This document shows, in pieces, positions 1 to 64,000 of a DNA stretch of 64,000 nucleotides. The notes below the pieces were generated by a model that saw only the letters and a program-made list of their open reading frames with translations, was not told the DNA's origin and did no database searches. The stretch spans positions 2,496,001 to 2,560,000 of the forward strand of contig OY761159.2 in the NCBI GenBank assembly GCA_963664395.2, read 5' to 3'. The stretch comes from Candidatus Binatia bacterium (GTDB lineage Bacteria > Desulfobacterota > Binatia > Bin18). The first letter of the stretch is position 1, and every line of letters begins with the position of its first letter. Made by a program: the position numbers and the translations under genes.

Positions 1-280
1 TACCCCCGACGGCCCGGCGACCCAAGCCGAGCAGAGCCAAGTTGTTTGACTCGGTTGCTCCTGAAGTGAATATGATTTCATCGGCGTCCGCGCCGATCAG
101 CCGCGCCACGCACGTGGCAGCTTCTTCCACGGCTTTTGCAGATTCCCAACCAAGGCTGTGATCCGACGAATGCGGATTGCCGAATAACTCCGCATAATAT
201 GGAGTCATGGCAGCCACAACGCGCGCATTGACCGGCGTTGTGGCCTGATGGTCAAAATAGAGGGTTTTACCGATTTTCAT
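1..280 (-). CDS. Cysteine desulfurase (IscS/DndA/SspA-like), N-terminal part; runs off the left edge
   Basis: Not in the ORF track. My translation from ATG at 280 gives [21 protein letters not shown]...FGNPHS...[16 protein letters not shown], the typical group I desulfurase N-terminus. Divergent from the sspB-like gene. Confidence 0.9.
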
Positions 281-373
281 TGTTCCTGGGCGGATGCTCC
301 CTTGAGACTACCATAGGGTATAGGATATGAGCTACACACGACCCGGAGGCTCCATCCGGCAACTAGAGGCTAC

Positions 374-1345
374 ATGGCACGCGGACCACTTTTTCAAGAC
401 GGCTACAAGCCGCAATTTTCGGGACACGAAACCTTTCCGCTCCGCTATGGATGGCTGAAGAAAGTATTCGACCGCGTCGCTGAAACCGAGAACGAGCCCG
501 ATAACAGAAACGCCTGTTGGGACGATGGGGCTATTGCACGCTTCGGCGTTGGCAAAAACATGGTGGCCTCCATGCGCCATTGGGCAAAAATGAGCGGAAT
601 CATTGAGGAGCCAACCGGTACAAGCACCGTTTGCCCGACAGAACTTGGCCGTATGCTTTTCGGGCCGGACGGGCTTGACCCGTATATGGAGCACCCCGCC
701 ACGCTCTGGTTGATCCATTGGCTGTTGGTGGCACAGCCCGAAAAAACAACCTGGTTCTGGACCTTCAGCCACTCCCCCGCTATGACCTTTGACCGGGACG
801 GCCTTGTCAGGAAACTCGAACGCCTCGCCCAAGACCGCTTCCAGGACAAAGCTTGGCCGCGTATAGCAGGTCATACAATCAAAAACGATGTTGCCTGCTT
901 TATTCGGACCTATGTCGCCCGGCAGACGACGGGAAAGATGAGACACGATGACGTGCTTGAATCGCCCCTGACCGAGTTGGGGCTCATCAAGTCTATCGGC
1001 AAACAAGACGGATTTAGTTTTGTGCGTGGTCCGAAGGCCACGTTGGGCGATGGTGTATTTGTCTATGCGCTCATCGACTTTTGGACGCGCTATTTCTCCA
1101 ACGCAGCCACGTTGTCGTTTGAGGCCGTTGCCTACGCGCCCGGTGGGCCGGGCCGGGTCTTTCTGTTTGACGAGAACGATGTCGCCGACCGTCTTGCCGC
1201 GCTTGACGAGGTGACGCGCGGCAAGCTCAGATGGTCCGAGACAGCCGGGCTGAAGCAAGTGGTGCGCACTATCGATATTGGTGAAGAAAACCCGCTGTCC
1301 TATGTGTCGAGCGACTACCGCGAGCGTGGTAGGAAGGCGGCTTGA
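374..1345 (+). CDS. sspB: DUF4007 protein, SspB-like
   Basis: FSGHETFPLRYGWLKK and FGVGKNMVASMRHW motifs; C-terminal ETAGLKQV; precedes a large ATPase and a PAPS-reductase-like gene. Confidence 0.85.
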   Translation: MARGPLFQDGYKPQFSGHETFPLRYGWLKKVFDRVAETENEPDNRNACWDDGAIARFGVGKNMVASMRHWAKMSGIIEEPTGTSTVCPTELGRMLFGPDGLDPYMEHPATLWLIHWLLVAQPEKTTWFWTFSHSPAMTFDRDGLVRKLERLAQDRFQDKAWPRIAGHTIKNDVACFIRTYVARQTTGKMRHDDVLESPLTELGLIKSIGKQDGFSFVRGPKATLGDGVFVYALIDFWTRYFSNAATLSFEAVAYAPGGPGRVFLFDENDVADRLAALDEVTRGKLRWSETAGLKQVVRTIDIGEENPLSYVSSDYRERGRKAA

Positions 1346-4300
1346 TGGCACTACACGAACGGGTCCGCATAGAGCGTCGCTTTCTGAGATCGATTCGCAT
1401 TGACGACGATCTAGGTGAATCCGCCGCGCTCGAAGGATTTGTCTGCCCCCAATCGTCTGCTGATGTCCTCATGACAATGGCGCGTCATGTCTCTGAAACG
1501 GGACACGGCGCATTCACGTGGACCGGTCCGTACGGAAGCGGGAAGTCAAGTCTTGTTGTTGCACTAAGCGCCTTGCTGAACGGCAATACGGGCCTGCAAA
1601 GTGAGGCGACTCAGGTCTTCGGGCAGAGTCTGACCAATACGATTTGGAACGCCTTACCGACCGGTCACAAAGGATGGCGCGTCATCCCGGTTGTTGGCAG
1701 ACGTGACCATCCTGTCAGCGTCATTGGGGAAGCCGTTCAGAGCGCAGGGCTCGTACCGCGCCGGCCTCGCGGCGGCTGGACCGAGAGCAAGCTGATCGCC
1801 ACACTGACAGCCGCGTCTGCCGAAAACCCCGAGACCCACGGCGGACTGATTCTGTTCATTGATGAGATGGGCAAATTTCTTGAAGCCGCCGCGCGGGACA
1901 GCTCCGATATCTATATTCTTCAGCAACTTGCAGAGGCAGCCTCACGAAGCAACGGGCGTTTCCTTATTGTCGGAGTGTTGCATCAGGCATTTGAGGAATA
2001 CGCCCACCGGCTTTCGCGCGAGATGCGCGACGAGTGGGCCAAGATTCAGGGGCGTTTCATTGACCTTGTTGTAGACGCTGCCGGCGAAGAGCAGATCGAC
2101 CTGATTTCCCGTGCGATTGAGAGTGACCATCATCCGAAAGAACCGAGCGAGTCGGCGTCCACGGTTGCCGCGATTGCGCGCCGCGAGCGCCCGAGTGAGG
2201 CTGAACGGTTTGCCTCCATATTGGCAGCGTGCTGGCCGTTGCATCCGGTTGTGGCCTGCCTGCTCGGTCCGATATCGCGCCGGCGTTTTGGTCAGAATCA
2301 ACGCAGTATCTTCGGCTTTCTGAATTCATCCGAGCCTCACGGTTTTCAGGACTTTCTCAAACACGCTGGGGATAGCGAGCGGTACGGCCCGGATCGTCTC
2401 TGGGATTATCTGCGCGCCAATCTGGAGCCATCCATTCTGGCTTCGCCCGACGGACACCGCTGGGCTTCAGCGGTGGAGGCGCTTGAACGTTGCGAATCCA
2501 CGTGTGGAGATGACCTCCATAGCAAGCTGCTCAAGACGATCAGTGTCATCGATCTATTTAAGGAGCGCTCAGGGCTGGTTGCGAGCTTCGAGCTGCTACG
2601 GAGTTGCTTTCCCGACACTTCAATCGAAGCACTTCAACAAGCCTTGTCCCAACTCGATACCTGGTCGTTCACAATTTTCAGAAAGTTTCTTGGCGCATAC
2701 GCTATTTTTGCCGGAAGCGATTTCGATATTGACCGCGCCGTTCGGACAGCGCTTGACGATATCGACACAATCGATTTTCCGGTTCTGAAATCCCTCGCTG
2801 GATTGCAGCCGATTCTCGCCAAGCGCCACTATCACGAGACGGGCACGCTACGCTGGTTCGATGTGGATATCTTCCCGCTCAGCAATCTTGTTGAATTTAC
2901 TTCTCGCTCCGAACCTAAAAACGGTGCAATCGGTCAATTCTTACTCGCAATAGCGACCGAAGGAGAAGACGAGGAACAGGCAAAAGATTTATGCCGTAAG
3001 GCAGCATGCCACGGCAACGCCTGGGATATCATTGTCGGTACTTCGAGCAGCTCTCAGGCCGTGGTGCCGCTGGCGCGGGAGCTGCTTGCGCTGGAAAGGG
3101 TCAGCAACGACCATCCCGAGCTGGCGGGTGATCCTGTGGCAAGGCGGGAAGTTGATGCCCGGCTTGCGGATATGCAGGCCCTTCTTGAAACGGAATTGCA
3201 CAAGGCGTTCGATAATGCGTTATGGTTCCGCGAGCATTATCAGCCTACACCCTTACGGCAGGCTGAATTGAACACTCTGGCTTCCGAACTGGCCGATAGA
3301 CGCTTCAGCCAATGTCCTCGACTGTATAACGAACTACTCAATCGACACAAACCGTCAACGAGTGCTATTACGGCACAGAATCACCTGTTACGGCGCATGG
3401 TCCAGAATGAAGGCGAGCCGCGGCTTGGCATTGAGGAGTTCCCCGCCGAGGGTGGGTTGTTCGTGTCCGTTCTTGAATCAAGTGGACTCTACGCACCGGA
3501 AGATAAGGGTTGGCGTTTCGTTTCACCAATGGAGACGCTTGATGATCCGTGCTTCCTTGCTCCTATGTGGGAAGCGGCGCTCGCGCATGTGAAAGCGCAT
3601 GCTAGGCGTACCGTTGCCGTCTCTGAACTGTTCGACCTGTGGCGCAAACCCCCGTTCGGTCTCAAGGATGGGCTCATGCCGATTCTTGCCGTCGCCTTCG
3701 TGTTGTCTTACCGTAACAAACTGGCGGTCTATCGGGGCGGTATTTTTAGAGCGCGATTTGACGATGTGGATGTCGAGTATCTGGCAAAGAATGCGACCAC
3801 CATACAGTTGCGCTGGATGGACCTGTCGGAGGGTTCCCGTAATTTGCTTTCCGGCATGGCGCAGGTCGTCCGCGATCTTGACGGCGCAAACACCCTTATT
3901 CATCTGGAGCCTATTGATGTTGGTCGCGGCCTGGTGGCGATCTACGATCAACTGCCGCAATGGACCACGCGAACGATGCACCTATCTGCGAACGCTGTGC
4001 GTGTCCGGGATATTTTCAAACGTGCGTACGATCCCAATGCGTTTCTGTTTGAAGACATCCCAGGAACGCTCGGTGAAGACGTAGCGCTGGCCACTAACCG
4101 GGATGTGCACCGGATCATAGCAAGCGTCCGAGAGGGGCTAGAAGAATTAGTCCGTGCCTATCCTGAAATGCTCAACCGCCTGCGCGATAGCATGCTTTCG
4201 GAATTGCAGGTCCCGAATGCCTCGCCGCAATCGCTGGCGGAATTACGAGACCGTGCAGAAAACATCAGGCAGCTTGCCGGCGACTTCAGGCTCGAAGCCT

Positions 4301-4725
4301 TTGTTGGCAGGCTCTCGCAGTTCGACGGTAGCGACGAGAGCTTTGAAGGGATAGCAAGTCTCGCGGCGAACAAGCCGCCCCGCGATTGGGTTGATCCCGA
4401 TCTCGATCAAGCCGCCATTGAGCTGGCTGATATGGCGCAGAAATTCCTCCGCGCCGAAACATTCGCGCGTGTGAAGGGCCGACCGAACAAACGGCACGCT
4501 ATGGCGGTCGTTGTCGGGACGGACAGAAATCCACGCCCGTTGCTAGAGGAATTTACTATCGCTGACGCTGACCGTGCTAGTATTAACGATCTTATCAACC
4601 GCCTTTCAGCAATCCTTGAAGAGGCAGACGATAGCATCATCTTGGCGGCGCTGGCGGAACTCAGCATACGCTACATGCAGAAGTCGCCTCCGCAACTGAA
4701 GGGGAAAGAGAGGGCCGCATCTTGA
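1345..4725 (+). CDS. sspC: Large P-loop ATPase, SspC-like
   Basis: Walker A GPYGSGKSS, Walker B LILFIDEMGKFLE, FGQNQRSIFGFL motif; TGATG overlap with the sspB stop. Confidence 0.8.
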   Translation: MALHERVRIERRFLRSIRIDDDLGESAALEGFVCPQSSADVLMTMARHVSETGHGAFTWTGPYGSGKSSLVVALSALLNGNTGLQSEATQVFGQSLTNTIWNALPTGHKGWRVIPVVGRRDHPVSVIGEAVQSAGLVPRRPRGGWTESKLIATLTAASAENPETHGGLILFIDEMGKFLEAAARDSSDIYILQQLAEAASRSNGRFLIVGVLHQAFEEYAHRLSREMRDEWAKIQGRFIDLVVDAAGEEQIDLISRAIESDHHPKEPSESASTVAAIARRERPSEAERFASILAACWPLHPVVACLLGPISRRRFGQNQRSIFGFLNSSEPHGFQDFLKHAGDSERYGPDRLWDYLRANLEPSILASPDGHRWASAVEALERCESTCGDDLHSKLLKTISVIDLFKERSGLVASFELLRSCFPDTSIEALQQALSQLDTWSFTIFRKFLGAYAIFAGSDFDIDRAVRTALDDIDTIDFPVLKSLAGLQPILAKRHYHETGTLRWFDVDIFPLSNLVEFTSRSEPKNGAIGQFLLAIATEGEDEEQAKDLCRKAACHGNAWDIIVGTSSSSQAVVPLARELLALERVSNDHPELAGDPVARREVDARLADMQALLETELHKAFDNALWFREHYQPTPLRQAELNTLASELADRRFSQCPRLYNELLNRHKPSTSAITAQNHLLRRMVQNEGEPRLGIEEFPAEGGLFVSVLESSGLYAPEDKGWRFVSPMETLDDPCFLAPMWEAALAHVKAHARRTVAVSELFDLWRKPPFGLKDGLMPILAVAFVLSYRNKLAVYRGGIFRARFDDVDVEYLAKNATTIQLRWMDLSEGSRNLLSGMAQVVRDLDGANTLIHLEPIDVGRGLVAIYDQLPQWTTRTMHLSANAVRVRDIFKRAYDPNAFLFEDIPGTLGEDVALATNRDVHRIIASVREGLEELVRAYPEMLNRLRDSMLSELQVPNASPQSLAELRDRAENIRQLAGDFRLEAFVGRLSQFDGSDESFEGIASLAANKPPRDWVDPDLDQAAIELADMAQKFLRAETFARVKGRPNKRHAMAVVVGTDRNPRPLLEEFTIADADRASINDLINRLSAILEEADDSIILAALAELSIRYMQKSPPQLKGKERAAS

Positions 4726-5561
4726 CCACTGATATGGAACGGCACGTACTCGGTCTTTCCGGCGGGCGTGACAGTGCGGCACTGGCTGTCTACATGCGGC
4801 AGCAGCATCCCGCGCTCGACATTCAGTATTTCTTTACGGACACGGGCAAGGAGCTGCCCGAGGTATACGAATTTCTTGGGCGGCTGGAAGGTTTTCTCGG
4901 ACAGCCCATATTACGGCTGAATCCTGACCGGGATTTTGATTTCTGGCTGAAGCAGTACAACGACTTTCTGCCCTCTCCGCAAACCCGTTGGTGTACCCGG
5001 CAACTCAAGCTGCGTCCGTTTGAGCAGTGGTTACGTCCAATGCTGCAAGCCGGCGAGACGATCTACAGCTACGTAGCGATCCGTAGCGATGAAGAATACC
5101 GGGAGGGGTATTCGTCCAAGAATGACAAGCTCATCGTTAAACTACCCTTCAAGGAAGCGGGTATCGACAAGCCCGGCGTTCTGGAAATTCTTGATGGTGC
5201 CGGGCTGGGCTTGCCGAAGTACTACTCATGGCGTACCCGTAGCGGCTGCACGTTTTGCTTTTTTCAGCAGAAGATCGAATGGGTGCGACTCAAGGAGCAG
5301 CACCCCGACGCTTTTGAGGAAGCCAAAGCCTACGAAAAGACTGCCGTTAAAAACGGCTCGCCTTTCACCTGGAGCCAAGGCGAGTCATTGGAAGAGTTGG
5401 AACGACCGGAACGCATAGCCCAGATCATGCAAGATCACGAACGACGCCTTGCGCGTAAACGCTCCAAGGTCCAGCCAAATCCATTAAGGCCGGACGGCGA
5501 GCCGTTGGATATAGATGATCTGTACGGCAAGGCAAAGGTGTGTTTGGCGTGTCATAAGTAA
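4722..5561 (+). CDS. sspD: PAPS reductase / PP-loop family protein, SspD-like
   Basis: PP-loop LSGGRDS, RWCTRQLK, RSGCTFCFFQ, C-terminal CLACHK. Confidence 0.85.
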   Translation: MTTDMERHVLGLSGGRDSAALAVYMRQQHPALDIQYFFTDTGKELPEVYEFLGRLEGFLGQPILRLNPDRDFDFWLKQYNDFLPSPQTRWCTRQLKLRPFEQWLRPMLQAGETIYSYVAIRSDEEYREGYSSKNDKLIVKLPFKEAGIDKPGVLEILDGAGLGLPKYYSWRTRSGCTFCFFQQKIEWVRLKEQHPDAFEEAKAYEKTAVKNGSPFTWSQGESLEELERPERIAQIMQDHERRLARKRSKVQPNPLRPDGEPLDIDDLYGKAKVCLACHK

Positions 5562-5618
5562 TGAGTGGTCAGATAGTGCTAGACAACACCCATAGAATCA
5601 ACAGGGACAGCACCTTGT

Positions 5619-5861
5619 ATGGTCCCCCACTCCCCCTCGGACGCAGTCTGCCACTCCGGTACCCCTGCCGAATCCTCCTATGTCCTGCGCGCTGTCGGCC
5701 TCGGCCATGAAAATGCCTACGCGACCCCACGCATCGCCGCCGGCCGCACCACCGCTCACGCTGAGGCGGAACATGCTACGCGCCGTATCGAAGAAACCGT
5801 AGGCGTATTGCGAAAGTTATGGGCGCAAACAAGTTTTGGATCTGTGAGCGATGTTTGTTGA
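5619..5861 (+). pseudogene. C-terminal remnant of a second cysteine desulfurase (DndA/IscS-like)
   Basis: SDAVCHSGTPAESSYVLRAVGL...ATPRIAAGRTT resembles the SGSACxSG..PSHVLRAMG..SLRFSLGRxT C-terminus that carries the catalytic Cys loop. Confidence 0.6.
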
Positions 5862-6141
5862 TAAAGAAGCCGAAGTCCTAAAAGTCGATACGGAGGCGAT
5901 AAAAATACGACTCTTGGGGGAACCCTACGTCGTTTACAATTCGTTTGGATATCAGGCGGTGGTCGATATTTGGCACATCAAGAAAAGACGGCAGTTTCGG
6001 TTGTATCTGTCTGCGAAGTCGCTGTCGTCACAGCTAGAGAAGATAAGGAATGCAAATGCGCTAGACTATTTTACAGGTATAGAATTTTGGATTAGTAAGG
6101 CATCTAATGAGCGGTCTTCAGCCTACGCACTGTCGGAGTAA
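5851..6141 (+). CDS. Hypothetical protein (96 aa)
   Basis: Clean AT-richer ORF, tightly spaced with the next two genes. Confidence 0.6.
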   Translation: MFVDKEAEVLKVDTEAIKIRLLGEPYVVYNSFGYQAVVDIWHIKKRRQFRLYLSAKSLSSQLEKIRNANALDYFTGIEFWISKASNERSSAYALSE

Positions 6142-6145
6142 AAAC

Positions 6146-6595
6146 GTGCTGTTTCCAAATACATTCTCCGCGGAAATTCGAAAGTACGGAAAAAGGTTCA
6201 CCCTGCGAAATATCTTATCGACTGCACAAAACGCGCTAGGCGTCTACATATTTCATCACAACCATAATTTCATTTATGTAGGGCAATCCATAAGAGTTAA
6301 AGACCGTCTTGTACGTCACTACAATGAATCTCACAATGAGGAATTAGCCACCTGGATCAAAGCGCTTGATGGTAATATAAAATTTACTATATTCTATAAT
6401 ACCCAAATTGACGACCTGGAGAGATCACTTATTTTTTATCTACAGCCCATAACGAACAGAGAACGATATCCAGGCTACATACCGAAACGCACCAAATGGA
6501 GGAAGACCCATGCCCAGTGTACATCCAGCAATGAGGGGAAAGTTTGGCTCCACCGAGTACTTCATGTTGACAATGAAGGCTGGGGATGTCGCTAA
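6146..6595 (+). CDS. GIY-YIG nuclease family protein
   Basis: GVYIF...IYVGQS...RLVRHY...LERSLI...P..N motif set; GTG start after GGAG. Confidence 0.75.
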   Translation: MLFPNTFSAEIRKYGKRFTLRNILSTAQNALGVYIFHHNHNFIYVGQSIRVKDRLVRHYNESHNEELATWIKALDGNIKFTIFYNTQIDDLERSLIFYLQPITNRERYPGYIPKRTKWRKTHAQCTSSNEGKVWLHRVLHVDNEGWGCR

Positions 6596-7781
6596 TCAAC
6601 TTGTAATTCCAAAGGATATGCCTGATTGGGGAGAACTCGAACTCGAAGAGCGTTTTCAGAGAGAGATCAACTACAATCGAGTGAGAAAACAGATTGCACC
6701 TTATCTTGCTAACGATCCGGATCGATTCTTCGGAGCGCTGATTATTGCAGTAATCAACCCGGAATCGATGGAGTTCGAGGCCATGGATAACGTATCTAGT
6801 AAGATACCCAAGCTCTATCAGACTGCGTCCAAATCGTTTGGTTTCCTGACGCTATCTGGCGGCGAAATGTTGGTTCCACTAGATGGGCAACATCGGCTCG
6901 CTGCGATTAAATTCGCGCTTTCTGGAAAAGATGAAAAACAAAAACCGATCCAAGAAATCAATCCAAATACTGAACTTGCCAACGACGACGTACTCCTAAT
7001 AATGGTCAGGCATGATCCTGAGAAAGACAGGAGGATATTTAATAAGGTTAATAGATATGCAAAGGCCACAACCAAAGCCGAAAATCTGATCACTTCTGAC
7101 GATGATATTATCGCAATTATTTCAAGAGAGATAATTGCGAATGAACTAATCGGAAGCCGTCTTGTCAACTACCGGAGCAATACATTACCGGATTCCGTTC
7201 ACTATTTTACAACTTTATCAACGATATACGATGCAACGAAACATGTACTTGAAGAGCATTTCGGAAAGATCAACGATCAGGTATTACCAGACAATGCAAA
7301 CAAAAAAATGTACGAAAACGTAGCGAGAGAATATTGGGATCGCCCGTTAAGAGGTGTGACTATTTATAACGCTGCTCTATCAGATAACACCGAAGGTGGA
7401 GATGAAAAGCGAATAGAGATAAGAAAAAGTTTGCTCCTAGGGAAGCCAATATCTCAATTATCGTTGATGCTGGCGATCATAAGACTGAAAAATGTAGAAC
7501 AACCTGATGGATCAAGATTATCTTGGGAGATCATCCTAGACCGCATCAATAAAGTGAATTGGGAAATTGATAATCCAATGTGGCAAAGGATTCTGATGAA
7601 CGGGGCTAGAATCGTTAACGGGAAGCAAGCTGCTGCCTTTGCTTCCCGATTTATTGCCTACTATATCGGAGAGCCTTTGGAGGAGACAGAATTGGATAAT
7701 TTGAAAGATGTTTTTGCCAGCCATTTCTCTGAAGCCGAACGTATGAGTATCGGCCTTCCAGACAGACTGTTCAATCCCTGA
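6510..7781 (+). CDS. DGQHR-domain protein (DndB-like, ParB/Srx-related fold)
   Basis: FQREIN..R, LDGQHRLAAI and IFNKVNRYAK motifs; GGAGG RBS. Confidence 0.85.
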   Translation: MPSVHPAMRGKFGSTEYFMLTMKAGDVANQLVIPKDMPDWGELELEERFQREINYNRVRKQIAPYLANDPDRFFGALIIAVINPESMEFEAMDNVSSKIPKLYQTASKSFGFLTLSGGEMLVPLDGQHRLAAIKFALSGKDEKQKPIQEINPNTELANDDVLLIMVRHDPEKDRRIFNKVNRYAKATTKAENLITSDDDIIAIISREIIANELIGSRLVNYRSNTLPDSVHYFTTLSTIYDATKHVLEEHFGKINDQVLPDNANKKMYENVAREYWDRPLRGVTIYNAALSDNTEGGDEKRIEIRKSLLLGKPISQLSLMLAIIRLKNVEQPDGSRLSWEIILDRINKVNWEIDNPMWQRILMNGARIVNGKQAAAFASRFIAYYIGEPLEETELDNLKDVFASHFSEAERMSIGLPDRLFNP

Positions 7782-8085
7782 TTGCTCTGTGAAATTTGAT
7801 CTTCCAGTATTTGAAATCGTCGGATTTCTTGGGTTCCGACCTTAAACGATAGAAGGGAATGTGCGGTCTGTCACGACGATTGGGCTTCGCGACAATAGCG
7901 AAATATCCACTGAATGTTTCCCTCAACGCGGGAGTGTATCGTACACGCCCGTCCGTGATAGCGCCGGACTCCACGAGGTCAATCACTGCCAATAGCAGGC
8001 AAGGTTTATGAGGACTCTCTCCGCCATGAGTTGCGTCGACGTTGAGATTGGCGAACATCCATAGATATTCTTGTAAATCAGGCAT
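7771..8085 (-). pseudogene. Truncated sulfur-binding-domain (SBD) N-terminus of a PT-dependent HNH endonuclease, lacking HNH
   Basis: SPHKPCLLLAVIDLVE...IPFYRL resembles SBD motifs of ScoMcrA/SprMcrA-like proteins. The ORF ends at 104 aa against the convergent DGQHR gene. Confidence 0.6.
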
Positions 8086-8247
8086 TGCTCACTACCGATT
8101 CCGCCTGAGAATGGAGGAGAGCCTAGCAGAAGATGCTTTGACATGCCACGTATTCTCGTACTGATGGAAACAAACGGCACTTCACCAGATGCTGAACAAT
8201 CACACATCTAGGGCGTTTCACGATAGACTCTCGCCGTGCAGGGGGCT

Positions 8248-8329
8248 CCCGTCATGCCGGACGTGATCCGGCATCCAGCGGGCGGCTGGGGCTGGGGGTC
8301 TGGATTCCTGCTTCCGCAGGAATGACGGG
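8248..8329. repeat. REP-like composite palindrome
   Basis: CCCGTCATGCCGGACGTGATCCGGCATCCAG ... CTGGATTCCTGCTTCCGCAGGAATGACGGG, with terminal inverted repeats and internal hairpins. Confidence 0.7.
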
Positions 8330-8354
8330 CAGCTACACAGAATCGTAATGTGCT

Positions 8355-8648
8355 CTAGGCTTGGCGGAGTTCAAGCTCCAGGCGCATCCCGACAGCGGCT
8401 GCGGCGCGTTTCAACGTATGCAGCGTCACGCCTTCGTTCTCCGGGTCGGGCAACCGGTCGAGCTGAGAGCGACTGGTTGCCATGCGCTCGGCCATCCGTG
8501 CCTTGGAGAGGTTTTGCGTCTTCATCGCCGCCTCCAGCTTGTAGGCAAGCACGGACTTGATCGCCTGGTTCTTCGCGTCTTCATAGGTGCCGTCTTCCCG
8601 GAGTAAGCTTTCAAGCGTTGAGCCGAGATACGGGTTTTTCTTAGCCAT
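8355..8648 (-). CDS. XRE/HTH antitoxin-like protein, no toxin adjacent
   Basis: MAKKNPYLGSTLESLLREDG...LSKARMAERMATSRSQLDRL.DP.N..VTL.TL.RAA..VG..L.LEL. Confidence 0.75.
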   Translation of the reverse strand: MAKKNPYLGSTLESLLREDGTYEDAKNQAIKSVLAYKLEAAMKTQNLSKARMAERMATSRSQLDRLPDPENEGVTLHTLKRAAAAVGMRLELELRQA

Positions 8649-8768
8649 GTCGATCGTGCTCCTTATCAAGCTGTGGTTGGCAGAACGCCTCGAACAAGCG
8701 GCCCCACAAGGCCAGCTAGTCAGACGGCTATTTTTGCGCACAGGATAAGGCTGCATGGACATCCGCCG

Positions 8769-9104
8769 CTATAACGGCCCCTGTTGGCCTTCAACCTCAG
8801 GCTTGCCGGGGAAGCGTTCGACCTTGATAGCGTTTTCCCTCTGTCGAGCCTGGGCGATATCGTAGCTGTTCTGCATTCGCATGAGCGTGTCCATGCCAAC
8901 GCCGAAAGCCTTCTCGATGCGCAGAGCCATTTCTGGGGAAAGCGAGGAGCGCCCGTTCAGCAGTGCCGAGAGCGCAGGCCGCGTGACGCCCAGCGCCCTT
9001 GCGGCTTCCGTGACGGAAAGTTTCAGCGGCTCGATAATTTCGGTTTTGACAAACCCACCCGGATGAGGCGGATTCTTCAGCCTATAGCTTTTGGATGTCT
9101 CCAT
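8769..9104 (-). CDS. higA: HigA-family addiction module antitoxin (orphan)
   Basis: PPHPGGFVK..LSVTEAARALGVTRPALSALLNG..SLSPEMALRIEKAFG. Confidence 0.85.
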   Translation of the reverse strand: METSKSYRLKNPPHPGGFVKTEIIEPLKLSVTEAARALGVTRPALSALLNGRSSLSPEMALRIEKAFGVGMDTLMRMQNSYDIAQARQRENAIKVERFPGKPEVEGQQGPL

Positions 9105-9138
9105 GGTTTTCACCCTTTCAGTCAAAGTATGGGATAGC

Positions 9139-10617
9139 CTAACGCACAGCCTGGCGCATCAGCCGGTGCCCGGCCAAACGGAGGCCGCGAGCGGCTAAGG
9201 CGATCTGCCAGCCCTCTCGGGTGCCGATTAACTCGGGCTTTTCGTACAGTCCCTTTTTCTCTTCTTGGCGGGTCAGGCGGGAGAATTTTTCATACAGGGG
9301 ATGATCTGTGGAGATAAATGTTTCTTTCCGGTGCAAAATCGGCGGATTGGGTGAATCCTGGTAGTTGCGGTACCGAATCTTGAACGTTTGCAAGGGAACG
9401 ATAAGGGAGCTGGCGAGAGCGGGATGCGGATCGCGCTCGAAGTCCGGGTAGGAGAGATAAGAAACGCGGGGTTTGTCTCTGTGCAGCTTGATAATGTTCG
9501 CGTTTTCGACAACCCCGATATATGCCCGCGCACAGCCTTCAAAGGCGCGCAAGATGGGCGGGAGGTGCGGCAGGGCTGATTCGTGAACGTATAAGGCTTC
9601 GCGCGTCAGTTTCCCAACAGGCGCGGTACGACACGCCTGATCGACCGCAGTACGATCACCGGCGGAGAAAAGGAGATCATCGGCGAGAGAGCAGGCGCGG
9701 CTATAGGACGAGAAAAACGCACGGACATCATGCTGTAAATCGCGGGGTAATTGCGTAAAGCGCGGGCGGCCCTCAAAACGGGAGAGCGCAACATACAGGA
9801 GAATATCCTGCTGACGCTCGGCTCGAATTTTACTCCACTCTTCATCGCCGGTGACGCGCCGGATGACGCCATACGCCCGTTTGAGACTCCCCAACGCCTG
9901 GCAAATGAGTTCCGTCTCCGGCAGCTCAGCGTCTTCCGGTAAGCGCCCGCGGGCCGTCAGAAATCCGATCAGCGGTTCCAAGATGTCTTTGTGTTGTTCA
10001 AACAGGACTTCGCTGAGACGTTGGCGCGGAACCGTAAACTGGCGTCGATACCGAGAGGCGGCAAAGGACTGGCGTTGCTGCGAGTCCCGAAACACATAGA
10101 AAATCCCCGGTCCGGCCGGCACGCTCGGAGTACCGAGAACAGTGTCGATCCACTCGCGTAATTCTTGCTGTTCAAAGAATTTCTGGAATGTCCCCAAGCG
10201 CGTAATACCGCCGTCGGTGTGGGGGGTCAGCGTAGCGAACGCTGTTTCTAGTGTGAGGCGGGCAGAGACAATCAGCACTTTCCGGGTCAACTCCCACGCC
10301 TGCCGGAGGGCTTCGGTGCGCTCGCGGGGGTTTTCGATCACGTTGACTACGTAGCCAAGATTCACAATATCGGCTGGAGTCTGCTCGTTGTCCGGGAAAT
10401 AGGCCGGGTCCCAGCCCTGGCAGGGAATCTGCCGATGTCTGAGATGCAGAATATCCGTTCCCCGCCCGCAGCCATAATCAAAGACGGTTGTCTCTGGGGT
10501 GATAAGGCCAGCCTCAAGGGCGAGCCGGACCGGACGGGAGAGGTCGGTCCGGGTGATTGCGGTGCGATGTCGCTCAATCGTGGGCGCTGCCATCGGCTCG
10601 TCGGCTGCTCGTGCCAT
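9139..10617 (-). CDS. DNA phosphorothioation-associated putative methyltransferase
   Basis: RHRTAITR..LSRPV, VFDYGCGRG.D, GWDP.Y, VNLGYVVNVIE, TFQKFFEQ.EL, SYLSYPDF..DPHPAL, NPPILHRKE. Start uncertain (up to 10713). Confidence 0.85.
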   Translation of the reverse strand: MARAADEPMAAPTIERHRTAITRTDLSRPVRLALEAGLITPETTVFDYGCGRGTDILHLRHRQIPCQGWDPAYFPDNEQTPADIVNLGYVVNVIENPRERTEALRQAWELTRKVLIVSARLTLETAFATLTPHTDGGITRLGTFQKFFEQQELREWIDTVLGTPSVPAGPGIFYVFRDSQQRQSFAASRYRRQFTVPRQRLSEVLFEQHKDILEPLIGFLTARGRLPEDAELPETELICQALGSLKRAYGVIRRVTGDEEWSKIRAERQQDILLYVALSRFEGRPRFTQLPRDLQHDVRAFFSSYSRACSLADDLLFSAGDRTAVDQACRTAPVGKLTREALYVHESALPHLPPILRAFEGCARAYIGVVENANIIKLHRDKPRVSYLSYPDFERDPHPALASSLIVPLQTFKIRYRNYQDSPNPPILHRKETFISTDHPLYEKFSRLTRQEEKKGLYEKPELIGTREGWQIALAARGLRLAGHRLMRQAVR

Positions 10618-10771
10618 GAGTTGCCGAGCAGGGTTCTCCGGTTGGCCACTATAGTCCTGGTTCGGCGTGTGCTCAATATCGACCCGTGTCTCGTTGCCGA
10701 ACCCCTTGCACACTTTCGTCCGGCTTGACTACAATGGCCGACTGAATTGAGGGTAAAAGGAGGAACTCGGA

Positions 10772-11275
10772 ATGGCTAAAGTTGGACAAGTATTTGATGC
10801 GCTGGACGCGGCCCTAGTGCGTACGGATAAGGAAGAGTGGATTCAGAGCGGCGACGGGAATCAGTTCAAGGTGTTGCGGATCAGTAAAGAGACGGGTGCC
10901 TGGAGCGCGCTTATCAAAGCCGACAAGGGCCAGGTGAATCCGCCCCATACGCATTTGGGCGCGGCCGATTTCTACGTCATCTCCGGGGGCTTTGACTATC
11001 GGGGTGGGTCTGCCCGGGCCGGGGATTGGGTCTACGAACCGGCCGGTGCGGTGCACGAAGCAACCTCACATCCTGTTGATACCGTCTATCTGGCCAACGT
11101 CTATGGCCCGGTCGGTTTCCACGATGAGAAGGGCAATATCGCCCATGTGCTTGACTGGCGGGCGATTCAACTGATGGTTGATGAGGACAAAAAGAAGCGG
11201 GCGAAGACGAAGCGGAGTACGAAAAAGCGAGCGACAGCCACCAAAACCACTCGGAGCCGGAGAAAAGCCGCCTAA
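10772..11275 (+). CDS. Cupin (ChrR/dihydroxyacetophenone dioxygenase-like) with basic C-terminal tail
   Basis: PHTHLG...YEPAGAVH cupin His motifs; AGGAGG RBS. Confidence 0.75.
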   Translation: MAKVGQVFDALDAALVRTDKEEWIQSGDGNQFKVLRISKETGAWSALIKADKGQVNPPHTHLGAADFYVISGGFDYRGGSARAGDWVYEPAGAVHEATSHPVDTVYLANVYGPVGFHDEKGNIAHVLDWRAIQLMVDEDKKKRAKTKRSTKKRATATKTTRSRRKAA

Positions 11276-11420
11276 GCAGTAGTGCGCCAGGACCCCTGCT
11301 CACCGCAAAAGTGTGATGAGGTTGCAGAAAAGGGCTACGCCGGGTTTGTGTTGAAATAAAGGGGCGCTGGCAGGTTCTCAAACGAGGTCATTTAATACCT
11401 CGGTTCGGAGCGTCTGCCCC

Positions 11421-12575
11421 TCACTCCGATCCCGATTGTCCCGTGGCTGGGGGCATGTGCACGCCATCAAGATAGACTGCCACGGGTCGGGAAAGCGTCA
11501 GGAGATCGCGTTGAGGATCTGCGTCGAGAATGAGGAAGCTTGCGGCGTGCCCAGGGGCGAGGGTTCCAAGCCCGTCCCCGAAACCCCAAAATTGTGCTGG
11601 TATCGTCGTCCCGGCAGCGAGAATTGCTTGACTATCAAGGCCAGCCTTGCCCAAGAGTTCGAGTTCTTGCGGATTAATCCCGGCAAAGGTCGTATAGCCC
11701 ATGTCGGTCCCGTACAGCACGGTGGCACCGCCTGCTCGCAACCGACGCAGGTTCTCCGCCGGCTCGGCTAAATCGGGGAACGCGGCCAGGGTGGAAATGA
11801 CTGCGCGACCGGACCACGCTTGCACTGTCGTATCGCTGAGGGGTTCGGTTGGTGTATGCGCCAGAACATCAACCCCAGCCACCGCAGCCCGCCGGACATC
11901 AATATCATTGAGCGCATGCGCGACAACGCGCATGCCATATGAATGCGCTTGATCGACAATGGTCTTCATTTCCCGACCGCTTAGAATGGAGGGGTTTTTG
12001 GCCATTGAAAGGGCTCCCCCACCTGTTGCGTCGCCAACTGGTATCTTGATAACTCGAGCCCCTGCTGCATGCAGACGGTCCACTGCTTCTCGGGCAGCCT
12101 GAACGCCACTGATTTCCAATCCGTATCCATCGCTTCCCCAGCTCCGGGTTGGGTACCCGGTTATGGCTGTCACCATCGGGCCAGCAAGAATTGTTTGGAG
12201 CGGCTTAAGATCTTTTGTCAGGAACGAAACCGGAGCGGCCAAATCAACCGCCGCGGCGATCCCACCGCGAGCGAGCTCAGGCGCACTGAAGCGGTAGGCT
12301 AAATGGACGTGGCTGTCGATAAAAGCAGGCGCAAGATAACGACCGTCTGCGTTCACGGTACGGAGGGTATTGCTCGGCGCTGCCGAGGTAATCTCTTCGA
12401 TTCGGCCGGCCCGAACAACCAGCGTTGCTTTCCCGTGGCCCACGATATGCCCGCCGACCAGCGCGAAGGTTGTTGTACTGTCTTCCTGAGGGGATACGCG
12501 CTCGTCAGCCAGGAGCGTGGACGACATCACCAGGGCACTCAACGCAATACATAAGACTGCTGTAGGCATATGCAA
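11421..12575 (-). CDS. Amidohydrolase family protein, likely exported
   Basis: PAFIDSHVH, VVAHA, LAH, YGTD, GTLAPG..A; N-terminal signal-like segment. Confidence 0.8.
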   Translation of the reverse strand: MHMPTAVLCIALSALVMSSTLLADERVSPQEDSTTTFALVGGHIVGHGKATLVVRAGRIEEITSAAPSNTLRTVNADGRYLAPAFIDSHVHLAYRFSAPELARGGIAAAVDLAAPVSFLTKDLKPLQTILAGPMVTAITGYPTRSWGSDGYGLEISGVQAAREAVDRLHAAGARVIKIPVGDATGGGALSMAKNPSILSGREMKTIVDQAHSYGMRVVAHALNDIDVRRAAVAGVDVLAHTPTEPLSDTTVQAWSGRAVISTLAAFPDLAEPAENLRRLRAGGATVLYGTDMGYTTFAGINPQELELLGKAGLDSQAILAAGTTIPAQFWGFGDGLGTLAPGHAASFLILDADPQRDLLTLSRPVAVYLDGVHMPPATGQSGSE

Positions 12576-12664
12576 GAACCTCTGCCTTTCAACAGGACGT
12601 CTGAAGGGAGAAGCGAGAGTACGGAGGGATGTCAGCCTGCATACTCTCGCACAGCCAGCGGCCC

Positions 12665-13447
12665 CTATCTGCGGTCAATGAACACGCGCTCTTTGGCTAT
12701 CCACATGGCTGAGCGTGGAAAATCAATAAAGTGGGACTCATCCTCCACCGCGATCTCCATTGCGCGCTTTGCTTCCGGGATGTTGGCCAGCGTTGCGAGG
12801 TCGGCGCGGCTGAACCAGGCTTCGGCATGGCCGGTGTAGGGTGGGGTGGTTGTCCCACGGCTGGCCCGCAGCTGGTCTTCGAGTTCGTCCGCGTAGTAGT
12901 GGACCTGGAGATAGCGCTGCATGCCCATGCCCTGGGCCACTCCTCGAATAACCGGGCCGTGGTTGGTGCGCCAGTACAGTTGCGCCTGTTCGAGGCTGAG
13001 ACTCTCTGGATGGCGGAGACAAAAGAAAATTTTCACCAAGGGACTATATTCCCGCGCCACCATTTCTTCCGGCGTCGGGTTGACCTGCGGATACTCATAG
13101 TTGAACCACAGGGGCGAGTGGGCCAGATCGATGAAGCGCGCTTCATCCTCGACGAGTTCTTGTGCCGCCGCCTGACCGGCCGCGCTCCCAAAGGTTGAGG
13201 TGAGCGCCGCGCGGTTGGGCCACCACACTTCCGCCACACCGTCATAGGGTTCCTCCATGCCGCCGCGGGCTTCGGCAAGCTGGTCGTTGATAGGATCGTC
13301 CAAGGTGTGCACCTGCACATAGCGCAGGATATTCAGAGCGGTGGAACTCTTTGCCACCAATGGGCCATGCACTTCCCGCCAGTATTGTTGGAATTCGACC
13401 CGTGACATACTGGGCTTGCGACGCAGTACAAAGGTTAAGCGAATCAT
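12665..13447 (-). CDS. Double EthD-domain protein
   Basis: Two repeats of LRR..S..EF..YW...HGP...RY.Q.H...YDG.AE.W...DE..FID. Confidence 0.8.
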   Translation of the reverse strand: MIRLTFVLRRKPSMSRVEFQQYWREVHGPLVAKSSTALNILRYVQVHTLDDPINDQLAEARGGMEEPYDGVAEVWWPNRAALTSTFGSAAGQAAAQELVEDEARFIDLAHSPLWFNYEYPQVNPTPEEMVAREYSPLVKIFFCLRHPESLSLEQAQLYWRTNHGPVIRGVAQGMGMQRYLQVHYYADELEDQLRASRGTTTPPYTGHAEAWFSRADLATLANIPEAKRAMEIAVEDESHFIDFPRSAMWIAKERVFIDRR

Positions 13448-13574
13448 GGGGACCTCCTTTTTGCTCGGTCATGACAGCGGAGCGCTGAGTCTTCCCCGTC
13501 TGTAGTCACCGGGGCCGCCGTTGTCCAACCGTCGTCATAGCGCGTCGGACCGAGGCCGTAAAGCGTTGGACGAC

Positions 13575-14840
13575 TCAACCCAGCAGGTCTTCATCACTCC
13601 GTATGTATGGGTCTCCCTCTGTACCGACCTCGGCTTGATTATTAGGCAGGCCGTTGCTCACCAGAATTGGCTGGTCGCCGGCTCTATCGAGATCATTGGC
13701 AAGCAGGCGGGCCGTGACCCTATTCTGGCTCGTTTGACTTTTCTCCGTTCCGCCTGCCCCCTGCATCACAATGGCCGGCGACTTCCCAGTGAGAACATTC
13801 CGAGAGAGTGTCGCAACGACCACATTTTCTTTGGTCTTCACGTCGTCCAGGCCGACCCCACCGACCAAACGGATCGCGTTTGTTTTCCAATCTGAAATCT
13901 CGTTCTGATCAATAACGACGCGACAGGTGTTATGCCGGGCCTCTCCCAGTGCCCCGTGGACTGCGATGCCAATCGGGCTGTTGGAGATCCTATTTCTTGA
14001 AATAAAGCCGGTCAGCTGACCGTGTTGAGGCACCTTCTCTGCGAGGGGAATGGCGGTCAGGATATTGATACCAAACTGTTTGTTGCCCCGGAGCGTATTG
14101 TCTGCGACGGTCAGCGCCTGTCGATTGGACGAAGGTCCAAAAGAACACGAAAACAGCAGGCCGCCCCGTTCACAATCTTCAATCGTATTGCGGAGGATGG
14201 TTGCATCAAAGGATACCGCGTCCTGTTCGGGGAAGAAACAGATGAAGGCGAGCCCATCGGCAAAGCAGCGGCGCATGATATTGTCGGTAATAGAGAGATG
14301 GTTGCGTTGTCCGAACCGGGCTTCCGCAAAAATATGATGGCCTTGGCGCGCGCCCGTTCCACGTGGCAAGCCTGGCTCAAACCGTTCCAGTCCATTGTCT
14401 GAAAAATCACAGTCTGTTATTACTGCGTCGGTCACGCCGCATAAGAAAATCCCGTGATCTCCGTGTTCACTGATTGTGCACGATCGGATCGTGACCGAGG
14501 CGGACGGGGGAACACCAATGCCGTGTCCTCCGCCCTTCGTTACGGTCACTCCGCCGAGACTTGCCCCATCTTTGAGGACGACAACCGACTGATCTGGCCA
14601 GATAGGATGAAAGGAAGGGGAGAAGTACCCTTCTCCGTCAATAATGCACTCCTCTCTATCAGCGCCTTGGACACGGATGCCAGGCGGAAGAGTTAACGGG
14701 AAGCGTTCCCCGGTCAGAGACGGAGAGTAATGTCCTGGCCCAACAAGGACAACATCGTTCGGCTGTGCCTGTTGGAGTGCATCTGAGAGTGAGCGCGTAT
14801 CAGCACAAGCATCGTGAGGTGAGACAAAAATCGTCTTCAT
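13575..14840 (-). CDS. Right-handed beta-helix protein (DUF1565-like N-terminus)
   Basis: SLSDALQQAQPNDVVLVGPGHY...GERFPL..PPGI...G followed by parallel beta-helix repeats. Confidence 0.7.
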   Translation of the reverse strand: MKTIFVSPHDACADTRSLSDALQQAQPNDVVLVGPGHYSPSLTGERFPLTLPPGIRVQGADREECIIDGEGYFSPSFHPIWPDQSVVVLKDGASLGGVTVTKGGGHGIGVPPSASVTIRSCTISEHGDHGIFLCGVTDAVITDCDFSDNGLERFEPGLPRGTGARQGHHIFAEARFGQRNHLSITDNIMRRCFADGLAFICFFPEQDAVSFDATILRNTIEDCERGGLLFSCSFGPSSNRQALTVADNTLRGNKQFGINILTAIPLAEKVPQHGQLTGFISRNRISNSPIGIAVHGALGEARHNTCRVVIDQNEISDWKTNAIRLVGGVGLDDVKTKENVVVATLSRNVLTGKSPAIVMQGAGGTEKSQTSQNRVTARLLANDLDRAGDQPILVSNGLPNNQAEVGTEGDPYIRSDEDLLG

Positions 14841-14909
14841 AGTCTTCCTCTGAATCTGTATACTAAATCCAAAAAACCGCTAAGTACCTATAAAAGCTAG
14901 GGAAAGGTC

Positions 14910-14940
14910 AAAAAAAGGCCCGGATGCTTGCATCCGGGCC
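14910..14940 (-). terminator. Rho-independent terminator, minus strand
   Basis: Read on the minus strand: GGCCCGGATGC-AA-GCATCCGGGCC followed by a T-run. Confidence 0.75.
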
Positions 14941-15202
14941 TAGGGCTCAAGACGACGGGGTTCCCACACTCCAGGCGTCTCTACGTACCCAGCAGCCTAG
15001 CGAACTCCCCCCCCAGGGTCAATACCTGAGGCATCACAAAAAGCGCTATTTCTGTCAAATTTTGAAAGAACTGTTGAAGGAATTTAGAACATTCTGTTAT
15101 TTTGGAATTCTTATTTTTAGCAACACCATTTTAAGTTGACGAACCCCTTGTTCCCAAAGGACTTTTTTTTGAAAAAACTTTTTCCAAAATGCTATTTGGC
15201 TA

Positions 15203-15231
15203 TTGACGCTTTTTTGCTATTTTGGTAAAAA
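15203..15231 (+). promoter_or_regulatory. Putative sigma70 promoter
   Basis: TTGACG-17 nt-TAAAAA with a TG extension, in an AT-rich intergenic region. Confidence 0.5.
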
Positions 15232-15237
15232 GCTGTT

Positions 15238-15472
15238 TCGGAATGAGCTCCGCCTAGGGTTCACGGTCAGAAATGGGGTTCCCAACCGAGAATGGAAACC
15301 GTTGAAAATGAACGCGAGCGGCGGCTGTGCTTGCCCGGGTTCCCTTTCAACTTTCCACACACACTCTGGACGCGGACGCTACTACGAAGTAGGCAGGATC
15401 GACACAGGAGTTGATCCGCAGGCGAGCAAATTCAAGAGAAGAAAGGCCCTGTGAAGGGCCTTTCTATTTTTC
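15238..15472 (+). ncRNA. Putative structured sRNA/leader of unknown family, ending in a terminator
   Basis: Upstream promoter; internal hairpins (GGATCGAC..GTTGATCC); terminator AGAAAGGCCCT-GTGA-AGGGCCTTTCT-ATTTTT. Confidence 0.4.
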
Positions 15473-15484
15473 AGGTAGAAACCT

Positions 15485-15868
15485 ATGGCAACTGACCCGA
15501 CCGAAAAGGTTCCCAAGATAAAGGTCTCCAGCGCCTATCCAGGCGAATGGTATATTGTTGAGGTGGATGGCGGCGATGGTGGTTTATCTATGGAGCTGCG
15601 TCGTCCCGTTGGCGAGGAAGACTCGGATGTCTTCCACCTCAATATTACAACAACGGCGCGCCCCTTTGATGTCAAAAGCACACGTAATGGTGGAGAGACG
15701 CATACACACGAAGGCGCCCATGCTACCCAATTGACGTTTACCAGTCCCCAAGCGGTCTGGCCGGACTTCGTCCGTTGTATCCAGGCCCTCGCCAGCGTGT
15801 TTGACACGCTGGCAACCATACCGCTTGATCGTGAAAAGGTCCGCGAAAATCTTCTGAAGAAGAAATGA
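15485..15868 (+). CDS. Hypothetical protein (127 aa)
   Basis: ATG ORF with a plausible protein-like sequence and no recognised motif. Confidence 0.6.
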   Translation: MATDPTEKVPKIKVSSAYPGEWYIVEVDGGDGGLSMELRRPVGEEDSDVFHLNITTTARPFDVKSTRNGGETHTHEGAHATQLTFTSPQAVWPDFVRCIQALASVFDTLATIPLDREKVRENLLKKK

Positions 15869-15896
15869 CAGGCCTGAGCGACGGACCTTCGCCGTC

Positions 15897-17099
15897 CTAC
15901 TCGGCCGCGTAGCCCTTTTGTGTCCGGACCACTACGTCAGGCCGGGTGCTTTCCACGCGGACACTCCGGTACTGATTTCCACCCCCCGAAGACGCATAGC
16001 CGATACTGTATTGGAAGCGCAGCTCACGCGAGATGGTCTGGGTCGCCGTATCAAGCACGGCTTTGCTGCCAACCACGTCCCGGGTATTGAGAAGGAAGTG
16101 GCGCCCGCCTGTTTCATCACTCATCCGCTGAAGCGTTTTTGAATCAACCCGCTCATCTCGCCCACCAACGACAACGCCAAATGGGCCGATGGTGAACCCG
16201 CCTCCACCTTGGGCGTAGCGCCGCTGCGGATTGCCTATCCCAATCGTATAAATAAGAACGCCAGAACGCCGCGAGACGTTAATCGTTTGCGTGAGGGAGG
16301 ACAGGCTGGCGGTATCCATGCCGTCTGTCATCACAATGAGTGCTTTCTTCGGGTGTTTGCCCCGTTTCACCCGCCGCAGGCCGGTGAGAATAGCATCGTA
16401 CAGGGATGTCCCGCCCCGTGGACGGAGTAAGCCGATGCCCTGTGCCAGGAGCATCCGACTGTCAGTGAAGTCTTGCACCAAAAATGGTTGCGCGTTGAAT
16501 CCGGCCAGGAAGACCTCATCCTGGAGCTTAATCGAATGAATAAACCGACGCAGGGCGTGGCCGGCATGCGCAATCTTATTGTGCATACTTGCACTCGAAT
16601 CTACGATGAGGCCCAGACTGACCGGTTCATTCTCGCCATTATTGAAATACGTAATCTCCTGGCGAGTATCGCCTTCATACACCACAAAATCACCGGGTTG
16701 CAGCCCAGGGATATAGCCGCCATTTTGATCCGTCACGGTGACTGTCACGAGTTGCTTGGGACGTGGGCGAATGGGCTGGGGGAGAGACGGAATACGCGCT
16801 TGCTGACTCGGAGGAGGAAGAGAGGGACGTTGGGGTTGGACGGGGATTTCAAGCACCTGCTTGCCGGAGGGACCCGGCCGTTGGGGGGCTGGAGTGATGG
16901 TCCGCTGCTCCGAAGGCGGGGGTTTCTTGCCTTGCCAGCCTTCGGTTTGAAGCGCCCTTTCCTGAATTATATCCTGCGTCACATCCTGCGTCACATCCTG
17001 CGTCACATCCTGGGTAAAAACAGGGGTCACACTCAGGAGGACAAGTCCTATCCCAAGCAAAATGCCAGCGAAAAGGGGGGTCTGGCGCATAATACGCAT
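15897..17099 (-). CDS. Exported VWA-domain protein with Pro-rich linker
   Basis: VTVTDQNG.YIPGL...F...E, MIDAS-like DSSAS, GGTSLYDA, MTDG.D; signal peptide. Confidence 0.85.
   Translation of the reverse strand: MRIMRQTPLFAGILLGIGLVLLSVTPVFTQDVTQDVTQDVTQDIIQERALQTEGWQGKKPPPSEQRTITPAPQRPGPSGKQVLEIPVQPQRPSLPPPSQQARIPSLPQPIRPRPKQLVTVTVTDQNGGYIPGLQPGDFVVYEGDTRQEITYFNNGENEPVSLGLIVDSSASMHNKIAHAGHALRRFIHSIKLQDEVFLAGFNAQPFLVQDFTDSRMLLAQGIGLLRPRGGTSLYDAILTGLRRVKRGKHPKKALIVMTDGMDTASLSSLTQTINVSRRSGVLIYTIGIGNPQRRYAQGGGGFTIGPFGVVVGGRDERVDSKTLQRMSDETGGRHFLLNTRDVVGSKAVLDTATQTISRELRFQYSIGYASSGGGNQYRSVRVESTRPDVVVRTQKGYAAE
16971..17012. repeat. 12-bp tandem repeat x3.5, encoding QDVT
   Basis: (ATCCTGCGTCAC)3 ATCCTG. 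Confidence 0.9.
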
Positions 17100-17255
17100 A
17101 ATAGTCGCCTCTGTGTGCGACCTTAAACTCTTCTCTACACGGGAACAAGAGGGAATTGGGGGAATTGGGTACGTTGCGACCAGAGCGTCGTGAACCAGTC
17201 TCCTTGACCTGGGAAAAGCGAGCGCTTATGACGGTCCGACAGAACGGAGAGAGCT

Positions 17256-17774
17256 ATGATTATTCCGCATCATGGTAGGACTCCTCAGATTGATCCCAGC
17301 GCGTATATCCAGAGGAGCGCTCAGATTATTGGCGATGTTCGGATCGGTCCGGAATCCAGCGTCTGGTTTAATTCGGTCGTCCGCGGCGATGTGTGCCATA
17401 TCCGGCTTGGGGCACGGGTCAATATCCAAGACAATTCCACCATTCACGTCTTTAGTGGCGGAATCCCAACCATCCTCGGCGACGGTGTATCTGTTGCCCA
17501 TAATGTTGTGGTGCATGCGTGTAGCATTGGTGATTTCACTTTAGTCGGCATGGGCGCTATTGTCCTGGATGGGGCTGAAGTGGGGAAAGAATGTCTCGTT
17601 GGCGCAGGGGCGGTCGTCACCCCACGGACGAAGATTCCGCCGCATTCGCTGGTGCTTGGGAACCCAGGCAAGGTGATCCGCTCGCTCACACCCGAGGAAG
17701 TTGAATCGCTCCACCGCTCGGCGAATAATTATGTCAGGTTTTCACGTGAGTATATTGAGCAAGGAATTGAATAG
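17256..17774 (+). CDS. Gamma carbonic anhydrase family (YrdA/CaiE-like)
   Basis: IIGDVRIG..SSVWF..VVRGD, NIQDNSTIH, hexapeptide repeats. Confidence 0.9.
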   Translation: MIIPHHGRTPQIDPSAYIQRSAQIIGDVRIGPESSVWFNSVVRGDVCHIRLGARVNIQDNSTIHVFSGGIPTILGDGVSVAHNVVVHACSIGDFTLVGMGAIVLDGAEVGKECLVGAGAVVTPRTKIPPHSLVLGNPGKVIRSLTPEEVESLHRSANNYVRFSREYIEQGIE

Positions 17775-17852
17775 CGGCCACCGTCCAGGCCACCAAGCAG
17801 AGGATTGGTGGGTCTCTCTGGCAGAGTATTCGGGCAGGCCGGCGACAGGGCG

Positions 17853-18539
17853 TTATAGAAACCCATAACGGGGCTGAGAACGCCGGAGAGGCAGAAGCAA
17901 GAGCGCCCCTGCAACAAAACCGCCAACATGCGCCCACCACGCCACACCGCCTCCCATATGCACTGCCGAGGCGGCCAGGCCATTCACAAATTGGAACAGG
18001 AACCACAGCGCGAGAAAAATGACAGCCGGTACCGAGATGACTTGGAAGAAGAAAAAAATGGGAATGAGGGTCACAACACGGGCATGGGGGAAGAGAACGA
18101 AATAGCCGCCCATGACGCCTGCAATCGCACCGCTCGCGCCAATAACAGGAATGTGAGAGTACGGTCCGGTCAGATAGTGCAAATAAGTCGCAGCCACGCC
18201 GCAGCCAAGGTAGTACGCCAGATAGCGTCCTTTTCCCAAGCGATCTTCAACGTTGTCACCAAAAATCCAAAGAATCCACATATTGCCAATCAGGTGCAAC
18301 CAGCCGCTGTGTACAAACATGGAACTGAACATAGGGCCGAAGCGTGTCGAGAGATTCCACGGCTCAGTTTCAGAGATGGAGAGGTAATGGGCGGGCACAA
18401 AGCCGTACAAGGCGAAAAATCGCTCCAGCCCCGTACCAAGCCCAAGCTCATACAGAAAGACGAGAACATTAAGACCAATACATGTGAGGGTAACAAGTGG
18501 AAGCGATTGGGATGGAATAGTGTCGCGGAGCGGAATCAT
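17853..18539 (-). CDS. Rhomboid intramembrane serine protease
   Basis: MIPLRD start, HSGWLHLIGNM, GASGAIAG, VAWWAHVGGF. Confidence 0.9.
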   Translation of the reverse strand: MIPLRDTIPSQSLPLVTLTCIGLNVLVFLYELGLGTGLERFFALYGFVPAHYLSISETEPWNLSTRFGPMFSSMFVHSGWLHLIGNMWILWIFGDNVEDRLGKGRYLAYYLGCGVAATYLHYLTGPYSHIPVIGASGAIAGVMGGYFVLFPHARVVTLIPIFFFFQVISVPAVIFLALWFLFQFVNGLAASAVHMGGGVAWWAHVGGFVAGALLLLPLRRSQPRYGFL

Positions 18540-18659
18540 AACACCGTCTCTTCCGTCTACAGTGTGCCAGAACGAACGGAAAAGAAAGCCTCCCCTGACG
18601 GGCAGTAATGTGTGACTCTCCCCACTACCGTCCTGTGTACGAGGTGGTAAGGTAACGGC

Positions 18660-19214
18660 ATGCCGGATGTGTCTGCTCTCACGCTGCTCTTGAGCCTGTG
18701 CTTTCTGGGCCTGAGTGCCGGCCTCATTTATCTCCTGGGCAAGGTTTTTCTGGGGGGATTCCGGGCTTCCTTTGGCGGCCTGTTTGAACGCGCGGCTTTT
18801 CGCCGCCAGAGTCTGCGCTGTCAGAGCGGAGATGAGTTGCTTGAACAAGGCGACCTCGCTGGGGCTGCCCAGGCGTTTGGGGGTGCATTTTTTCTCAAGC
18901 CCATTCGTCAAGATTCGTCATTGCTGACAGAAGTTGGGAAATACCATACCGGCTTACTCAATCGTCTGCTGACTGTTGCAGATGAAATGGACACCGGACG
19001 CCCCCGCCTGCCCTCCTTGGCTGACACGGACCGTTTACTTGCCTCGCGCCTTGAAATCCAGCTCGACTCCTTTCGGGAACGGAATGGAGAGGGCCGTCCG
19101 ATTCCTCCGATAGAGCCACGCCTTCAAGAGAACGAGCAGCAAATTCGGATTGCGGTTGACCACCTCCTGAGTGAGATTACCTCGTCCGGTCAAGAGCGAG
19201 TCGTGTATCATTAA
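18660..19214 (+). CDS. Hypothetical membrane-anchored protein
   Basis: N-terminal hydrophobic helix; upstream of two co-oriented genes. Confidence 0.6.
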   Translation: MPDVSALTLLLSLCFLGLSAGLIYLLGKVFLGGFRASFGGLFERAAFRRQSLRCQSGDELLEQGDLAGAAQAFGGAFFLKPIRQDSSLLTEVGKYHTGLLNRLLTVADEMDTGRPRLPSLADTDRLLASRLEIQLDSFRERNGEGRPIPPIEPRLQENEQQIRIAVDHLLSEITSSGQERVVYH

Positions 19215-19262
19215 AAGCCGAATCGGGCTGAGTCTGACGAAGCTGGCGCTTTGGGAGGGATC

Positions 19263-20477
19263 ATGTTTGACATCGACGCTGTACGCGCGGATTTTCCAGG
19301 AACGACTCAACAGGTCTATCTGAATTCCGCTGGGATTGGTTTGCCACCGCGGTCTGCAACCCGGGCCGTCCAACACGCCGCGACCCTGCTCGGCCAGGGA
19401 CCGGCTGAGATGGGGTACACCGCCTATTATCAGGCTTTAGGGACATCGAGCGTTCAGGCCAGACGGGCAGCCGCTCGGCTGATACGGGCTCAGCCCACGG
19501 AAATCGCCTTTACCGACGATACGACCATGGGGCTGAATATCGCCCTGGCCGCCGTTCCCTTTACTCCGGGTGACAATATTGTGCTGTGCGACTTGGAGTA
19601 TCCGCAAGTGGCCATCAGCGCCGCCCACCCCCAAAAGCATCAGGCAGTTGAAGTCCGGGTGGCGCGTCATCGTGAGGGTAGTATTGGTGTTGATGATTAT
19701 GCAAGCTTGATGGATAAAAACACTCGCGCGATTGTCGTCAGCTCGGTGCAATGGATCAATGGCTTGCGCATGGATCTGGCCGCGTTTTCACAGTTGGCTG
19801 AAGAACGGAGTTGTTTTCTGGTGGTGGACGCCATTCAGCAGTTGGGTGCAATTCCGCTTGATGTCTCAAACCTCCGCGTCGACTTTCTGGCCGCGGGTGC
19901 ACAGAAATGGCTGAACGCGCCGTTTAACATTGGGCTCTTATACATCCGTTCAGGAGTCCAAGAGCAGGTCGAACCGGGATTGGCCCATGGTCTGTTCGCG
20001 CTTGCCGAGCCGCAAGAAGGATGGGTTCGCTATCTTGGCGACCCAGGGCTGACGCCCTTCCTGTCTCTTCCCTTCGCCGCCGACGCCCGCCGTTTTGAGG
20101 TCCATGGCATGCCAAAAAATCTTGGCACCGCAGGCCTGGCAGAGTCGCTGGCCTATGTGAATGAACTCGACACCGCAGCAGTGACCGAACATATTATGTC
20201 GCTGGGTGACTTCCTCATAGAAGAGCTGAAGCGCCGGGACATCAAAGTCTGGACCCAAGAGGCGCATGCGCTTCGGTCGGGCATTGTCACCTGTGAACCT
20301 TTTCCGGATGCAGAACGGGTCCACCAGCTTGATCGCGCTTTAGGAGCCCGGAAAATTTATCCGACCGTTCGGTATTGCTCCGGCGTCGGCGGGCTTCGGA
20401 TCTCGATTCATTACTATACGAGTCGGGAGGATCTCGAATCGCTGTTGGCTGGCCTAGATGAGCAGATGAGCAGATGA
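19263..20477 (+). CDS. Class V PLP-dependent aminotransferase (desulfurase/lyase-like)
   Basis: VYLNSAG, VVDAIQQLG, AGAQKWL, LRISIHYY. Confidence 0.85.
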   Translation: MFDIDAVRADFPGTTQQVYLNSAGIGLPPRSATRAVQHAATLLGQGPAEMGYTAYYQALGTSSVQARRAAARLIRAQPTEIAFTDDTTMGLNIALAAVPFTPGDNIVLCDLEYPQVAISAAHPQKHQAVEVRVARHREGSIGVDDYASLMDKNTRAIVVSSVQWINGLRMDLAAFSQLAEERSCFLVVDAIQQLGAIPLDVSNLRVDFLAAGAQKWLNAPFNIGLLYIRSGVQEQVEPGLAHGLFALAEPQEGWVRYLGDPGLTPFLSLPFAADARRFEVHGMPKNLGTAGLAESLAYVNELDTAAVTEHIMSLGDFLIEELKRRDIKVWTQEAHALRSGIVTCEPFPDAERVHQLDRALGARKIYPTVRYCSGVGGLRISIHYYTSREDLESLLAGLDEQMSR

Positions 20478-21178
20478 AGAAGGCCGTATTCTTCGATGCC
20501 GCGGGTACGCTGTTCCGGGTGCATGGCTCGGTGGGTGAGGGGTACGCCCGTCTGGCCCACGAGTATGGCAAAGACGTCACCGTACAAGAGCTTGAAGCCG
20601 GCTTTCGGCGCTGCTTTGCCACCGCTCCACCCATGGCCTTTCCCGGTGTGGCAGTCGAACATATTCCACCCCTTGAGAAAGCGTGGTGGCACGAGGTAGT
20701 CCAACAGGTCTTTGCCCCGCTCGGTCCATTTCCTCGCTTTGAAGCGTATTTCAACGCCCTGTATGATTTCTTTGCTGAACCGCGGGCGTGGCAGGTATAC
20801 CCGGAAACTCGACCCACGTTGACGGCATTGCACGGGCGTAGTTATCAGCTCGGCGTGATTTCAAATTTTGACTCTCGTTTGTTCGGCTTGCTCGACGGAC
20901 TGGACATCGGCCACTTCTTCGACCCTATAGTCGCCTCGACTCACGCGGGAGCGGCCAAGCCTGAGCCCTCTATCTTTCAGCACGCGCTCTCTGCCCACGG
21001 TCTGAAACCTCAAGAAGCCCTGCATATTGGTGACAGCTATGACATGGATGTTGTTGGGGCGCGGAATGCCGGCTTGACACCTGTGCTGATTAATCGTTCT
21101 GATCGTACGCAGAGCCCGAAAGACTGCCTCGTCGTCAGTCGTTTGGACGGGCTGCTCAAGGTGCTTGAGTCCCTATAG
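20474..21178 (+). CDS. HAD-IA hydrolase (REG-2-like)
   Basis: FFDAAGTL, ISNFD, KP...IF, HIGDS..MD. Confidence 0.9.
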   Translation: MKKAVFFDAAGTLFRVHGSVGEGYARLAHEYGKDVTVQELEAGFRRCFATAPPMAFPGVAVEHIPPLEKAWWHEVVQQVFAPLGPFPRFEAYFNALYDFFAEPRAWQVYPETRPTLTALHGRSYQLGVISNFDSRLFGLLDGLDIGHFFDPIVASTHAGAAKPEPSIFQHALSAHGLKPQEALHIGDSYDMDVVGARNAGLTPVLINRSDRTQSPKDCLVVSRLDGLLKVLESL

Positions 21179-21219
21179 GGACAGCCTACTGCCCCCGAGC
21201 GTATCAGCGTCCTTGGCGT

Positions 21220-22431
21220 TTACACCGCCGCCTTGTCTCGCAAGCGGGCGATATCTTCCCACGAATAGCCGGCTTCAAGCAAAATCTCTTCGCTATGCTG
21301 GCCGAGTTCAGGCGGAGGGTTAGAGGTATCCAACGGCGTCTCACTCAGCGTAATGGGCGTGCCGGCGACGCGGACCGTCCCAATCTGAGGATGCTCCATC
21401 TCGGTAATATAGCCGTTTGCCAAGGCTTGCTCGCTGTTTAGAATGTCCTGATAATCCTGGACCGGGGTGGCGAGAATATCGACACCGGTCAAAATCTCCA
21501 TCCATTCGTCAGTCGTTTTGGTGGGAAAGACTGCATCCAAGAGCTGCTCGATTTTGATACCGTGAAAATTACGAATCACGTTGTCACTGTATTCGGGCTC
21601 AGACAGCACGTGCTCAATCCCCATCGCTCGGCAGAAGTCCGGCCAGCGTTTGTCGTCAACCCCAGCCAAACACAGCCAGCCGTCTTTGGTCGGAAACGAC
21701 CCCCACACGCCTTGCAGAAATTGATGTCCCCGACCGGCCTTGCGCGTCTCAACGCCACTGACTGAGGTGAAGTTAATTTCCATCGGCTGCAGAGCGATGA
21801 CGGTGCCATAGATGCAGGCATCGACTTTTTGGCCTGTGCCGGTTTTCTCGCGGGCATACAACGCGGCCAGAATGCCGCTCATCAGCATAAACGCCCCAGA
21901 GTGATCGGCGACCAGGGCTCCGCAGGGGAGCGGGCGATCGTCCGGCATCCCGTTTTTTGCCATGATACCGCCCGCGGCTTGGGCGAGCGTGTCCCGGCTC
22001 GGTCGTGTCACCCACGGCCCTTGGGGCCCCCATGACGACCCCAGGGCATAGATGAGACGTGGATTGCGTTTTGACAAGGCTTCATAGCCAAAGCCGAGTC
22101 GGTCCAGGACTCCGGGCCGATAGTTACTCAGCAGGACATCGGCGGAGTCAAGCAGACGAGCCAGAATCTCTTTCGCTTCCGGCGTTTTCAAATCAAGCGT
22201 GAGGCTGCGTTTGCCTCGGTTCATTGCCAGGAAGTAGGGGCTGAAATTCGCATTGTGCGCTTCCGCTCCAGCGACAAGCTGGACAACCAGAAAACGACTC
22301 AAATCCCCCACATCCCGCATTTCAATTTTAATGACGTCCGCGCCCATGTCAGCCAAAAACAAACCGGCGTATGGCCCCTGGATTTCCTGGGCGATCTCAA
22401 TCACGCTGACTCCGTCGAGTGGTCCGGGCAT
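21220..22431 (-). CDS. Class III CoA-transferase (CaiB/BaiF)
   Basis: GPLDGVSV, LADMGADVIKIE, NRGKRSLTLDLK, PPELGQHS. Confidence 0.92.
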   Translation of the reverse strand: MPGPLDGVSVIEIAQEIQGPYAGLFLADMGADVIKIEMRDVGDLSRFLVVQLVAGAEAHNANFSPYFLAMNRGKRSLTLDLKTPEAKEILARLLDSADVLLSNYRPGVLDRLGFGYEALSKRNPRLIYALGSSWGPQGPWVTRPSRDTLAQAAGGIMAKNGMPDDRPLPCGALVADHSGAFMLMSGILAALYAREKTGTGQKVDACIYGTVIALQPMEINFTSVSGVETRKAGRGHQFLQGVWGSFPTKDGWLCLAGVDDKRWPDFCRAMGIEHVLSEPEYSDNVIRNFHGIKIEQLLDAVFPTKTTDEWMEILTGVDILATPVQDYQDILNSEQALANGYITEMEHPQIGTVRVAGTPITLSETPLDTSNPPPELGQHSEEILLEAGYSWEDIARLRDKAAV

Positions 22432-22572
22432 AGAGTCCTCCCTTTTTCTTGTCGTGCCGAATTGAGCCGCTTGTACGGCAGGCTCTCACCAGCGTCAAGC
22501 CGCCTCTACAAGCGCTGAGCCTGCTCAGCTATAACAACGGCATATTCCATATCCAAAAAAGGAGGGCCGCTG

Positions 22573-23511
22573 ATGCCTGGACGCGAAGCCATACCAAAAG
22601 TCTCAAACTGGGGTCGGTGGGGAACAGACGATGAAAAGGGGACGGCCAATTTCATTACGCCGGAGGTGATTGTCGCCGCGGCCAGACTGGTCCGCAAGGG
22701 GCAGGTCTTCTGCTGTTGCATTCCGATTGACCAGAACGGTCCGGTCTTTCCCACCCGTACGCCACCCCAGCGATTCATGTCGATTCTCAACGTGCCGGTC
22801 AAAGAAATCGGCCTGGCCGGCTCGGCGATTGCCAACGACGACTACATCACCATGTACCTGCAAGGCTCGACCCAATGGGACAGCCTGGCCCACGTGGGCT
22901 ACGACGGCAAGTATTACAACGACGTGCCGGCCAGCGCCATTACGGCCCACGGCGGGGCGTCCAAGAACGACATTGGCAAGCTGTACCAGTCGTTTGTCAC
23001 CCGAGGGGTGTTGCTCGACATGGTGGGCTACAAAGGCTGCGAAGCTGACGGGCATCTCCCGTCTGACTATCCGATTACCATCGAAGACCTGGACGGCTGC
23101 TGCCAGGCCCAGAATGTCGAAGTCAGAAGTGGGGACGCGCTGTGCGTGCGCACCGGCTGGGTGCCGTATTGGTATACGCTCCAAACACCGGAACAGAAGG
23201 CAGCATACTTCCACGCCCAGCCAGGGGTTTCGGTCTCAACCGCCGAATGGATACATCAGAAAGAAGTCGCCTGCATTGCCGTGGATAATATTGCCGTCGA
23301 ACGCCTGCCGTCCGAGGTGGATGACGAATTCATTCCCTTTCATCAGGTCGCCACCCGAGACCTCGGTCTCTCGCTGGGTGAAATTTTTACGTTTGAAGCC
23401 CTGGCCAAAGACTGCGCCGACGACGGCGTATACGAATTCCTGTGGGTCGCCCCGCCGCTCAACATCCCCAATGCGGTCGGCAGCCCGCTGAACCCGTTGG
23501 CGGTGAAGTAA
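22573..23511 (+). CDS. Cyclase/kynurenine formamidase-like metal hydrolase
   Basis: SNWGRWG.DDE.GT.N, STQWDSLAH, RGVLLD, GSPLNPLAV. Confidence 0.88.
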   Translation: MPGREAIPKVSNWGRWGTDDEKGTANFITPEVIVAAARLVRKGQVFCCCIPIDQNGPVFPTRTPPQRFMSILNVPVKEIGLAGSAIANDDYITMYLQGSTQWDSLAHVGYDGKYYNDVPASAITAHGGASKNDIGKLYQSFVTRGVLLDMVGYKGCEADGHLPSDYPITIEDLDGCCQAQNVEVRSGDALCVRTGWVPYWYTLQTPEQKAAYFHAQPGVSVSTAEWIHQKEVACIAVDNIAVERLPSEVDDEFIPFHQVATRDLGLSLGEIFTFEALAKDCADDGVYEFLWVAPPLNIPNAVGSPLNPLAVK

Positions 23512-23561
23512 CTAACACACAGGCGGGCGTGACGCCCGCCCGGAGACCCGCCGAGGCGTCG

Positions 23562-24362
23562 TTACCAGGACAAAGCTTCGGGAACGTCCGAAAACAAACC
23601 TCGCAGTTCATCGACGAGAGAACTCTGGCGCTGCATCTCACGCCATACCGTCGGATGGGCACTGGTCGTAATTGCGTCGGACAGTCTCATGAGGTCAGTT
23701 TCAGTCGCCCCATCGTCCCGGCGTTGGCGATACTCGGCGAGCCGGGCTCGATATGCGCCATAGGCTTCGTGCCGTGCCGCCAGCAACACGTCGCGATTGA
23801 GCTTCAGGGCGTCGATCGTGTAGCAGGCTCGCTGCTCGTCGATTCCGGACAAGTCCATACGAGGCAGAAAAACGAAAGTCCCCATAATGTCGAGGTCGAA
23901 GAATTCCAGCGGGTCCTCGTCACGCGGGTTGATCAAAGCCGGGGCGCCCGCTCTCGGCTTTCGGATCGGATGCCCGCGCCGACGGGTCACATTCACCAGG
24001 CGGCCGCTACTTATCACCGAGAAACGATTGAGCTTGCCGCCGTTACACCGTCCGCAGGCGAGCAGATAATTCTCCCATACAAAGACTCGCTCGGGGTAAA
24101 GATCTTTGGGTTTTATGTGCTCAACCTCGTCGCCAACCGAATCCTCGCAATAGCCACACCGCCGGGCGCCGGCGCACATGTCCGCGAGGCGCGTGCGAAC
24201 GGTTTTGAACACCCGATTTGTCCTACGGTTATAACGCTCGAAAAAACGCTTGCCAGCCGCCACTTGCTCGGGATAGGCGCCGGCGTGATCCACTTCGTAC
24301 TGATAGCCTCTCAAGCCCCGTGCCGTTGTCGCATCAAGGCCGGGATCGTCCAGATGCAACAT
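23562..24362 (-). CDS. HNH endonuclease (Septu PtuB-like)
   Basis: RCGYCE...EVEHIKPK..YP...F.WENYLLAC.RCN..K and LINP..EDP. Confidence 0.8.
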   Translation of the reverse strand: MLHLDDPGLDATTARGLRGYQYEVDHAGAYPEQVAAGKRFFERYNRRTNRVFKTVRTRLADMCAGARRCGYCEDSVGDEVEHIKPKDLYPERVFVWENYLLACGRCNGGKLNRFSVISSGRLVNVTRRRGHPIRKPRAGAPALINPRDEDPLEFFDLDIMGTFVFLPRMDLSGIDEQRACYTIDALKLNRDVLLAARHEAYGAYRARLAEYRQRRDDGATETDLMRLSDAITTSAHPTVWREMQRQSSLVDELRGLFSDVPEALSW

Positions 24363-24369
24363 TACACGC

Positions 24370-25668
24370 TCAATCAGCGGCCATATTGTTCGGGGTGCTC
24401 GGCATCGTTTCCCGTAGCTGCTCTAACTCGCGCTGTTCGCTGGATGACAGTGTCTGTCTCAGGCGCTTACGATTGAGCTGCGCAAGCTGCGTGAGCTTGG
24501 CCTTCGATTGTTCGGACCGAGTGACTTCTTCGCCGAACAGTTCCGTGCCGTAGGCGTCGAGTATATTGCCGTCGAGCAGACGGTTCAGATCAGGTCCAAT
24601 GACGCGCCGGGGTTGCTCCTCGGAGCCGGGTGCCGGCAGGAGCCAAACACTGCCACGGCGCGCGGCGCGACAGATGATCGGGCTGTGTGTGGTCACCAGG
24701 AATTGCATATTAGGAAAGCGATTGACGAACCAGTCACCGATGAGTTGCTGCCAGCCGGGATGCAGGTGAGCATCGATTTCGTCGATCGCTACTACACCGG
24801 GAAGTGTAATCGCTCCGGCCTTCATGTCGATTCCGCGCAGGGCCGTTTCAGTACCAAAAGCAGAGAATAGTAAACGCATCACCTCGAACGTCAAACTGAG
24901 AATCGAGCGGTAGCCGTCGCTCATCTCCTGAACGGCAACTTGGGAGCCAAAGCCGTCGACAATCTGTACCTGCTCCGATGTTACGCCGGAGATGCGGGCG
25001 CCGTGCGGCAACAGCTTGGCGCCATTGATGAAGTCTATCACTGCCCTCTGTATCTTCTTCGATTCAGCATCGCTTTCGAGCCTTTTGATCTGGAGGTCTC
25101 TCAACCAGCGGAGGCTCTCGCCTAGCGCTACATTCTCTCCGAACGCCGAGAGGTGAGGAGCCAGTCGAGGATGGGTAACGTAGAGGCGGTCCATCTCCGG
25201 GTCAGCGCCAGAGAAGCGGCGAAACGGCCCGAACGAACCGGAGAACCAGCCAACACCCTTCCCCCAAACGGTTCTCTCGGCGTACCGATAGGGGAAGAAC
25301 TCAATCGAAGCGTGACCTCCATTCCGTTTGCCACCGCCTGAGCTGGCATTGATTTGTGCCTTGGCATGAATTATGCCCTCGCCTCGCCTCCCCCGGCCCG
25401 CCCACCTGTCCTCGTCATGGGCACGCAGCCAGACATTAATCGACCCGAATTTCTTACCGTCCGTAAGCCAGCGAGACCAGTCCTCACGAGTGGCGTGTGC
25501 GTTCGACTGGCCCATGAGCGCCAGCGCGAGGGCGCGTACCACCGTCGATTTGCCGGCGCCGTTGTCACCCAGAATGACATGCCAGCCGGGCAATTCCCTT
25601 GGCCGTAGACGGAGATCGAATTCTCGTATCGAGCGAACGTTCCTAAGAATCAGCCGTTGAACGTGCAT
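24370..25668 (-). CDS. ABC/AAA_21-type ATPase (Septu PtuA-like)
   Basis: GDNGAGKST, MSDGYRS, VVAIDEIDAHLHP.WQ, QFLVTTHSP. Confidence 0.85.
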   Translation of the reverse strand: MHVQRLILRNVRSIREFDLRLRPRELPGWHVILGDNGAGKSTVVRALALALMGQSNAHATREDWSRWLTDGKKFGSINVWLRAHDEDRWAGRGRRGEGIIHAKAQINASSGGGKRNGGHASIEFFPYRYAERTVWGKGVGWFSGSFGPFRRFSGADPEMDRLYVTHPRLAPHLSAFGENVALGESLRWLRDLQIKRLESDAESKKIQRAVIDFINGAKLLPHGARISGVTSEQVQIVDGFGSQVAVQEMSDGYRSILSLTFEVMRLLFSAFGTETALRGIDMKAGAITLPGVVAIDEIDAHLHPGWQQLIGDWFVNRFPNMQFLVTTHSPIICRAARRGSVWLLPAPGSEEQPRRVIGPDLNRLLDGNILDAYGTELFGEEVTRSEQSKAKLTQLAQLNRKRLRQTLSSSEQRELEQLRETMPSTPNNMAAD

Positions 25669-26204
25669 GGGACCTTCTCGCAGATCGTATCCGAGGCATC
25701 CTGGCACGCAGGCGGGAGAGGGTCAACCTTTTCAACTTGATGCTATGCGACCAAGCGCAACGATGAGTTTCTGTGGGTCGCCCCGCCGCTCAATATCCCC
25801 AATGCGGTCTGAATCCATTAGCGGTGAAGTGAAGTAACGTGATCAGACCCTATATCGGCACCTTTGAGTTTGACTCCGAAAGAACGGAACAGTCATCAAC
25901 ACAAATGACGTGATTACGTTCTACGGTGTCTCCCCTCCGAAAGGAAAGAGAGATCGAATATCTGCCTTCTACCTCCGTGCTCGGGAAAGCTGGCGTTCCA
26001 GACAAGTCCTGAACTTCATCGGCGGCTTGCTTTGGAAGCGGCCCGCCGTCAGGTGATCATCGATACCTATATCCAGGAAATATTGGAGCCAGCGGGGCAT
26101 AGTGGACGACGTGAGAGGAGTGAGAGGAAAATGCAACCCGAGAGACGGAGATGAGGTAAAGCCTATTACCCAGTCTGATACCATCGACTTTTGTACGCCG
26201 CCTG

Positions 26205-26746
26205 CTTCTCCAACATGTTAATTCCAACCATCCATTCTAAATCTCTTCCGATGACGAGCTCAGTCATTGCCGCGTGGTGTGTATTTTTCATGGATATGGG
26301 CGCCATGAAACCATGCTTTCTCGCAAGCGCTCTGACTTCTTCCGCGGTCATACGTCATGATGAAGTCGCCTTTGATTTTTTCACAAGCCGCAAAAAGAGC
26401 CTCGTGGTCTACTTCAAAGTACGTATACAGACGGCTCTCTTACCACCAGCGGTATACGGCGGATCAATAAAAAACACGACCTCTTCATCATCTTTATATT
26501 TTTCCAATGTGCGACGTCTCCATGCTCGAAATACAATTTATCCGCATCAGGTGAATTGCTCGCAACAAGAGTGGCGTACCAGCCGCCTTTGCCCGATTCT
26601 CCTGCTTCAGAAAGTCCCGCGGCCAAAATTCCACCGTGGAACGTCCGATTTTTTATGATCGTTTGAAACGCTTTTTCTTTTGTCAGTCTTCTATCTGCAT
26701 TGCGTTGACAGCGTTTTCCTTCGACATCTCAAAGCGTAATATTCTT
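26205..26746 (-). pseudogene. Fragmented Dam-like (D12 class) N6-adenine methyltransferase
   Basis: Frame-shifted pieces: KAFQTIIKNRTFHGGILAAG, VVFFIDPPYTAGGKR, LYTYFEVDHE.LF, GDFIMTYD, MKNTHHA.MTELVIG. Confidence 0.75.
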
Positions 26747-26749
26747 GAG

Positions 26750-27105
26750 GCGCAGCCGTGCGATAGCGTTCTTCCAACGGCTGCGATGGGTGGTAAACAG
26801 ACCGTCTTGCCATGGACCGCCCGGACAGTGGGTTGACAGATAAAGAAGTGGGGCCGTCTGAGGCGAGGCGTTCCATCTTGGGAATGCGCTCGGACGCGAA
26901 GCTTCGAGCTTCTCTTCAGAGCCGACGCCAGAAGCCCATCGGGGTCGCCGCTCATCTGGGCACCGGATCTCCGGTCCGAATCTCAATGGCGTATTCGCGC
27001 ATGCGGGAGATGGCCATTTGGATAATCGTCGCCGCCAATGGCGCAAGAATACAGGCCATCAGAATGAGACCCAGCAAATCCTACCGCCGCCTTCATTCGT
27101 CATCA
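26750..27105 (-). pseudogene. htpX: Degenerate second copy of the htpX 3' half
   Basis: Aligns by eye to 27184-27502 with many small insertions. Confidence 0.75.
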
Positions 27106-27582
27106 TTTCGTTGGTACATCCGTCCGGAAGTCCTTGAATGATCTTATACAAATCGAAACCGTTACGATTCGTCCGGACATCGCCCGCAGCCGTGCGATAC
27201 GTTCTTCCAACGGTGGATGGGTGGTAAACAGACCGGCCATGGAGCGCCCGGACAGTGGGTTGACGATAAAGAAGTGGGCCGTCTGAGGCGAGGCGTCCAT
27301 GGGAATGCGCTCGGACGCGAAGCCGAGCTTCTCCAGAGCTGAAGCCAGGCCCTCGGGGTCGCCGCTCATCCGGGCACCGGCCCGGTCTGCGGCGTATTCG
27401 CGCGTGCGAGAGATCGCCATTTGGATAATCGTCGCCGCCAATGGCGCAAGAATGGCCATCAGAATGAGACCCAGCATGCCACCACCGCCTTCATCGTCAT
27501 CACTCCGGCTGAACCCGCCAAAAATGGCAGCCCACTGCGCCATGTTGGCAATCATCATGATGACCCCAGCCGAGGTGAGCAC
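27103..27582 (-). pseudogene. htpX: HtpX zinc protease, C-terminal half only
   Basis: [45 protein letters not shown]. The N-terminal half with HEXXH is absent (menA lies upstream). Confidence 0.85.
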
Positions 27583-27652
27583 TCGTTGGTCGTAAAATCG
27601 GCTCTGAGTATACGCTAAGTCTGCCCGGAGATGATGTCAATGTTCAGCGGTG

Positions 27653-28573
27653 CTACCCCACGAAGTGACTGATTAAGAGGCCAACAATCAGCAGGGCGCC
27701 GTATTCGAGGTGCAGCTTTGCCGTCTGCTCGTCTATACCGAGCAACTCGTCTTCGTGAAATACGCGTCGCACCGCCGGAATCGCCAGTCGAATGGACAGA
27801 AACGTCAGCAGAATCGACCACGGCGCATAGCCGGAAAAGACGAGGAGCCCAGTCAGGATGAACGCGCCATAGATCAGAGCCGCGAATTCCCAATTGGCCG
27901 CTCGCCGCCCAACCAGCGTCGCCAGCGTATTTTTGCCGTGGGAGGTGTCGGCCTCAATGTCGCGGATATTGTTGGCCTGTAAAATGGCGGCAACCAGACA
28001 GCCGACCGGCAGCGAGATCAGCACCGGAGCCAAGGCAAACACCTCACGCTGGACATAATAGGCACCAATAATAATCACCGTTCCCATGAAGACAAACACG
28101 GTGGCTTCGCCCAGCGCAATATAGGCGAGTGAGAGCGGCCTGGCAGTATAAAAATACCCGGCCAGCACGCTGGCGACACCCAGGGCGAGAATGGGCCAGC
28201 CACACAGCCCGACCAGTACCAGACCAAAGACGCTGCCAATGACAAAGGCGATAATCCCGCCCCAATACATTTCAGTGGGCGAGAGCAATTGGCGCGGCAG
28301 GACCTGACTGCCACTCTGGGATGCCAGCGTGTCCACGCCGCTTTGATGGTCGTAATAGTCGTTGACCATATTGGTCCCAATATGAATGAAGAGCGCGCCA
28401 CACAGCGCTATAAAAAAACGTCCCCAGGAAAAGGGTCCGTCCAGCGCGCCTAAGACCGACCCGATCACCACCGGCGTCACGGAAGCGGTGAACGAAAAGG
28501 GGCGAGAGGCTTCGATCCAGACTTTGAGGCGGCTGGGGGCCGGACCGCTCGGCAGGGCGTGCTCCATAGTCAT
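27653..28573 (-). CDS. menA: 1,4-dihydroxy-2-naphthoate prenyltransferase
   Basis: ASRPFSF, NMVNDYYDH..GVD, ANNIRDIE.D...GKNTLA. Confidence 0.88.
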   Translation of the reverse strand: MTMEHALPSGPAPSRLKVWIEASRPFSFTASVTPVVIGSVLGALDGPFSWGRFFIALCGALFIHIGTNMVNDYYDHQSGVDTLASQSGSQVLPRQLLSPTEMYWGGIIAFVIGSVFGLVLVGLCGWPILALGVASVLAGYFYTARPLSLAYIALGEATVFVFMGTVIIIGAYYVQREVFALAPVLISLPVGCLVAAILQANNIRDIEADTSHGKNTLATLVGRRAANWEFAALIYGAFILTGLLVFSGYAPWSILLTFLSIRLAIPAVRRVFHEDELLGIDEQTAKLHLEYGALLIVGLLISHFVG

Positions 28574-28717
28574 GTAGGTCTCCTTTCGCCCGCATTATGG
28601 CCCAGCCCCAGGGAAACAGTAAAGGGGAAAAAAGTGGCGCGAGTGTGGCCTCTCTTGCCTTTAACGGCCCAAACACGCTACACCCTCTCCGAGTGCGGCA
28701 GGCGTACAGGAGGAGCC

Positions 28718-29173
28718 ATGGCAGAGGACAGCCCACCACTGGGCCGGCTGGATCACGTCGGCATTGCCGTGCGTAGCATCGAACAGGCCCGGACATTTTT
28801 TGAGGGAATACTCGGGGCAAAGTTTGTGTTTGAACGTGTTGAACGGAGTGGCACTTTTCGCTTTATGGTTTTTGATCTCCAGGGCTTCACGATCGAACTG
28901 TTGGAGCCGATCGCTCCGGACGGCTTTCTCGCCAAGTTCCTCGAAAAGCGGGGCGAGGGCGTGCACCATATTACGCTCCAAACCCCGGACCTCAAAGAAA
29001 AAGTATCGTTTCTGGAGGGGAAGGGGGTACGCGTGGTCGATAAGCATCTGGATGAGTCGGATTTTCGTGACGCTTTTATCTCGCCGAAAAGCGCGTGTGG
29101 CGTGCTGTTTCAGCTCAGCGATACCAAACCACCGCTCGATACCGAGCCGTACTGGAAACGGGGAAAATTGTAG
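28718..29173 (+). CDS. Methylmalonyl-CoA epimerase-like VOC protein
   Basis: LDHVGIAV, IELLEP, KFLEKRGEGVHHI, FISPKS..GVL.QL; AGGAGG RBS. Confidence 0.8.
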   Translation: MAEDSPPLGRLDHVGIAVRSIEQARTFFEGILGAKFVFERVERSGTFRFMVFDLQGFTIELLEPIAPDGFLAKFLEKRGEGVHHITLQTPDLKEKVSFLEGKGVRVVDKHLDESDFRDAFISPKSACGVLFQLSDTKPPLDTEPYWKRGKL

Positions 29174-29225
29174 GGGCAACCCCCTGTGGTTGCCCTGTTT
29201 GGGCAGGCACAGGGGCCTCCCCTAC
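29170..29225. repeat. GTAG-family REP doublet
   Basis: GTAGGGGCAACCCCCTGTGGTTGCCC...GGGCAGGCACAGGGGCCTCCCCTAC. Confidence 0.75.
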
Positions 29226-29231
29226 CCGATC

Positions 29232-31364
29232 ATGAACGTCAAACGCGCCCTGATTCTGGCCCCTCTGATACTGATTGCGCTCTTGTTGCAGTCGTATTTC
29301 TGGGTTCCGAGCTATGAAAAGCAGTCCGTGGGAAATCCTGCCCGGCTGCGCACCTATATCGAGGGTTCCATTGCCGACGCCAAGATTCTTAATCCTATTC
29401 TGAACGCAGATGGAGCGAGCAGTCGCATTACGGATTTCATATTTGACGGCCTGCTCGATATGGACGAGAACCTGAACCTGCGCGGACGGCTGGCTACTGA
29501 TTGGTCGATTACCGAAAAAGCCTATCTGCTTGCCCGGCCCGAGATGACACTACCGGACGGTAGCCCTGCGACTGGAGAACGGCTGGTCGAGGTCATCTCT
29601 CTTGCTCGGGTGAATGGCCACCTGCACGAACTGGACGGTGTGCTGCTTTCAATACGGCTTTTGCCTGCCGAAGAAAAAATCGAGACCCTCACCATTATTG
29701 AACCAGACGAGCAGGGACGCCCGCCGCCAACACCGATTGAAGTTGCTATTCGTACTCCGCAGCGTGTTGAGTTCACCTTACGCACAGTCGATCAAGATCT
29801 CTTTACGCGTCTTACCCCGATACTGGGCGAAGCCTATTTCCAGGACTTCCCCTACGCCGATCACATCATGGTTGCAGAGGCGGCCCAGCGTGAGCAGATT
29901 GAGAAAGTCCAGCCGCAGTTTCCAGCGTTATTACCCGTGGCGGAGCATAACCCGATTATCCTGTTTCATTTGCGCCAGGATGTCCGCTTTCATGATGGAC
30001 ATCCGTTCGACGCCGGCGATGTCAAATTTACGTATGAAGCCATTATGAACCCGCGTAATATCTCGCCCCGGACGTCGGACTATGAGCCAATTAAGCGTGT
30101 TGACATTCTTGATCCGCATACGGTCCAAGTCACGTATAAGCGCCTGTATTCGCCAGCCATTAACGCCTGGACGCTGGGCATTCTGCCCGAGCATTTGCTG
30201 CATGCCGCTGCGCTCGAAAAAGAAATGGCTGAGCGAGGATTGTCGGACGCGGCGCGGGCGAGTTTTGGCATGCGCGACAGCCAATTCAACCGTCGGCCGG
30301 TCGGAGCCGGTCCATTCCGGTTTGTCGAATGGCAGGGGGACGAGTTTATCCATCTCACTCGCAATGCAGACTATTGGGAACGCAGCCCTGAATATGAACA
30401 GTATTATTTCCGCGTCATTCCCGAGCTGCTGACCCAAGAGGTTGAATTCAAGAGCGGCGCCATCGACATCTATGGCGTGCAACCCCATCAGGTGGCGCGC
30501 TACAAACAAGAGGAGGCGTATCAGTCTTTTTCCAGCTCGGGTTTTGGCTATTCCTATATCGGCTATAACAATCGCAACCCCCTGTTTGCCGATAAGCGGG
30601 TGCGGCGCGCGCTTGGCATGGCCCTTAATGTCGATGAGATCATTACCTATCTGTTGTACGGAGAAGGCGAACAGATCACCGGGCCATACCCGCGCCAAAC
30701 CGAGTGGTATAACCCGACAATCACTCCCCTCCCGTATGACCCGGAGGGCGCCCAACGCCTGCTCGAAGAAGTTGGTTGGCAACGTAACGCCGAAGGCTGG
30801 TTGGAGAAGGCTGGACAGCTCTTTGAGTTCAACCTGATTACGAACAACGGCAACCTGATTCGTGCCAATATCATGACCATCGCTCAGGACGCCTGGAAAA
30901 AGATCGGGGTAAAATGTCATACCCAGGTCTTTGAGTGGGCGGTTTTCCTCCAGGACTTCGTCAATACCGGTTCGTTTGATGCGGTTGTCCTGGGCTGGAG
31001 TATGGGCATCGATCCCGACTTGTATCAAATTTTTCATTCCAGTCAGGCCGGCCCTCAGCAGTTGAATTTCGTTGGCTATAACAGCCCGGCAGCGGATGAG
31101 CTGATCGTCCGTATTCGCCAAGAATATGACCGCGACCAACAACGCGCCTTGGCCCATCGCCTGCATGCAGTCATCGCACAAGACCAACCCTACACCTTTC
31201 TGTATGTTGGGCTGGCCACGCGCGTCCTGGACAAAAAAATTGTCCTGGTCGAGAGAGAGGACGCCGGGCATGAACGCTATGAAAAAATTTACCCAACCAA
31301 GAGCGGCAGTATTTCTTTTTACTTCAACAAGTGGCGCAAGCTTGAATTAACGCCTGACTGGTAA
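29232..31364 (+). CDS. Peptide/nickel ABC transporter substrate-binding protein
   Basis: LNPIL..D, LRQDVRFHDGHPF.A.DVKFT, PVGAGPFRF, RVRRAL; N-terminal TM helix from MNVKR. Confidence 0.9.
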   Translation: MNVKRALILAPLILIALLLQSYFWVPSYEKQSVGNPARLRTYIEGSIADAKILNPILNADGASSRITDFIFDGLLDMDENLNLRGRLATDWSITEKAYLLARPEMTLPDGSPATGERLVEVISLARVNGHLHELDGVLLSIRLLPAEEKIETLTIIEPDEQGRPPPTPIEVAIRTPQRVEFTLRTVDQDLFTRLTPILGEAYFQDFPYADHIMVAEAAQREQIEKVQPQFPALLPVAEHNPIILFHLRQDVRFHDGHPFDAGDVKFTYEAIMNPRNISPRTSDYEPIKRVDILDPHTVQVTYKRLYSPAINAWTLGILPEHLLHAAALEKEMAERGLSDAARASFGMRDSQFNRRPVGAGPFRFVEWQGDEFIHLTRNADYWERSPEYEQYYFRVIPELLTQEVEFKSGAIDIYGVQPHQVARYKQEEAYQSFSSSGFGYSYIGYNNRNPLFADKRVRRALGMALNVDEIITYLLYGEGEQITGPYPRQTEWYNPTITPLPYDPEGAQRLLEEVGWQRNAEGWLEKAGQLFEFNLITNNGNLIRANIMTIAQDAWKKIGVKCHTQVFEWAVFLQDFVNTGSFDAVVLGWSMGIDPDLYQIFHSSQAGPQQLNFVGYNSPAADELIVRIRQEYDRDQQRALAHRLHAVIAQDQPYTFLYVGLATRVLDKKIVLVEREDAGHERYEKIYPTKSGSISFYFNKWRKLELTPDW

Positions 31365-31390
31365 GACGGACTGCTGCAAACGGCTGACTC

Positions 31391-32353
31391 ATGTGGGCTT
31401 TTCTCTTTCGCGCGATCCTCCAGCGTCTTGTTTTATTAGTCATTATTTCGATGATCGCCTTCTCGATCGTCCACCTTGCTCCGGGTGAACCCAGTGAAGT
31501 AGACCCGGCCAATCCTCGCATGAAGCCTGAGGACATTGCGCGCATTCGCGCCGCGTTCCATTTGGATGAACCGCTCTATTTGCAGTACACCTATTGGCTG
31601 CGTGACCTGGCAACCGGCGAGCTGAAATCGTTTAAGGACAGTCAGCCGGTCCTGCCGAAAATCTGGCGCCGGTTTCTCAACTCTCTCCCGCTCTTCATCT
31701 GTGCCACGCTCATTGTGTGGAGTCTGTCTTTTCCGACCGGCATTCAGGCCGCCGTCCAGCGTGGCTCGCCATTTGATCGCTCCACGACATTTGTTGCGTA
31801 TGCCTTCATATCCATCCCAGGCTTCTTTCTGTCCTATCTCGCCATTCAATGGGTCGTGGACATCTTTAACGTTCCCATCATAGGCATGCGCACCTTTGGC
31901 ATGGAAAACGCACCGCCCGTCTTTCGCTGGATGGACCGGCTGTGGCATCTTGTTGTTCCATCCTTAATGTCAGCGATTGCCGGCATTGCCATTCTGTCCC
32001 GCTATGTCCGCTCTCAAATGCTCGAAGTGATCCGTCAAGACTATGTGCGCACCGCGCGGGCAAAAGGGCTGACAGAAGAGAGCGTGATTTACCGCCATGC
32101 CTTGCGCAACGCCTTGTTGCCGTTTGTGACAATGTTTGGTTTTTTGTTGCCGGGACTCATAGGCGGCTCAGTGATCTTTGAACAGATCTTTGCCTGGCCG
32201 GGACTCGGGCGGCTTGGCTACGAGGCGATTCTCGCCCGGGATTTCCCTGTCATCCTGACCATTAACTTTATTGCCGCAGCTCTGACATTGGTCGGCACCC
32301 TCGTTTCAGACGTACTCTATGCCGTTGTCGATCCACGCATTCGGTTGCAATAG
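31391..32353 (+). CDS. Peptide ABC permease (OppB/DppB-like)
   Basis: DYVRTARAKGL...HALRNA, EQIFAWPGLG, DPRIR. Confidence 0.92.
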   Translation: MWAFLFRAILQRLVLLVIISMIAFSIVHLAPGEPSEVDPANPRMKPEDIARIRAAFHLDEPLYLQYTYWLRDLATGELKSFKDSQPVLPKIWRRFLNSLPLFICATLIVWSLSFPTGIQAAVQRGSPFDRSTTFVAYAFISIPGFFLSYLAIQWVVDIFNVPIIGMRTFGMENAPPVFRWMDRLWHLVVPSLMSAIAGIAILSRYVRSQMLEVIRQDYVRTARAKGLTEESVIYRHALRNALLPFVTMFGFLLPGLIGGSVIFEQIFAWPGLGRLGYEAILARDFPVILTINFIAAALTLVGTLVSDVLYAVVDPRIRLQ

Positions 32354-32355
32354 CC

Positions 32356-33342
32356 ATGGCTGAATTGACTCATATTGCTCATAGCGTAGCGCTTGAAGGG
32401 GAGTCTGCGCTGCCGAAACCGGAAACCCCGATTCAGGAAGCCTGGCGTATCTTTCAGCAAGATCGGCTCGCCCTGAGTGGCCTGGTCGTTCTTGCCCTGC
32501 TGGTAGCCCTGGCCGTTGCCGGGAAGGTGTTGACTGAATGGATTATTATTTTTGATCCAGCCACTGTGCGCTTGCCGGATAAATTCCTGCCGCCTCTTTC
32601 CTCTGTCTCCCCCGACCTCATTCCAGCCGCCCACCACCCTTTTGGGGGCATCTATCTGCTCGGGACGGACGAACTGGGCCGGGATGTGTTTGCGCGTATA
32701 TTGCAGGGCTCGTTTGTGTCCTTATCGATCGGGTTTATTGCGGTCAGCATCTCTGTCACGATCGGCATTATTCTCGGCGGCCTGTCCGGCTTCTATGGCA
32801 ACCTCAAGCTCGGCCCGATCTCGGTCGATACGCTCATCATGCGTTTTACCGATATTATGCTGTGCTTTCCGACGTTTTTTCTGATTCTGACGGTCGTAGC
32901 CCTCCTCCCGCCGAGCATTTACAACATCATGATTGTGATTGGTTTGACCAGCTGGATGACGACCGCGCGTTTTGTCCGCGCCGAGTTTCTCACCCTGCGT
33001 GAGCAGGACTTTGTAGTCGCCGCCCAAGCCCTGGGCTTACCGGAAAGCCGGATTATCTTTCGGCACATGGTCCCCAACGCTATCGCCCCGGTGTTGGTCT
33101 CGGCCACGATTGGGGTGGCCGGTGCCATTCTGACCGAGTCGGGTCTCAGCTTTCTCGGATTTGGGGTGCAGCCACCGTATGCGACCTGGGGGAATATTCT
33201 TGCCAGCGGCAGAGGATTTATCTTTGATGCGCCGTGGTTGTTCTTTATTCCCGGCATCGCCATTTTTGTCGTTGTCCTCGCGTTTAACCTTGTTGGCGAG
33301 GGCCTGCGCGAGGCGCTCAACCCCCGGCTGCGAAATCGCTAA
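32356..33342 (+). CDS. Peptide ABC permease (OppC/DppC-like)
   Basis: [33 protein letters not shown]. Confidence 0.92.
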
Positions 33343-33347
33343 ACAGA

Positions 33348-34331
33348 ATGGCAGAGCCTCTTCTCACTATTTCCGACCTGCACGTCTCATTCTTCACAGA
33401 TAAAGGCGAAGTCAGAGCTGTGCGTGGGATTGATCTTGAGGTCCAGCCGGGCCAGACCCTGGCTCTCGTCGGTGAGTCGGGCTGTGGCAAGTCTGCAACC
33501 GCCCTGGCGATTATGCGCCTCATTGAATCTCCCGGGCGTATCGTCGCCGGCTCTCTTGCGTACAATGGTCGAGACCTCGCTCGGCTATCCGAGGCCGAGC
33601 TGCGCTCCATTCGCGGCAAGTCCATCGGGATGATCTTCCAAGAGCCCATGACCTCGCTGAATCCAGTCTTCACCATTGGCAATCAGATCGGCGAAGTGTT
33701 GCAACTCCATCAAGGACTATCTGTACGGGCGGCCAGCCAAGAAGCCGCGCGGTTACTGGAAACGGTTGGGATTCCCTCTCCGGTGCAACGGCTCGCACAC
33801 TATCCGCACGAGCTGTCCGGGGGGATGAAACAACGAGTGATGATCGCCATGGCGCTGGCCTGCCGGCCGGATTTGTTAATTGCCGACGAACCAACCACAG
33901 CCCTGGATGTCACGGTCCAGGCTCAGATTCTCGATTTGCTCAAACGACTCCAGGATGAGATGGGCATGGCGATTTTGCTGATTACGCATAATCTCGGTGT
34001 CGTGGCGCAGTTCGCCCAGGACGTTGCGGTCATGTATGCGGGAAAAATCATCGAACGCACCCAGGTTCGTCCACTGTTTCACAACCCACTGCATCCCTAC
34101 ACCCAGGCGTTGCTCCAAGCCGTACCGCGGCGCGGCCACCGCTCCGAACGTCTGGCTGCCATCACAGGCACCGTGCCTTCGCCGTTGCAGTATCCGCCGG
34201 GCTGCGCCTTTGCCGCTCGCTGTCCGGCGGTGCTCGATTTCTGTGCGAACAAACAGCCGGCGCTGCTTGCGGTTGAGCCCGGCCATGAAGCGTCATGCTG
34301 GTTGCACGAGAAAACCGAGGATGGGGATTAG
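33348..34331 (+). CDS. Peptide ABC ATPase (OppD-like)
   Basis: [34 protein letters not shown]. Confidence 0.93.
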
Positions 34332-34370
34332 AGATTGGGGTTTAGGGGCTGGGGAAACGGAAAGGGCGCT

Positions 34371-35390
34371 ATGACAATGGACACTACCCAATCTCCTCTC
34401 GTTTCTCCCCAATCCCCCCTATTGGAAATTCGCAACCTCAAGAAATACTTCCCGGTCCGCAGCGGTGTCTTCTCGCGCGTCTCAGCCTGGGTCAGAGCGG
34501 TTGATGATGTGTCATTTGCTATTCAAGCGCGGGAAACGTTTGGATTAGTCGGCGAGTCAGGCTGTGGAAAAACTACGGTAGGCCGGACTCTCCTGCGGTT
34601 GATCGAGCCAACTGACGGAGCAGTATTTTTTCAAGGCCGAGACTTCTGTCAGCTCACGCCCGCGCAGGTGCGTCAGGCGCGGCAACAGATGCAGATCATT
34701 TTTCAAGACCCGTATAGCTCACTGAATCCGCGGATGACGGTTGGCGCGATTATCGGTGAGGCGCTCAAAGTGCATGGCCTTGCGCAGGGAGAGGCATTAG
34801 ATCGTCGGGTCAGCACTCTGTTAGAACGGGTCGGCCTCTCACTAACGTATCGGTCACGCTATCCGCACGAATTTTCTGGTGGGCAACGGCAACGGATTGG
34901 CATTGCACGCGCGTTAGCCCTGAACCCGCAATTTATCGTGTGTGACGAGCCGGTCTCTGCGCTGGACGTTTCCATTCAAGCCCAGATTCTTAACCTGCTC
35001 CAGGATCTGCAAAACGATCTGGGGCTCTCGTATTTATTTATCTCGCACGACTTGAACGTGGTGGAACATATCGCCGACCGGGTGGCCGTGATGTATCTCG
35101 GCAAGCTGGTTGAAGTCGCTCCGGTCAACGAACTCTTTCGCAATCCCCAGCACCCGTACACCGTGGCGCTCATGTCGGCCAATCCCGTCCCCGACCCGAC
35201 GGTCCCGACCCAACGGACCGTTCTGACGGGCGACGTGCCTTCGCCCCTGAATCCGCCGTCAGGCTGCGCGTTTCACACCCGTTGTCCCCAGGCTATGGAG
35301 CGCTGCAAGACCGTACCGCCGCCGCTGGTCCGCAGCGGGCAGGGGACGGCCGAGCATAGCGTCTGGTGCCATTTATACGCGCCTGATTAA
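34371..35390 (+). CDS. Peptide ABC ATPase (OppF-like)
   Basis: [28 protein letters not shown]. Confidence 0.93.
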
Positions 35391-35509
35391 GGGAAGGATG
35401 TTGACGGTAGCCGGAAGCGCTCGCCCGCCCAGTGTAAGCTGGTAATTCCCCCCAAACGATGGAGCAATGCTTTAGGTTGCTTTTCCTGAATCCTGATAAC
35501 GGAGGGGGA

Positions 35510-36130
35510 TTACTTGCCTTTCTTCTCCTCTTTCTCGTCAGCGTCTTTCTTTCGGCTGGAAATCACCTGATCGATCACGCCGTAATCCAACGCCTGCTTG
35601 GAGGTCATGAACATATCCCGGTCGGTATCTTTTTCGATTTTCTTTATGGTCTGACCGGTATGCTTCATCAGAATGCTGTTGAGCGCTTCCCGTATGCGCA
35701 GCACTTCTCTGGCATGGATGTCGATGTCGGTTGCTTGTCCCTGCACGCCGCCGAGGGGTTGGTGCAACATGATACGAGAATGCGGCAGGGCAAACCGTTT
35801 TCCTGCTGCCCCGGCGGTCAGGAGCACTGCGCCCATGCTGGCCGCCTGCCCAACACACATGGTAGAGACGTTGGGGGTGACGTATTGCATGGTGTCGTAA
35901 ATAGCCAACCCGGCAGTCACTGAGCCCCCTGGCGAGTTGATATACAAGTGAATGTCCTTCTCAGGATCTTCAGATTCGAGGAAGAGGAGTTGCGCTGCGA
36001 TCACATCAGCGACCGGATCGTTGATCTCGGAGCCGAGAAAAATAATCCGGTCTTTCAGCAAGCGGGAATAAATGTCATAGGTCCGTTCACCACGACCGGT
36101 CTGTTCGACAACGTAGGGTACATAATTCAT
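35510..36130 (-). CDS. clpP: ATP-dependent Clp protease proteolytic subunit
   Basis: [34 protein letters not shown]. Confidence 0.97.
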
Positions 36131-36268
36131 AATAGACGCATCCTAATCATTTATGGGTGTCAGAGCAACTTCCCTATCATCGATATTGAAAGTCTGCTCC
36201 AAAGCGCGCAGTAACATCTGGCCGTCCGGGGCTGCGAAGCGGATGATCGAAGATTACAGGAGGGGTAA

Positions 36269-36400
36269 ATGAGCGTGGCATTCGACAAGGTGATAGCCGG
36301 GCTGAAGGATGCCCGCGCCTACTTGAACGGCACGCGCGACGGTTTGTCGCGCATGAAGTCAAGGTGCCCGAGCCTGACGTGGCCGCCATTTGGGCCACAC
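36269..36400 (+). pseudogene. Truncated HTH antitoxin N-terminus, possibly preceded by a toxin 3' stub
   Basis: AGGAGG RBS, then MSVAFDKVIAGLKDARAYLNGTRDG, a frameshift, and VAHEVKVPEPDVAAI. It stops before the HTH. Confidence 0.5.
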
Positions 36401-36537
36401 GCAGGTGCAGACGACCGCGCGCTGTATGGATGACGAACAATTAGGTCACAACGCACTTGCCCATAAGGCTATCGACATTTTCACTGGAACGCACTTTATC
36501 AGCATTTTAATGAAAAATATTATTTGAGCGAAACCCC

Positions 36538-36600
36538 TTGATATTTTTCACTATAATTCATATTTTCATCGTGTGATGAAAGTTGGACAAACAGTGAAAG
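36538..36600 (+). promoter_or_regulatory. Putative sigma70 promoter overlapped by inverted repeats (operator)
   Basis: TTGATA-17-TATTTT; palindrome TTTCATC-gtgt-GATGAAA at 36564-36581; outer TTTCACT/AGTGAAA pair. Confidence 0.5.
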
Positions 36601-37688
36601 AAATAGAAATCATGGCCGTGGACGCTGTCCGCGACTTGCTCGGCCGTGTGCCGAACATAGACATCAGCGAGGTTCGCCAAGAGCAGATTGTGGCGTCCGA
36701 CTACCGCATTTACCAGATTGATGGGTGGATTGCCTTTAGCCATGGCGGTATGAATTATGCGCTCATCATAGAGATCAAAGCAAATGGGTCACCGCGCTTT
36801 GCCCGATCTGCCGTCTATCAACTCGAGAGCTTCATGGCGCATTTGCATCAATCTGATCGCCAGGACGTCACCCGACAGTTCATCCCGATGCTGGTCAGTT
36901 CCTACCTGTCTCCGGAGTCGCGGTCGATCTGCACCGATCACAATGTCGCTTACCTCGATCTTGTCGGTAACGCACACCTCGATTTCGACAACGTCTATAT
37001 CGAGCGATCCGTCGCAGACAGACCAAGGTCCGAAACGCGCGCTCTGCGGTCAATATTCACCCCGAAGGCAGCCGCTATCTTGCGGGTCCTCCTTCGCGAT
37101 CCAGACCGGGCATGGCGTATTACCGACTTGGCCGAAGCAGCCAATGCGAGCCTCGGCCACGTGAGCAACGTTCGCAAAGCCCTGCTTGCACGGGAGTGGA
37201 TCGAAAAACAGCACGACGGCGTCGTCTTGGTCCAGCCGGAGGCGCTATTGAAGACATGGCGCGAGAATTACCGCCAGCCGGCTGGTCACCGCATCAGCGG
37301 ATACACGCATCTCCACGGGGAACAACTCGGCAAGCGATTGTCGGGAAAACTAAATCCGCACCCACAGCGTCCGCGCGCAATTTATTCGTCAAACTCGGCC
37401 GCTCAATGGCTTGCGCCCTTTGCCCGGGGCGGCACACATAGTTTCTACGGCGACGAACCCGGCGCTCGCATGCTGAAAGAAACGTTGAAGCTGACTCATG
37501 CCGCAAAGGGGGCGAATGTCATCCTGCGTATCCCGAATGATGAGAGTCTGTTCGAAGACGCTGTTCAGCCGGCGTCGGGCATTTTCTGCACCAGTCCGAT
37601 CATTACCTACCTCGATCTGTGGAACGGCAACGATCGAGACCGTGAGGCCGCCGACCATATGGCCACGAAGTACTTTCCATGGTCATGA
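36573..37688 (+). CDS. AbiEi-like antitoxin/regulator with N-terminal PD-(D/E)XK-like and wHTH regions
   Basis: IDG...IIEIK, YLDLVGNAHL, HTH WRITDLAEAANASLGHVSNV, GANV.L, SPI..YLDL....R..EAA. Confidence 0.7.
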   Translation: MMKVGQTVKEIEIMAVDAVRDLLGRVPNIDISEVRQEQIVASDYRIYQIDGWIAFSHGGMNYALIIEIKANGSPRFARSAVYQLESFMAHLHQSDRQDVTRQFIPMLVSSYLSPESRSICTDHNVAYLDLVGNAHLDFDNVYIERSVADRPRSETRALRSIFTPKAAAILRVLLRDPDRAWRITDLAEAANASLGHVSNVRKALLAREWIEKQHDGVVLVQPEALLKTWRENYRQPAGHRISGYTHLHGEQLGKRLSGKLNPHPQRPRAIYSSNSAAQWLAPFARGGTHSFYGDEPGARMLKETLKLTHAAKGANVILRIPNDESLFEDAVQPASGIFCTSPIITYLDLWNGNDRDREAADHMATKYFPWS

Positions 37689-38536
37689 GAGAACCTCAAT
37701 CCGCCGCCGACTATGATGACCGGACGACAACGGCGGTCAAATCCGTACTGATCGAGATCGGCCAGATCCTCGGCAGCTTTGAAGGCAAGTTTGCGATCAT
37801 CGGCGGCGCCGTTCCTTGGCTGTTGCTGAGCGAAGCGGACATGCCCCATATCGGCACCGGAGACGTGGACCTCTGTCTCGACCCCTCCGCCCTGGGCGAC
37901 GGCGAATATGTTCGACTTGTCGAAGCCCTCCAGCAACATGGCTACAATCAACGGGGTAATCTTCGGCGCTTTCAACTCGTACGCACCGTACCCGCCTCGG
38001 ACGACGGGTCCGACATCGATGTCGTCGTCGACTTCCTAATGCCACGTGACGCTGAGATCACAAAAAATACGCCGCCGCTTATCAGCCAGTTTGCCGTCCA
38101 GCGTGCCGACGGCGTCGACCTAGCGCTCAGGTTCTACCAGATGGTCGCCGTCGAAGGCGATATGCCCGATGGCGGCAGCAATCGCGTTCGCATCGCCGTG
38201 GCGTCGATTCCTGCTCTGCTGGCCATGAAAGGTTATGCCATCACCAATCGTCTGAAACACAAGGACGCCTATGACATCTACTATTGCGTCCGAAATTTTC
38301 CGGATGGCGTCGATGCTCTCGTCGAGGTGACACTGCCGTTTCTTGACGTTGAAACAGCCCGGCAAGGCTACTGTCTGATCTCGGACAAATTCCGTAACGT
38401 TGATGATTTCGGGCCGACCAGTGTCAGAATATTCGTGGAAGGTTCCGATGTGCTTGGTGATCGCACAGCGGATCAGTGGCAGCAGGACGCCTTTGGGCAG
38501 GTTGACGCTTGGCTCGGAGGGCTTGGCTTGAGGTAA
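37679..38536 (+). CDS. Nucleotidyltransferase (AbiEii-like toxin)
   Basis: IIGGAVP...HIGTGDVD, VVDFL, LLAMKG.A...R...KDAYDI; overlaps the upstream gene. Confidence 0.75.
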   Translation: MVMREPQSAADYDDRTTTAVKSVLIEIGQILGSFEGKFAIIGGAVPWLLLSEADMPHIGTGDVDLCLDPSALGDGEYVRLVEALQQHGYNQRGNLRRFQLVRTVPASDDGSDIDVVVDFLMPRDAEITKNTPPLISQFAVQRADGVDLALRFYQMVAVEGDMPDGGSNRVRIAVASIPALLAMKGYAITNRLKHKDAYDIYYCVRNFPDGVDALVEVTLPFLDVETARQGYCLISDKFRNVDDFGPTSVRIFVEGSDVLGDRTADQWQQDAFGQVDAWLGGLGLR

Positions 38537-38539
38537 TCC

Positions 38540-39439
38540 ATGCAAAGGGCGTCAAATAGCAGGATACGTAGTATGGACATGCCGATCATCGACAGGGTGT
38601 TCGGTATGGAAGGCGGCTTGGTGCTCAATTTTTTCGATAGGACCTTCGCCGAGTTCTTTCACGAAGAACTCCAGGTTGGTATCGACGATCCGCGTTGGGC
38701 CGCTCAGGGTAGAAGCAAGGCAAAGCGCCTGCGCTACTACTTGAGGCAGGCGGACCGACGAACAGCGCTTGATACGCTGAATGCGCTATGGAAGTACCGT
38801 GAAGCGAGCAGTGTGACCCATGACTATGCGAAGCTTGAAGACTCGGTACGGCTTGCATTCTTCAGGATCATTGAACGGCTCGGGGGCAAGCCACCAGCAC
38901 ACGAAGTATCTACCGCTACGCCGTCCGAACCGCGGATTGATGAAGTGGCGGCCTCATCTCTTGCTGGTCGTTTGCTTGATCTCTCCAAGATACAGCCACA
39001 GGCCCGCGGCTATGCGTTCGAGAAGTTTTTGAAGGACATGTTTGACGCATACGGGTTGTCCGCACGCGCCTCCTTCCGCCTAGTGGGTGAGCAGATCGAC
39101 GGCAGTTTTGTTTTGGGAAATGACACCTATTTGCTTGAAGCGAAATGGACTAATTCTCTAACCGGTGTGGAGACGCTTCGCTCTTTCAACGCCAAGGTCG
39201 AGGACAAGGCGACATGGTCACGCGGCCTTCTTTTGAGCCATAGCGGCTTCACACCTGAAGGGCTCGCTGCATTCGGACGCGGCAAAAGCGTTGTTTGCAT
39301 GGATGGCCGTGATTTATATGACATCTTGTCGCGTCGGCTTGACTTTGCGGCCACGCTCGCGATGAAGGTTCGGTGGGCGGCCGAAACAGGCCAACTCTTC
39401 GTAAGTGTGAGCGCCCTCGTTCCCCCGTCCAATCTCTGA
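38540..39439 (+). CDS. Mrr-like restriction endonuclease with N-terminal helical domain
   Basis: RGYAFE..L..MF, EQIDGSF...YLLEAKW, GL..S.SGFT, V.MDG.DL. Confidence 0.8.
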   Translation: MQRASNSRIRSMDMPIIDRVFGMEGGLVLNFFDRTFAEFFHEELQVGIDDPRWAAQGRSKAKRLRYYLRQADRRTALDTLNALWKYREASSVTHDYAKLEDSVRLAFFRIIERLGGKPPAHEVSTATPSEPRIDEVAASSLAGRLLDLSKIQPQARGYAFEKFLKDMFDAYGLSARASFRLVGEQIDGSFVLGNDTYLLEAKWTNSLTGVETLRSFNAKVEDKATWSRGLLLSHSGFTPEGLAAFGRGKSVVCMDGRDLYDILSRRLDFAATLAMKVRWAAETGQLFVSVSALVPPSNL

Positions 39440-39498
39440 AAATCAGTACCTTTGCTTTTCCGTACGTGTCATCGATATCAGGTAGTCCTTCTTATTCT

Positions 39499-40431
39499 TC
39501 ATCGCTGCCATTCCCCCATTCTCACGTAACGAATTGCTGCAAGGGCGGCTGTTGCTCCGTCTCCAGCCGCAGACACGAGCTGCCGTGAGGAGTCGCTGCG
39601 GACATCACCGGCTGCCAGGACGCCAGGCGTTGCCGTCCGCATCCAGAGATCGGTCACAATCTGCCCCTGCGCATTGAGCGGAACAAGGTCTCCCAGAAAT
39701 CGGGTATTGGCAGTCAGGCCGATGTAGAGAAATACGCCGGTGACATCCAGACGGGAGGGCTGCCCCGTTGTCACGTCTTCGAGCCGTATCCTTTCGACAC
39801 CGGTGGCGCCTTCGATTGCCCGCACAACGGTATTCCAACAAAAGGAGAGCTTGTCGTTTGCCTGTGCCCGTTCTTGCAAAAGCTGACAGGCGCGCAGAGC
39901 ATCACGCCGATGAATAACCGTGACGTGCGAGGCATACTGGGTGAGATGGAGTCCTTCATCGAGCGCAGCATCACCCCCCCCAACAACGGCTACCGGCTTA
40001 TCCATAAAAAATGCGCCGTCACACGCCGCACAGTGCGAGACCCCTTTGCCCACAAATTCTTCTTCACCGGGGATGCCGAGCGTTGAAAAATGTGAGCCAG
40101 TCGCGACGATTAGCGCTTTTGTTTGAAAGGGACCGCTATCCGTTTGCAGCACGAGCACCTCGCCGTCCCGCTGTACTGCGCTGACCTCTGTCAGTTGCAG
40201 CTCAAGCCCGAGGCTGGTTGCCTGGTGTTGCAGCAGTGGCCCAAGGGTATAGCCGGCGACGCCATCCGGAAAACCCGGATAGTTTTCAATATGCTCGCAG
40301 TTAAGCACCTGCCCGCCGGCAGAAAAGCGTTCGAGCAAGAGCGCCCGGCAGCGATCCCGCGCGGCATATAAGCCAGCGGTAAATCCAGCCGTGCCGCCGC
40401 CTATGATAATGATGTCGTATGGTTGTGACAT
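39499..40431 (-). CDS. trxB: Thioredoxin reductase
   Basis: IIGGG.AG, IENYPGF, GVSHCAACDG, VVGGGD.A, AAGDV. Confidence 0.92.
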   Translation of the reverse strand: MSQPYDIIIIGGGTAGFTAGLYAARDRCRALLLERFSAGGQVLNCEHIENYPGFPDGVAGYTLGPLLQHQATSLGLELQLTEVSAVQRDGEVLVLQTDSGPFQTKALIVATGSHFSTLGIPGEEEFVGKGVSHCAACDGAFFMDKPVAVVGGGDAALDEGLHLTQYASHVTVIHRRDALRACQLLQERAQANDKLSFCWNTVVRAIEGATGVERIRLEDVTTGQPSRLDVTGVFLYIGLTANTRFLGDLVPLNAQGQIVTDLWMRTATPGVLAAGDVRSDSSRQLVSAAGDGATAALAAIRYVRMGEWQR

Positions 40432-40557
40432 GGGTTTATCCTCAATTGTCTCAGTTGAAAAAGTGGTGAGCATAATAGCTGAGCGCTGGGCGTTCAGCTA
40501 TGAGCCACCTTATGCTCTTTTTGATCGACCAAGAGCCATTGCTGGGGCATCTCTGGA

Positions 40558-41028
40558 TTGTCGAGGAACATCAAGCCCGAATCCGAGGTGCAAGCGAGTA
40601 AGCTCGACATGGGAGGCCGGTTGGGATTGCCCGACTGGCACAAATTTGCCATATGGAAGGGCATGCCTGGTTTACTGCGCTTACTGCTCTGGGACCGCTT
40701 TCGGCGCGCGGTGGCGCATGCTTTTGCCGTTGGCCCGGTATCAACCCAACTCTCCCCGCAGGACCTTCAGCTTCTTGAAAAAGTGGCCAACGCCATTGTG
40801 AGCCGGAGACTTGACACACCGGCGGTCCTATTGCTCGAATCCAGCGAACCGCTCAATTTTCTCAGTAGCCAGATCATTCAAGGGCTCCGGCCTTTTCTCG
40901 ATCTCGTGTGTGCGCCGACAGAAACTGAACGGCTGGCCTGTATTCTGGAGCGGAGAGATGCCGTGTCCCGGCTTGTTCGGCTCATCCATGCGCAGCACGA
41001 TAAAGCGCCCTCTTCTTCTCCGCTATGA
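40558..41028 (+). CDS. Conserved hypothetical protein, first gene of the GlmL-like operon
   Basis: LLEKVA..IV.RRL..PA.L.LES..PLNF..SQ; stop overlaps the next ATG. Start uncertain. Confidence 0.65.
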   Translation: MSRNIKPESEVQASKLDMGGRLGLPDWHKFAIWKGMPGLLRLLLWDRFRRAVAHAFAVGPVSTQLSPQDLQLLEKVANAIVSRRLDTPAVLLLESSEPLNFLSSQIIQGLRPFLDLVCAPTETERLACILERRDAVSRLVRLIHAQHDKAPSSSPL

Positions 41029-42884
41029 ACCCTGAAGACCTGCGTGTCATCCTGGCGACGGATTGTGGCAGCACTACAACCAAGGCCGTCCTGATCCAAT
41101 ATCAAAACGACGAGTACCGACAAACGCACCGGGGCGAGGCGCCAACTACGGTTGAGGCTCCCTTTGAAGACGTGACGCGTGGGGTGCTGAACGCCATACA
41201 AGAGATTGAGGAGCTGTCCGGGCGGACTATTTTGGATGGGGAAACAATCCGTACTCCGGCCCATGGTTCGACGGGGGTTGATATTTATATTTCGACCAGC
41301 AGTGCCGGCGGCGGCCTCCAGATGGTCGTTAGCGGGGTTGTCCAGGCCATGTCGGCGGAGAGCGCCCAGCGCTGTGCATTAGGGACTGGGGCTATTGTCA
41401 TGGATGTGCTGGCCGCAAATGATGGCCGTCCGAGCCATGAAAAAATTGAGCGGATACGTCAACTTCGGCCTGACATGATTTTGTTTGCCGGTGGGACGGA
41501 TGGTGGCACAGTCTCCCATGTGGTTGAGGTGGCCGAGTATATTGCCGCGGCCGACCCAAAGCCGCGCTTGGGTCTGGGGTATAAACTCCCGGTCATCTAT
41601 GCGGGTAATAGAGACGTCCGGACTGAGGTGCAGGACATTTTAGGAGAGAAGGTTGCGCTGTCCGTTACTGAGAATATTCGGCCGGTGCTTGAACAAGAAA
41701 ACCTCAGGCCGGCCCGACAGAAAAGCCATGATCTTTTTCTTGAGCATGTCATGGCGCAGGCACCTGGATATAAAAGGCTTATTTCGTGGGTGGGCGCCCC
41801 TATTATTCCAACCCCAGCGGCCGTCGGCATGCTCATAGAAACGGTTGCCCGCCGCGAAGGGCTGAATGTCATTGGGGTCGATATTGGGGGGGCGACGACC
41901 GATGTCTTTTCGGTCTTTGATGAGATTTTCAACCGGACCGTGAGTGCCAATCTGGGCATGAGCTATAGCGTCGCAAATGTCGTCGCCGAAGCCGGACTGG
42001 AGCATATCCAGCGCTGGTTGCCATTTTCCTATGAAGAGTCCCGGCTTCGGAATCAGATTACAAATAAAATGATCCGGCCAACAACCATACCGCAGACGGT
42101 TGAAGACCTGCATATTGAGCACGCTATTGCGCGCGAAGCCCTGCGTTTGGCCTTGGAGCAACACAAACAGTTAGCCGTTGGGTTGAAAGGCGTACAACAG
42201 GAACGCTCTGTGTCCGACGCATTTGCACAAGCCCACTCAGGACAAAGCCTGATTGAGCTGTTCGCACTCGATCTCGTGATTGGCAGTGGCGGTGTTTTGT
42301 CCCATGCGCCCCGCCGCGTCCAAGCCATGCAAATGCTTGTCGATGCGTATCTCCCGTTGGGTCTGACGCAGATTGCCGTTGACGGTATTTTTATGATGCC
42401 ACATTTGGGTGTGCTTTCGACGGTGCATGAACAGGCGGCCACCGAGGTGTTTCATAAAGATTGTCTGATCCCGCTTGGTACCTGTATCGCCCCGAACGGT
42501 GTAGGAGATCCGGGGGAGCCGTGTTTTTCTTATGCTCTTCAGTTCCCTGATGGGACGAGACAAGAAGGCGCGGTGACCTGTAGCAGCCTGATACATATTC
42601 CTCTGGCACTGGGTCAGGCTGCGGATATTGAACTGCGACCCTCTCGAAAATTTGACTTTGGAGCTGGCCGAGGAAAGACCCTCACCGGGATAGTAACTGG
42701 CGGGGAGGTCGGCCTCTTGCTCGATGCCCGGGGCCGGCCACTGCCGTTCCCCACAGACGAAGATACCCGAGTGCAGCAGGTCCGGGAGTGGCACCACGCC
42801 GGGGATATGTATCCCGCGCAACAGGGCCGAGACCTACAGGTCTCGGCCCCTGAGAAACATCCTCAAAAATTCTTCAGTCCTTAG
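41025..42884 (+). CDS. GlmL/MutL(glutamate mutase reactivase)-like ASKHA protein
   Basis: TDCGSTTTK, SSAGGGL, GGTDGG, PTP.AV, VDIGGATTDVFS, RTV..NLGM, GSGGVL. Confidence 0.85.
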   Translation: MNPEDLRVILATDCGSTTTKAVLIQYQNDEYRQTHRGEAPTTVEAPFEDVTRGVLNAIQEIEELSGRTILDGETIRTPAHGSTGVDIYISTSSAGGGLQMVVSGVVQAMSAESAQRCALGTGAIVMDVLAANDGRPSHEKIERIRQLRPDMILFAGGTDGGTVSHVVEVAEYIAAADPKPRLGLGYKLPVIYAGNRDVRTEVQDILGEKVALSVTENIRPVLEQENLRPARQKSHDLFLEHVMAQAPGYKRLISWVGAPIIPTPAAVGMLIETVARREGLNVIGVDIGGATTDVFSVFDEIFNRTVSANLGMSYSVANVVAEAGLEHIQRWLPFSYEESRLRNQITNKMIRPTTIPQTVEDLHIEHAIAREALRLALEQHKQLAVGLKGVQQERSVSDAFAQAHSGQSLIELFALDLVIGSGGVLSHAPRRVQAMQMLVDAYLPLGLTQIAVDGIFMMPHLGVLSTVHEQAATEVFHKDCLIPLGTCIAPNGVGDPGEPCFSYALQFPDGTRQEGAVTCSSLIHIPLALGQAADIELRPSRKFDFGAGRGKTLTGIVTGGEVGLLLDARGRPLPFPTDEDTRVQQVREWHHAGDMYPAQQGRDLQVSAPEKHPQKFFSP

Positions 42885-42908
42885 TACGCATTACCTATTC
42901 TTGAGATC

Positions 42909-44072
42909 ATGGCTCACGCATATACTCCAGGCCTGAGGGTCACAGCTGACACGACCATTCAAAAGACACGGCTTCTTCCTCTTCCTGGAGAAGTGGTCGT
43001 ATCCGAAGGAGACAGCGTCTCCGCCACCACTGTGGTGGCGCGGACCGAGCTGCCCGGACGGGTGTATCCCATTAATATTGCCAATCGCTTGAGCATCTCT
43101 CCCGGTGATGTCTCTCGGTATCTCCTGGCCCGTGAAGACGAGCGGGTGACCCAAGGCCAAGTCGTGGCTGAGAACCGCCCTTGGCTCAAGTGGTTCCAAA
43201 CACAAGTCCGTGCGCCTGTCACAGGGACTATCGAAACGGTCTCACACCGAACCGGCCAGGTCTTCTTGCGCGAACCGCCCCAAGTGCTTGATCTGGGGGC
43301 CTATATAGCCGGGCAGGTCACCACGGTCATGCCGCAGCACGGGGTAGTTGTTGCGGCCCGGGGGGCGCTCGTGCAAGGCATCTGCGGGGTTGGTGGTGAG
43401 ACGCATGGTCCTCTGACCTTCGGTGTTGAAACACCTGAAGAGACGCTTACTGCTGCGCATCTGACCCCTGAACAGCGGGGCTATATTGTCATTGGGGGCG
43501 CGTTTGTCCAGCCTGAAGCCTTTGCACGAGCCCGTGAAATCGGCGTCCACGCCCTCATTGTTGGCGGGGTAGACGCTGCCGACCTCAAAGCGCTGCTCGG
43601 CTATGACTTGGGGGTTGCTATTACCGGAACGGAGCACATTGGATGTACCCTTATTCTGACCGAGGGCTTTGGGCGGATTCCTATGGCCCGGCGTACGTTT
43701 GAACTGTTCGCTGCTCATAGTGGTCGGCTGGCCTCGTGTAGTGGAGCAACCCAGATTCGCGCTGGGGTGATTCGTCCCGAGATTGTTATTCCGAGACCCA
43801 GCGCGTACAAGACCTTCAATACGGAGGCTGCCGTGCAAGGAAGGCACGGTGCGGAGGCAGGCATTCAAGTGAGTGACGTGGTGCGCATCATTCGGGAACC
43901 GTACTTTGGCAGCCTCGCTCGGGTCAGGGCGCTGCCACCTGAGCTTCGGCGGATTCCAACCGAAAGTACTGTCCGCGTGCTTATTGCAGAGTTACCGGAT
44001 GGTCAAGAGATCACTATTCCTCGGGCGAATGTGGAGATGATTGAGGGGGAGGAAGATGGGACTAGGGATTAG
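42909..44072 (+). CDS. Conserved hypothetical protein with barrel-sandwich-like repeats and KOW-like C-terminus
   Basis: GEVVVSEGDSV...VVA, E.ERV..GQVVA...VRAPVTGTI, GYDLGVAITG.E, VRIIREPYFG..A.V. Confidence 0.65.
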   Translation: MAHAYTPGLRVTADTTIQKTRLLPLPGEVVVSEGDSVSATTVVARTELPGRVYPINIANRLSISPGDVSRYLLAREDERVTQGQVVAENRPWLKWFQTQVRAPVTGTIETVSHRTGQVFLREPPQVLDLGAYIAGQVTTVMPQHGVVVAARGALVQGICGVGGETHGPLTFGVETPEETLTAAHLTPEQRGYIVIGGAFVQPEAFARAREIGVHALIVGGVDAADLKALLGYDLGVAITGTEHIGCTLILTEGFGRIPMARRTFELFAAHSGRLASCSGATQIRAGVIRPEIVIPRPSAYKTFNTEAAVQGRHGAEAGIQVSDVVRIIREPYFGSLARVRALPPELRRIPTESTVRVLIAELPDGQEITIPRANVEMIEGEEDGTRD

Positions 44073-45399
44073 GGGCTGGGGGTTAGCCGCTCGTGAAGAA
44101 CGCCGTCAGCGTTCGGATACGGGTGGGGCATGCCAGCCCTCGACGTGCTGGGTTGTGCTGCTTGGGCTGACTATGCTCCTTTCCTTTCTTGTGCAGGTCA
44201 GGGTGCTCGCCTCCGATTATCCCCTGACTGGCGAAGCCTTCGATATGCCGGGGGACGGTGGTGGCAGCATCGGCCTACGCTGGGAAGGGTACTTTGAAGA
44301 GACGGGAGAGGCACGCTACCAGGTTTTGCTCGGTGACCGGGAGCAGGGTGAGTTTCGAGTGGTCGCGACGTTTCCTGCCAATACCCACTATGAAAAAGAC
44401 CGTCCGGCTCCGTGGTGGATGAGATGGATTGTTGGTACTCCGCAACCAGGCGCGCATTTCTTTCGAGTCAGCACTGGCGCAGATGTCCCATTGGTGAATG
44501 GGAGGCGATATTTCGTGAAAATTGTTGCTCTCATTGGGGGAGAACGATTTGAGAGTCCGGTGTTCTCGGCGCTGCCTCAGCCGAACTGGTTTCAGTGGGG
44601 CAAGCTCAATAACTTTCTTTTCATGCTCGCGTTTAGCACCGGCGTGCTGCTCTCGATTCGCTCGGCCCGGACGAATCCCAATATCTTTCTTCGTCGTATC
44701 CCCGGCATTGATGCGGTCGAAGAGGCGGTTGGCCGGGCAACGGAAATGGGTCGGCCGATTTTATATCTGACCGGCAGTGGCGAGTTAACGGGGAGCGGCG
44801 ATGCGTCCAATCTGTCGACTATTGCGGCCACCGTTATTCTGGGAGAGGTGGCGAAGCGGGCGGCCGTGTATGGGACGGCCATAAAAGTCCCGCATCGTTC
44901 GGCCATTGTGATGGCCATTTCCCAGGAAATAGTCAAAGAAGCCTACCTGACCGCTGGTCGGCCGGACGCCTATTCTGACGACAGCAATTTTTTTATTACC
45001 GCAGACCAATTCGCGTATACCGCGGCGGTTGACGGCATCATGCTGCGCGACCGGCCGGCGGCCAATTTTTTCATCGGCTATTACTACGCCGAGGCGCTGC
45101 TGCTGGCCGAGACCGGCGCTACAACAGGAGCGATTCAGATTGCCGGGACGGATGCGGAGCATCAGTTGCCATTTTTTATTACTGCCTGTGATTATACCCT
45201 GATAGGTGAGGAGCTGTATGCCGCCAGTGCCTATCTGTCGCGCGACCCCGCGCTGGTCGGTACGCTCCGCGGCCAGGATTTGGGGAAAGGCTTCTTACTC
45301 ATAGGTCTGGTGTTGGGAACAGTGCTCATCACAATAGGTGATCTTACCGGACTGGCCATCTGTGAGACCGCCGTTCAGGTTTTCCACGATTTTCGGTAG
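44056..45399 (+). CDS. Membrane protein with an extracytoplasmic FN3-like domain and a conserved C-terminal domain (DUF6754-like)
   Basis: LRRIPGIDAVEEAVGRATEMGRP, QIAGT...QLPFF..ACDY.LIGEELYAASAYL. Start uncertain. Confidence 0.65.
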   Translation: MGLGIRGWGLAAREERRQRSDTGGACQPSTCWVVLLGLTMLLSFLVQVRVLASDYPLTGEAFDMPGDGGGSIGLRWEGYFEETGEARYQVLLGDREQGEFRVVATFPANTHYEKDRPAPWWMRWIVGTPQPGAHFFRVSTGADVPLVNGRRYFVKIVALIGGERFESPVFSALPQPNWFQWGKLNNFLFMLAFSTGVLLSIRSARTNPNIFLRRIPGIDAVEEAVGRATEMGRPILYLTGSGELTGSGDASNLSTIAATVILGEVAKRAAVYGTAIKVPHRSAIVMAISQEIVKEAYLTAGRPDAYSDDSNFFITADQFAYTAAVDGIMLRDRPAANFFIGYYYAEALLLAETGATTGAIQIAGTDAEHQLPFFITACDYTLIGEELYAASAYLSRDPALVGTLRGQDLGKGFLLIGLVLGTVLITIGDLTGLAICETAVQVFHDFR

Positions 45400-45421
45400 G
45401 AGCGCTGGGCAGGAGGAAAAA

Positions 45422-46069
45422 GTGCTTTTCTGGCAACGCACAGTCCCACTCTTGATTACTTTTGTGTTTGGGCTGGCGCTTGTCCTGCAATACTATGTGC
45501 CCCATCCTGCCTCGGAAAGTTTTTTGCAGGAGGTTTCGCTCTGGAATCAAATTATTGCCGGGTTCGCCATCGTGCTGGGCGTCGGGAGTCTGCTTTCAAA
45601 CCATTACCTTAAAATCAAGCGTCAGGAAGCCGGCTGGGGATATAGCGCGGTGCTGTTCGTGTCACTGTTCACCGTGTTCGGGGCCGGGCTGTGGGCTGAG
45701 GGAAAAGCCGCCGGGACTTTCTTTGGATGGCTGTACGAGTATGTCTTGGTGGCGCTTCAGGGAACGATGTTCTCACTGCTGGCTTTTTTTGTCGCGTCCG
45801 CGGCCTACCGGGCTTTTCGGGCGCGGACGCTTGAGGCGACGGTTCTGCTCAGCGCAGCCGTCCTGGTTATGGCTGGCCGTGTTCCCCTCGGTGAGTATGT
45901 CCTGCCTGGGGTCGGATATATCTCCGACTGGATTATGAATGTACCGAACACGGCGGCCCAACGCGGCATTCTGATTGGCGTGAGCTTGGGCGGTATTGCC
46001 ACCTCGATCAAAATTATTTTTGGGATCGAACGCGCCTATCTGGGGGGAAGCCATAATGACGGTGCGTGA
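45422..46069 (+). CDS. Conserved hypothetical polytopic membrane protein
   Basis: AGGAGG RBS plus GTG; about 6 hydrophobic helices; TMFSLLAFFVASAAYRAFRAR, GIERAYLG. Confidence 0.75.
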   Translation: MLFWQRTVPLLITFVFGLALVLQYYVPHPASESFLQEVSLWNQIIAGFAIVLGVGSLLSNHYLKIKRQEAGWGYSAVLFVSLFTVFGAGLWAEGKAAGTFFGWLYEYVLVALQGTMFSLLAFFVASAAYRAFRARTLEATVLLSAAVLVMAGRVPLGEYVLPGVGYISDWIMNVPNTAAQRGILIGVSLGGIATSIKIIFGIERAYLGGSHNDGA

Positions 46070-46895
46070 GTTTGCCCTGCGTGTGTTGCAATTGGACCGG
46101 CGTTTCATCTTTGTGCTGATGGGCTTGGTGACGTTGCTTCCTTTGCTCTACCCACTCGGCCTGCCGGTGCGCGTTTCGCCGGAAGCGTACAATATCTATG
46201 ACACGCTTGAGCACCTGCCTGAGCGTTCGGTGTTACTCGTGTCGCTTGATTTCGACCCGGCCTCAAAACCCGAACTCTACCCCATGACCGTTTCGCTCTT
46301 ACGTCATGCTTTTGCCAGAAACCTGCGCGTCGTGACTCTGACCCTCTGGCCGGCGGGAACGAGTATGGCGGAGTCCGCGGTCATTCAATTTGCCGAAGAA
46401 GCCGGCAAGAAAGATGGGACGGACTATGTCTTCCTCGGCTACGGGCCTGGGGAAGCGAATGCCATTATCAGTATGGGGCAGAGTCTGACCGACGCATTTC
46501 CAACCGATTACGCCGGCCGGAAAACCGACACGCTGCCCGTGCTCGCAGGCGTCCGCAGCTTACGCGATATTGATTATGCCATCAGCCTCAGCGCCGGCTT
46601 TCCCGGCCTCGAGACCTGGTATGTGTACGGCAAAGAGAAGTACGGCTTTGAGCTTGGCGGGGGCTGTACCGCAGTCAGTGCACCCAAGTTTTATCCGTTC
46701 CTGCAGACTGGACAAATTAATGGTCTGCTGGGCGGACTACGCGGCGCAGCCGAATATGAAACGCTGCTCAATCAGGCCGGTAAAGCGACCGCCGGCATGG
46801 ATGCGCAATCAGCCACCCATTTTCTTATTATCGGTCTGATTGTCGTCTGCAACGTCTGCTCCGTGCTGAGTGGCCGTAGGCGAGGGCGCTTATGA
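46056..46895 (+). CDS. Conserved hypothetical membrane-anchored alpha/beta protein
   Basis: N- and C-terminal TM segments; DFDP...PEL.P, DYV.LGY, G.LGG.RGAAEYE. Confidence 0.75.
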   Translation: MTVREFALRVLQLDRRFIFVLMGLVTLLPLLYPLGLPVRVSPEAYNIYDTLEHLPERSVLLVSLDFDPASKPELYPMTVSLLRHAFARNLRVVTLTLWPAGTSMAESAVIQFAEEAGKKDGTDYVFLGYGPGEANAIISMGQSLTDAFPTDYAGRKTDTLPVLAGVRSLRDIDYAISLSAGFPGLETWYVYGKEKYGFELGGGCTAVSAPKFYPFLQTGQINGLLGGLRGAAEYETLLNQAGKATAGMDAQSATHFLIIGLIVVCNVCSVLSGRRRGRL

Positions 46896-47650
46896 GTCCG
46901 GAGACGATGACCATAGTGGGCGCATGGGTTGCCACGGGTTTAAGCCTGTTTATCTATTCGTTTCTGTATAAGGATAATCCGTTCTTCAAGCTGGCTGAGC
47001 ATATCTTTGTCGGTGCTTCGGTCGGCTATCTTTTGGTCATCACGTACCATGAAGTCATACTTAAAAAGCTCGCTGTGCCCCTTATCGAGCAGCACGAATG
47101 GCGGCTGGTTATTCCGCTTCTCCTCGGCCTCCTGCTGTTAGCTCGGTTTTTCCCTCGCCTGGCCTGGAGCAGCCGCATTACGTTTGCCTTTATTTTAGGG
47201 GTGAGTTCAGGGGTGGCAATTCCGCGCCAACTGTCCTCGTTTATTTTGCAGCAGGTCCAGGGCACCTTGAAGCCACTCCTCACTGTTGACCCCATGGGAG
47301 GAGTCAGCTTCGGCCTGGCTGAACTGAACACGCTCCTTATTCTTATTGGCGTCGTCAGCGTTCTCGTCTACTTTTTTTTCTCTATTGAACACACCGGTAG
47401 CGTTCGTAGCGTGGCACGAGTTGGGATCTGTTTTCTCATGATCTCGTTCGGTGCCGCCTTTGGCTACACCGTCATGGCCCGCATGTCGCTGCTCATCGGT
47501 CGATTCGACGAGCTGATTCTGTACGCGGCGCCGGAGTATGGATATGCAACGATTGTGCTACTAGGAGTCGTGACGGGAGGGCTCGTATGGTGGCAGCGGC
47601 GATCTTTTCAGACGGATATCAAGACCCCGCCTACTGAAGGGACACAATAG
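46892..47650 (+). CDS. Conserved hypothetical polytopic membrane protein
   Basis: YSFLYKDNPFFK.AEHIFVG, FLMISFGAAFGYTVMARMSLLIGR. Confidence 0.75.
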   Translation: MSPETMTIVGAWVATGLSLFIYSFLYKDNPFFKLAEHIFVGASVGYLLVITYHEVILKKLAVPLIEQHEWRLVIPLLLGLLLLARFFPRLAWSSRITFAFILGVSSGVAIPRQLSSFILQQVQGTLKPLLTVDPMGGVSFGLAELNTLLILIGVVSVLVYFFFSIEHTGSVRSVARVGICFLMISFGAAFGYTVMARMSLLIGRFDELILYAAPEYGYATIVLLGVVTGGLVWWQRRSFQTDIKTPPTEGTQ

Positions 47651-47662
47651 CAGGACAGGCGA

Positions 47663-48118
47663 TTATTCCCCAGCTTCTTCGGCTGCTGCGGCTTCTTCAG
47701 ATTGCGCCGCCGCCTTGGCCTTTTCAGCCAGGGCTATGACCTCGCTCATAGCGCCGACCTCTGGAATTTGGAGCCGGGTGCCTTTGATGCGGGCTGCCTT
47801 ACCGGATCGTTCACGTAAGTAGTACAACTTGGCACGCCGGACTTTCCCCCGAGCGAGGATTTCGATCTTCTCAATGCGCGGAGAATGCAAGGGGAAAATA
47901 CGCTCGACACCGACCCCGTACGACACTTTGCGGACCGTAAAAGTTGCCCGGTTCCCCTTGCCGTTCGAACGGCTGATGACCGCGCCTTCAAAGACCTGAA
48001 CCCGCTCTTTGTCGCCCTCAATGATCTTGGCATGGACGCGAACGGTATCTCCGGCTTTAAACTTTGGAATATCAGTCTTTTGCTGTTTGGCCTCAATGGC
48101 AGCGAGTAGGTTGCTCAT
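47663..48118 (-). CDS. rplS: 50S ribosomal protein L19
   Basis: [40 protein letters not shown]. Confidence 0.97.
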
Positions 48119-48296
48119 GATGATGTTCTCCTCTGCAGTCTTTTCGTGTGCACTGTGCAGCCAGCAGGACTCAAGATACAGCGTGTCCGAGTCTGCCTCA
48201 CCTGAGACAGAGAGGTGCAGTATTGCCATGTATTTGCTGAGTACGGACGGCGAGGGCTGACTGCCTTCCTTGTATTACCCTGCCCCTGACAGACGG

Positions 48297-48860
48297 TCAA
48301 GTCGGCGTCCCCAGCAGACGATCAAGCATAATAGCCGCTGCTGCACGAACGGACAGGTGGTTATACGCTCCACACCCCTGAATTGGTTCAAGAATTGCCT
48401 CTGCCTGGGCGAAAACCTCCTCTGTCAGCCCCCAGCCGGTTCCCAAAAGTAAGAGGATGGGGCAATGCTCTTGTTGCACACTGGCGCGTATTTCGGCAAA
48501 GGTCAGACGCTCTCCCCCGCCCTTTGCCGATGTTGCAATGACGCGAGGCGGCTGATCTGCTGCACGAGTAATGGCCGCCCGAACCTCCTCAAGCGAGTCA
48601 GCCAAAGAGACAATGGAAAGGGCGTCTTTGCGGGTTTTATTATACACACTGCCATGCCCGTTTTGCCAATGGTCCAGGATTTTTTCCGCCAGCGCCTGGA
48701 GCGTTCGTACCGGATTGACCACGAAATACCGTTTGACTCCGTAGGTTAATGCAGACCGAGCAATATCGTGAATGTCCATATTGGTAATGGAGGTGGTCAC
48801 GACTTTATGCTCTTTGTCGTACACCGGGTGATGAATCAGTGCGATATAGACGTCGGCCAT
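48297..48860 (-). CDS. SPOUT RNA methyltransferase (DUF2168-like)
   Basis: ALIHHPV, DIHDIARS..TYG, GTGWGL, YNHLSVR.A.AI.LDRL. Confidence 0.85.
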   Translation of the reverse strand: MADVYIALIHHPVYDKEHKVVTTSITNMDIHDIARSALTYGVKRYFVVNPVRTLQALAEKILDHWQNGHGSVYNKTRKDALSIVSLADSLEEVRAAITRAADQPPRVIATSAKGGGERLTFAEIRASVQQEHCPILLLLGTGWGLTEEVFAQAEAILEPIQGCGAYNHLSVRAAAAIMLDRLLGTPT

Positions 48861-48908
48861 GAGCGCCTTTGCTGTGCGTGGCAAACAGGGACTATGCCGG
48901 CACGGTCT

Positions 48909-49640
48909 CTACTCGTCTTCATCCTGAATCTGCTCGAGCCAGCCCTTTTCTGCGGGCTTCAGGGCTGCCTTTTTGAGCAGGTCCGGTCGACGTTTCTGTG
49001 TCCGCAGCAGTGACTGTCTGCGTCGCCAATCGGAGATCTCCGCATGATGGCCGGATAAAAGCACGTGAGGAACCGGCATACCACGGAACTCTTCCGGTCG
49101 TGTATAGTGTGGATATTCAAGCAATCCGGTACTGAAAGACTCGTCTTCGGTTGACTCTTTCCGCCCGACCACACCAGGGACAAGCCGGGCAACGGCATCA
49201 ATCAGTACGAGGGCAGCAACTTCTCCCCCGCTGACAATATAGTCTCCAATGGAAATCTCTTCATCAACAAACGCCAGAACACGTTCATCTACCCCTTCAT
49301 AGCGACCACAGACAAGGATCAATGCCTCGTCAGCCGCCAGCTCGGCCGTTTTGGCCTGGGAAAGGGACTGTCCTTGAGGAGAGAGGAAAATACGCCTCGG
49401 ATTGTGTAAAGGCCGACTCACCGCTTCGACCGCGTTGACAAGGGGCTCGGGGGTCATCACCATGCCCCATCCCCCCCCATAGGGCGAATCGTCTGTTGAA
49501 CGATGCTTGCCTGGTGCATAGTCACGCAGATTATGCACGCAAAACGAAAGGATAGCCTTGTCCTGGGCCTTTTGTAACAGGCCGGTAGAGAGCGGCGAGG
49601 TAAACCACTCCGGGAAAATCGTAATAATGTGAAACTGCAT
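48909..49640 (-). CDS. trmD: tRNA (guanine37-N1)-methyltransferase
   Basis: DD.PYGGG.GM, CGRYEGVDER, SIGDY..SGGE, LLEYPHYTRP. Confidence 0.97.
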   Translation of the reverse strand: MQFHIITIFPEWFTSPLSTGLLQKAQDKAILSFCVHNLRDYAPGKHRSTDDSPYGGGWGMVMTPEPLVNAVEAVSRPLHNPRRIFLSPQGQSLSQAKTAELAADEALILVCGRYEGVDERVLAFVDEEISIGDYIVSGGEVAALVLIDAVARLVPGVVGRKESTEDESFSTGLLEYPHYTRPEEFRGMPVPHVLLSGHHAEISDWRRRQSLLRTQKRRPDLLKKAALKPAEKGWLEQIQDEDE

Positions 49641-49643
49641 GGG

Positions 49644-50153
49644 CTATTCGAGCAGTCCTTCAGGGGGGTCGATAATCACCAGTCGGCCTTCGATGGCGAT
49701 TGTCCGTATCACCTCCTCAACAACAGGGATCAGATATTCTTTTTCCCCATTCCGAACCACGAACACATCATGTCCTGGGGTCGTGAGGATCTCAGCAATA
49801 GTCCCGACAGGCTCTTTTGTCATAGTCTGGATAGGCAGCCCGATCAGCTGGTAGTGGTAAAACTCGCCGGCGTGGAGTTGGGGTAAGGCCGTCTCTTCCA
49901 CAAGCAGGATAGTATCCCGCAGCGCCTCAGCCCGATCTCGAGAATCTATCCCGGCAAATTTGAGGAGGATGAAAGACGCGTGCGGTCGGGCTTGTATGAG
50001 CTCGAACGTCTCTTCCCAAGCGTCTTTCTTGCGGAGCGTGACACACAGACCAGGCTGTAACGTCGGGCACGGAGAAGAGTGGGGGCGTAGACGAACCTCT
50101 CCCCGCACACCATGCGTATTGACCACCCGACCAAGTTCAATCAGTGTGGCCAC
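49644..50153 (-). CDS. rimM: Ribosome maturation factor
   Basis: GRVVNTHGVRGEV, GEFYHYQLIG, LIPVV; synteny. Confidence 0.93.
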   Translation of the reverse strand: MATLIELGRVVNTHGVRGEVRLRPHSSPCPTLQPGLCVTLRKKDAWEETFELIQARPHASFILLKFAGIDSRDRAEALRDTILLVEETALPQLHAGEFYHYQLIGLPIQTMTKEPVGTIAEILTTPGHDVFVVRNGEKEYLIPVVEEVIRTIAIEGRLVIIDPPEGLLE

Positions 50154-50163
50154 GCTGGGAACG

Positions 50164-50400
50164 TTATTTTTCTTCGACAATTTCGAGGACAACTTTACGG
50201 TTTGTTCGGGAAGCCGCTGCATTGAGCAGGGTACGGATCGACTTTGCCGTACGCCCCTGTTTGCCGATAATACGGCCCAGGTCTTCCTTGGCTACACGAA
50301 GCTCAAGGATGGCCGCTGTTTCTCCCTGGATTTCTGAGACCTCGACTTCATCCGGGTTATTCACCAGCGCCCTGGCTAGGTATGCAACAAGCTCTTTCAT
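50164..50400 (-). CDS. khpA: KH-domain RNA-binding protein
   Basis: LVNNPDEV.V, DLGRIIGKQGRTAKSIRTLL. Confidence 0.9.
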   Translation of the reverse strand: MKELVAYLARALVNNPDEVEVSEIQGETAAILELRVAKEDLGRIIGKQGRTAKSIRTLLNAAASRTNRKVVLEIVEEK

Positions 50401-50476
50401 AGTATTCTCCTCTAATGCGTAAGCGTGCACTCCAAATAGACGTGCAGATGTTGGCACGTGTACGCATTATACCAGA

Positions 50477-50725
50477 TCAGGATTCCGGTGCGTTCCCTGC
50501 CTTTTTGATGAGCCGCGCGACGGTCCCAGTCGGCTGAGCCCCGTTCTTCAGCCATTTTGCAAGCCTGTCCTGCTTGATCTCGATCAGCGCCGGCTCCTGA
50601 GTCGGATCATACGAGCCGAGCCGTTCCAGAAATCGCCCATCCCGTGGCGCCCGTGAGTCTGCAGCAACGATACGATAGAAGGGGCGCTTTTTTGCCCCGT
50701 GTCGAGCCAGTCGAATTTTTACCAT
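50477..50725 (-). CDS. rpsP: 30S ribosomal protein S16
   Basis: [35 protein letters not shown]. Confidence 0.98.
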
Positions 50726-50731
50726 AATCTT

Positions 50732-52090
50732 TTAGTGTCCCCAGGCTGGGAGAGAAAGGCGCTTTTTCATGTTCTTTCCTCCGCCAGCCCCAGAAAGCCT
50801 CCTCATCATCTTTTTTGCTTCGAGATACTGCTTGAGAAACCGGTTCACTTCAACCACCGAGGTTCCGCTTCCCTTGGCAATCCGTTTCCGCCGGCTGCCG
50901 TTCAGGAGCTCCGGTTTCCGCCGCTCTTCTTGTGTCATTGAGCTAATGATTGCTTCAACGTGTTTAAACTCTTTTTCCGCCCCCTCCATATCGGTGCCCT
51001 TGAGCATTTTCTTCGCCCCAGGAAGCAGCGCCACCAAATCCGTGATTGAGCCCATTTGTTTGACCATGCGCATCTGCTCTTGAAAGTCTTCCAGGGTAAA
51101 CTGATTTTTCCTGAGCTTCTTTTCAAGCACCTCAGCCTGCTGCTGGTCATAAACCTTTTCGGCCTTTTCGATCAACGACAACACATCGCCCATGCCCAGG
51201 ATGCGCGAGGCGATGCGATCAGGGTGAAAGGGCTCTAAGGCATCGAGTTTCTCCCCGATACCGGCAAACAGAATGGGCTTGCCGGTGACAGAGCGTAAGG
51301 ACAATGCTGCCCCGCCTCGGGCATCGCCTTCAACTTTGGTCAGCACGACGCCGTCGATGGAGAGACGGCTGTGAAAACCTTGCGCGACGTTCACCGCTTC
51401 CTGGCCTGTCATGGCATCTGCCACAAGCAGGGTTTGATGCGGCTGGAGCACAGTTTTCATCCGCTCCAGGTCGGCCATCAACTCGGCGTCAACCTGCAAA
51501 CGGCCGGCGGTATCAACCACCGCAACGTCACACCCCCTCTTGTGCGCTTCGGCAATCCCGGCTTGGGCGACCACAACCGGGTCGAGGGCCGAGCCGTCAT
51601 TCGGGGTCGGATAGACCGGAACGCCAATCTCTTGGGCGAGAATGCTGAGCTGATCAATGGCCGCCGGACGAAACGTATCTGCCGGAACAAGGTAGGGGGT
51701 GCGTTGCCGTTCTCGTGCCAGATAGCGAGCGAGCTTGCCCGCGGTCGTCGTTTTGCCCGAACCATTCAAGCCCACCAGCAGAATGACAACGGGGGGCTGA
51801 GCTGACAGGTCCAACTCGGTCTGCTCGCCACCCAAGAGCGCGACCAGCTCTGCATTAACAACTTTAATGAGCTGTTGGCCGGGCGAGAGGCTGGCCAACA
51901 CGTCCTGACCGAGTGCCTGCGTCCGAATCCGTTCGACAAAGTCTTTGACTACGCGGAAATTGACATCCGCTTCCAGCAGTGCCAGACGCACTTCACGCAA
52001 GGCTTCATCAATGTTTTTTTCGGTCAGTCTGGTGTGTCCACGCACACGGCGCAACACCCCATCCAGCTTTTCTCCTAGAGCCTCAAACAT
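50732..52090 (-). CDS. ffh: Signal recognition particle protein
   Basis: GLNGSGKTTT, DTAGR, DARGGAALS, FHPDRIASRILGMGD, M domain. Confidence 0.97.
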   Translation of the reverse strand: MFEALGEKLDGVLRRVRGHTRLTEKNIDEALREVRLALLEADVNFRVVKDFVERIRTQALGQDVLASLSPGQQLIKVVNAELVALLGGEQTELDLSAQPPVVILLVGLNGSGKTTTAGKLARYLARERQRTPYLVPADTFRPAAIDQLSILAQEIGVPVYPTPNDGSALDPVVVAQAGIAEAHKRGCDVAVVDTAGRLQVDAELMADLERMKTVLQPHQTLLVADAMTGQEAVNVAQGFHSRLSIDGVVLTKVEGDARGGAALSLRSVTGKPILFAGIGEKLDALEPFHPDRIASRILGMGDVLSLIEKAEKVYDQQQAEVLEKKLRKNQFTLEDFQEQMRMVKQMGSITDLVALLPGAKKMLKGTDMEGAEKEFKHVEAIISSMTQEERRKPELLNGSRRKRIAKGSGTSVVEVNRFLKQYLEAKKMMRRLSGAGGGKNMKKRLSLPAWGH

Positions 52091-52240
52091 GCCACTTCAC
52101 ACAGTTCTGTCGAACCTTCCCCACATACAGAAACAGGGGTAGAAAGTCAATCAATTGGGCCTCCCGCTCACTGCCCGCGTCAATCGCGCCGAGCGTGGCT
52201 CTTGCTTGCGTGGCATCTCGAAATCCGTTAGCTGTAGGGG

Positions 52241-52684
52241 ATGGGAGCTAAGCCAAGCAAATTCCTCGTGGGAGCCCTGCTCATCGTCAGCGCGGTCGGT
52301 TATCTTATTTATACGGGCATACAGGAAACAAAAGTCTATTACTTCACCATGGACGAATTTCTTCTGAAAAAGGCGGCGCTGGCCAATGAAGACATCCGGG
52401 TCGCCGGTCGGGTGCAGGCCGGCTCTATCCAGTGGGACCCTGCGGCGCTCAATCTGACGTTTGTTCTCACGCCCATTGAGCAGGAACCAACCCCTGTTGA
52501 AGTGACCCAAGCCGGCGTCTCGGTCTCGTACCAAGGGATTTTGCCAGATATGTTTGCAGAGGGTCGAGACGTTATTATCGAGGGCCTGTATACGCCGGAA
52601 CAACAACTGGTCGCTTCGACGATTATGACGAGCTGTCCGTCAAAATATGAGCCCGAAATCGAACAGCGACTCCAAAAAAGCTAA
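52241..52684 (+). CDS. ccmE: Heme chaperone CcmE, CxxxY variant
   Basis: VYYFT, V.Y.G..PDMF.EG..V..EG, terminal CPSKY. Confidence 0.9.
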   Translation: MGAKPSKFLVGALLIVSAVGYLIYTGIQETKVYYFTMDEFLLKKAALANEDIRVAGRVQAGSIQWDPAALNLTFVLTPIEQEPTPVEVTQAGVSVSYQGILPDMFAEGRDVIIEGLYTPEQQLVASTIMTSCPSKYEPEIEQRLQKS

Positions 52685-52787
52685 TGGAGAGCTAACGGCT
52701 GAGCATGTCCTCAGCCAAGGACCAGGCGAGTGACCGCGGTCCCGGTTTTTCCACTTTCAGCCAGACACACGAGAGAGCAGTTGACCT

Positions 52788-54785
52788 ATGACACATCTTG
52801 GTACCCTCGCCCTCTACCTTGCGAGCTTGTTATCCGCCTATGCTGTTATTACTTCCCTCTGGGGCGTTCGGACGCGCAGGACGGCGTGGATTGCCAGCGG
52901 AACCCAGGCCGCTCACGCGGTATGCGGCTGCGTGGTTATTGCGTCAATCGCCCTCCTGCACGCCCTTTTGACGCGGGATTTTAATGTCGAATACGTTGCG
53001 AGCTACTCCAGCTCGACCTTACCCATACAGTATACGGTCGCGGCGTTTTGGGGTGGGCAAAAAGGCTCGCTCCTGTTCTGGGCGTTGATTCATTGCCTTT
53101 TTTCTTCGGTCGTCCTCTTCCAGAATCGCACCAAAAACCAAGAGCTGATGCCGTATGTGACGGCGACGCTTATGATCATTGCCTTATTTTTCCTCGGCCT
53201 GTTGTGTTTCATTACTCCCCCGTTTGAACGCCTGTCTTTCATCCCAAACGAAGGCTCGGATCTCAATCCCTTACTCCAGAATTACTGGATGACGATTCAT
53301 CCCCCGGCCCTGTATTTGGGCTTTATCAGTGCGTCCGTCCCATTCGCTTTTGCGATGGCTGCCCTGGCCACAGGGAAACTGGGCGACGTATGGATCCGGA
53401 CCACGCGCCGTTGGGCCTTGACCTCCTGGTTTTTTCTCTCTTTGGGCAATTTACTGGGTGGACGCTGGGCCTATGAAGTGCTGGGCTGGGGTGGCTACTG
53501 GGCGTGGGACCCGGTTGAGAACGCGGCGATTATGCCCTGGTTTACCGCAACCGCCTATCTCCACTCGGTCATGATCCAAGAGAAGAAAGACATGCTCAAG
53601 ATATGGAATATGACCTTGGTCATCCTGACCTTTGCACTGACGATTTTCGGAACATTCCTGACGCGCAGCGGTGTTATCTCCTCAGTCCACTCTTTTACCC
53701 AGTCCGGCTTGGGACCATATTTTCTGACGTTCCTGGCCTTTATCCTGATCGTTTCAATCGGGCTTCTCATCTATCGTGTGCCGGACTTGAAGAGTACGAA
53801 TGAGTTCGACTCTCTGTTGTCCCGCGAATCGGCATTCCTGTTTAACAATCTCGTCCTCGTGGGTCTTGCCTTTGCCACGTTTTGGGGAACCATTTTCCCG
53901 ATCCTGTCCGAGTGGGTCCGTGGAGTAAAGATCACTGTCGGTCCGCCTTTCTTCAATCAGGTGAACGGCCCGCTGGGGGTGCTGTTATTGTTCTTAACCG
54001 GGATTGGGCCCATTATTGCCTGGCGCCGGGCAAGCTGGATCAGCCTCAGACGGCAGTTTGCGATCCCCCTTCTCGTGGGACTGACAATGGGGGTCGGGTT
54101 TTTTGTGCTTGGCTACCGCAACTATTACGCGGTTGTCATCTTTTCCTTAGTCGGATTTGTCCTGGCTGCTATCCTGGCCGAGTTCTCTCGCGGGACACGC
54201 GCCCGACAGGCGATGCTGCACGAAAGCCCGCCTCAGGCCCTGAGTCATTTGGTCGGCAAAAATCCGCGCCGGTACGGCGGCTATATCGTTCATATTGGCG
54301 TGGTCCTGATTTTCTTTGGAGTGGCAGGCGCGTTTTTCACCATTGAAAAACAGATTACAGTGAGCGCGGAGCAATCCTTTGACGTTGGCCGCTACACCCT
54401 CCTCTACACCGGGATCACCGAAAGCGAAGACGCGCATATTGCCGCACAGATCGCTACCGTGCAGGTTGTGGTTGACGGCCAGCAGATCGATACCATGTAT
54501 CCGGAGAAACGCTTCTATAAAAAACAAAACCAGCCCACCACAGAGGTCGATATTCGGCCGACCCTCCTTGAGGACCTCTATCTCGTCCTGGGCAGCTACG
54601 ATGCGCCGTCGGGCCTGGCAACCTTCCAGGTCTTTATTAATCCGCTCGTATCCTGGATTTGGATCGGCGGGTTCATCCTGATTCTTGGCACCTGTGTCAT
54701 CATGGCCCCGAATCCGGCTGAGCGCCACGCCTTTGCCCTGGCACGCGCATCAGCAGAAATACGAGGGGAAGTTGTTGCAGATTAG
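52788..54785 (+). CDS. ccmF: Heme lyase CcmF
   Basis: LNPLLQ...IHPP, WAYEVLGWGGYWAWDPVEN, LTRSG...SVHSF. Confidence 0.95.
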   Translation: MTHLGTLALYLASLLSAYAVITSLWGVRTRRTAWIASGTQAAHAVCGCVVIASIALLHALLTRDFNVEYVASYSSSTLPIQYTVAAFWGGQKGSLLFWALIHCLFSSVVLFQNRTKNQELMPYVTATLMIIALFFLGLLCFITPPFERLSFIPNEGSDLNPLLQNYWMTIHPPALYLGFISASVPFAFAMAALATGKLGDVWIRTTRRWALTSWFFLSLGNLLGGRWAYEVLGWGGYWAWDPVENAAIMPWFTATAYLHSVMIQEKKDMLKIWNMTLVILTFALTIFGTFLTRSGVISSVHSFTQSGLGPYFLTFLAFILIVSIGLLIYRVPDLKSTNEFDSLLSRESAFLFNNLVLVGLAFATFWGTIFPILSEWVRGVKITVGPPFFNQVNGPLGVLLLFLTGIGPIIAWRRASWISLRRQFAIPLLVGLTMGVGFFVLGYRNYYAVVIFSLVGFVLAAILAEFSRGTRARQAMLHESPPQALSHLVGKNPRRYGGYIVHIGVVLIFFGVAGAFFTIEKQITVSAEQSFDVGRYTLLYTGITESEDAHIAAQIATVQVVVDGQQIDTMYPEKRFYKKQNQPTTEVDIRPTLLEDLYLVLGSYDAPSGLATFQVFINPLVSWIWIGGFILILGTCVIMAPNPAERHAFALARASAEIRGEVVAD

Positions 54786-55248
54786 CTCCCTCCTCTCCGG
54801 GCTTCTGTTCGTTGTGAGTATCAGCGGCGCGGCCGTTGCCGCGCCGACGAATCAGGAGATGGAAGCCTCGCTCACCTGTCAATGTAGCTGTGGCCTGACT
54901 GTCCATAACTGCAATCATTTACAGTGTGGCTTTGCGATTCCAGCTAAAGAGCAGATTGCTGAGCAGCTTGAACAAGGCAAATCACGCCAGGCTATTCTTT
55001 CCTCTTTTGTTGTTCGTTACGGAGAAAAAGTGCTGTCTTCACCAACGGCGACGGGCTTTAATCTTGTCGCCTGGATAGCGCCCTTTCTTGTTGTTTTTAT
55101 TGGTGCTGTCAGTATTGGGTTCATTGTGCTCCGCTGGACAAAAAATCGTCCCCACGCCCAGGCTGTGTCACCCTCCACCACCCCCACAGCGACACCGAAT
55201 CCCTATCAGGAACGACTCGAAAAAGAGCTCAAGACGTTCGAGAGCTAA
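54772..55248 (+). CDS. ccmH: CcmH/CcmL-like protein, Cys-rich variant
   Basis: LTCQCSCG...C...C, FV.RYGE.VL..P...GFN..AW..P. Confidence 0.75.
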   Translation: MLQISSLLSGLLFVVSISGAAVAAPTNQEMEASLTCQCSCGLTVHNCNHLQCGFAIPAKEQIAEQLEQGKSRQAILSSFVVRYGEKVLSSPTATGFNLVAWIAPFLVVFIGAVSIGFIVLRWTKNRPHAQAVSPSTTPTATPNPYQERLEKELKTFES

Positions 55249-55258
55249 ACGGAAATCC

Positions 55259-55558
55259 ATGACCTTTGTGCTGTATGCTGCTGGTATTGTTCTGGTGGGG
55301 CTGATTGCCACCCTTGTTGCCTGGCCCTTACTCTCTGTACAAACAGAATCTCTCCGGTCTATCCCGGCAGCGGACCAAGTCGTACGCTGGGAAAAACAAA
55401 AAGCGAATGCCTATGCCGCTATGAAAGAAGCGGAATTTGACAAACAAATGGGAAAGCTCACGGACGAGGATTATCAATTTATTCGTCAGAAATACGAAAC
55501 GCGCGCAGTGGAAGCCCTCACGCAACTCGATCAGCTTACCCGGAAAGGGCAGGGCTAG
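55259..55558 (+). CDS. Small membrane protein resembling the CcmI N-terminus
   Basis: TM helix, AWPL, KE.EFD...GKL..EDY. Confidence 0.65.
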   Translation: MTFVLYAAGIVLVGLIATLVAWPLLSVQTESLRSIPAADQVVRWEKQKANAYAAMKEAEFDKQMGKLTDEDYQFIRQKYETRAVEALTQLDQLTRKGQG

Positions 55559-55596
55559 GCACAGTCTCGTGGTGCGCTCCTTGCCGTACACGCATA

Positions 55597-56298
55597 ATGA
55601 GTAATTGGGTCGTTGAGGCGCGAAATCTCTACAAGACCTTTGCGTGGACTCCAGTCCTCAACGATATATCGTGCCGCATTGCCCCTGCCGAGGTCGTCGG
55701 CATATTTGGGCCGAACGGAGCGGGCAAGACGACGCTGTTACGACTCTTTGCTACGCTGCTGAGACCAACCGCAGGAACGCTGAGCCTGTTTGACTCAGCC
55801 TCTTCCGACCTTGCCGTCCGTCGAAAAATCGGCTTTCTCGGACATGACAGTTGCCTGTATCCGGATCTCACACCAGAAGAGAACTTGACGTTTTACGGCA
55901 AAGCCTATCAGGTCACGGACCTCAAAGACCGGATCGCCAAACAATTGGCACACGTCGGCTTACAAGACTGGCGGACAACGCCGGTCCGTCATTTTTCGCG
56001 GGGGATGGAACAGCGTCTCAGTTTGGCGCGTGCCCTCTTGCACGACCCGGAGCTCTTCCTGCTCGACGAGCCCGACACCGGCCTTGATACCAGGGCCATC
56101 TCGACCCTCCATGCCACCCTGGCTCAGGCAAAGGACCGGGGAAAAACTGTCATTCTGACCTCGCACGATTTTGAGCGGAGCAGGGAGCTGTGTACCCGTG
56201 CCCTTATCCTGCACCGTGGACGGCTTGCCTGGCAATCGGAGGAGACACTCCCGTCTCCGCAAGAATTTGTCGAATTCTATACTGCTTGCACGCACTAG
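55597..56298 (+). CDS. ccmA: Heme exporter ATPase
   Basis: GPNGAGKTT, FSRGMEQR, LLDEP.TGLD; ccm context. Confidence 0.9.
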   Translation: MSNWVVEARNLYKTFAWTPVLNDISCRIAPAEVVGIFGPNGAGKTTLLRLFATLLRPTAGTLSLFDSASSDLAVRRKIGFLGHDSCLYPDLTPEENLTFYGKAYQVTDLKDRIAKQLAHVGLQDWRTTPVRHFSRGMEQRLSLARALLHDPELFLLDEPDTGLDTRAISTLHATLAQAKDRGKTVILTSHDFERSRELCTRALILHRGRLAWQSEETLPSPQEFVEFYTACTH

Positions 56299-56306
56299 GC
56301 TGTCCC

Positions 56307-56960
56307 ATGTGGGCGATTCTTTGGAAAGATATTCTCTTAGAGCTGCGGACCAAAGAACGAGTGTCTTCTCTGTTGGTCCTGGCCCTGCTTATCGTCCTGG
56401 TGTTTGTCTTTGCCCTCACGCCAGAGCAACTGAAACACCCGGCCTTTGGTTCTGCCCTCCTCTGGGTCGCGCTCGTCTTTGCCGGTATGTTGAGCATCCA
56501 GCGCACATTCATCCTTGAACAGGAACGCAACTGCTTGACCGGTCTCTTACTCTGCCCCATTGATCCCGGCCAGGTGTTTTTTGCAAAGTTCCTGAGCAAC
56601 GTTTTCTTTCTGACTGTGGTTGAAGCAGTTGTTGCGCCACTCACGCTTGCGCTGCTCGGCCTGTCTTTCTCGTTCTCTCTCCTTGCCCTCCCTCTCGTTC
56701 TGCTGTTCGGTATTGTCGGCTTTTCAGCCCTTGGGACGCTGTTTGCTGCGATTGCCGTTCGAACGCGCGCGCGCGAAATTATTCTGCCGTTGATGCTCCT
56801 CCCCCTCCTTGTCCCGCTGTTCATTGCGGCGGTGAATGTCACTGGAGCACTCCTGGCTGGAGAAGTGTGGACAGGGGTATGGTTCCGGGTCCTCATCGCG
56901 TTTGATGTTATTTTTGTGGTGACCGGCTGGCTGACGTTTGGTTTTGTTGTGCAAGAATAG
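56307..56960 (+). CDS. ccmB: Heme exporter permease
   Basis: KD..LELR, LWV...FAG, RE..LP..LLPL.VP. Confidence 0.9.
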   Translation: MWAILWKDILLELRTKERVSSLLVLALLIVLVFVFALTPEQLKHPAFGSALLWVALVFAGMLSIQRTFILEQERNCLTGLLLCPIDPGQVFFAKFLSNVFFLTVVEAVVAPLTLALLGLSFSFSLLALPLVLLFGIVGFSALGTLFAAIAVRTRAREIILPLMLLPLLVPLFIAAVNVTGALLAGEVWTGVWFRVLIAFDVIFVVTGWLTFGFVVQE

Positions 56961-56988
56961 GAGGCCCGCGGGGTATAATGGAGCTCGT

Positions 56989-57672
56989 ATGAAACAAGTG
57001 ACGTCCAGTTCTCATCTGTCTGACACCATCCTGCCGTGGCTCACCGGCGCGGCTATGTTGGCGGCCCTGGCTATGGTCTTTGTGTATGTCCCGAATGAAC
57101 GGGTGCAAGGCGAGGTGCAGCGCATTTTCTATTTTCATCTGCCGTCAGCCTGGATGGCTTTTCTTGGCTTCTTTATCGTGGCTGGGGCGAGTGCGGCATT
57201 CTTATGGCAAGGCAAGCGGGCGGCTGACCTACTGGCTCAGGCCGCGGCGGAAGTTGGTATGGTGTTCTGTTCCCTTGTCCTGCTGACCGGCCCCCTCTGG
57301 GCGCGTCCTATCTGGGGCGTGTGGTGGACCTGGGACCCTCGTCTCACTATGACGCTGGTGTTATGGCTGATTTATGCCGCCTATGTCCTGCTGCGTGTTT
57401 TTGCCGGGGATAATGAGACGGCCGCTCGGTATGCCGCCGTCCTGGGTATTATCGGCGTGATCGACATCCCCCTGCTCTATATTGCCATTCGTCTGTGGCG
57501 TGGCATCCACCCCAAGGTCGAACAAATGGCGCCGGAGATGGCCTGGACGCTCCTGGTGTGTACCGGGGCGTTTGTGTGTGTGTTTACGTGGTTGTTACAA
57601 CTCAGGTTACGCAGCCTGCAGTTGCGCGACGAAATTAGAGCCCTGCGTCAGCACGTAGTAGCCGCCTCATAG
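56989..57672 (+). CDS. ccmC: Heme exporter protein C
   Basis: RIFYFHLP.AW, TGPLWARPIWGVWWTWDPRLT, WRGIHP. Confidence 0.93.
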   Translation: MKQVTSSSHLSDTILPWLTGAAMLAALAMVFVYVPNERVQGEVQRIFYFHLPSAWMAFLGFFIVAGASAAFLWQGKRAADLLAQAAAEVGMVFCSLVLLTGPLWARPIWGVWWTWDPRLTMTLVLWLIYAAYVLLRVFAGDNETAARYAAVLGIIGVIDIPLLYIAIRLWRGIHPKVEQMAPEMAWTLLVCTGAFVCVFTWLLQLRLRSLQLRDEIRALRQHVVAAS

Positions 57673-57685
57673 AAAAGGAAAGGAT

Positions 57686-57868
57686 ATGTCGTATTTGTTT
57701 GCTGCGTTCAGCATCGTGTGGATCGTTATTTTTCTGTACGTGCTTTCCATCTCCCGCCGCCAGCGTGAGCTGTCCCGGGAGGTTGAAATGCTTCGTCAGC
57801 TGGTCGGCCAGCAACCAACTGATACGTCCTCTGCGTCTACTGCTTCAGCGGGCGGAAATTCATCCTGA
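57686..57868 (+). CDS. ccmD: CcmD family protein
   Basis: YLFAAF..VW...F.Y...I..RQ..L, directly after ccmC. Confidence 0.75.
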   Translation: MSYLFAAFSIVWIVIFLYVLSISRRQRELSREVEMLRQLVGQQPTDTSSASTASAGGNSS

Positions 57869-58667
57869 GCAGTTCTTCGAGATGGGCCGGATGACAGGCT
57901 AAAATGGGCTCTTCCGGGGCGTCCGGATGTTCTCTCGTCTTCCGCACCATTTCCGTCGGCGTAACCGGCTCGCCAGAAAGCCGATACAGGCCCCCCCCAG
58001 CCGCCCATAAAACCATTGCTGCCGCCGCAATATCGTAAAAGTGAAAACGGGTGAGAAAGGTTGCCTGGAGTGCTCCTGTGGCGACCAGGATGACCTCGTA
58101 GCCCGAGACGCCGAGACTCCGAATCTTGCCTGGATATTGACTGAGATTCCACCGCTGCGCGTCAGACGAGACACCCAGATAGTCAGACTTTTTGATGGCG
58201 TGGGGGGCTGTTGGGATGACCAGCGGTTTCGTATTCCATTGTCCCCTTGTCCCCTGCTCGCTCACAAAGAGATGTTGGGCCTCCGGCATGCTGAAAATGC
58301 CGCTGAACGGCTCCCACAGGTCGGCCCTCGCTTGTTGCTGAAACACCGCCAGGGAAATGCCCCAAATAGGGATATGACTACGGAATGCCGAGGTCCCATC
58401 GATCGGATCGAGTATGGTAATGTAAGAAGCTGAACGGTTTCCGGACCAGCCCTGCTCTTCCCCAAAAATACCCACGTCCCCTTGAAAAAGCACTGCCAGC
58501 TCGTGTCTCAGAAAACGCTCAATGTCTCCATCCGCGGGGGTGACCCACGAGCCATCAGGTTTGAGTGCACTCGGACTCCTGCCATACTGGTCTCTGGCTA
58601 TTTGATCAGCGAGGCGTATGAGCTCTCTGATCCGCTCAAATTTTTGTGATGCGTCCACCCTATACAC
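57837..58667 (-). CDS. Inositol monophosphatase family protein
   Basis: K.DGS.VT.AD, GEE, ILDPIDGT..F, YDIAAA. Confidence 0.85.
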   Translation of the reverse strand: MYRVDASQKFERIRELIRLADQIARDQYGRSPSALKPDGSWVTPADGDIERFLRHELAVLFQGDVGIFGEEQGWSGNRSASYITILDPIDGTSAFRSHIPIWGISLAVFQQQARADLWEPFSGIFSMPEAQHLFVSEQGTRGQWNTKPLVIPTAPHAIKKSDYLGVSSDAQRWNLSQYPGKIRSLGVSGYEVILVATGALQATFLTRFHFYDIAAAAMVLWAAGGGLYRLSGEPVTPTEMVRKTREHPDAPEEPILACHPAHLEELLRMNFRPLKQ

Positions 58668-58676
58668 CGCGTCCTG

Positions 58677-58774
58677 TGCTTCGACTCCGCCGCTGAAGCG
58701 GCTACGCTCAGCACGAACGGGGAGGAGCCTCTTTCTTCCGCTCATCCTGAGCGTGGCGAAGCAAAGTCGAAGGG
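58677..58774. repeat. REP-like nested palindrome
   Basis: CTTCGACT...ACGCTCAGCACGAACGG / CCGCTCATCCTGAGCGT...AGTCGAAG inverted arms in the intergenic gap. Confidence 0.7.
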
Positions 58775-58779
58775 TCCTC

Positions 58780-59754
58780 TTACCCGTACGGCCCTCCGCC
58801 AAACTCCTCAAACAGTTCGCCCACCACCTGTGCCGTTCGGGCGGGGTCGTGCCGCACGAGAGAGTTGGCAGACATGACATTCCCGAATTTCACCACTTTT
58901 ACCCCAAGGTCATAGAGCGCTCCAACATCGAGCCTCACTTGCGCGGCCTGCTCTTCTTGATACTTGCGCGCCAGTTCTTTGGGCACCTCGCCCCGGTGGA
59001 CAACCACCGCATCGGGGAGTCTGCCGGCATACTCAGCCAGCTTTGTCACATGTTGAGAGGCTGAGTAGCCATCAGTTTCTCCATGCCGGGTCATTAAGTT
59101 GAGAATGTAAATGATCGGCGCCCGCGCGTTTTTGAGCGCTTCCGGAATGCCGGTGACCAACAAATTGGGAATGGTTGAAGTGTACAGATTCCCCGGCGCA
59201 AAGATAATGAAATCACTCTCCTGCAGGGCCTGCAGGGCCTCGGGGTTGGCCTGTGCCTCGGGCTGGAGATACACCCGTTGGATCGGGCTGGATGAGTTAT
59301 GCTTGGGAACGTCAATATTGGCCTCTCCCTCGATCAGAGTCCCATCCGCCAGCTCCGCGTACAGATGCGCGTGGTCCCAGGTCACGGCCAATACGCGCCC
59401 CCGGATTTTGAGTATCCGGCTGATCGCTTCGATCGCCTGTTGCTCGGATTCCAGAATTTTTGTCAGGGCGAGAAAAAAGAGATTCCCAAAGCTGCGGCCC
59501 TCAAGAGGGGCATCCACAAAACGAAAAGAAAACAGATCGCGTAAGAGTTGGGTCTCTTCCGACAAGGCAACCAGACAGCGACGCATATCACCTGGTGGCA
59601 GCACACCGAATTCATCTCGGAGACGCCCTGAGTCACCGCCTGAATCCATCATGGTCACGATGGATTGTATCCACAGGTCTGCATACGCTCGCAGACCTGA
59701 CAGGATGTTAAACGACCCGGTCCCGCCTCCAATAACGCTCACTCTCCGTCGCAT
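58780..59754 (-). CDS. YvcK/GlmR (UPF0052, CofD-like) protein
   Basis: IGGGTG, DSGGDSGRLR...PPGD.RRCL.AL, PGNLYTS.IPNL, RHD. Confidence 0.9.
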   Translation of the reverse strand: MRRRVSVIGGGTGSFNILSGLRAYADLWIQSIVTMMDSGGDSGRLRDEFGVLPPGDMRRCLVALSEETQLLRDLFSFRFVDAPLEGRSFGNLFFLALTKILESEQQAIEAISRILKIRGRVLAVTWDHAHLYAELADGTLIEGEANIDVPKHNSSSPIQRVYLQPEAQANPEALQALQESDFIIFAPGNLYTSTIPNLLVTGIPEALKNARAPIIYILNLMTRHGETDGYSASQHVTKLAEYAGRLPDAVVVHRGEVPKELARKYQEEQAAQVRLDVGALYDLGVKVVKFGNVMSANSLVRHDPARTAQVVGELFEEFGGGPYG

Positions 59755-59775
59755 ACTCGCCTGCCCTCATACGTC

Positions 59776-61959
59776 CTAGTGCTGCGCCCACCGCCTGAGC
59801 GCCGACAGGCCAGTACTCGGCCGCACCTCGTTCTGCCACTGCTCGCAGAGCACGGCCAGCGGCGCTTTCAGGGCGGGTAACGGGTCTGCCCCTGGTGTCA
59901 TCCCGGCCGTCTTCTCTCGCAGCCAGGAGAGCGTTTCATCCAGACTCGTAAACGATCCGGAAAGAAACGCCTGCCGAAGCTGCGCGATCGTTTTATGATC
60001 AAAAACGTGTTTTTGGTCGAGATCAATAATATCGGAAAGGAGTAAGCCGGCCTCACTCAGACGACAGTCGAGACGAGCCAGGAGATCGTTATAGACGTGT
60101 CCGGCCACGGCCTCGGCTTTGGTCCGCACGTCATTCAAGAGCGCTCTCCCGCGGAGGGAGGCATCTGCTTCTTGTGGCACAAGCTGGCAGTAAAATTTCA
60201 GTTTCGGCTCCGTGCCCGACGGACGGATGATAACGACACCGCCGTCTGTCACGATCCGTAAGACATTCCGGGGGAGCTTATCCGTTTCGCTCACAAAGGG
60301 TCCGAAACGTTTCTCGTCCCAGTAATCAATACAATTTTTGACGACAAACCCACCAAGCTGCTGTGGGGGCGTTTCACGCAGAGATTGCATCAGCCGGTCT
60401 CGGCGCAGCACCCCCTCCGCTCCTGTCAGCATGATGGATCGATTGATGTCCGCATACCCGCCCAACTCTTCCAGAATGTGGATATAGTAGTCGAGCAGCG
60501 TCTTGCCCTCCTGGCGGAGCTGTTGGTAGAGCGTTGCGAGGTATAGGCACGCTGGCGCGGCATCTTTATCTTTGATGTGCGGGACGAGCATGCCTCCATG
60601 GCTTTCCTCGACCGCTAAGACCAGTTGCTCGGGCGCACACTGAACGGTGCGATAGTTGCCGGTTTGCTCTAACGCTTTTAAGACAGCAGCAACATACTTG
60701 AATCCTACGAGCAGGTCGTCAATGATCCATGAATCGCCTGCCTGGGTCACAATCTGGCCAAGCAGCCGAGTTGTCACCAAGGTCTCAATGACCAATCCTC
60801 TCCGCTGAGGACCTCTGGGATCAAGCATCAGAAAATAGCACAGGGTTGAAGCAATCTGGTTCCCATCAAAATGATACCAGGTGCCATCGGGCAATTTGAC
60901 CTCAAGACCAACTCTATCTGCATCAGGATCACTGGAGAGGACAACGCCTATCCCGTGCTCATCGGCAAAGGCTTTTGCCGGCTCGGTCGCGTGTGGGACT
61001 TCGGGGTTTGGAACTCTAAAAGGAATGGCGGAAAAAGTCCCATCCGGCCCTTGATCGGGCGGGGTCCGAACCGGAAAACCAAGACGTCCCAGCACCTCTC
61101 CCACCGTCATCAGCCCACAGCCACCGAGCGGGGTAAACACCACCGGATACGCCGGCAGCGGCGTATGAATCTTGCCATACAGCCGCACATAGGTCTGTAT
61201 GTATTCCTCATGAAGCTGGCCCGGAATGCTGCGAATCATGTCCTGACTCAGGGCCTGCTCGAAGGGGACGGAGCGAATTTTAGTGGCCTGGTCCATAATA
61301 TCAACCAGACGTTGGTCGTCTGGGGCCACCGGCTGGCTGCCATAGTGGTCATAGACCTTAATGCCGTTATCGTCAGGCGGATTATGCGAGGCTGACAGAT
61401 TCATTCCGCCCACTGCACCCAGCTGACCAATCAGATAGGACAGTTCCGGCGTTGTCAGCACTGCCGTCTCGTTTGTCGGCTCGGCGAAATACGTGACAAT
61501 GCCGTTGCCGGCATAAATCTCACACGCCAATTTGCCCAGTGATCGAGACGATACGCCTAAGAGTGGATGGTCGTTACCCAGAAAATCATACACGCCCGCA
61601 CTGTCATGAAACACACGGACATCGTTCGCAACGACTACAGCCAGCTCAGTTCGGTCGATAAACACTGACTCGAGGTATTGACAATGCCCCTGGACGGTCA
61701 TGGCAACCGTTGTCGGATTCATGCGATTCGACCCGTAGCCAACGCGGCCGCGTCGGCCACCCGTCCCAAACGGGAGGACCTGCCAGAAGGCGTCAAACAC
61801 TAACGCCAGATGGTCTTCATCGAGATGCCGGGCCAGAATTTCGGGATAGGCATACGGAACTTGACTCGCTAACCAGCTCTGGAGGCGTTCATTCGCCTGC
61901 TGCCCGCGCGCTCCATATTCCTGTCCCAGCCGCTCACCTATCCGTGCTCCCTTCGTCAT
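59776..61959 (-). CDS. Phosphoglucomutase/phosphomannomutase family protein with C-terminal extension
   Basis: FGTGGRRG, SASHNP, DPDADR, EESHG, RPSGTEPKLK.Y. Confidence 0.9.
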   Translation of the reverse strand: MTKGARIGERLGQEYGARGQQANERLQSWLASQVPYAYPEILARHLDEDHLALVFDAFWQVLPFGTGGRRGRVGYGSNRMNPTTVAMTVQGHCQYLESVFIDRTELAVVVANDVRVFHDSAGVYDFLGNDHPLLGVSSRSLGKLACEIYAGNGIVTYFAEPTNETAVLTTPELSYLIGQLGAVGGMNLSASHNPPDDNGIKVYDHYGSQPVAPDDQRLVDIMDQATKIRSVPFEQALSQDMIRSIPGQLHEEYIQTYVRLYGKIHTPLPAYPVVFTPLGGCGLMTVGEVLGRLGFPVRTPPDQGPDGTFSAIPFRVPNPEVPHATEPAKAFADEHGIGVVLSSDPDADRVGLEVKLPDGTWYHFDGNQIASTLCYFLMLDPRGPQRRGLVIETLVTTRLLGQIVTQAGDSWIIDDLLVGFKYVAAVLKALEQTGNYRTVQCAPEQLVLAVEESHGGMLVPHIKDKDAAPACLYLATLYQQLRQEGKTLLDYYIHILEELGGYADINRSIMLTGAEGVLRRDRLMQSLRETPPQQLGGFVVKNCIDYWDEKRFGPFVSETDKLPRNVLRIVTDGGVVIIRPSGTEPKLKFYCQLVPQEADASLRGRALLNDVRTKAEAVAGHVYNDLLARLDCRLSEAGLLLSDIIDLDQKHVFDHKTIAQLRQAFLSGSFTSLDETLSWLREKTAGMTPGADPLPALKAPLAVLCEQWQNEVRPSTGLSALRRWAQH

Positions 61960-62995
61960 GCCTACTCCTGTCCATCTCACCTTTTCCTCCCCCTGGGAGG
62001 GCGGCCGTCTGCGTCCGTTGCGTCATGTCTGCCGCAAGCGTCAGAGCCGCCTGCATACTGCGCGGGCTGGCTTTGTTGTGGCCCGCAATATCGAGAGCCA
62101 CGCCGTGATCGGGTGAAGTGCGAACGATGGGCAACCCCAGCGTGATGTTTACCCCGTCTTCCCAGGATAACAGTTTGAGCGGGATTAAGGCTTGATCGTG
62201 ATACTGACAGATCACTGCGTCAAATTCGCCATTCACCGCCCGCACAAAAACAGTATCCGCCGGCAGCGGCCCTGTCACGTCGAATCCTTGGGTCCGGGCA
62301 CGCTCGACAGCCGGTCGAATAAGCCGCTGTTCTTCATCTCCGAACGCGCCGGCTTCGCCCGCGTGCGGATTAAGGCCGGCTACCGCCAAACGTGGATGCG
62401 GCAGGCCGTGAAAACGCTTCAAATGCTCGGCCGCTAACGTGATGGTTTTTTCAATCCGCTCACACGAGAGTGCATGCGGGACCTGGGCCAGGGGCATATG
62501 CGTGGTCACCAGAATCACGCGCAGCTGCTTCCCAGCCAGCATCATCCGGACTTCGGGCGTGTCCGTCAACGCGGCCAGGAGTTCGGTATGGCCGGGGTAG
62601 GGATGGCCGGTGGCATGCCACATGGCTTTGCTGATCGGTGCGGTGACCAGCCCGTCGAGCGTCTTTTCCAAGGTGAAACGAACGCCGCTTTCCACGTAGC
62701 GATACGAGGCGTCACTTCCGCCGGGAGTGAGTTGGCCTGGGACGCGTTCGTCCGGTGCAAGCTGGGAGAGGGCGAGGACGGGTATATGCCGCGAGTCAGT
62801 TGGAAAGGAATCGCCAACCTGCCACTGATACGGGAGGAGGGAGGACGCCAGCCGGGTCGCGGTCTCCTGTATAACCGCAAGATCTCCAAGGACGACCGCC
62901 CGACAGCACGGCAGAGACGACTGGAACGCCTTCACTATTACCTCTGGCCCGACCCCGGCAGGATCGCCCATGGTCACACCAATCAGCGATTTCAT
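61934..62995 (-). CDS. pdxA: 4-hydroxythreonine-4-phosphate dehydrogenase
   Basis: MGDPAGVGPE, GHTE, LNPHAGE, YHDQ, RTSPDHG. Confidence 0.95.
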   Translation of the reverse strand: MKSLIGVTMGDPAGVGPEVIVKAFQSSLPCCRAVVLGDLAVIQETATRLASSLLPYQWQVGDSFPTDSRHIPVLALSQLAPDERVPGQLTPGGSDASYRYVESGVRFTLEKTLDGLVTAPISKAMWHATGHPYPGHTELLAALTDTPEVRMMLAGKQLRVILVTTHMPLAQVPHALSCERIEKTITLAAEHLKRFHGLPHPRLAVAGLNPHAGEAGAFGDEEQRLIRPAVERARTQGFDVTGPLPADTVFVRAVNGEFDAVICQYHDQALIPLKLLSWEDGVNITLGLPIVRTSPDHGVALDIAGHNKASPRSMQAALTLAADMTQRTQTAALPGGGKGEMDRSRHDEGSTDR

Positions 62996-63025
62996 AGGAA
63001 CGACAGTACTACGGGAAGGTGTTCT

Positions 63026-64000
63026 TTAGAACGGCCAGAGCCAACCGAGTACACCCTTTTTCTGTGCGGTCTCCAGGCGGTCCGGAGCAACGTCTTCCAC
63101 CTCGGCATCTAAAACGGAACTCGTCTGTGTAATGCCCGCGCCAAAATCTTCCGGGGCTTCGAGGAAGTTTTCCACGTGATGCCGGAAGCGGAGGTCTTCA
63201 TTAAACCAACGCGCATAGCGATCACGTAACGCCTCACTATAGAGCTTGTTTTTGATCTCCTCGGAGACGGTCTCAAGGGGTTGCAGGCCCGCGTTCCGTT
63301 TATCTTCTACTTTCAGGAGATGCATCCCGGAATTGGTACGGAAAGGCTGACTGATATCGCCATTTTCTAAGGAAAAGGCGACCTGTTCGATGCCTTCGGG
63401 CATTTGTCCCCGTTCAAAATAGCCAAGGTCCCCCCCACTGCCCGCGCCTGGCCCACCGGAGTATTGGTCTGCCAGATTGCCGAAATTTTCTCCTGCCAGC
63501 GCGCGCTGACGGACTTGGTACACCACCCCAATCGCTTCCTGTTCCTCTGCCTCGTTCGCAGAGGGCGATAACGGCCGGAAAACATGGCGTACACGAATCT
63601 GCGCGGGTTGGGTGTACTCATCGATATGCTCATCATAGTAGCGTTGTACATCCTCAGGCGTGACATTCACCTTAGCGCCAATCTCGCGGCTCATTAAAAT
63701 TGCTTGTTCCACCTCACTCGCAACCCGGGTGCGGTATTTCTCCATGCTCATGTTCTGCTCAATCAGGGCGGCTTCAAATTCTTGATCACTTAAATTGCTC
63801 TGCGCTTGGATCCGCGCAATATAGCTGTCAATATCCGCCTTCTTGGCTTTCAAGCCCTGCGCTTCCACTTCTCTCCTGATCAACTTCTGCATGACGAGCG
63901 CGTCCAGGACTTCCTTATCCGACATCCCCGTTGCCCCACCGGACGGTGCCAGCGGACTCGACCCTGCCACTGCCCGAAAGCCTTGCATCTCATGTGAGGT
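63026..64000 (-). CDS. surA: SurA-like parvulin PPIase/chaperone; 5' end beyond the window
   Basis: IRVRHV, F..LA..YS, GGDLGYF, IS.PF....G.H..KV; upstream of pdxA; the frame stays open to the edge. Confidence 0.8.
   Translation of the reverse strand, partial: TSHEMQGFRAVAGSSPLAPSGGATGMSDKEVLDALVMQKLIRREVEAQGLKAKKADIDSYIARIQAQSNLSDQEFEAALIEQNMSMEKYRTRVASEVEQAILMSREIGAKVNVTPEDVQRYYDEHIDEYTQPAQIRVRHVFRPLSPSANEAEEQEAIGVVYQVRQRALAGENFGNLADQYSGGPGAGSGGDLGYFERGQMPEGIEQVAFSLENGDISQPFRTNSGMHLLKVEDKRNAGLQPLETVSEEIKNKLYSEALRDRYARWFNEDLRFRHHVENFLEAPEDFGAGITQTSSVLDAEVEDVAPDRLETAQKKGVLGWLWPF

Follow-up and report, generated by a model that had tools for sequence, protein, structure and literature searches.

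A GlmL-family ASKHA ATPase and DUF6754 membrane proteins in what looks like an undescribed, widespread two-module gene cluster

The window, by which we mean the whole 64,000-nucleotide stretch of Candidatus Binatia DNA that was analysed, holds seven tightly packed open reading frames at positions 40558-47650, all on the plus strand (Table 1), and the first-pass annotation of seven co-oriented genes with overlaps or short gaps was borne out there. Homologue alignments shifted the starts of four of them, with g1 probably beginning at ATG 40609 or 40663 (121-139 aa), g4 at ATG 44056, g5 at GTG 45422 (215 aa) and g6 at ATG 46056 (279 aa). With these revised starts, g1 and g2 overlap by 4 nt, g2 and g3 are 24 nt apart, g3 and g4 overlap by 17 nt, a 22-nt gap separates g4 from g5, and the g5/g6 and g6/g7 overlaps measure 14 and 4 nt. 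In two RNA libraries from a single study, low-depth contigs, which may include DNA, represent portions of all seven genes and span the g1/g2, g2/g3, g5/g6 and g6/g7 junctions. Comparative genomics divides the cluster into a membrane module, M (g1 and g4-g7), and a soluble module, S (g2 and g3), and since the identical gene set and order recurs in several phyla, the arrangement lies far beyond chance.

Table 1 Genes of the cluster, with positions in the window and the lengths of the listed open reading frames.
Gene	Positions	Strand	Length (aa)	Description	Putative module
g1	40558-41028	+	156	Small soluble or peripheral protein	M
g2	41025-42884	+	619	ASKHA-fold ATPase, GlmL/MutL family (PF13941)	S
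g3	42909-44072	+	387	Soluble g2 partner	S
g4	44041-45399	+		DUF6754 (PF20539) membrane protein	M
g5	45338-46069	+		Polytopic membrane protein	M
g6	45996-46895	+		Bitopic membrane protein	M
g7	46892-47650	+	252	Polytopic membrane protein	M

The most highly conserved protein of the cluster is g2, with 63-82% identity between phyla. PF13941 (MutL) matches it at an E-value of 6e-128 with the whole model covered (positions 1-450), and a conserved extension of ~140 aa follows at the C terminus. Its two phosphate motifs, D13-x-G-S-T-T-T-K20 and D286-I-G-G-A-T-T-D293, and its adenosine-type motif, GSGG, are unchanged in every one of 14 homologues; the full-length match together with all three motifs places g2 in the PF13941 superfamily and the ASKHA fold, in agreement with the initial reading of a 619-aa protein with two ASKHA phosphate motifs. 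The nucleotide-binding motifs are intact, and g2 presumably hydrolyses ATP. Narrower models score below their cut-offs, namely the NF040745 GlmL equivalog (237.5 bits versus 475), the Or-4 equivalog (214.2 versus 600) and the glmL_fam subfamily (176.3 versus 204). Around the phosphate motifs, Hydantoinase_A (PF01968, 8e-5) and Hydant_A_N (PF05378, 1.5e-4) both match just under their cut-offs, MreB-like_C (E 0.011) stays at 16.7 bits where its cut-off is 27.8, short of membership in an actin-like family, and neither phmmer nor a profile search found a relative of g2 in the PDB.

The second soluble protein, g3, had been described as barrel-sandwich/KOW-like, which holds well for its N-terminal domain and weakly for the KOW part. 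Barrel-sandwich hybrid families were detected in the N-domain of most of 17 members (RnfC_N in 14, Biotin_lipoyl in 13 and NQRA_N in 7), with RnfC_N at 2.3e-4 in the window's own g3 (21.6 bits versus 25.6) and at 1.9e-6 in the best of the 17, while the C-domain gave KOW in 4 of 17 members and Spt5/uL24 matches at E 0.05-0.6. The middle domain is conserved, with the motifs GVAITGTE, TEGFG and SGATQIRAGVIRPE. Profile alignment (hhalign) with RnfC related the N-domains (84% probability, P 7e-6) and found no relation for the middle and C-terminal domains (P 0.11-0.74). Among 87 longer relatives of g3, 86 carry PF13941 within a single protein of ~1000 aa and one carries DUF6754; in five of six examined by hmmscan, PF13941 lies N-terminal to RnfC_N/NQRA_N/Biotin_lipoyl matches or to a ~500-aa unassigned tail, and some g2-g3 fusions bear an N-terminal XRE-type HTH domain. 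The fusions are consistent with g2 and g3 acting as one unit, which would be a single polypeptide in many lineages.

Topologically, a hydropathy scan agrees with the earlier count of four membrane proteins, two of them polytopic (g5 and g7) and two with large soluble domains (g4 and g6). Membership of g4 in DUF6754 is clear (PF20539, 1.4e-112, 375.4 bits versus a cut-off of 27), and the scan found an N-terminal signal/anchor segment and a C-terminal transmembrane segment; a middle segment before the DUF6754 domain, below the scan threshold, was read as transmembrane from the sequence. The predicted layout is a signal/anchor, a variable periplasmic domain, a transmembrane segment, a highly conserved cytoplasmic alpha/beta-type domain of ~200 aa and a C-terminal transmembrane segment. 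About 120 columns of the g4 alignment are invariant, no cofactor-binding motif was recognised and a sequence profile search found no PDB relative. The family is large (>8000 clusters at 90% identity; 2393 representatives at 50% identity with E<=1e-3), and its members span 308-1341 aa with a variable N-terminal part that occasionally contains weak fn3, weak PQQ_2 or HEAT repeats. Six transmembrane segments were found in g5, which has the conserved charged motifs AAYRAFRARxxEA and GIERxYLGG, is not paralogous to g7, has no Pfam or NCBIfam family (none consistent across 20 members) and has no meaningful PDB relative (a single match at E 1.7). One transmembrane segment at each end of g6 flanks a domain of ~220 aa that the positive-inside rule suggests is periplasmic; g6 is not paralogous to g4, lacks a Pfam or NCBIfam family (no Pfam family in 16 members) and gave PDB profile matches at E>=0.23 throughout. 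At least five hydrophobic segments occur in g7, along with the conserved motifs SFLYKDNPFF, EH, AIPR and FGYTVMARMSLLIGR; it has no Pfam or NCBIfam family (none meaningful in 15 members) and no PDB match at E<=10. The small g1 shows no transmembrane segment in the hydropathy scan, although moderately hydrophobic in a PAxLLLES..PLNFLGSQ..HGLxPF stretch of the homologue alignment, which also contains an invariant HAFA motif; it has no Pfam or NCBIfam family, DUF2062 reaching E 0.064. Searched against Pfam, NCBIfam, PADLOC and PDB sequence profiles, the membrane subunits resembled none of the characterised transporters: g4-g7 had no match above cut-off to curated Pfam or NCBIfam transporter families and a best E of 0.23 in the PDB profile searches, and PADLOC defence models gave no family at E<=0.1 for any of the seven proteins. 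We found no mention of DUF6754 or PF13941 in the literature and no described DUF6754 function.

Gene neighbourhoods and phylogenetic profiles, the check proposed for co-conservation of the genes, supported it across phyla. In all 64 loci whose downstream sequence reaches 2.6 kb or more, g4 is followed on its own strand by g5, g6 and g7 in constant order. On the other side, 3.7 kb or more of upstream sequence is present in 50 loci, of which 32 have g2 and g3 (31 of these also have g1), 15 have g1 alone and three have none, and the genomes of these last three have g1-g2-g3 grouped elsewhere. Where Binatia loci lack g2/g3 (n = 15), g1 lies directly 5' of g4; it stands between g3 and g4 at eight metagenome loci, and at the locus L108 it is on the g4-g7 strand with g2-g3 divergent. 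Adjoining g2 or g4 in each arrangement seen, g1 appears to link M and S. Beyond the window's own phylum, DUF6754 occurred in 18 and PF13941 in 19 of 151 sampled genomes of one phylum, the 18 all being among the 19, and in a second phylum (n = 101) all 14 genomes with DUF6754 had a g2-type protein, so that M and S occur together in 32 of 32 M-carrying genomes. Among genomes without M, an S-type protein was present in 1 of 133 in the former phylum, and the 87 of the latter yielded two with a g2-type protein (G413 and G403) and one with a canonical-type GlmL (G427). Taxonomically, the cluster extends over Binatia, Methylomirabilota, Nitrospirota, Planctomycetota, Latescibacterota and related uncultured lineages. 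The archaeal occurrence mentioned in the first-pass annotation found no support in the genomes covered: all 80 genome loci listed carry bacterial labels, and DUF6754 had no match in 14 control genomes, archaea included.

Within the window's own genus, the two modules part company. DUF6754 was found in 14 of 18 sampled genomes, and PF13941 exceeded its cut-off in two of these, leaving 12 of the 14 M carriers without S; two genomes (G001 and G002) have no PF13941 whatsoever. In the clade lacking S, median dN/dS is 0.07-0.29 for g1 and g4-g7, with g1 at 0.29. M is therefore retained under purifying selection without S, and S is dispensable for keeping M. Conversely, nine distant loci with a g2-g3 fusion lack both g1 and g4-g7 and share no neighbours. 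G403 encodes a PF13941 open frame of 1011 aa, the size of a fusion (as judged by length and not by g3 content), and has no DUF6754 match. At a minimum of nine metagenome loci, g1-g2-g3 or g2-g3 is followed by 5-10 kb of sequence in which M is missing. Because S was lost while M was kept in the own genus, the ATP-driven membrane machine first proposed for the locus is supported in part: intact g2 motifs and the co-occurrence of S and M speak for it, whereas S is separable, is lost from most own-genus M carriers and also stands alone.

Judged by the gene content of the genomes searched, the cluster is unrelated to B12 glutamate mutase, and both the absence of a B12 enzyme from the window and that of glutamate mutase from the cluster, as originally noted, were upheld. 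The glmE profile Met_asp_mut_E (PF06368) found nothing in the genome from which the window comes, which is 96% complete, or in any of five other carrier genomes, compared with hits in three of five genomes with canonical-type GlmL, and the six B12-binding-domain matches of the own genome all fall outside the window (2496001-2560000 of contig C1), in genes more than 200 kb from the cluster. It is barely credible, then, that g2 is an ordinary GlmL serving a B12 glutamate mutase or related aminomutase encoded elsewhere; its membership in PF13941 and the naming of relatives as, for example, "glutamate mutase L" at source favour that reading, which is largely refuted by the missing PF06368, the low equivalog scores, the distance of the B12-binding genes and the co-occurrence of the g2 family with DUF6754 instead. 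Compared with GlmL/MutL proteins (PF13941, NF040745, TIGR01319), g2 shares the full PF13941 match and the ASKHA phosphate and adenosine motifs; canonical-type hits, however, are 451-521 aa long, versus ~600 aa and a conserved C-terminal extension for the g2 type, which is paired or fused with g3.

Functionally, we posit that M and S could form a two-module system in which a membrane hetero-oligomer is gated or driven by a docking ASKHA ATPase unit, a proposal to which we give somewhat less than an even chance. M would assemble in the inner membrane around the polytopic g5 and g7, presenting the DUF6754 domain of g4 together with g1 at its cytoplasmic face and the domains of g4 and g6 at its periplasmic face, and S, as the cytoplasmic ATPase unit, would dock to the cytoplasmic face via g1 and/or the DUF6754 domain. 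ATP-dependent closure of the ASKHA domain could in turn power or gate conformational cycling of M, which would act across the membrane, through transport or through mechanical signalling to the periplasmic domains, while M would keep a basal activity independent of S. The topology of M is predicted from hydropathy and the positive-inside rule, and the physical assembly, the docking and whatever may be moved or modified are likewise putative. A cytoplasmic ATPase, large periplasmic domains flanked by transmembrane segments and variable extracytoplasmic parts are also features of MacB, FtsEX and LolCDE; their ATPase fold is ABC rather than ASKHA, no ABC, MacB_PCD or FtsX family was detected in the cluster proteins with Pfam and NCBIfam, and the ATPase module here is dispensable in one clade of carriers. 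We know of no transporter powered by an ASKHA ATPase. That the cluster represents a new class of inner-membrane machine, neither ABC, AAA+, P-type nor rotary, in which a GlmL-branch ASKHA motor with a barrel-sandwich/KOW adaptor transmits work to variable periplasmic domains, is a bolder idea that we consider rather doubtful; if true, it would be the first GlmL-family function outside B12 enzymology. The system, widespread and strongly conserved, looks undescribed.

Among the alternatives, one makes S an autonomous cytoplasmic enzyme or an ATP-dependent chaperone or maturase, which would service, mature or repair the DUF6754 domain or belong to the same pathway as M without being its power source, M being a self-sufficient membrane enzyme or transporter. 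The DdrAB/PduGH and EutA reactivases offer a precedent, in that an ASKHA ATPase with extra domains and a small partner acts on another complex, as might happen here; g1-g3, for their part, match no DDR or EutA family at E<=0.1, and the cluster has no B12 enzyme. Hydantoinase A, oxoprolinase and the ASKHA subunits of acetone and acetophenone carboxylases, which weakly resemble g2 around its phosphate motifs, offer another. Hydantoinase-type subunits are ATP-hydrolysing ASKHA proteins that operate with a second subunit, as described in PMC5214803, whereas the present cluster lacks a HyuB-type partner, Pfam shows no relation for g3 and the context is membranous. Persistence of M under selection without S, the stand-alone fusions with variable neighbours (and G403 without DUF6754), the metagenome loci with S alone and the GlmL/hydantoinase-A affinity of g2 all speak for an autonomous S; the joint presence of both modules in every M genome of two phyla and in nearly none of the rest, their frequent adjacency and the lack of a recognised cofactor-binding motif in g4 speak against it, and we regard it as unlikely, if still a serious contender.

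Structurally, g2 might instead be a polymerising actin-like ASKHA protein with M as its membrane anchor, in a positioning or morphogenetic system akin to MreB-RodZ or PilM-PilN. Its top conservation is of the kind seen in many-interface proteins, RodZ binds MreB through the kind of XRE-type HTH domain that some g2-g3 fusions bear at the N terminus, and the MreB-like_C match points the same way; that match is below cut-off, though, g2 lies closer to GlmL and hydantoinase A than to actin-like families, and fusion to g3 and loss of S with M kept ill suit an anchor deprived of its filament, which makes this reading decidedly improbable. More improbable again, to a degree that we scarcely entertain it, is the reading of the cluster as a distant analogue, poor in cofactors, of the ion-translocating Rnf/Nqr complexes, in which g3 would be RnfC/NqrA-like, g6 RnfG/NqrC-like and g5 and g7 six-helix proteins like RnfA/E. 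Subunit number and hydropathy-predicted topologies are indeed alike when set beside the general architecture of Rnf/Nqr, and g3, soluble and encoded beside membrane subunits like RnfC/NqrA, has their barrel-sandwich hybrid N-domain (RnfC_N and NQRA_N matches). The relation found by hhalign stops at that N-domain, however, and the 51K-type domain, SLBB, Fe-S and flavin-binding families of RnfC/NqrA are absent. Neither single sequences nor sets of 15-20 members of g4-g7 belong to the Rnf-Nqr, RnfD/NqrB or FMN_bind families, no cluster protein has conserved cysteine clusters, and the sole SGAT motif sits in cytoplasmic g3, where the upstream Asp of what we take to be the flavinylation consensus was judged absent. 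Rnf and Nqr, moreover, have no place for an ASKHA partner, and RnfC_N had no match in the own genome at E<=0.001.

The picture best supported by our analysis is that of a two-module system, in which a membrane complex (module M, g1 and g4-g7) with conserved domains on either membrane face is functionally tied to a cytoplasmic ASKHA ATPase unit (module S, g2 and g3) that is not indispensable. In the window, seven plus-strand ORFs occupy 40558-47650, and once the gene starts are refined on homologue alignments, their junctions are overlaps of 4-17 nt or gaps of 22-24 nt, a spacing as would be expected for a single operon. Within the same window, a promoter and terminator scan stayed at chance level (5 vs 3.6 expected, and 10 vs 9.1) and Rfam gave no match. 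The window corresponds to G000:C1:2496001-2560000; the host genome (G000) measures 5.04 Mb and is 96% complete with an estimated contamination of 5.4%, and its closest publicly recorded relatives carry the label Candidatus Binatia.

Refined gene starts of the cluster and annotated genes elsewhere in the window
Feature	Position	Strand	Place
GIY-YIG nuclease-domain protein	6107-6595		within low-GC 6001-8000
DndB-like DNA-sulfur-modification-associated protein	6510-7781		within low-GC 6001-8000
AbiEi-like antitoxin/regulator	36573-37688	+	upstream of cluster
AbiEii-like nucleotidyltransferase toxin	37679-38536	+	upstream of cluster
Mrr_cat restriction-endonuclease-domain protein	38540-39439	+	upstream of cluster
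thioredoxin-reductase-like gene	39499-40473	-	flank of cluster
g1, start (ATG)	40609 or 40663	+	cluster
g4, start (ATG)	44056	+	cluster
g5, start (GTG)	45422	+	cluster
g6, start (ATG)	46056	+	cluster
rplS, RNA methyltransferase gene, trmD		-	flank of cluster

Transcriptionally, contigs in two metatranscriptome libraries from one study, derived from a strain with 95-99% identity, cover each of the seven genes in part, at low depth, and bridge the g1/g2, g2/g3, g5/g6 and g6/g7 junctions. This coverage is compatible with a polycistronic transcript, for which it is weak evidence because the contigs show neither strand nor ends and DNA carry-over is possible; uncovered stretches (e.g. 46323-46623) prove nothing. 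At 41061-41407, within g2, high-depth contigs from each of the four runs agree with the sequence over no more than 22-26 nt at either end and diverge between (the joint reads "skips 299, same length, diverged"), and a related g2 gene is probably present in more abundant organisms of those samples.

Gene order was compared in two sets of loci. Scanning a single genome for each species gave 207 g4 relatives, of which the best 80 loci, labelled Binatia, "Deltaproteobacteria", Methylomirabilota, Nitrospirota, Planctomycetota, Latescibacterota and WOR-3, were examined. Among these, g4 is followed by g5, g6 and g7 in order at every locus with enough downstream sequence (64/64), and the 50 loci whose upstream sequence extends for 3.7 kb or more divide into 32 with g2 and g3 (31 of them also with g1), 15 with g1 alone directly before g4, and three with none, the last three genomes carrying g1-g2-g3 together elsewhere. 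The second set comprised 80 metagenome loci obtained with distant g2-g3 fusions as queries. Nineteen contain g4: six in the order g1-g2-g3 then g4-g7, eight as g2-g3-g1 then g4-g7, and two with g4-g7 ahead of g1-g2-g3, the rest being one locus (L108) with g1 and g4-g7 on one strand and g2-g3 diverging, one interrupted and one partial. The genome and metagenome arrangements together therefore indicate that g1 accompanies either neighbour, that g4-g7 is an unbreakable block (M) and that g2-g3 is a second block (S). All-against-all ORF clustering of 80 loci found no further conserved neighbour common across phyla. One Nitrospirales locus has three Tll0287-like genes between g3 and g4 and a Memo-like gene after g7 (L062:4457-6914 and 10405-11673), another also has a Memo-like gene after g7 (L054:10516-11775), a gap between g3 and g4 recurs in other Nitrospirales loci, and a T2SS-E ATPase follows g7 at locus L046; these neighbours are only lineage-specific. 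A Planctomycetota locus (L072:5231-12623) has the membrane module twice in tandem: behind the second DUF6754 gene (8928-10283) lie g5-, g6- and g7-like genes, and g1-g3 are absent from the vicinity.

Judged by their sequences, five of the seven proteins are outside any characterised family: g1, g5, g6 and g7 matched no Pfam or NCBIfam family, whether searched as single sequences or as sets of 15-21 members. The g4 protein belongs to DUF6754 (1.4e-112), and about 120 columns in an alignment of ten homologues are invariant. At 50% identity its family has 2393 representatives, and at 90% identity more than 8000 clusters; sequences from different phyla are 45-80% identical, and selection on the protein is therefore strong. 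Hydropathy and the positive-inside rule predict for g4 a signal/anchor segment, a periplasmic domain, a TM segment, the cytoplasmic DUF6754 domain and a second TM segment; for g6 a periplasmic domain of ~220 aa between two TM segments; and six TM segments in g5 and at least five in g7. The N-terminal periplasmic part of g4 is variable (total length 308-1341 aa) and now and then contains weak fn3, weak PQQ_2 or HEAT repeats, which suggests that the outside is adjusted to partners particular to each lineage and that the cytoplasmic part stays fixed; six of eight long N-terminal extensions had no extra Pfam family and two had HEAT repeats. HEAT/PBS-lyase-like repeats are N-terminal in two long DUF6754 proteins (P0281, P0333) and, in a Planctomycetota locus, are joined to a g6 homologue (L073:4075-6006). 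Paralogy was rejected for g5 and g7 (hhalign, 0.2% probability) and for g6 and g4 (0.3%).

In module S, g2 (619 aa) matches the whole length of PF13941 (MutL; 6e-128) and falls below the curated cut-offs for GlmL (237.5 vs 475 bits), Or-4 (214 vs 600) and the glmL subfamily (176 vs 204). It carries a conserved C-terminal extension of ~140 aa and, at 63-82%, has the highest cross-phylum identity in the cluster. Its partner g3 consists of an RnfC/NqrA-type barrel-sandwich N-domain, a well-conserved middle domain with no detectable relatives and a weak KOW-like C-domain. Motifs of the middle domain might hint at a swivelling domain of the PEP-utiliser type, but PF00391 had no match in any member at E<=10. 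Among longer g3 relatives, 86 of 87, most of ~1000 aa, also contain PF13941, and fusion of g2 with g3 is thus common to many lineages. Some of these ~1000-aa fusions (P0173, P0183, P0177) begin with an XRE-type HTH (HTH_3/HTH_31) or a zinc ribbon. A 707-aa protein (P0121, a single-member cluster) combines the first half of a DUF6754 domain with a g3 homologue (53% identity, 98% coverage); this could represent a genuine fusion of g3 and g4 or else an artefact of assembly or of a frameshift.

Phylogenetically, the distribution of the system is patchy. Of 151 genomes sampled in the phylum of a Nitrospirales carrier, 18 have DUF6754 and 19 have PF13941, the former all being among the latter and the nineteenth PF13941 match being a fragment at a contig end, and in the phylum of a Methylomirabilota carrier all 14 genomes with DUF6754 (of 101 sampled) have a g2-type protein. 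In its own phylum outside the genus the system is rare (1/151 sampled genomes, G000 itself; 0/12 in the other families of the class). DUF6754 is present in 14 of 18 sampled genomes of its own genus and PF13941 exceeds the cut-off in only 6 of 28, own genome counted; 12 of the 14 M carriers there lack S, several as single-contig genomes, as two genomes (G001, G002) confirmed. This S-less clade retains intact copies of g1, g4, g5, g6 and g7, for which the median pairwise dN/dS values are 0.29, 0.21, 0.07, 0.12 and 0.16, respectively (14 sequences, 90-91 pairs each), and M is thus functional without S. We tentatively favour, at rather less than even confidence, a reading in which S would dock on g1 or on the DUF6754 domain of M and, once docked, would drive or gate a trans-membrane conformational cycle. 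That S is instead an autonomous maturase, chaperone or enzyme seems rather unlikely. In favour of such a role, nine distant fusion loci have neither M genes nor common neighbours, and in one genome of the Methylomirabilota carrier's phylum (G403) a PF13941 open frame of 1011 aa, the size of a g2-g3 fusion, stands with no DUF6754 match; against it is the shared occurrence of both families in the Nitrospirales and Methylomirabilota carriers' phyla.

The ASKHA phosphate-1, phosphate-2 and GSGG motifs of g2 are invariant in 14/14 homologues. Neither phmmer nor profile searches found a meaningful PDB relative for any of the seven proteins. An actin-like filament with a membrane anchor we consider improbable. 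An Rnf/Nqr-like pump, to which the g3 N-domain points (84% probability, P 7e-6 against RnfC by hhalign), is very improbable: other domain pairs gave P 0.05-0.74, and homology past the N-domain was rejected, the whole-length comparison (37% probability) running via that domain only (5/8 ORFs from seven distinct records retained, spurious ORFs left out). A conventional GlmL role, suggested by the family name, is barely credible. The first-pass annotation had proposed an ATP-driven membrane machine without glutamate mutase, and strict co-occurrence with a B12 mutase, which would have spoken against it, is not seen, in that Met_asp_mut_E was found in none of six carriers (own genome and 5/5 others); it is present in three of five same-phylum genomes with canonical-type GlmL (451-521 aa), and the B12-binding-domain genes of the own genome all lie far from the window. 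No protein of the cluster matched PADLOC, and by sequence the system fits no known kind; the main uncertainty is that it may be linked at the level of fold to a known superfamily. Our search of the accessible literature returned no mention of DUF6754, of PF13941 or of the five uncharacterised proteins and nothing relevant on GlmL/ASKHA, TIGR01319/"glutamate mutase L" or GlmL with glutamate mutase. The cluster redefines the meaning of most annotations as "glutamate mutase L" in environmental genomes, the protein here being tied to a membrane complex and not to a B12 enzyme, and if the ATPase does energise that complex, this would be a new ATP-coupling route for a membrane process. The Binatia genus, having M with and without S, is a natural experiment and, with the g2-g3 fusions, provides ready handles for tests.

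Elsewhere in the genome, equal-score B12-binding-domain matches at G000:C1:2124655-2125002 and G000:C7:15465-15812, both in 1203-aa open frames, suggest a duplicated or redundantly assembled region. Upstream of the cluster, the three plus-strand genes at 36573-39439 look like a small defence islet, and the stretch at 6001-8000, with a GC content of 0.429 vs ~0.56 elsewhere, is probably foreign DNA.
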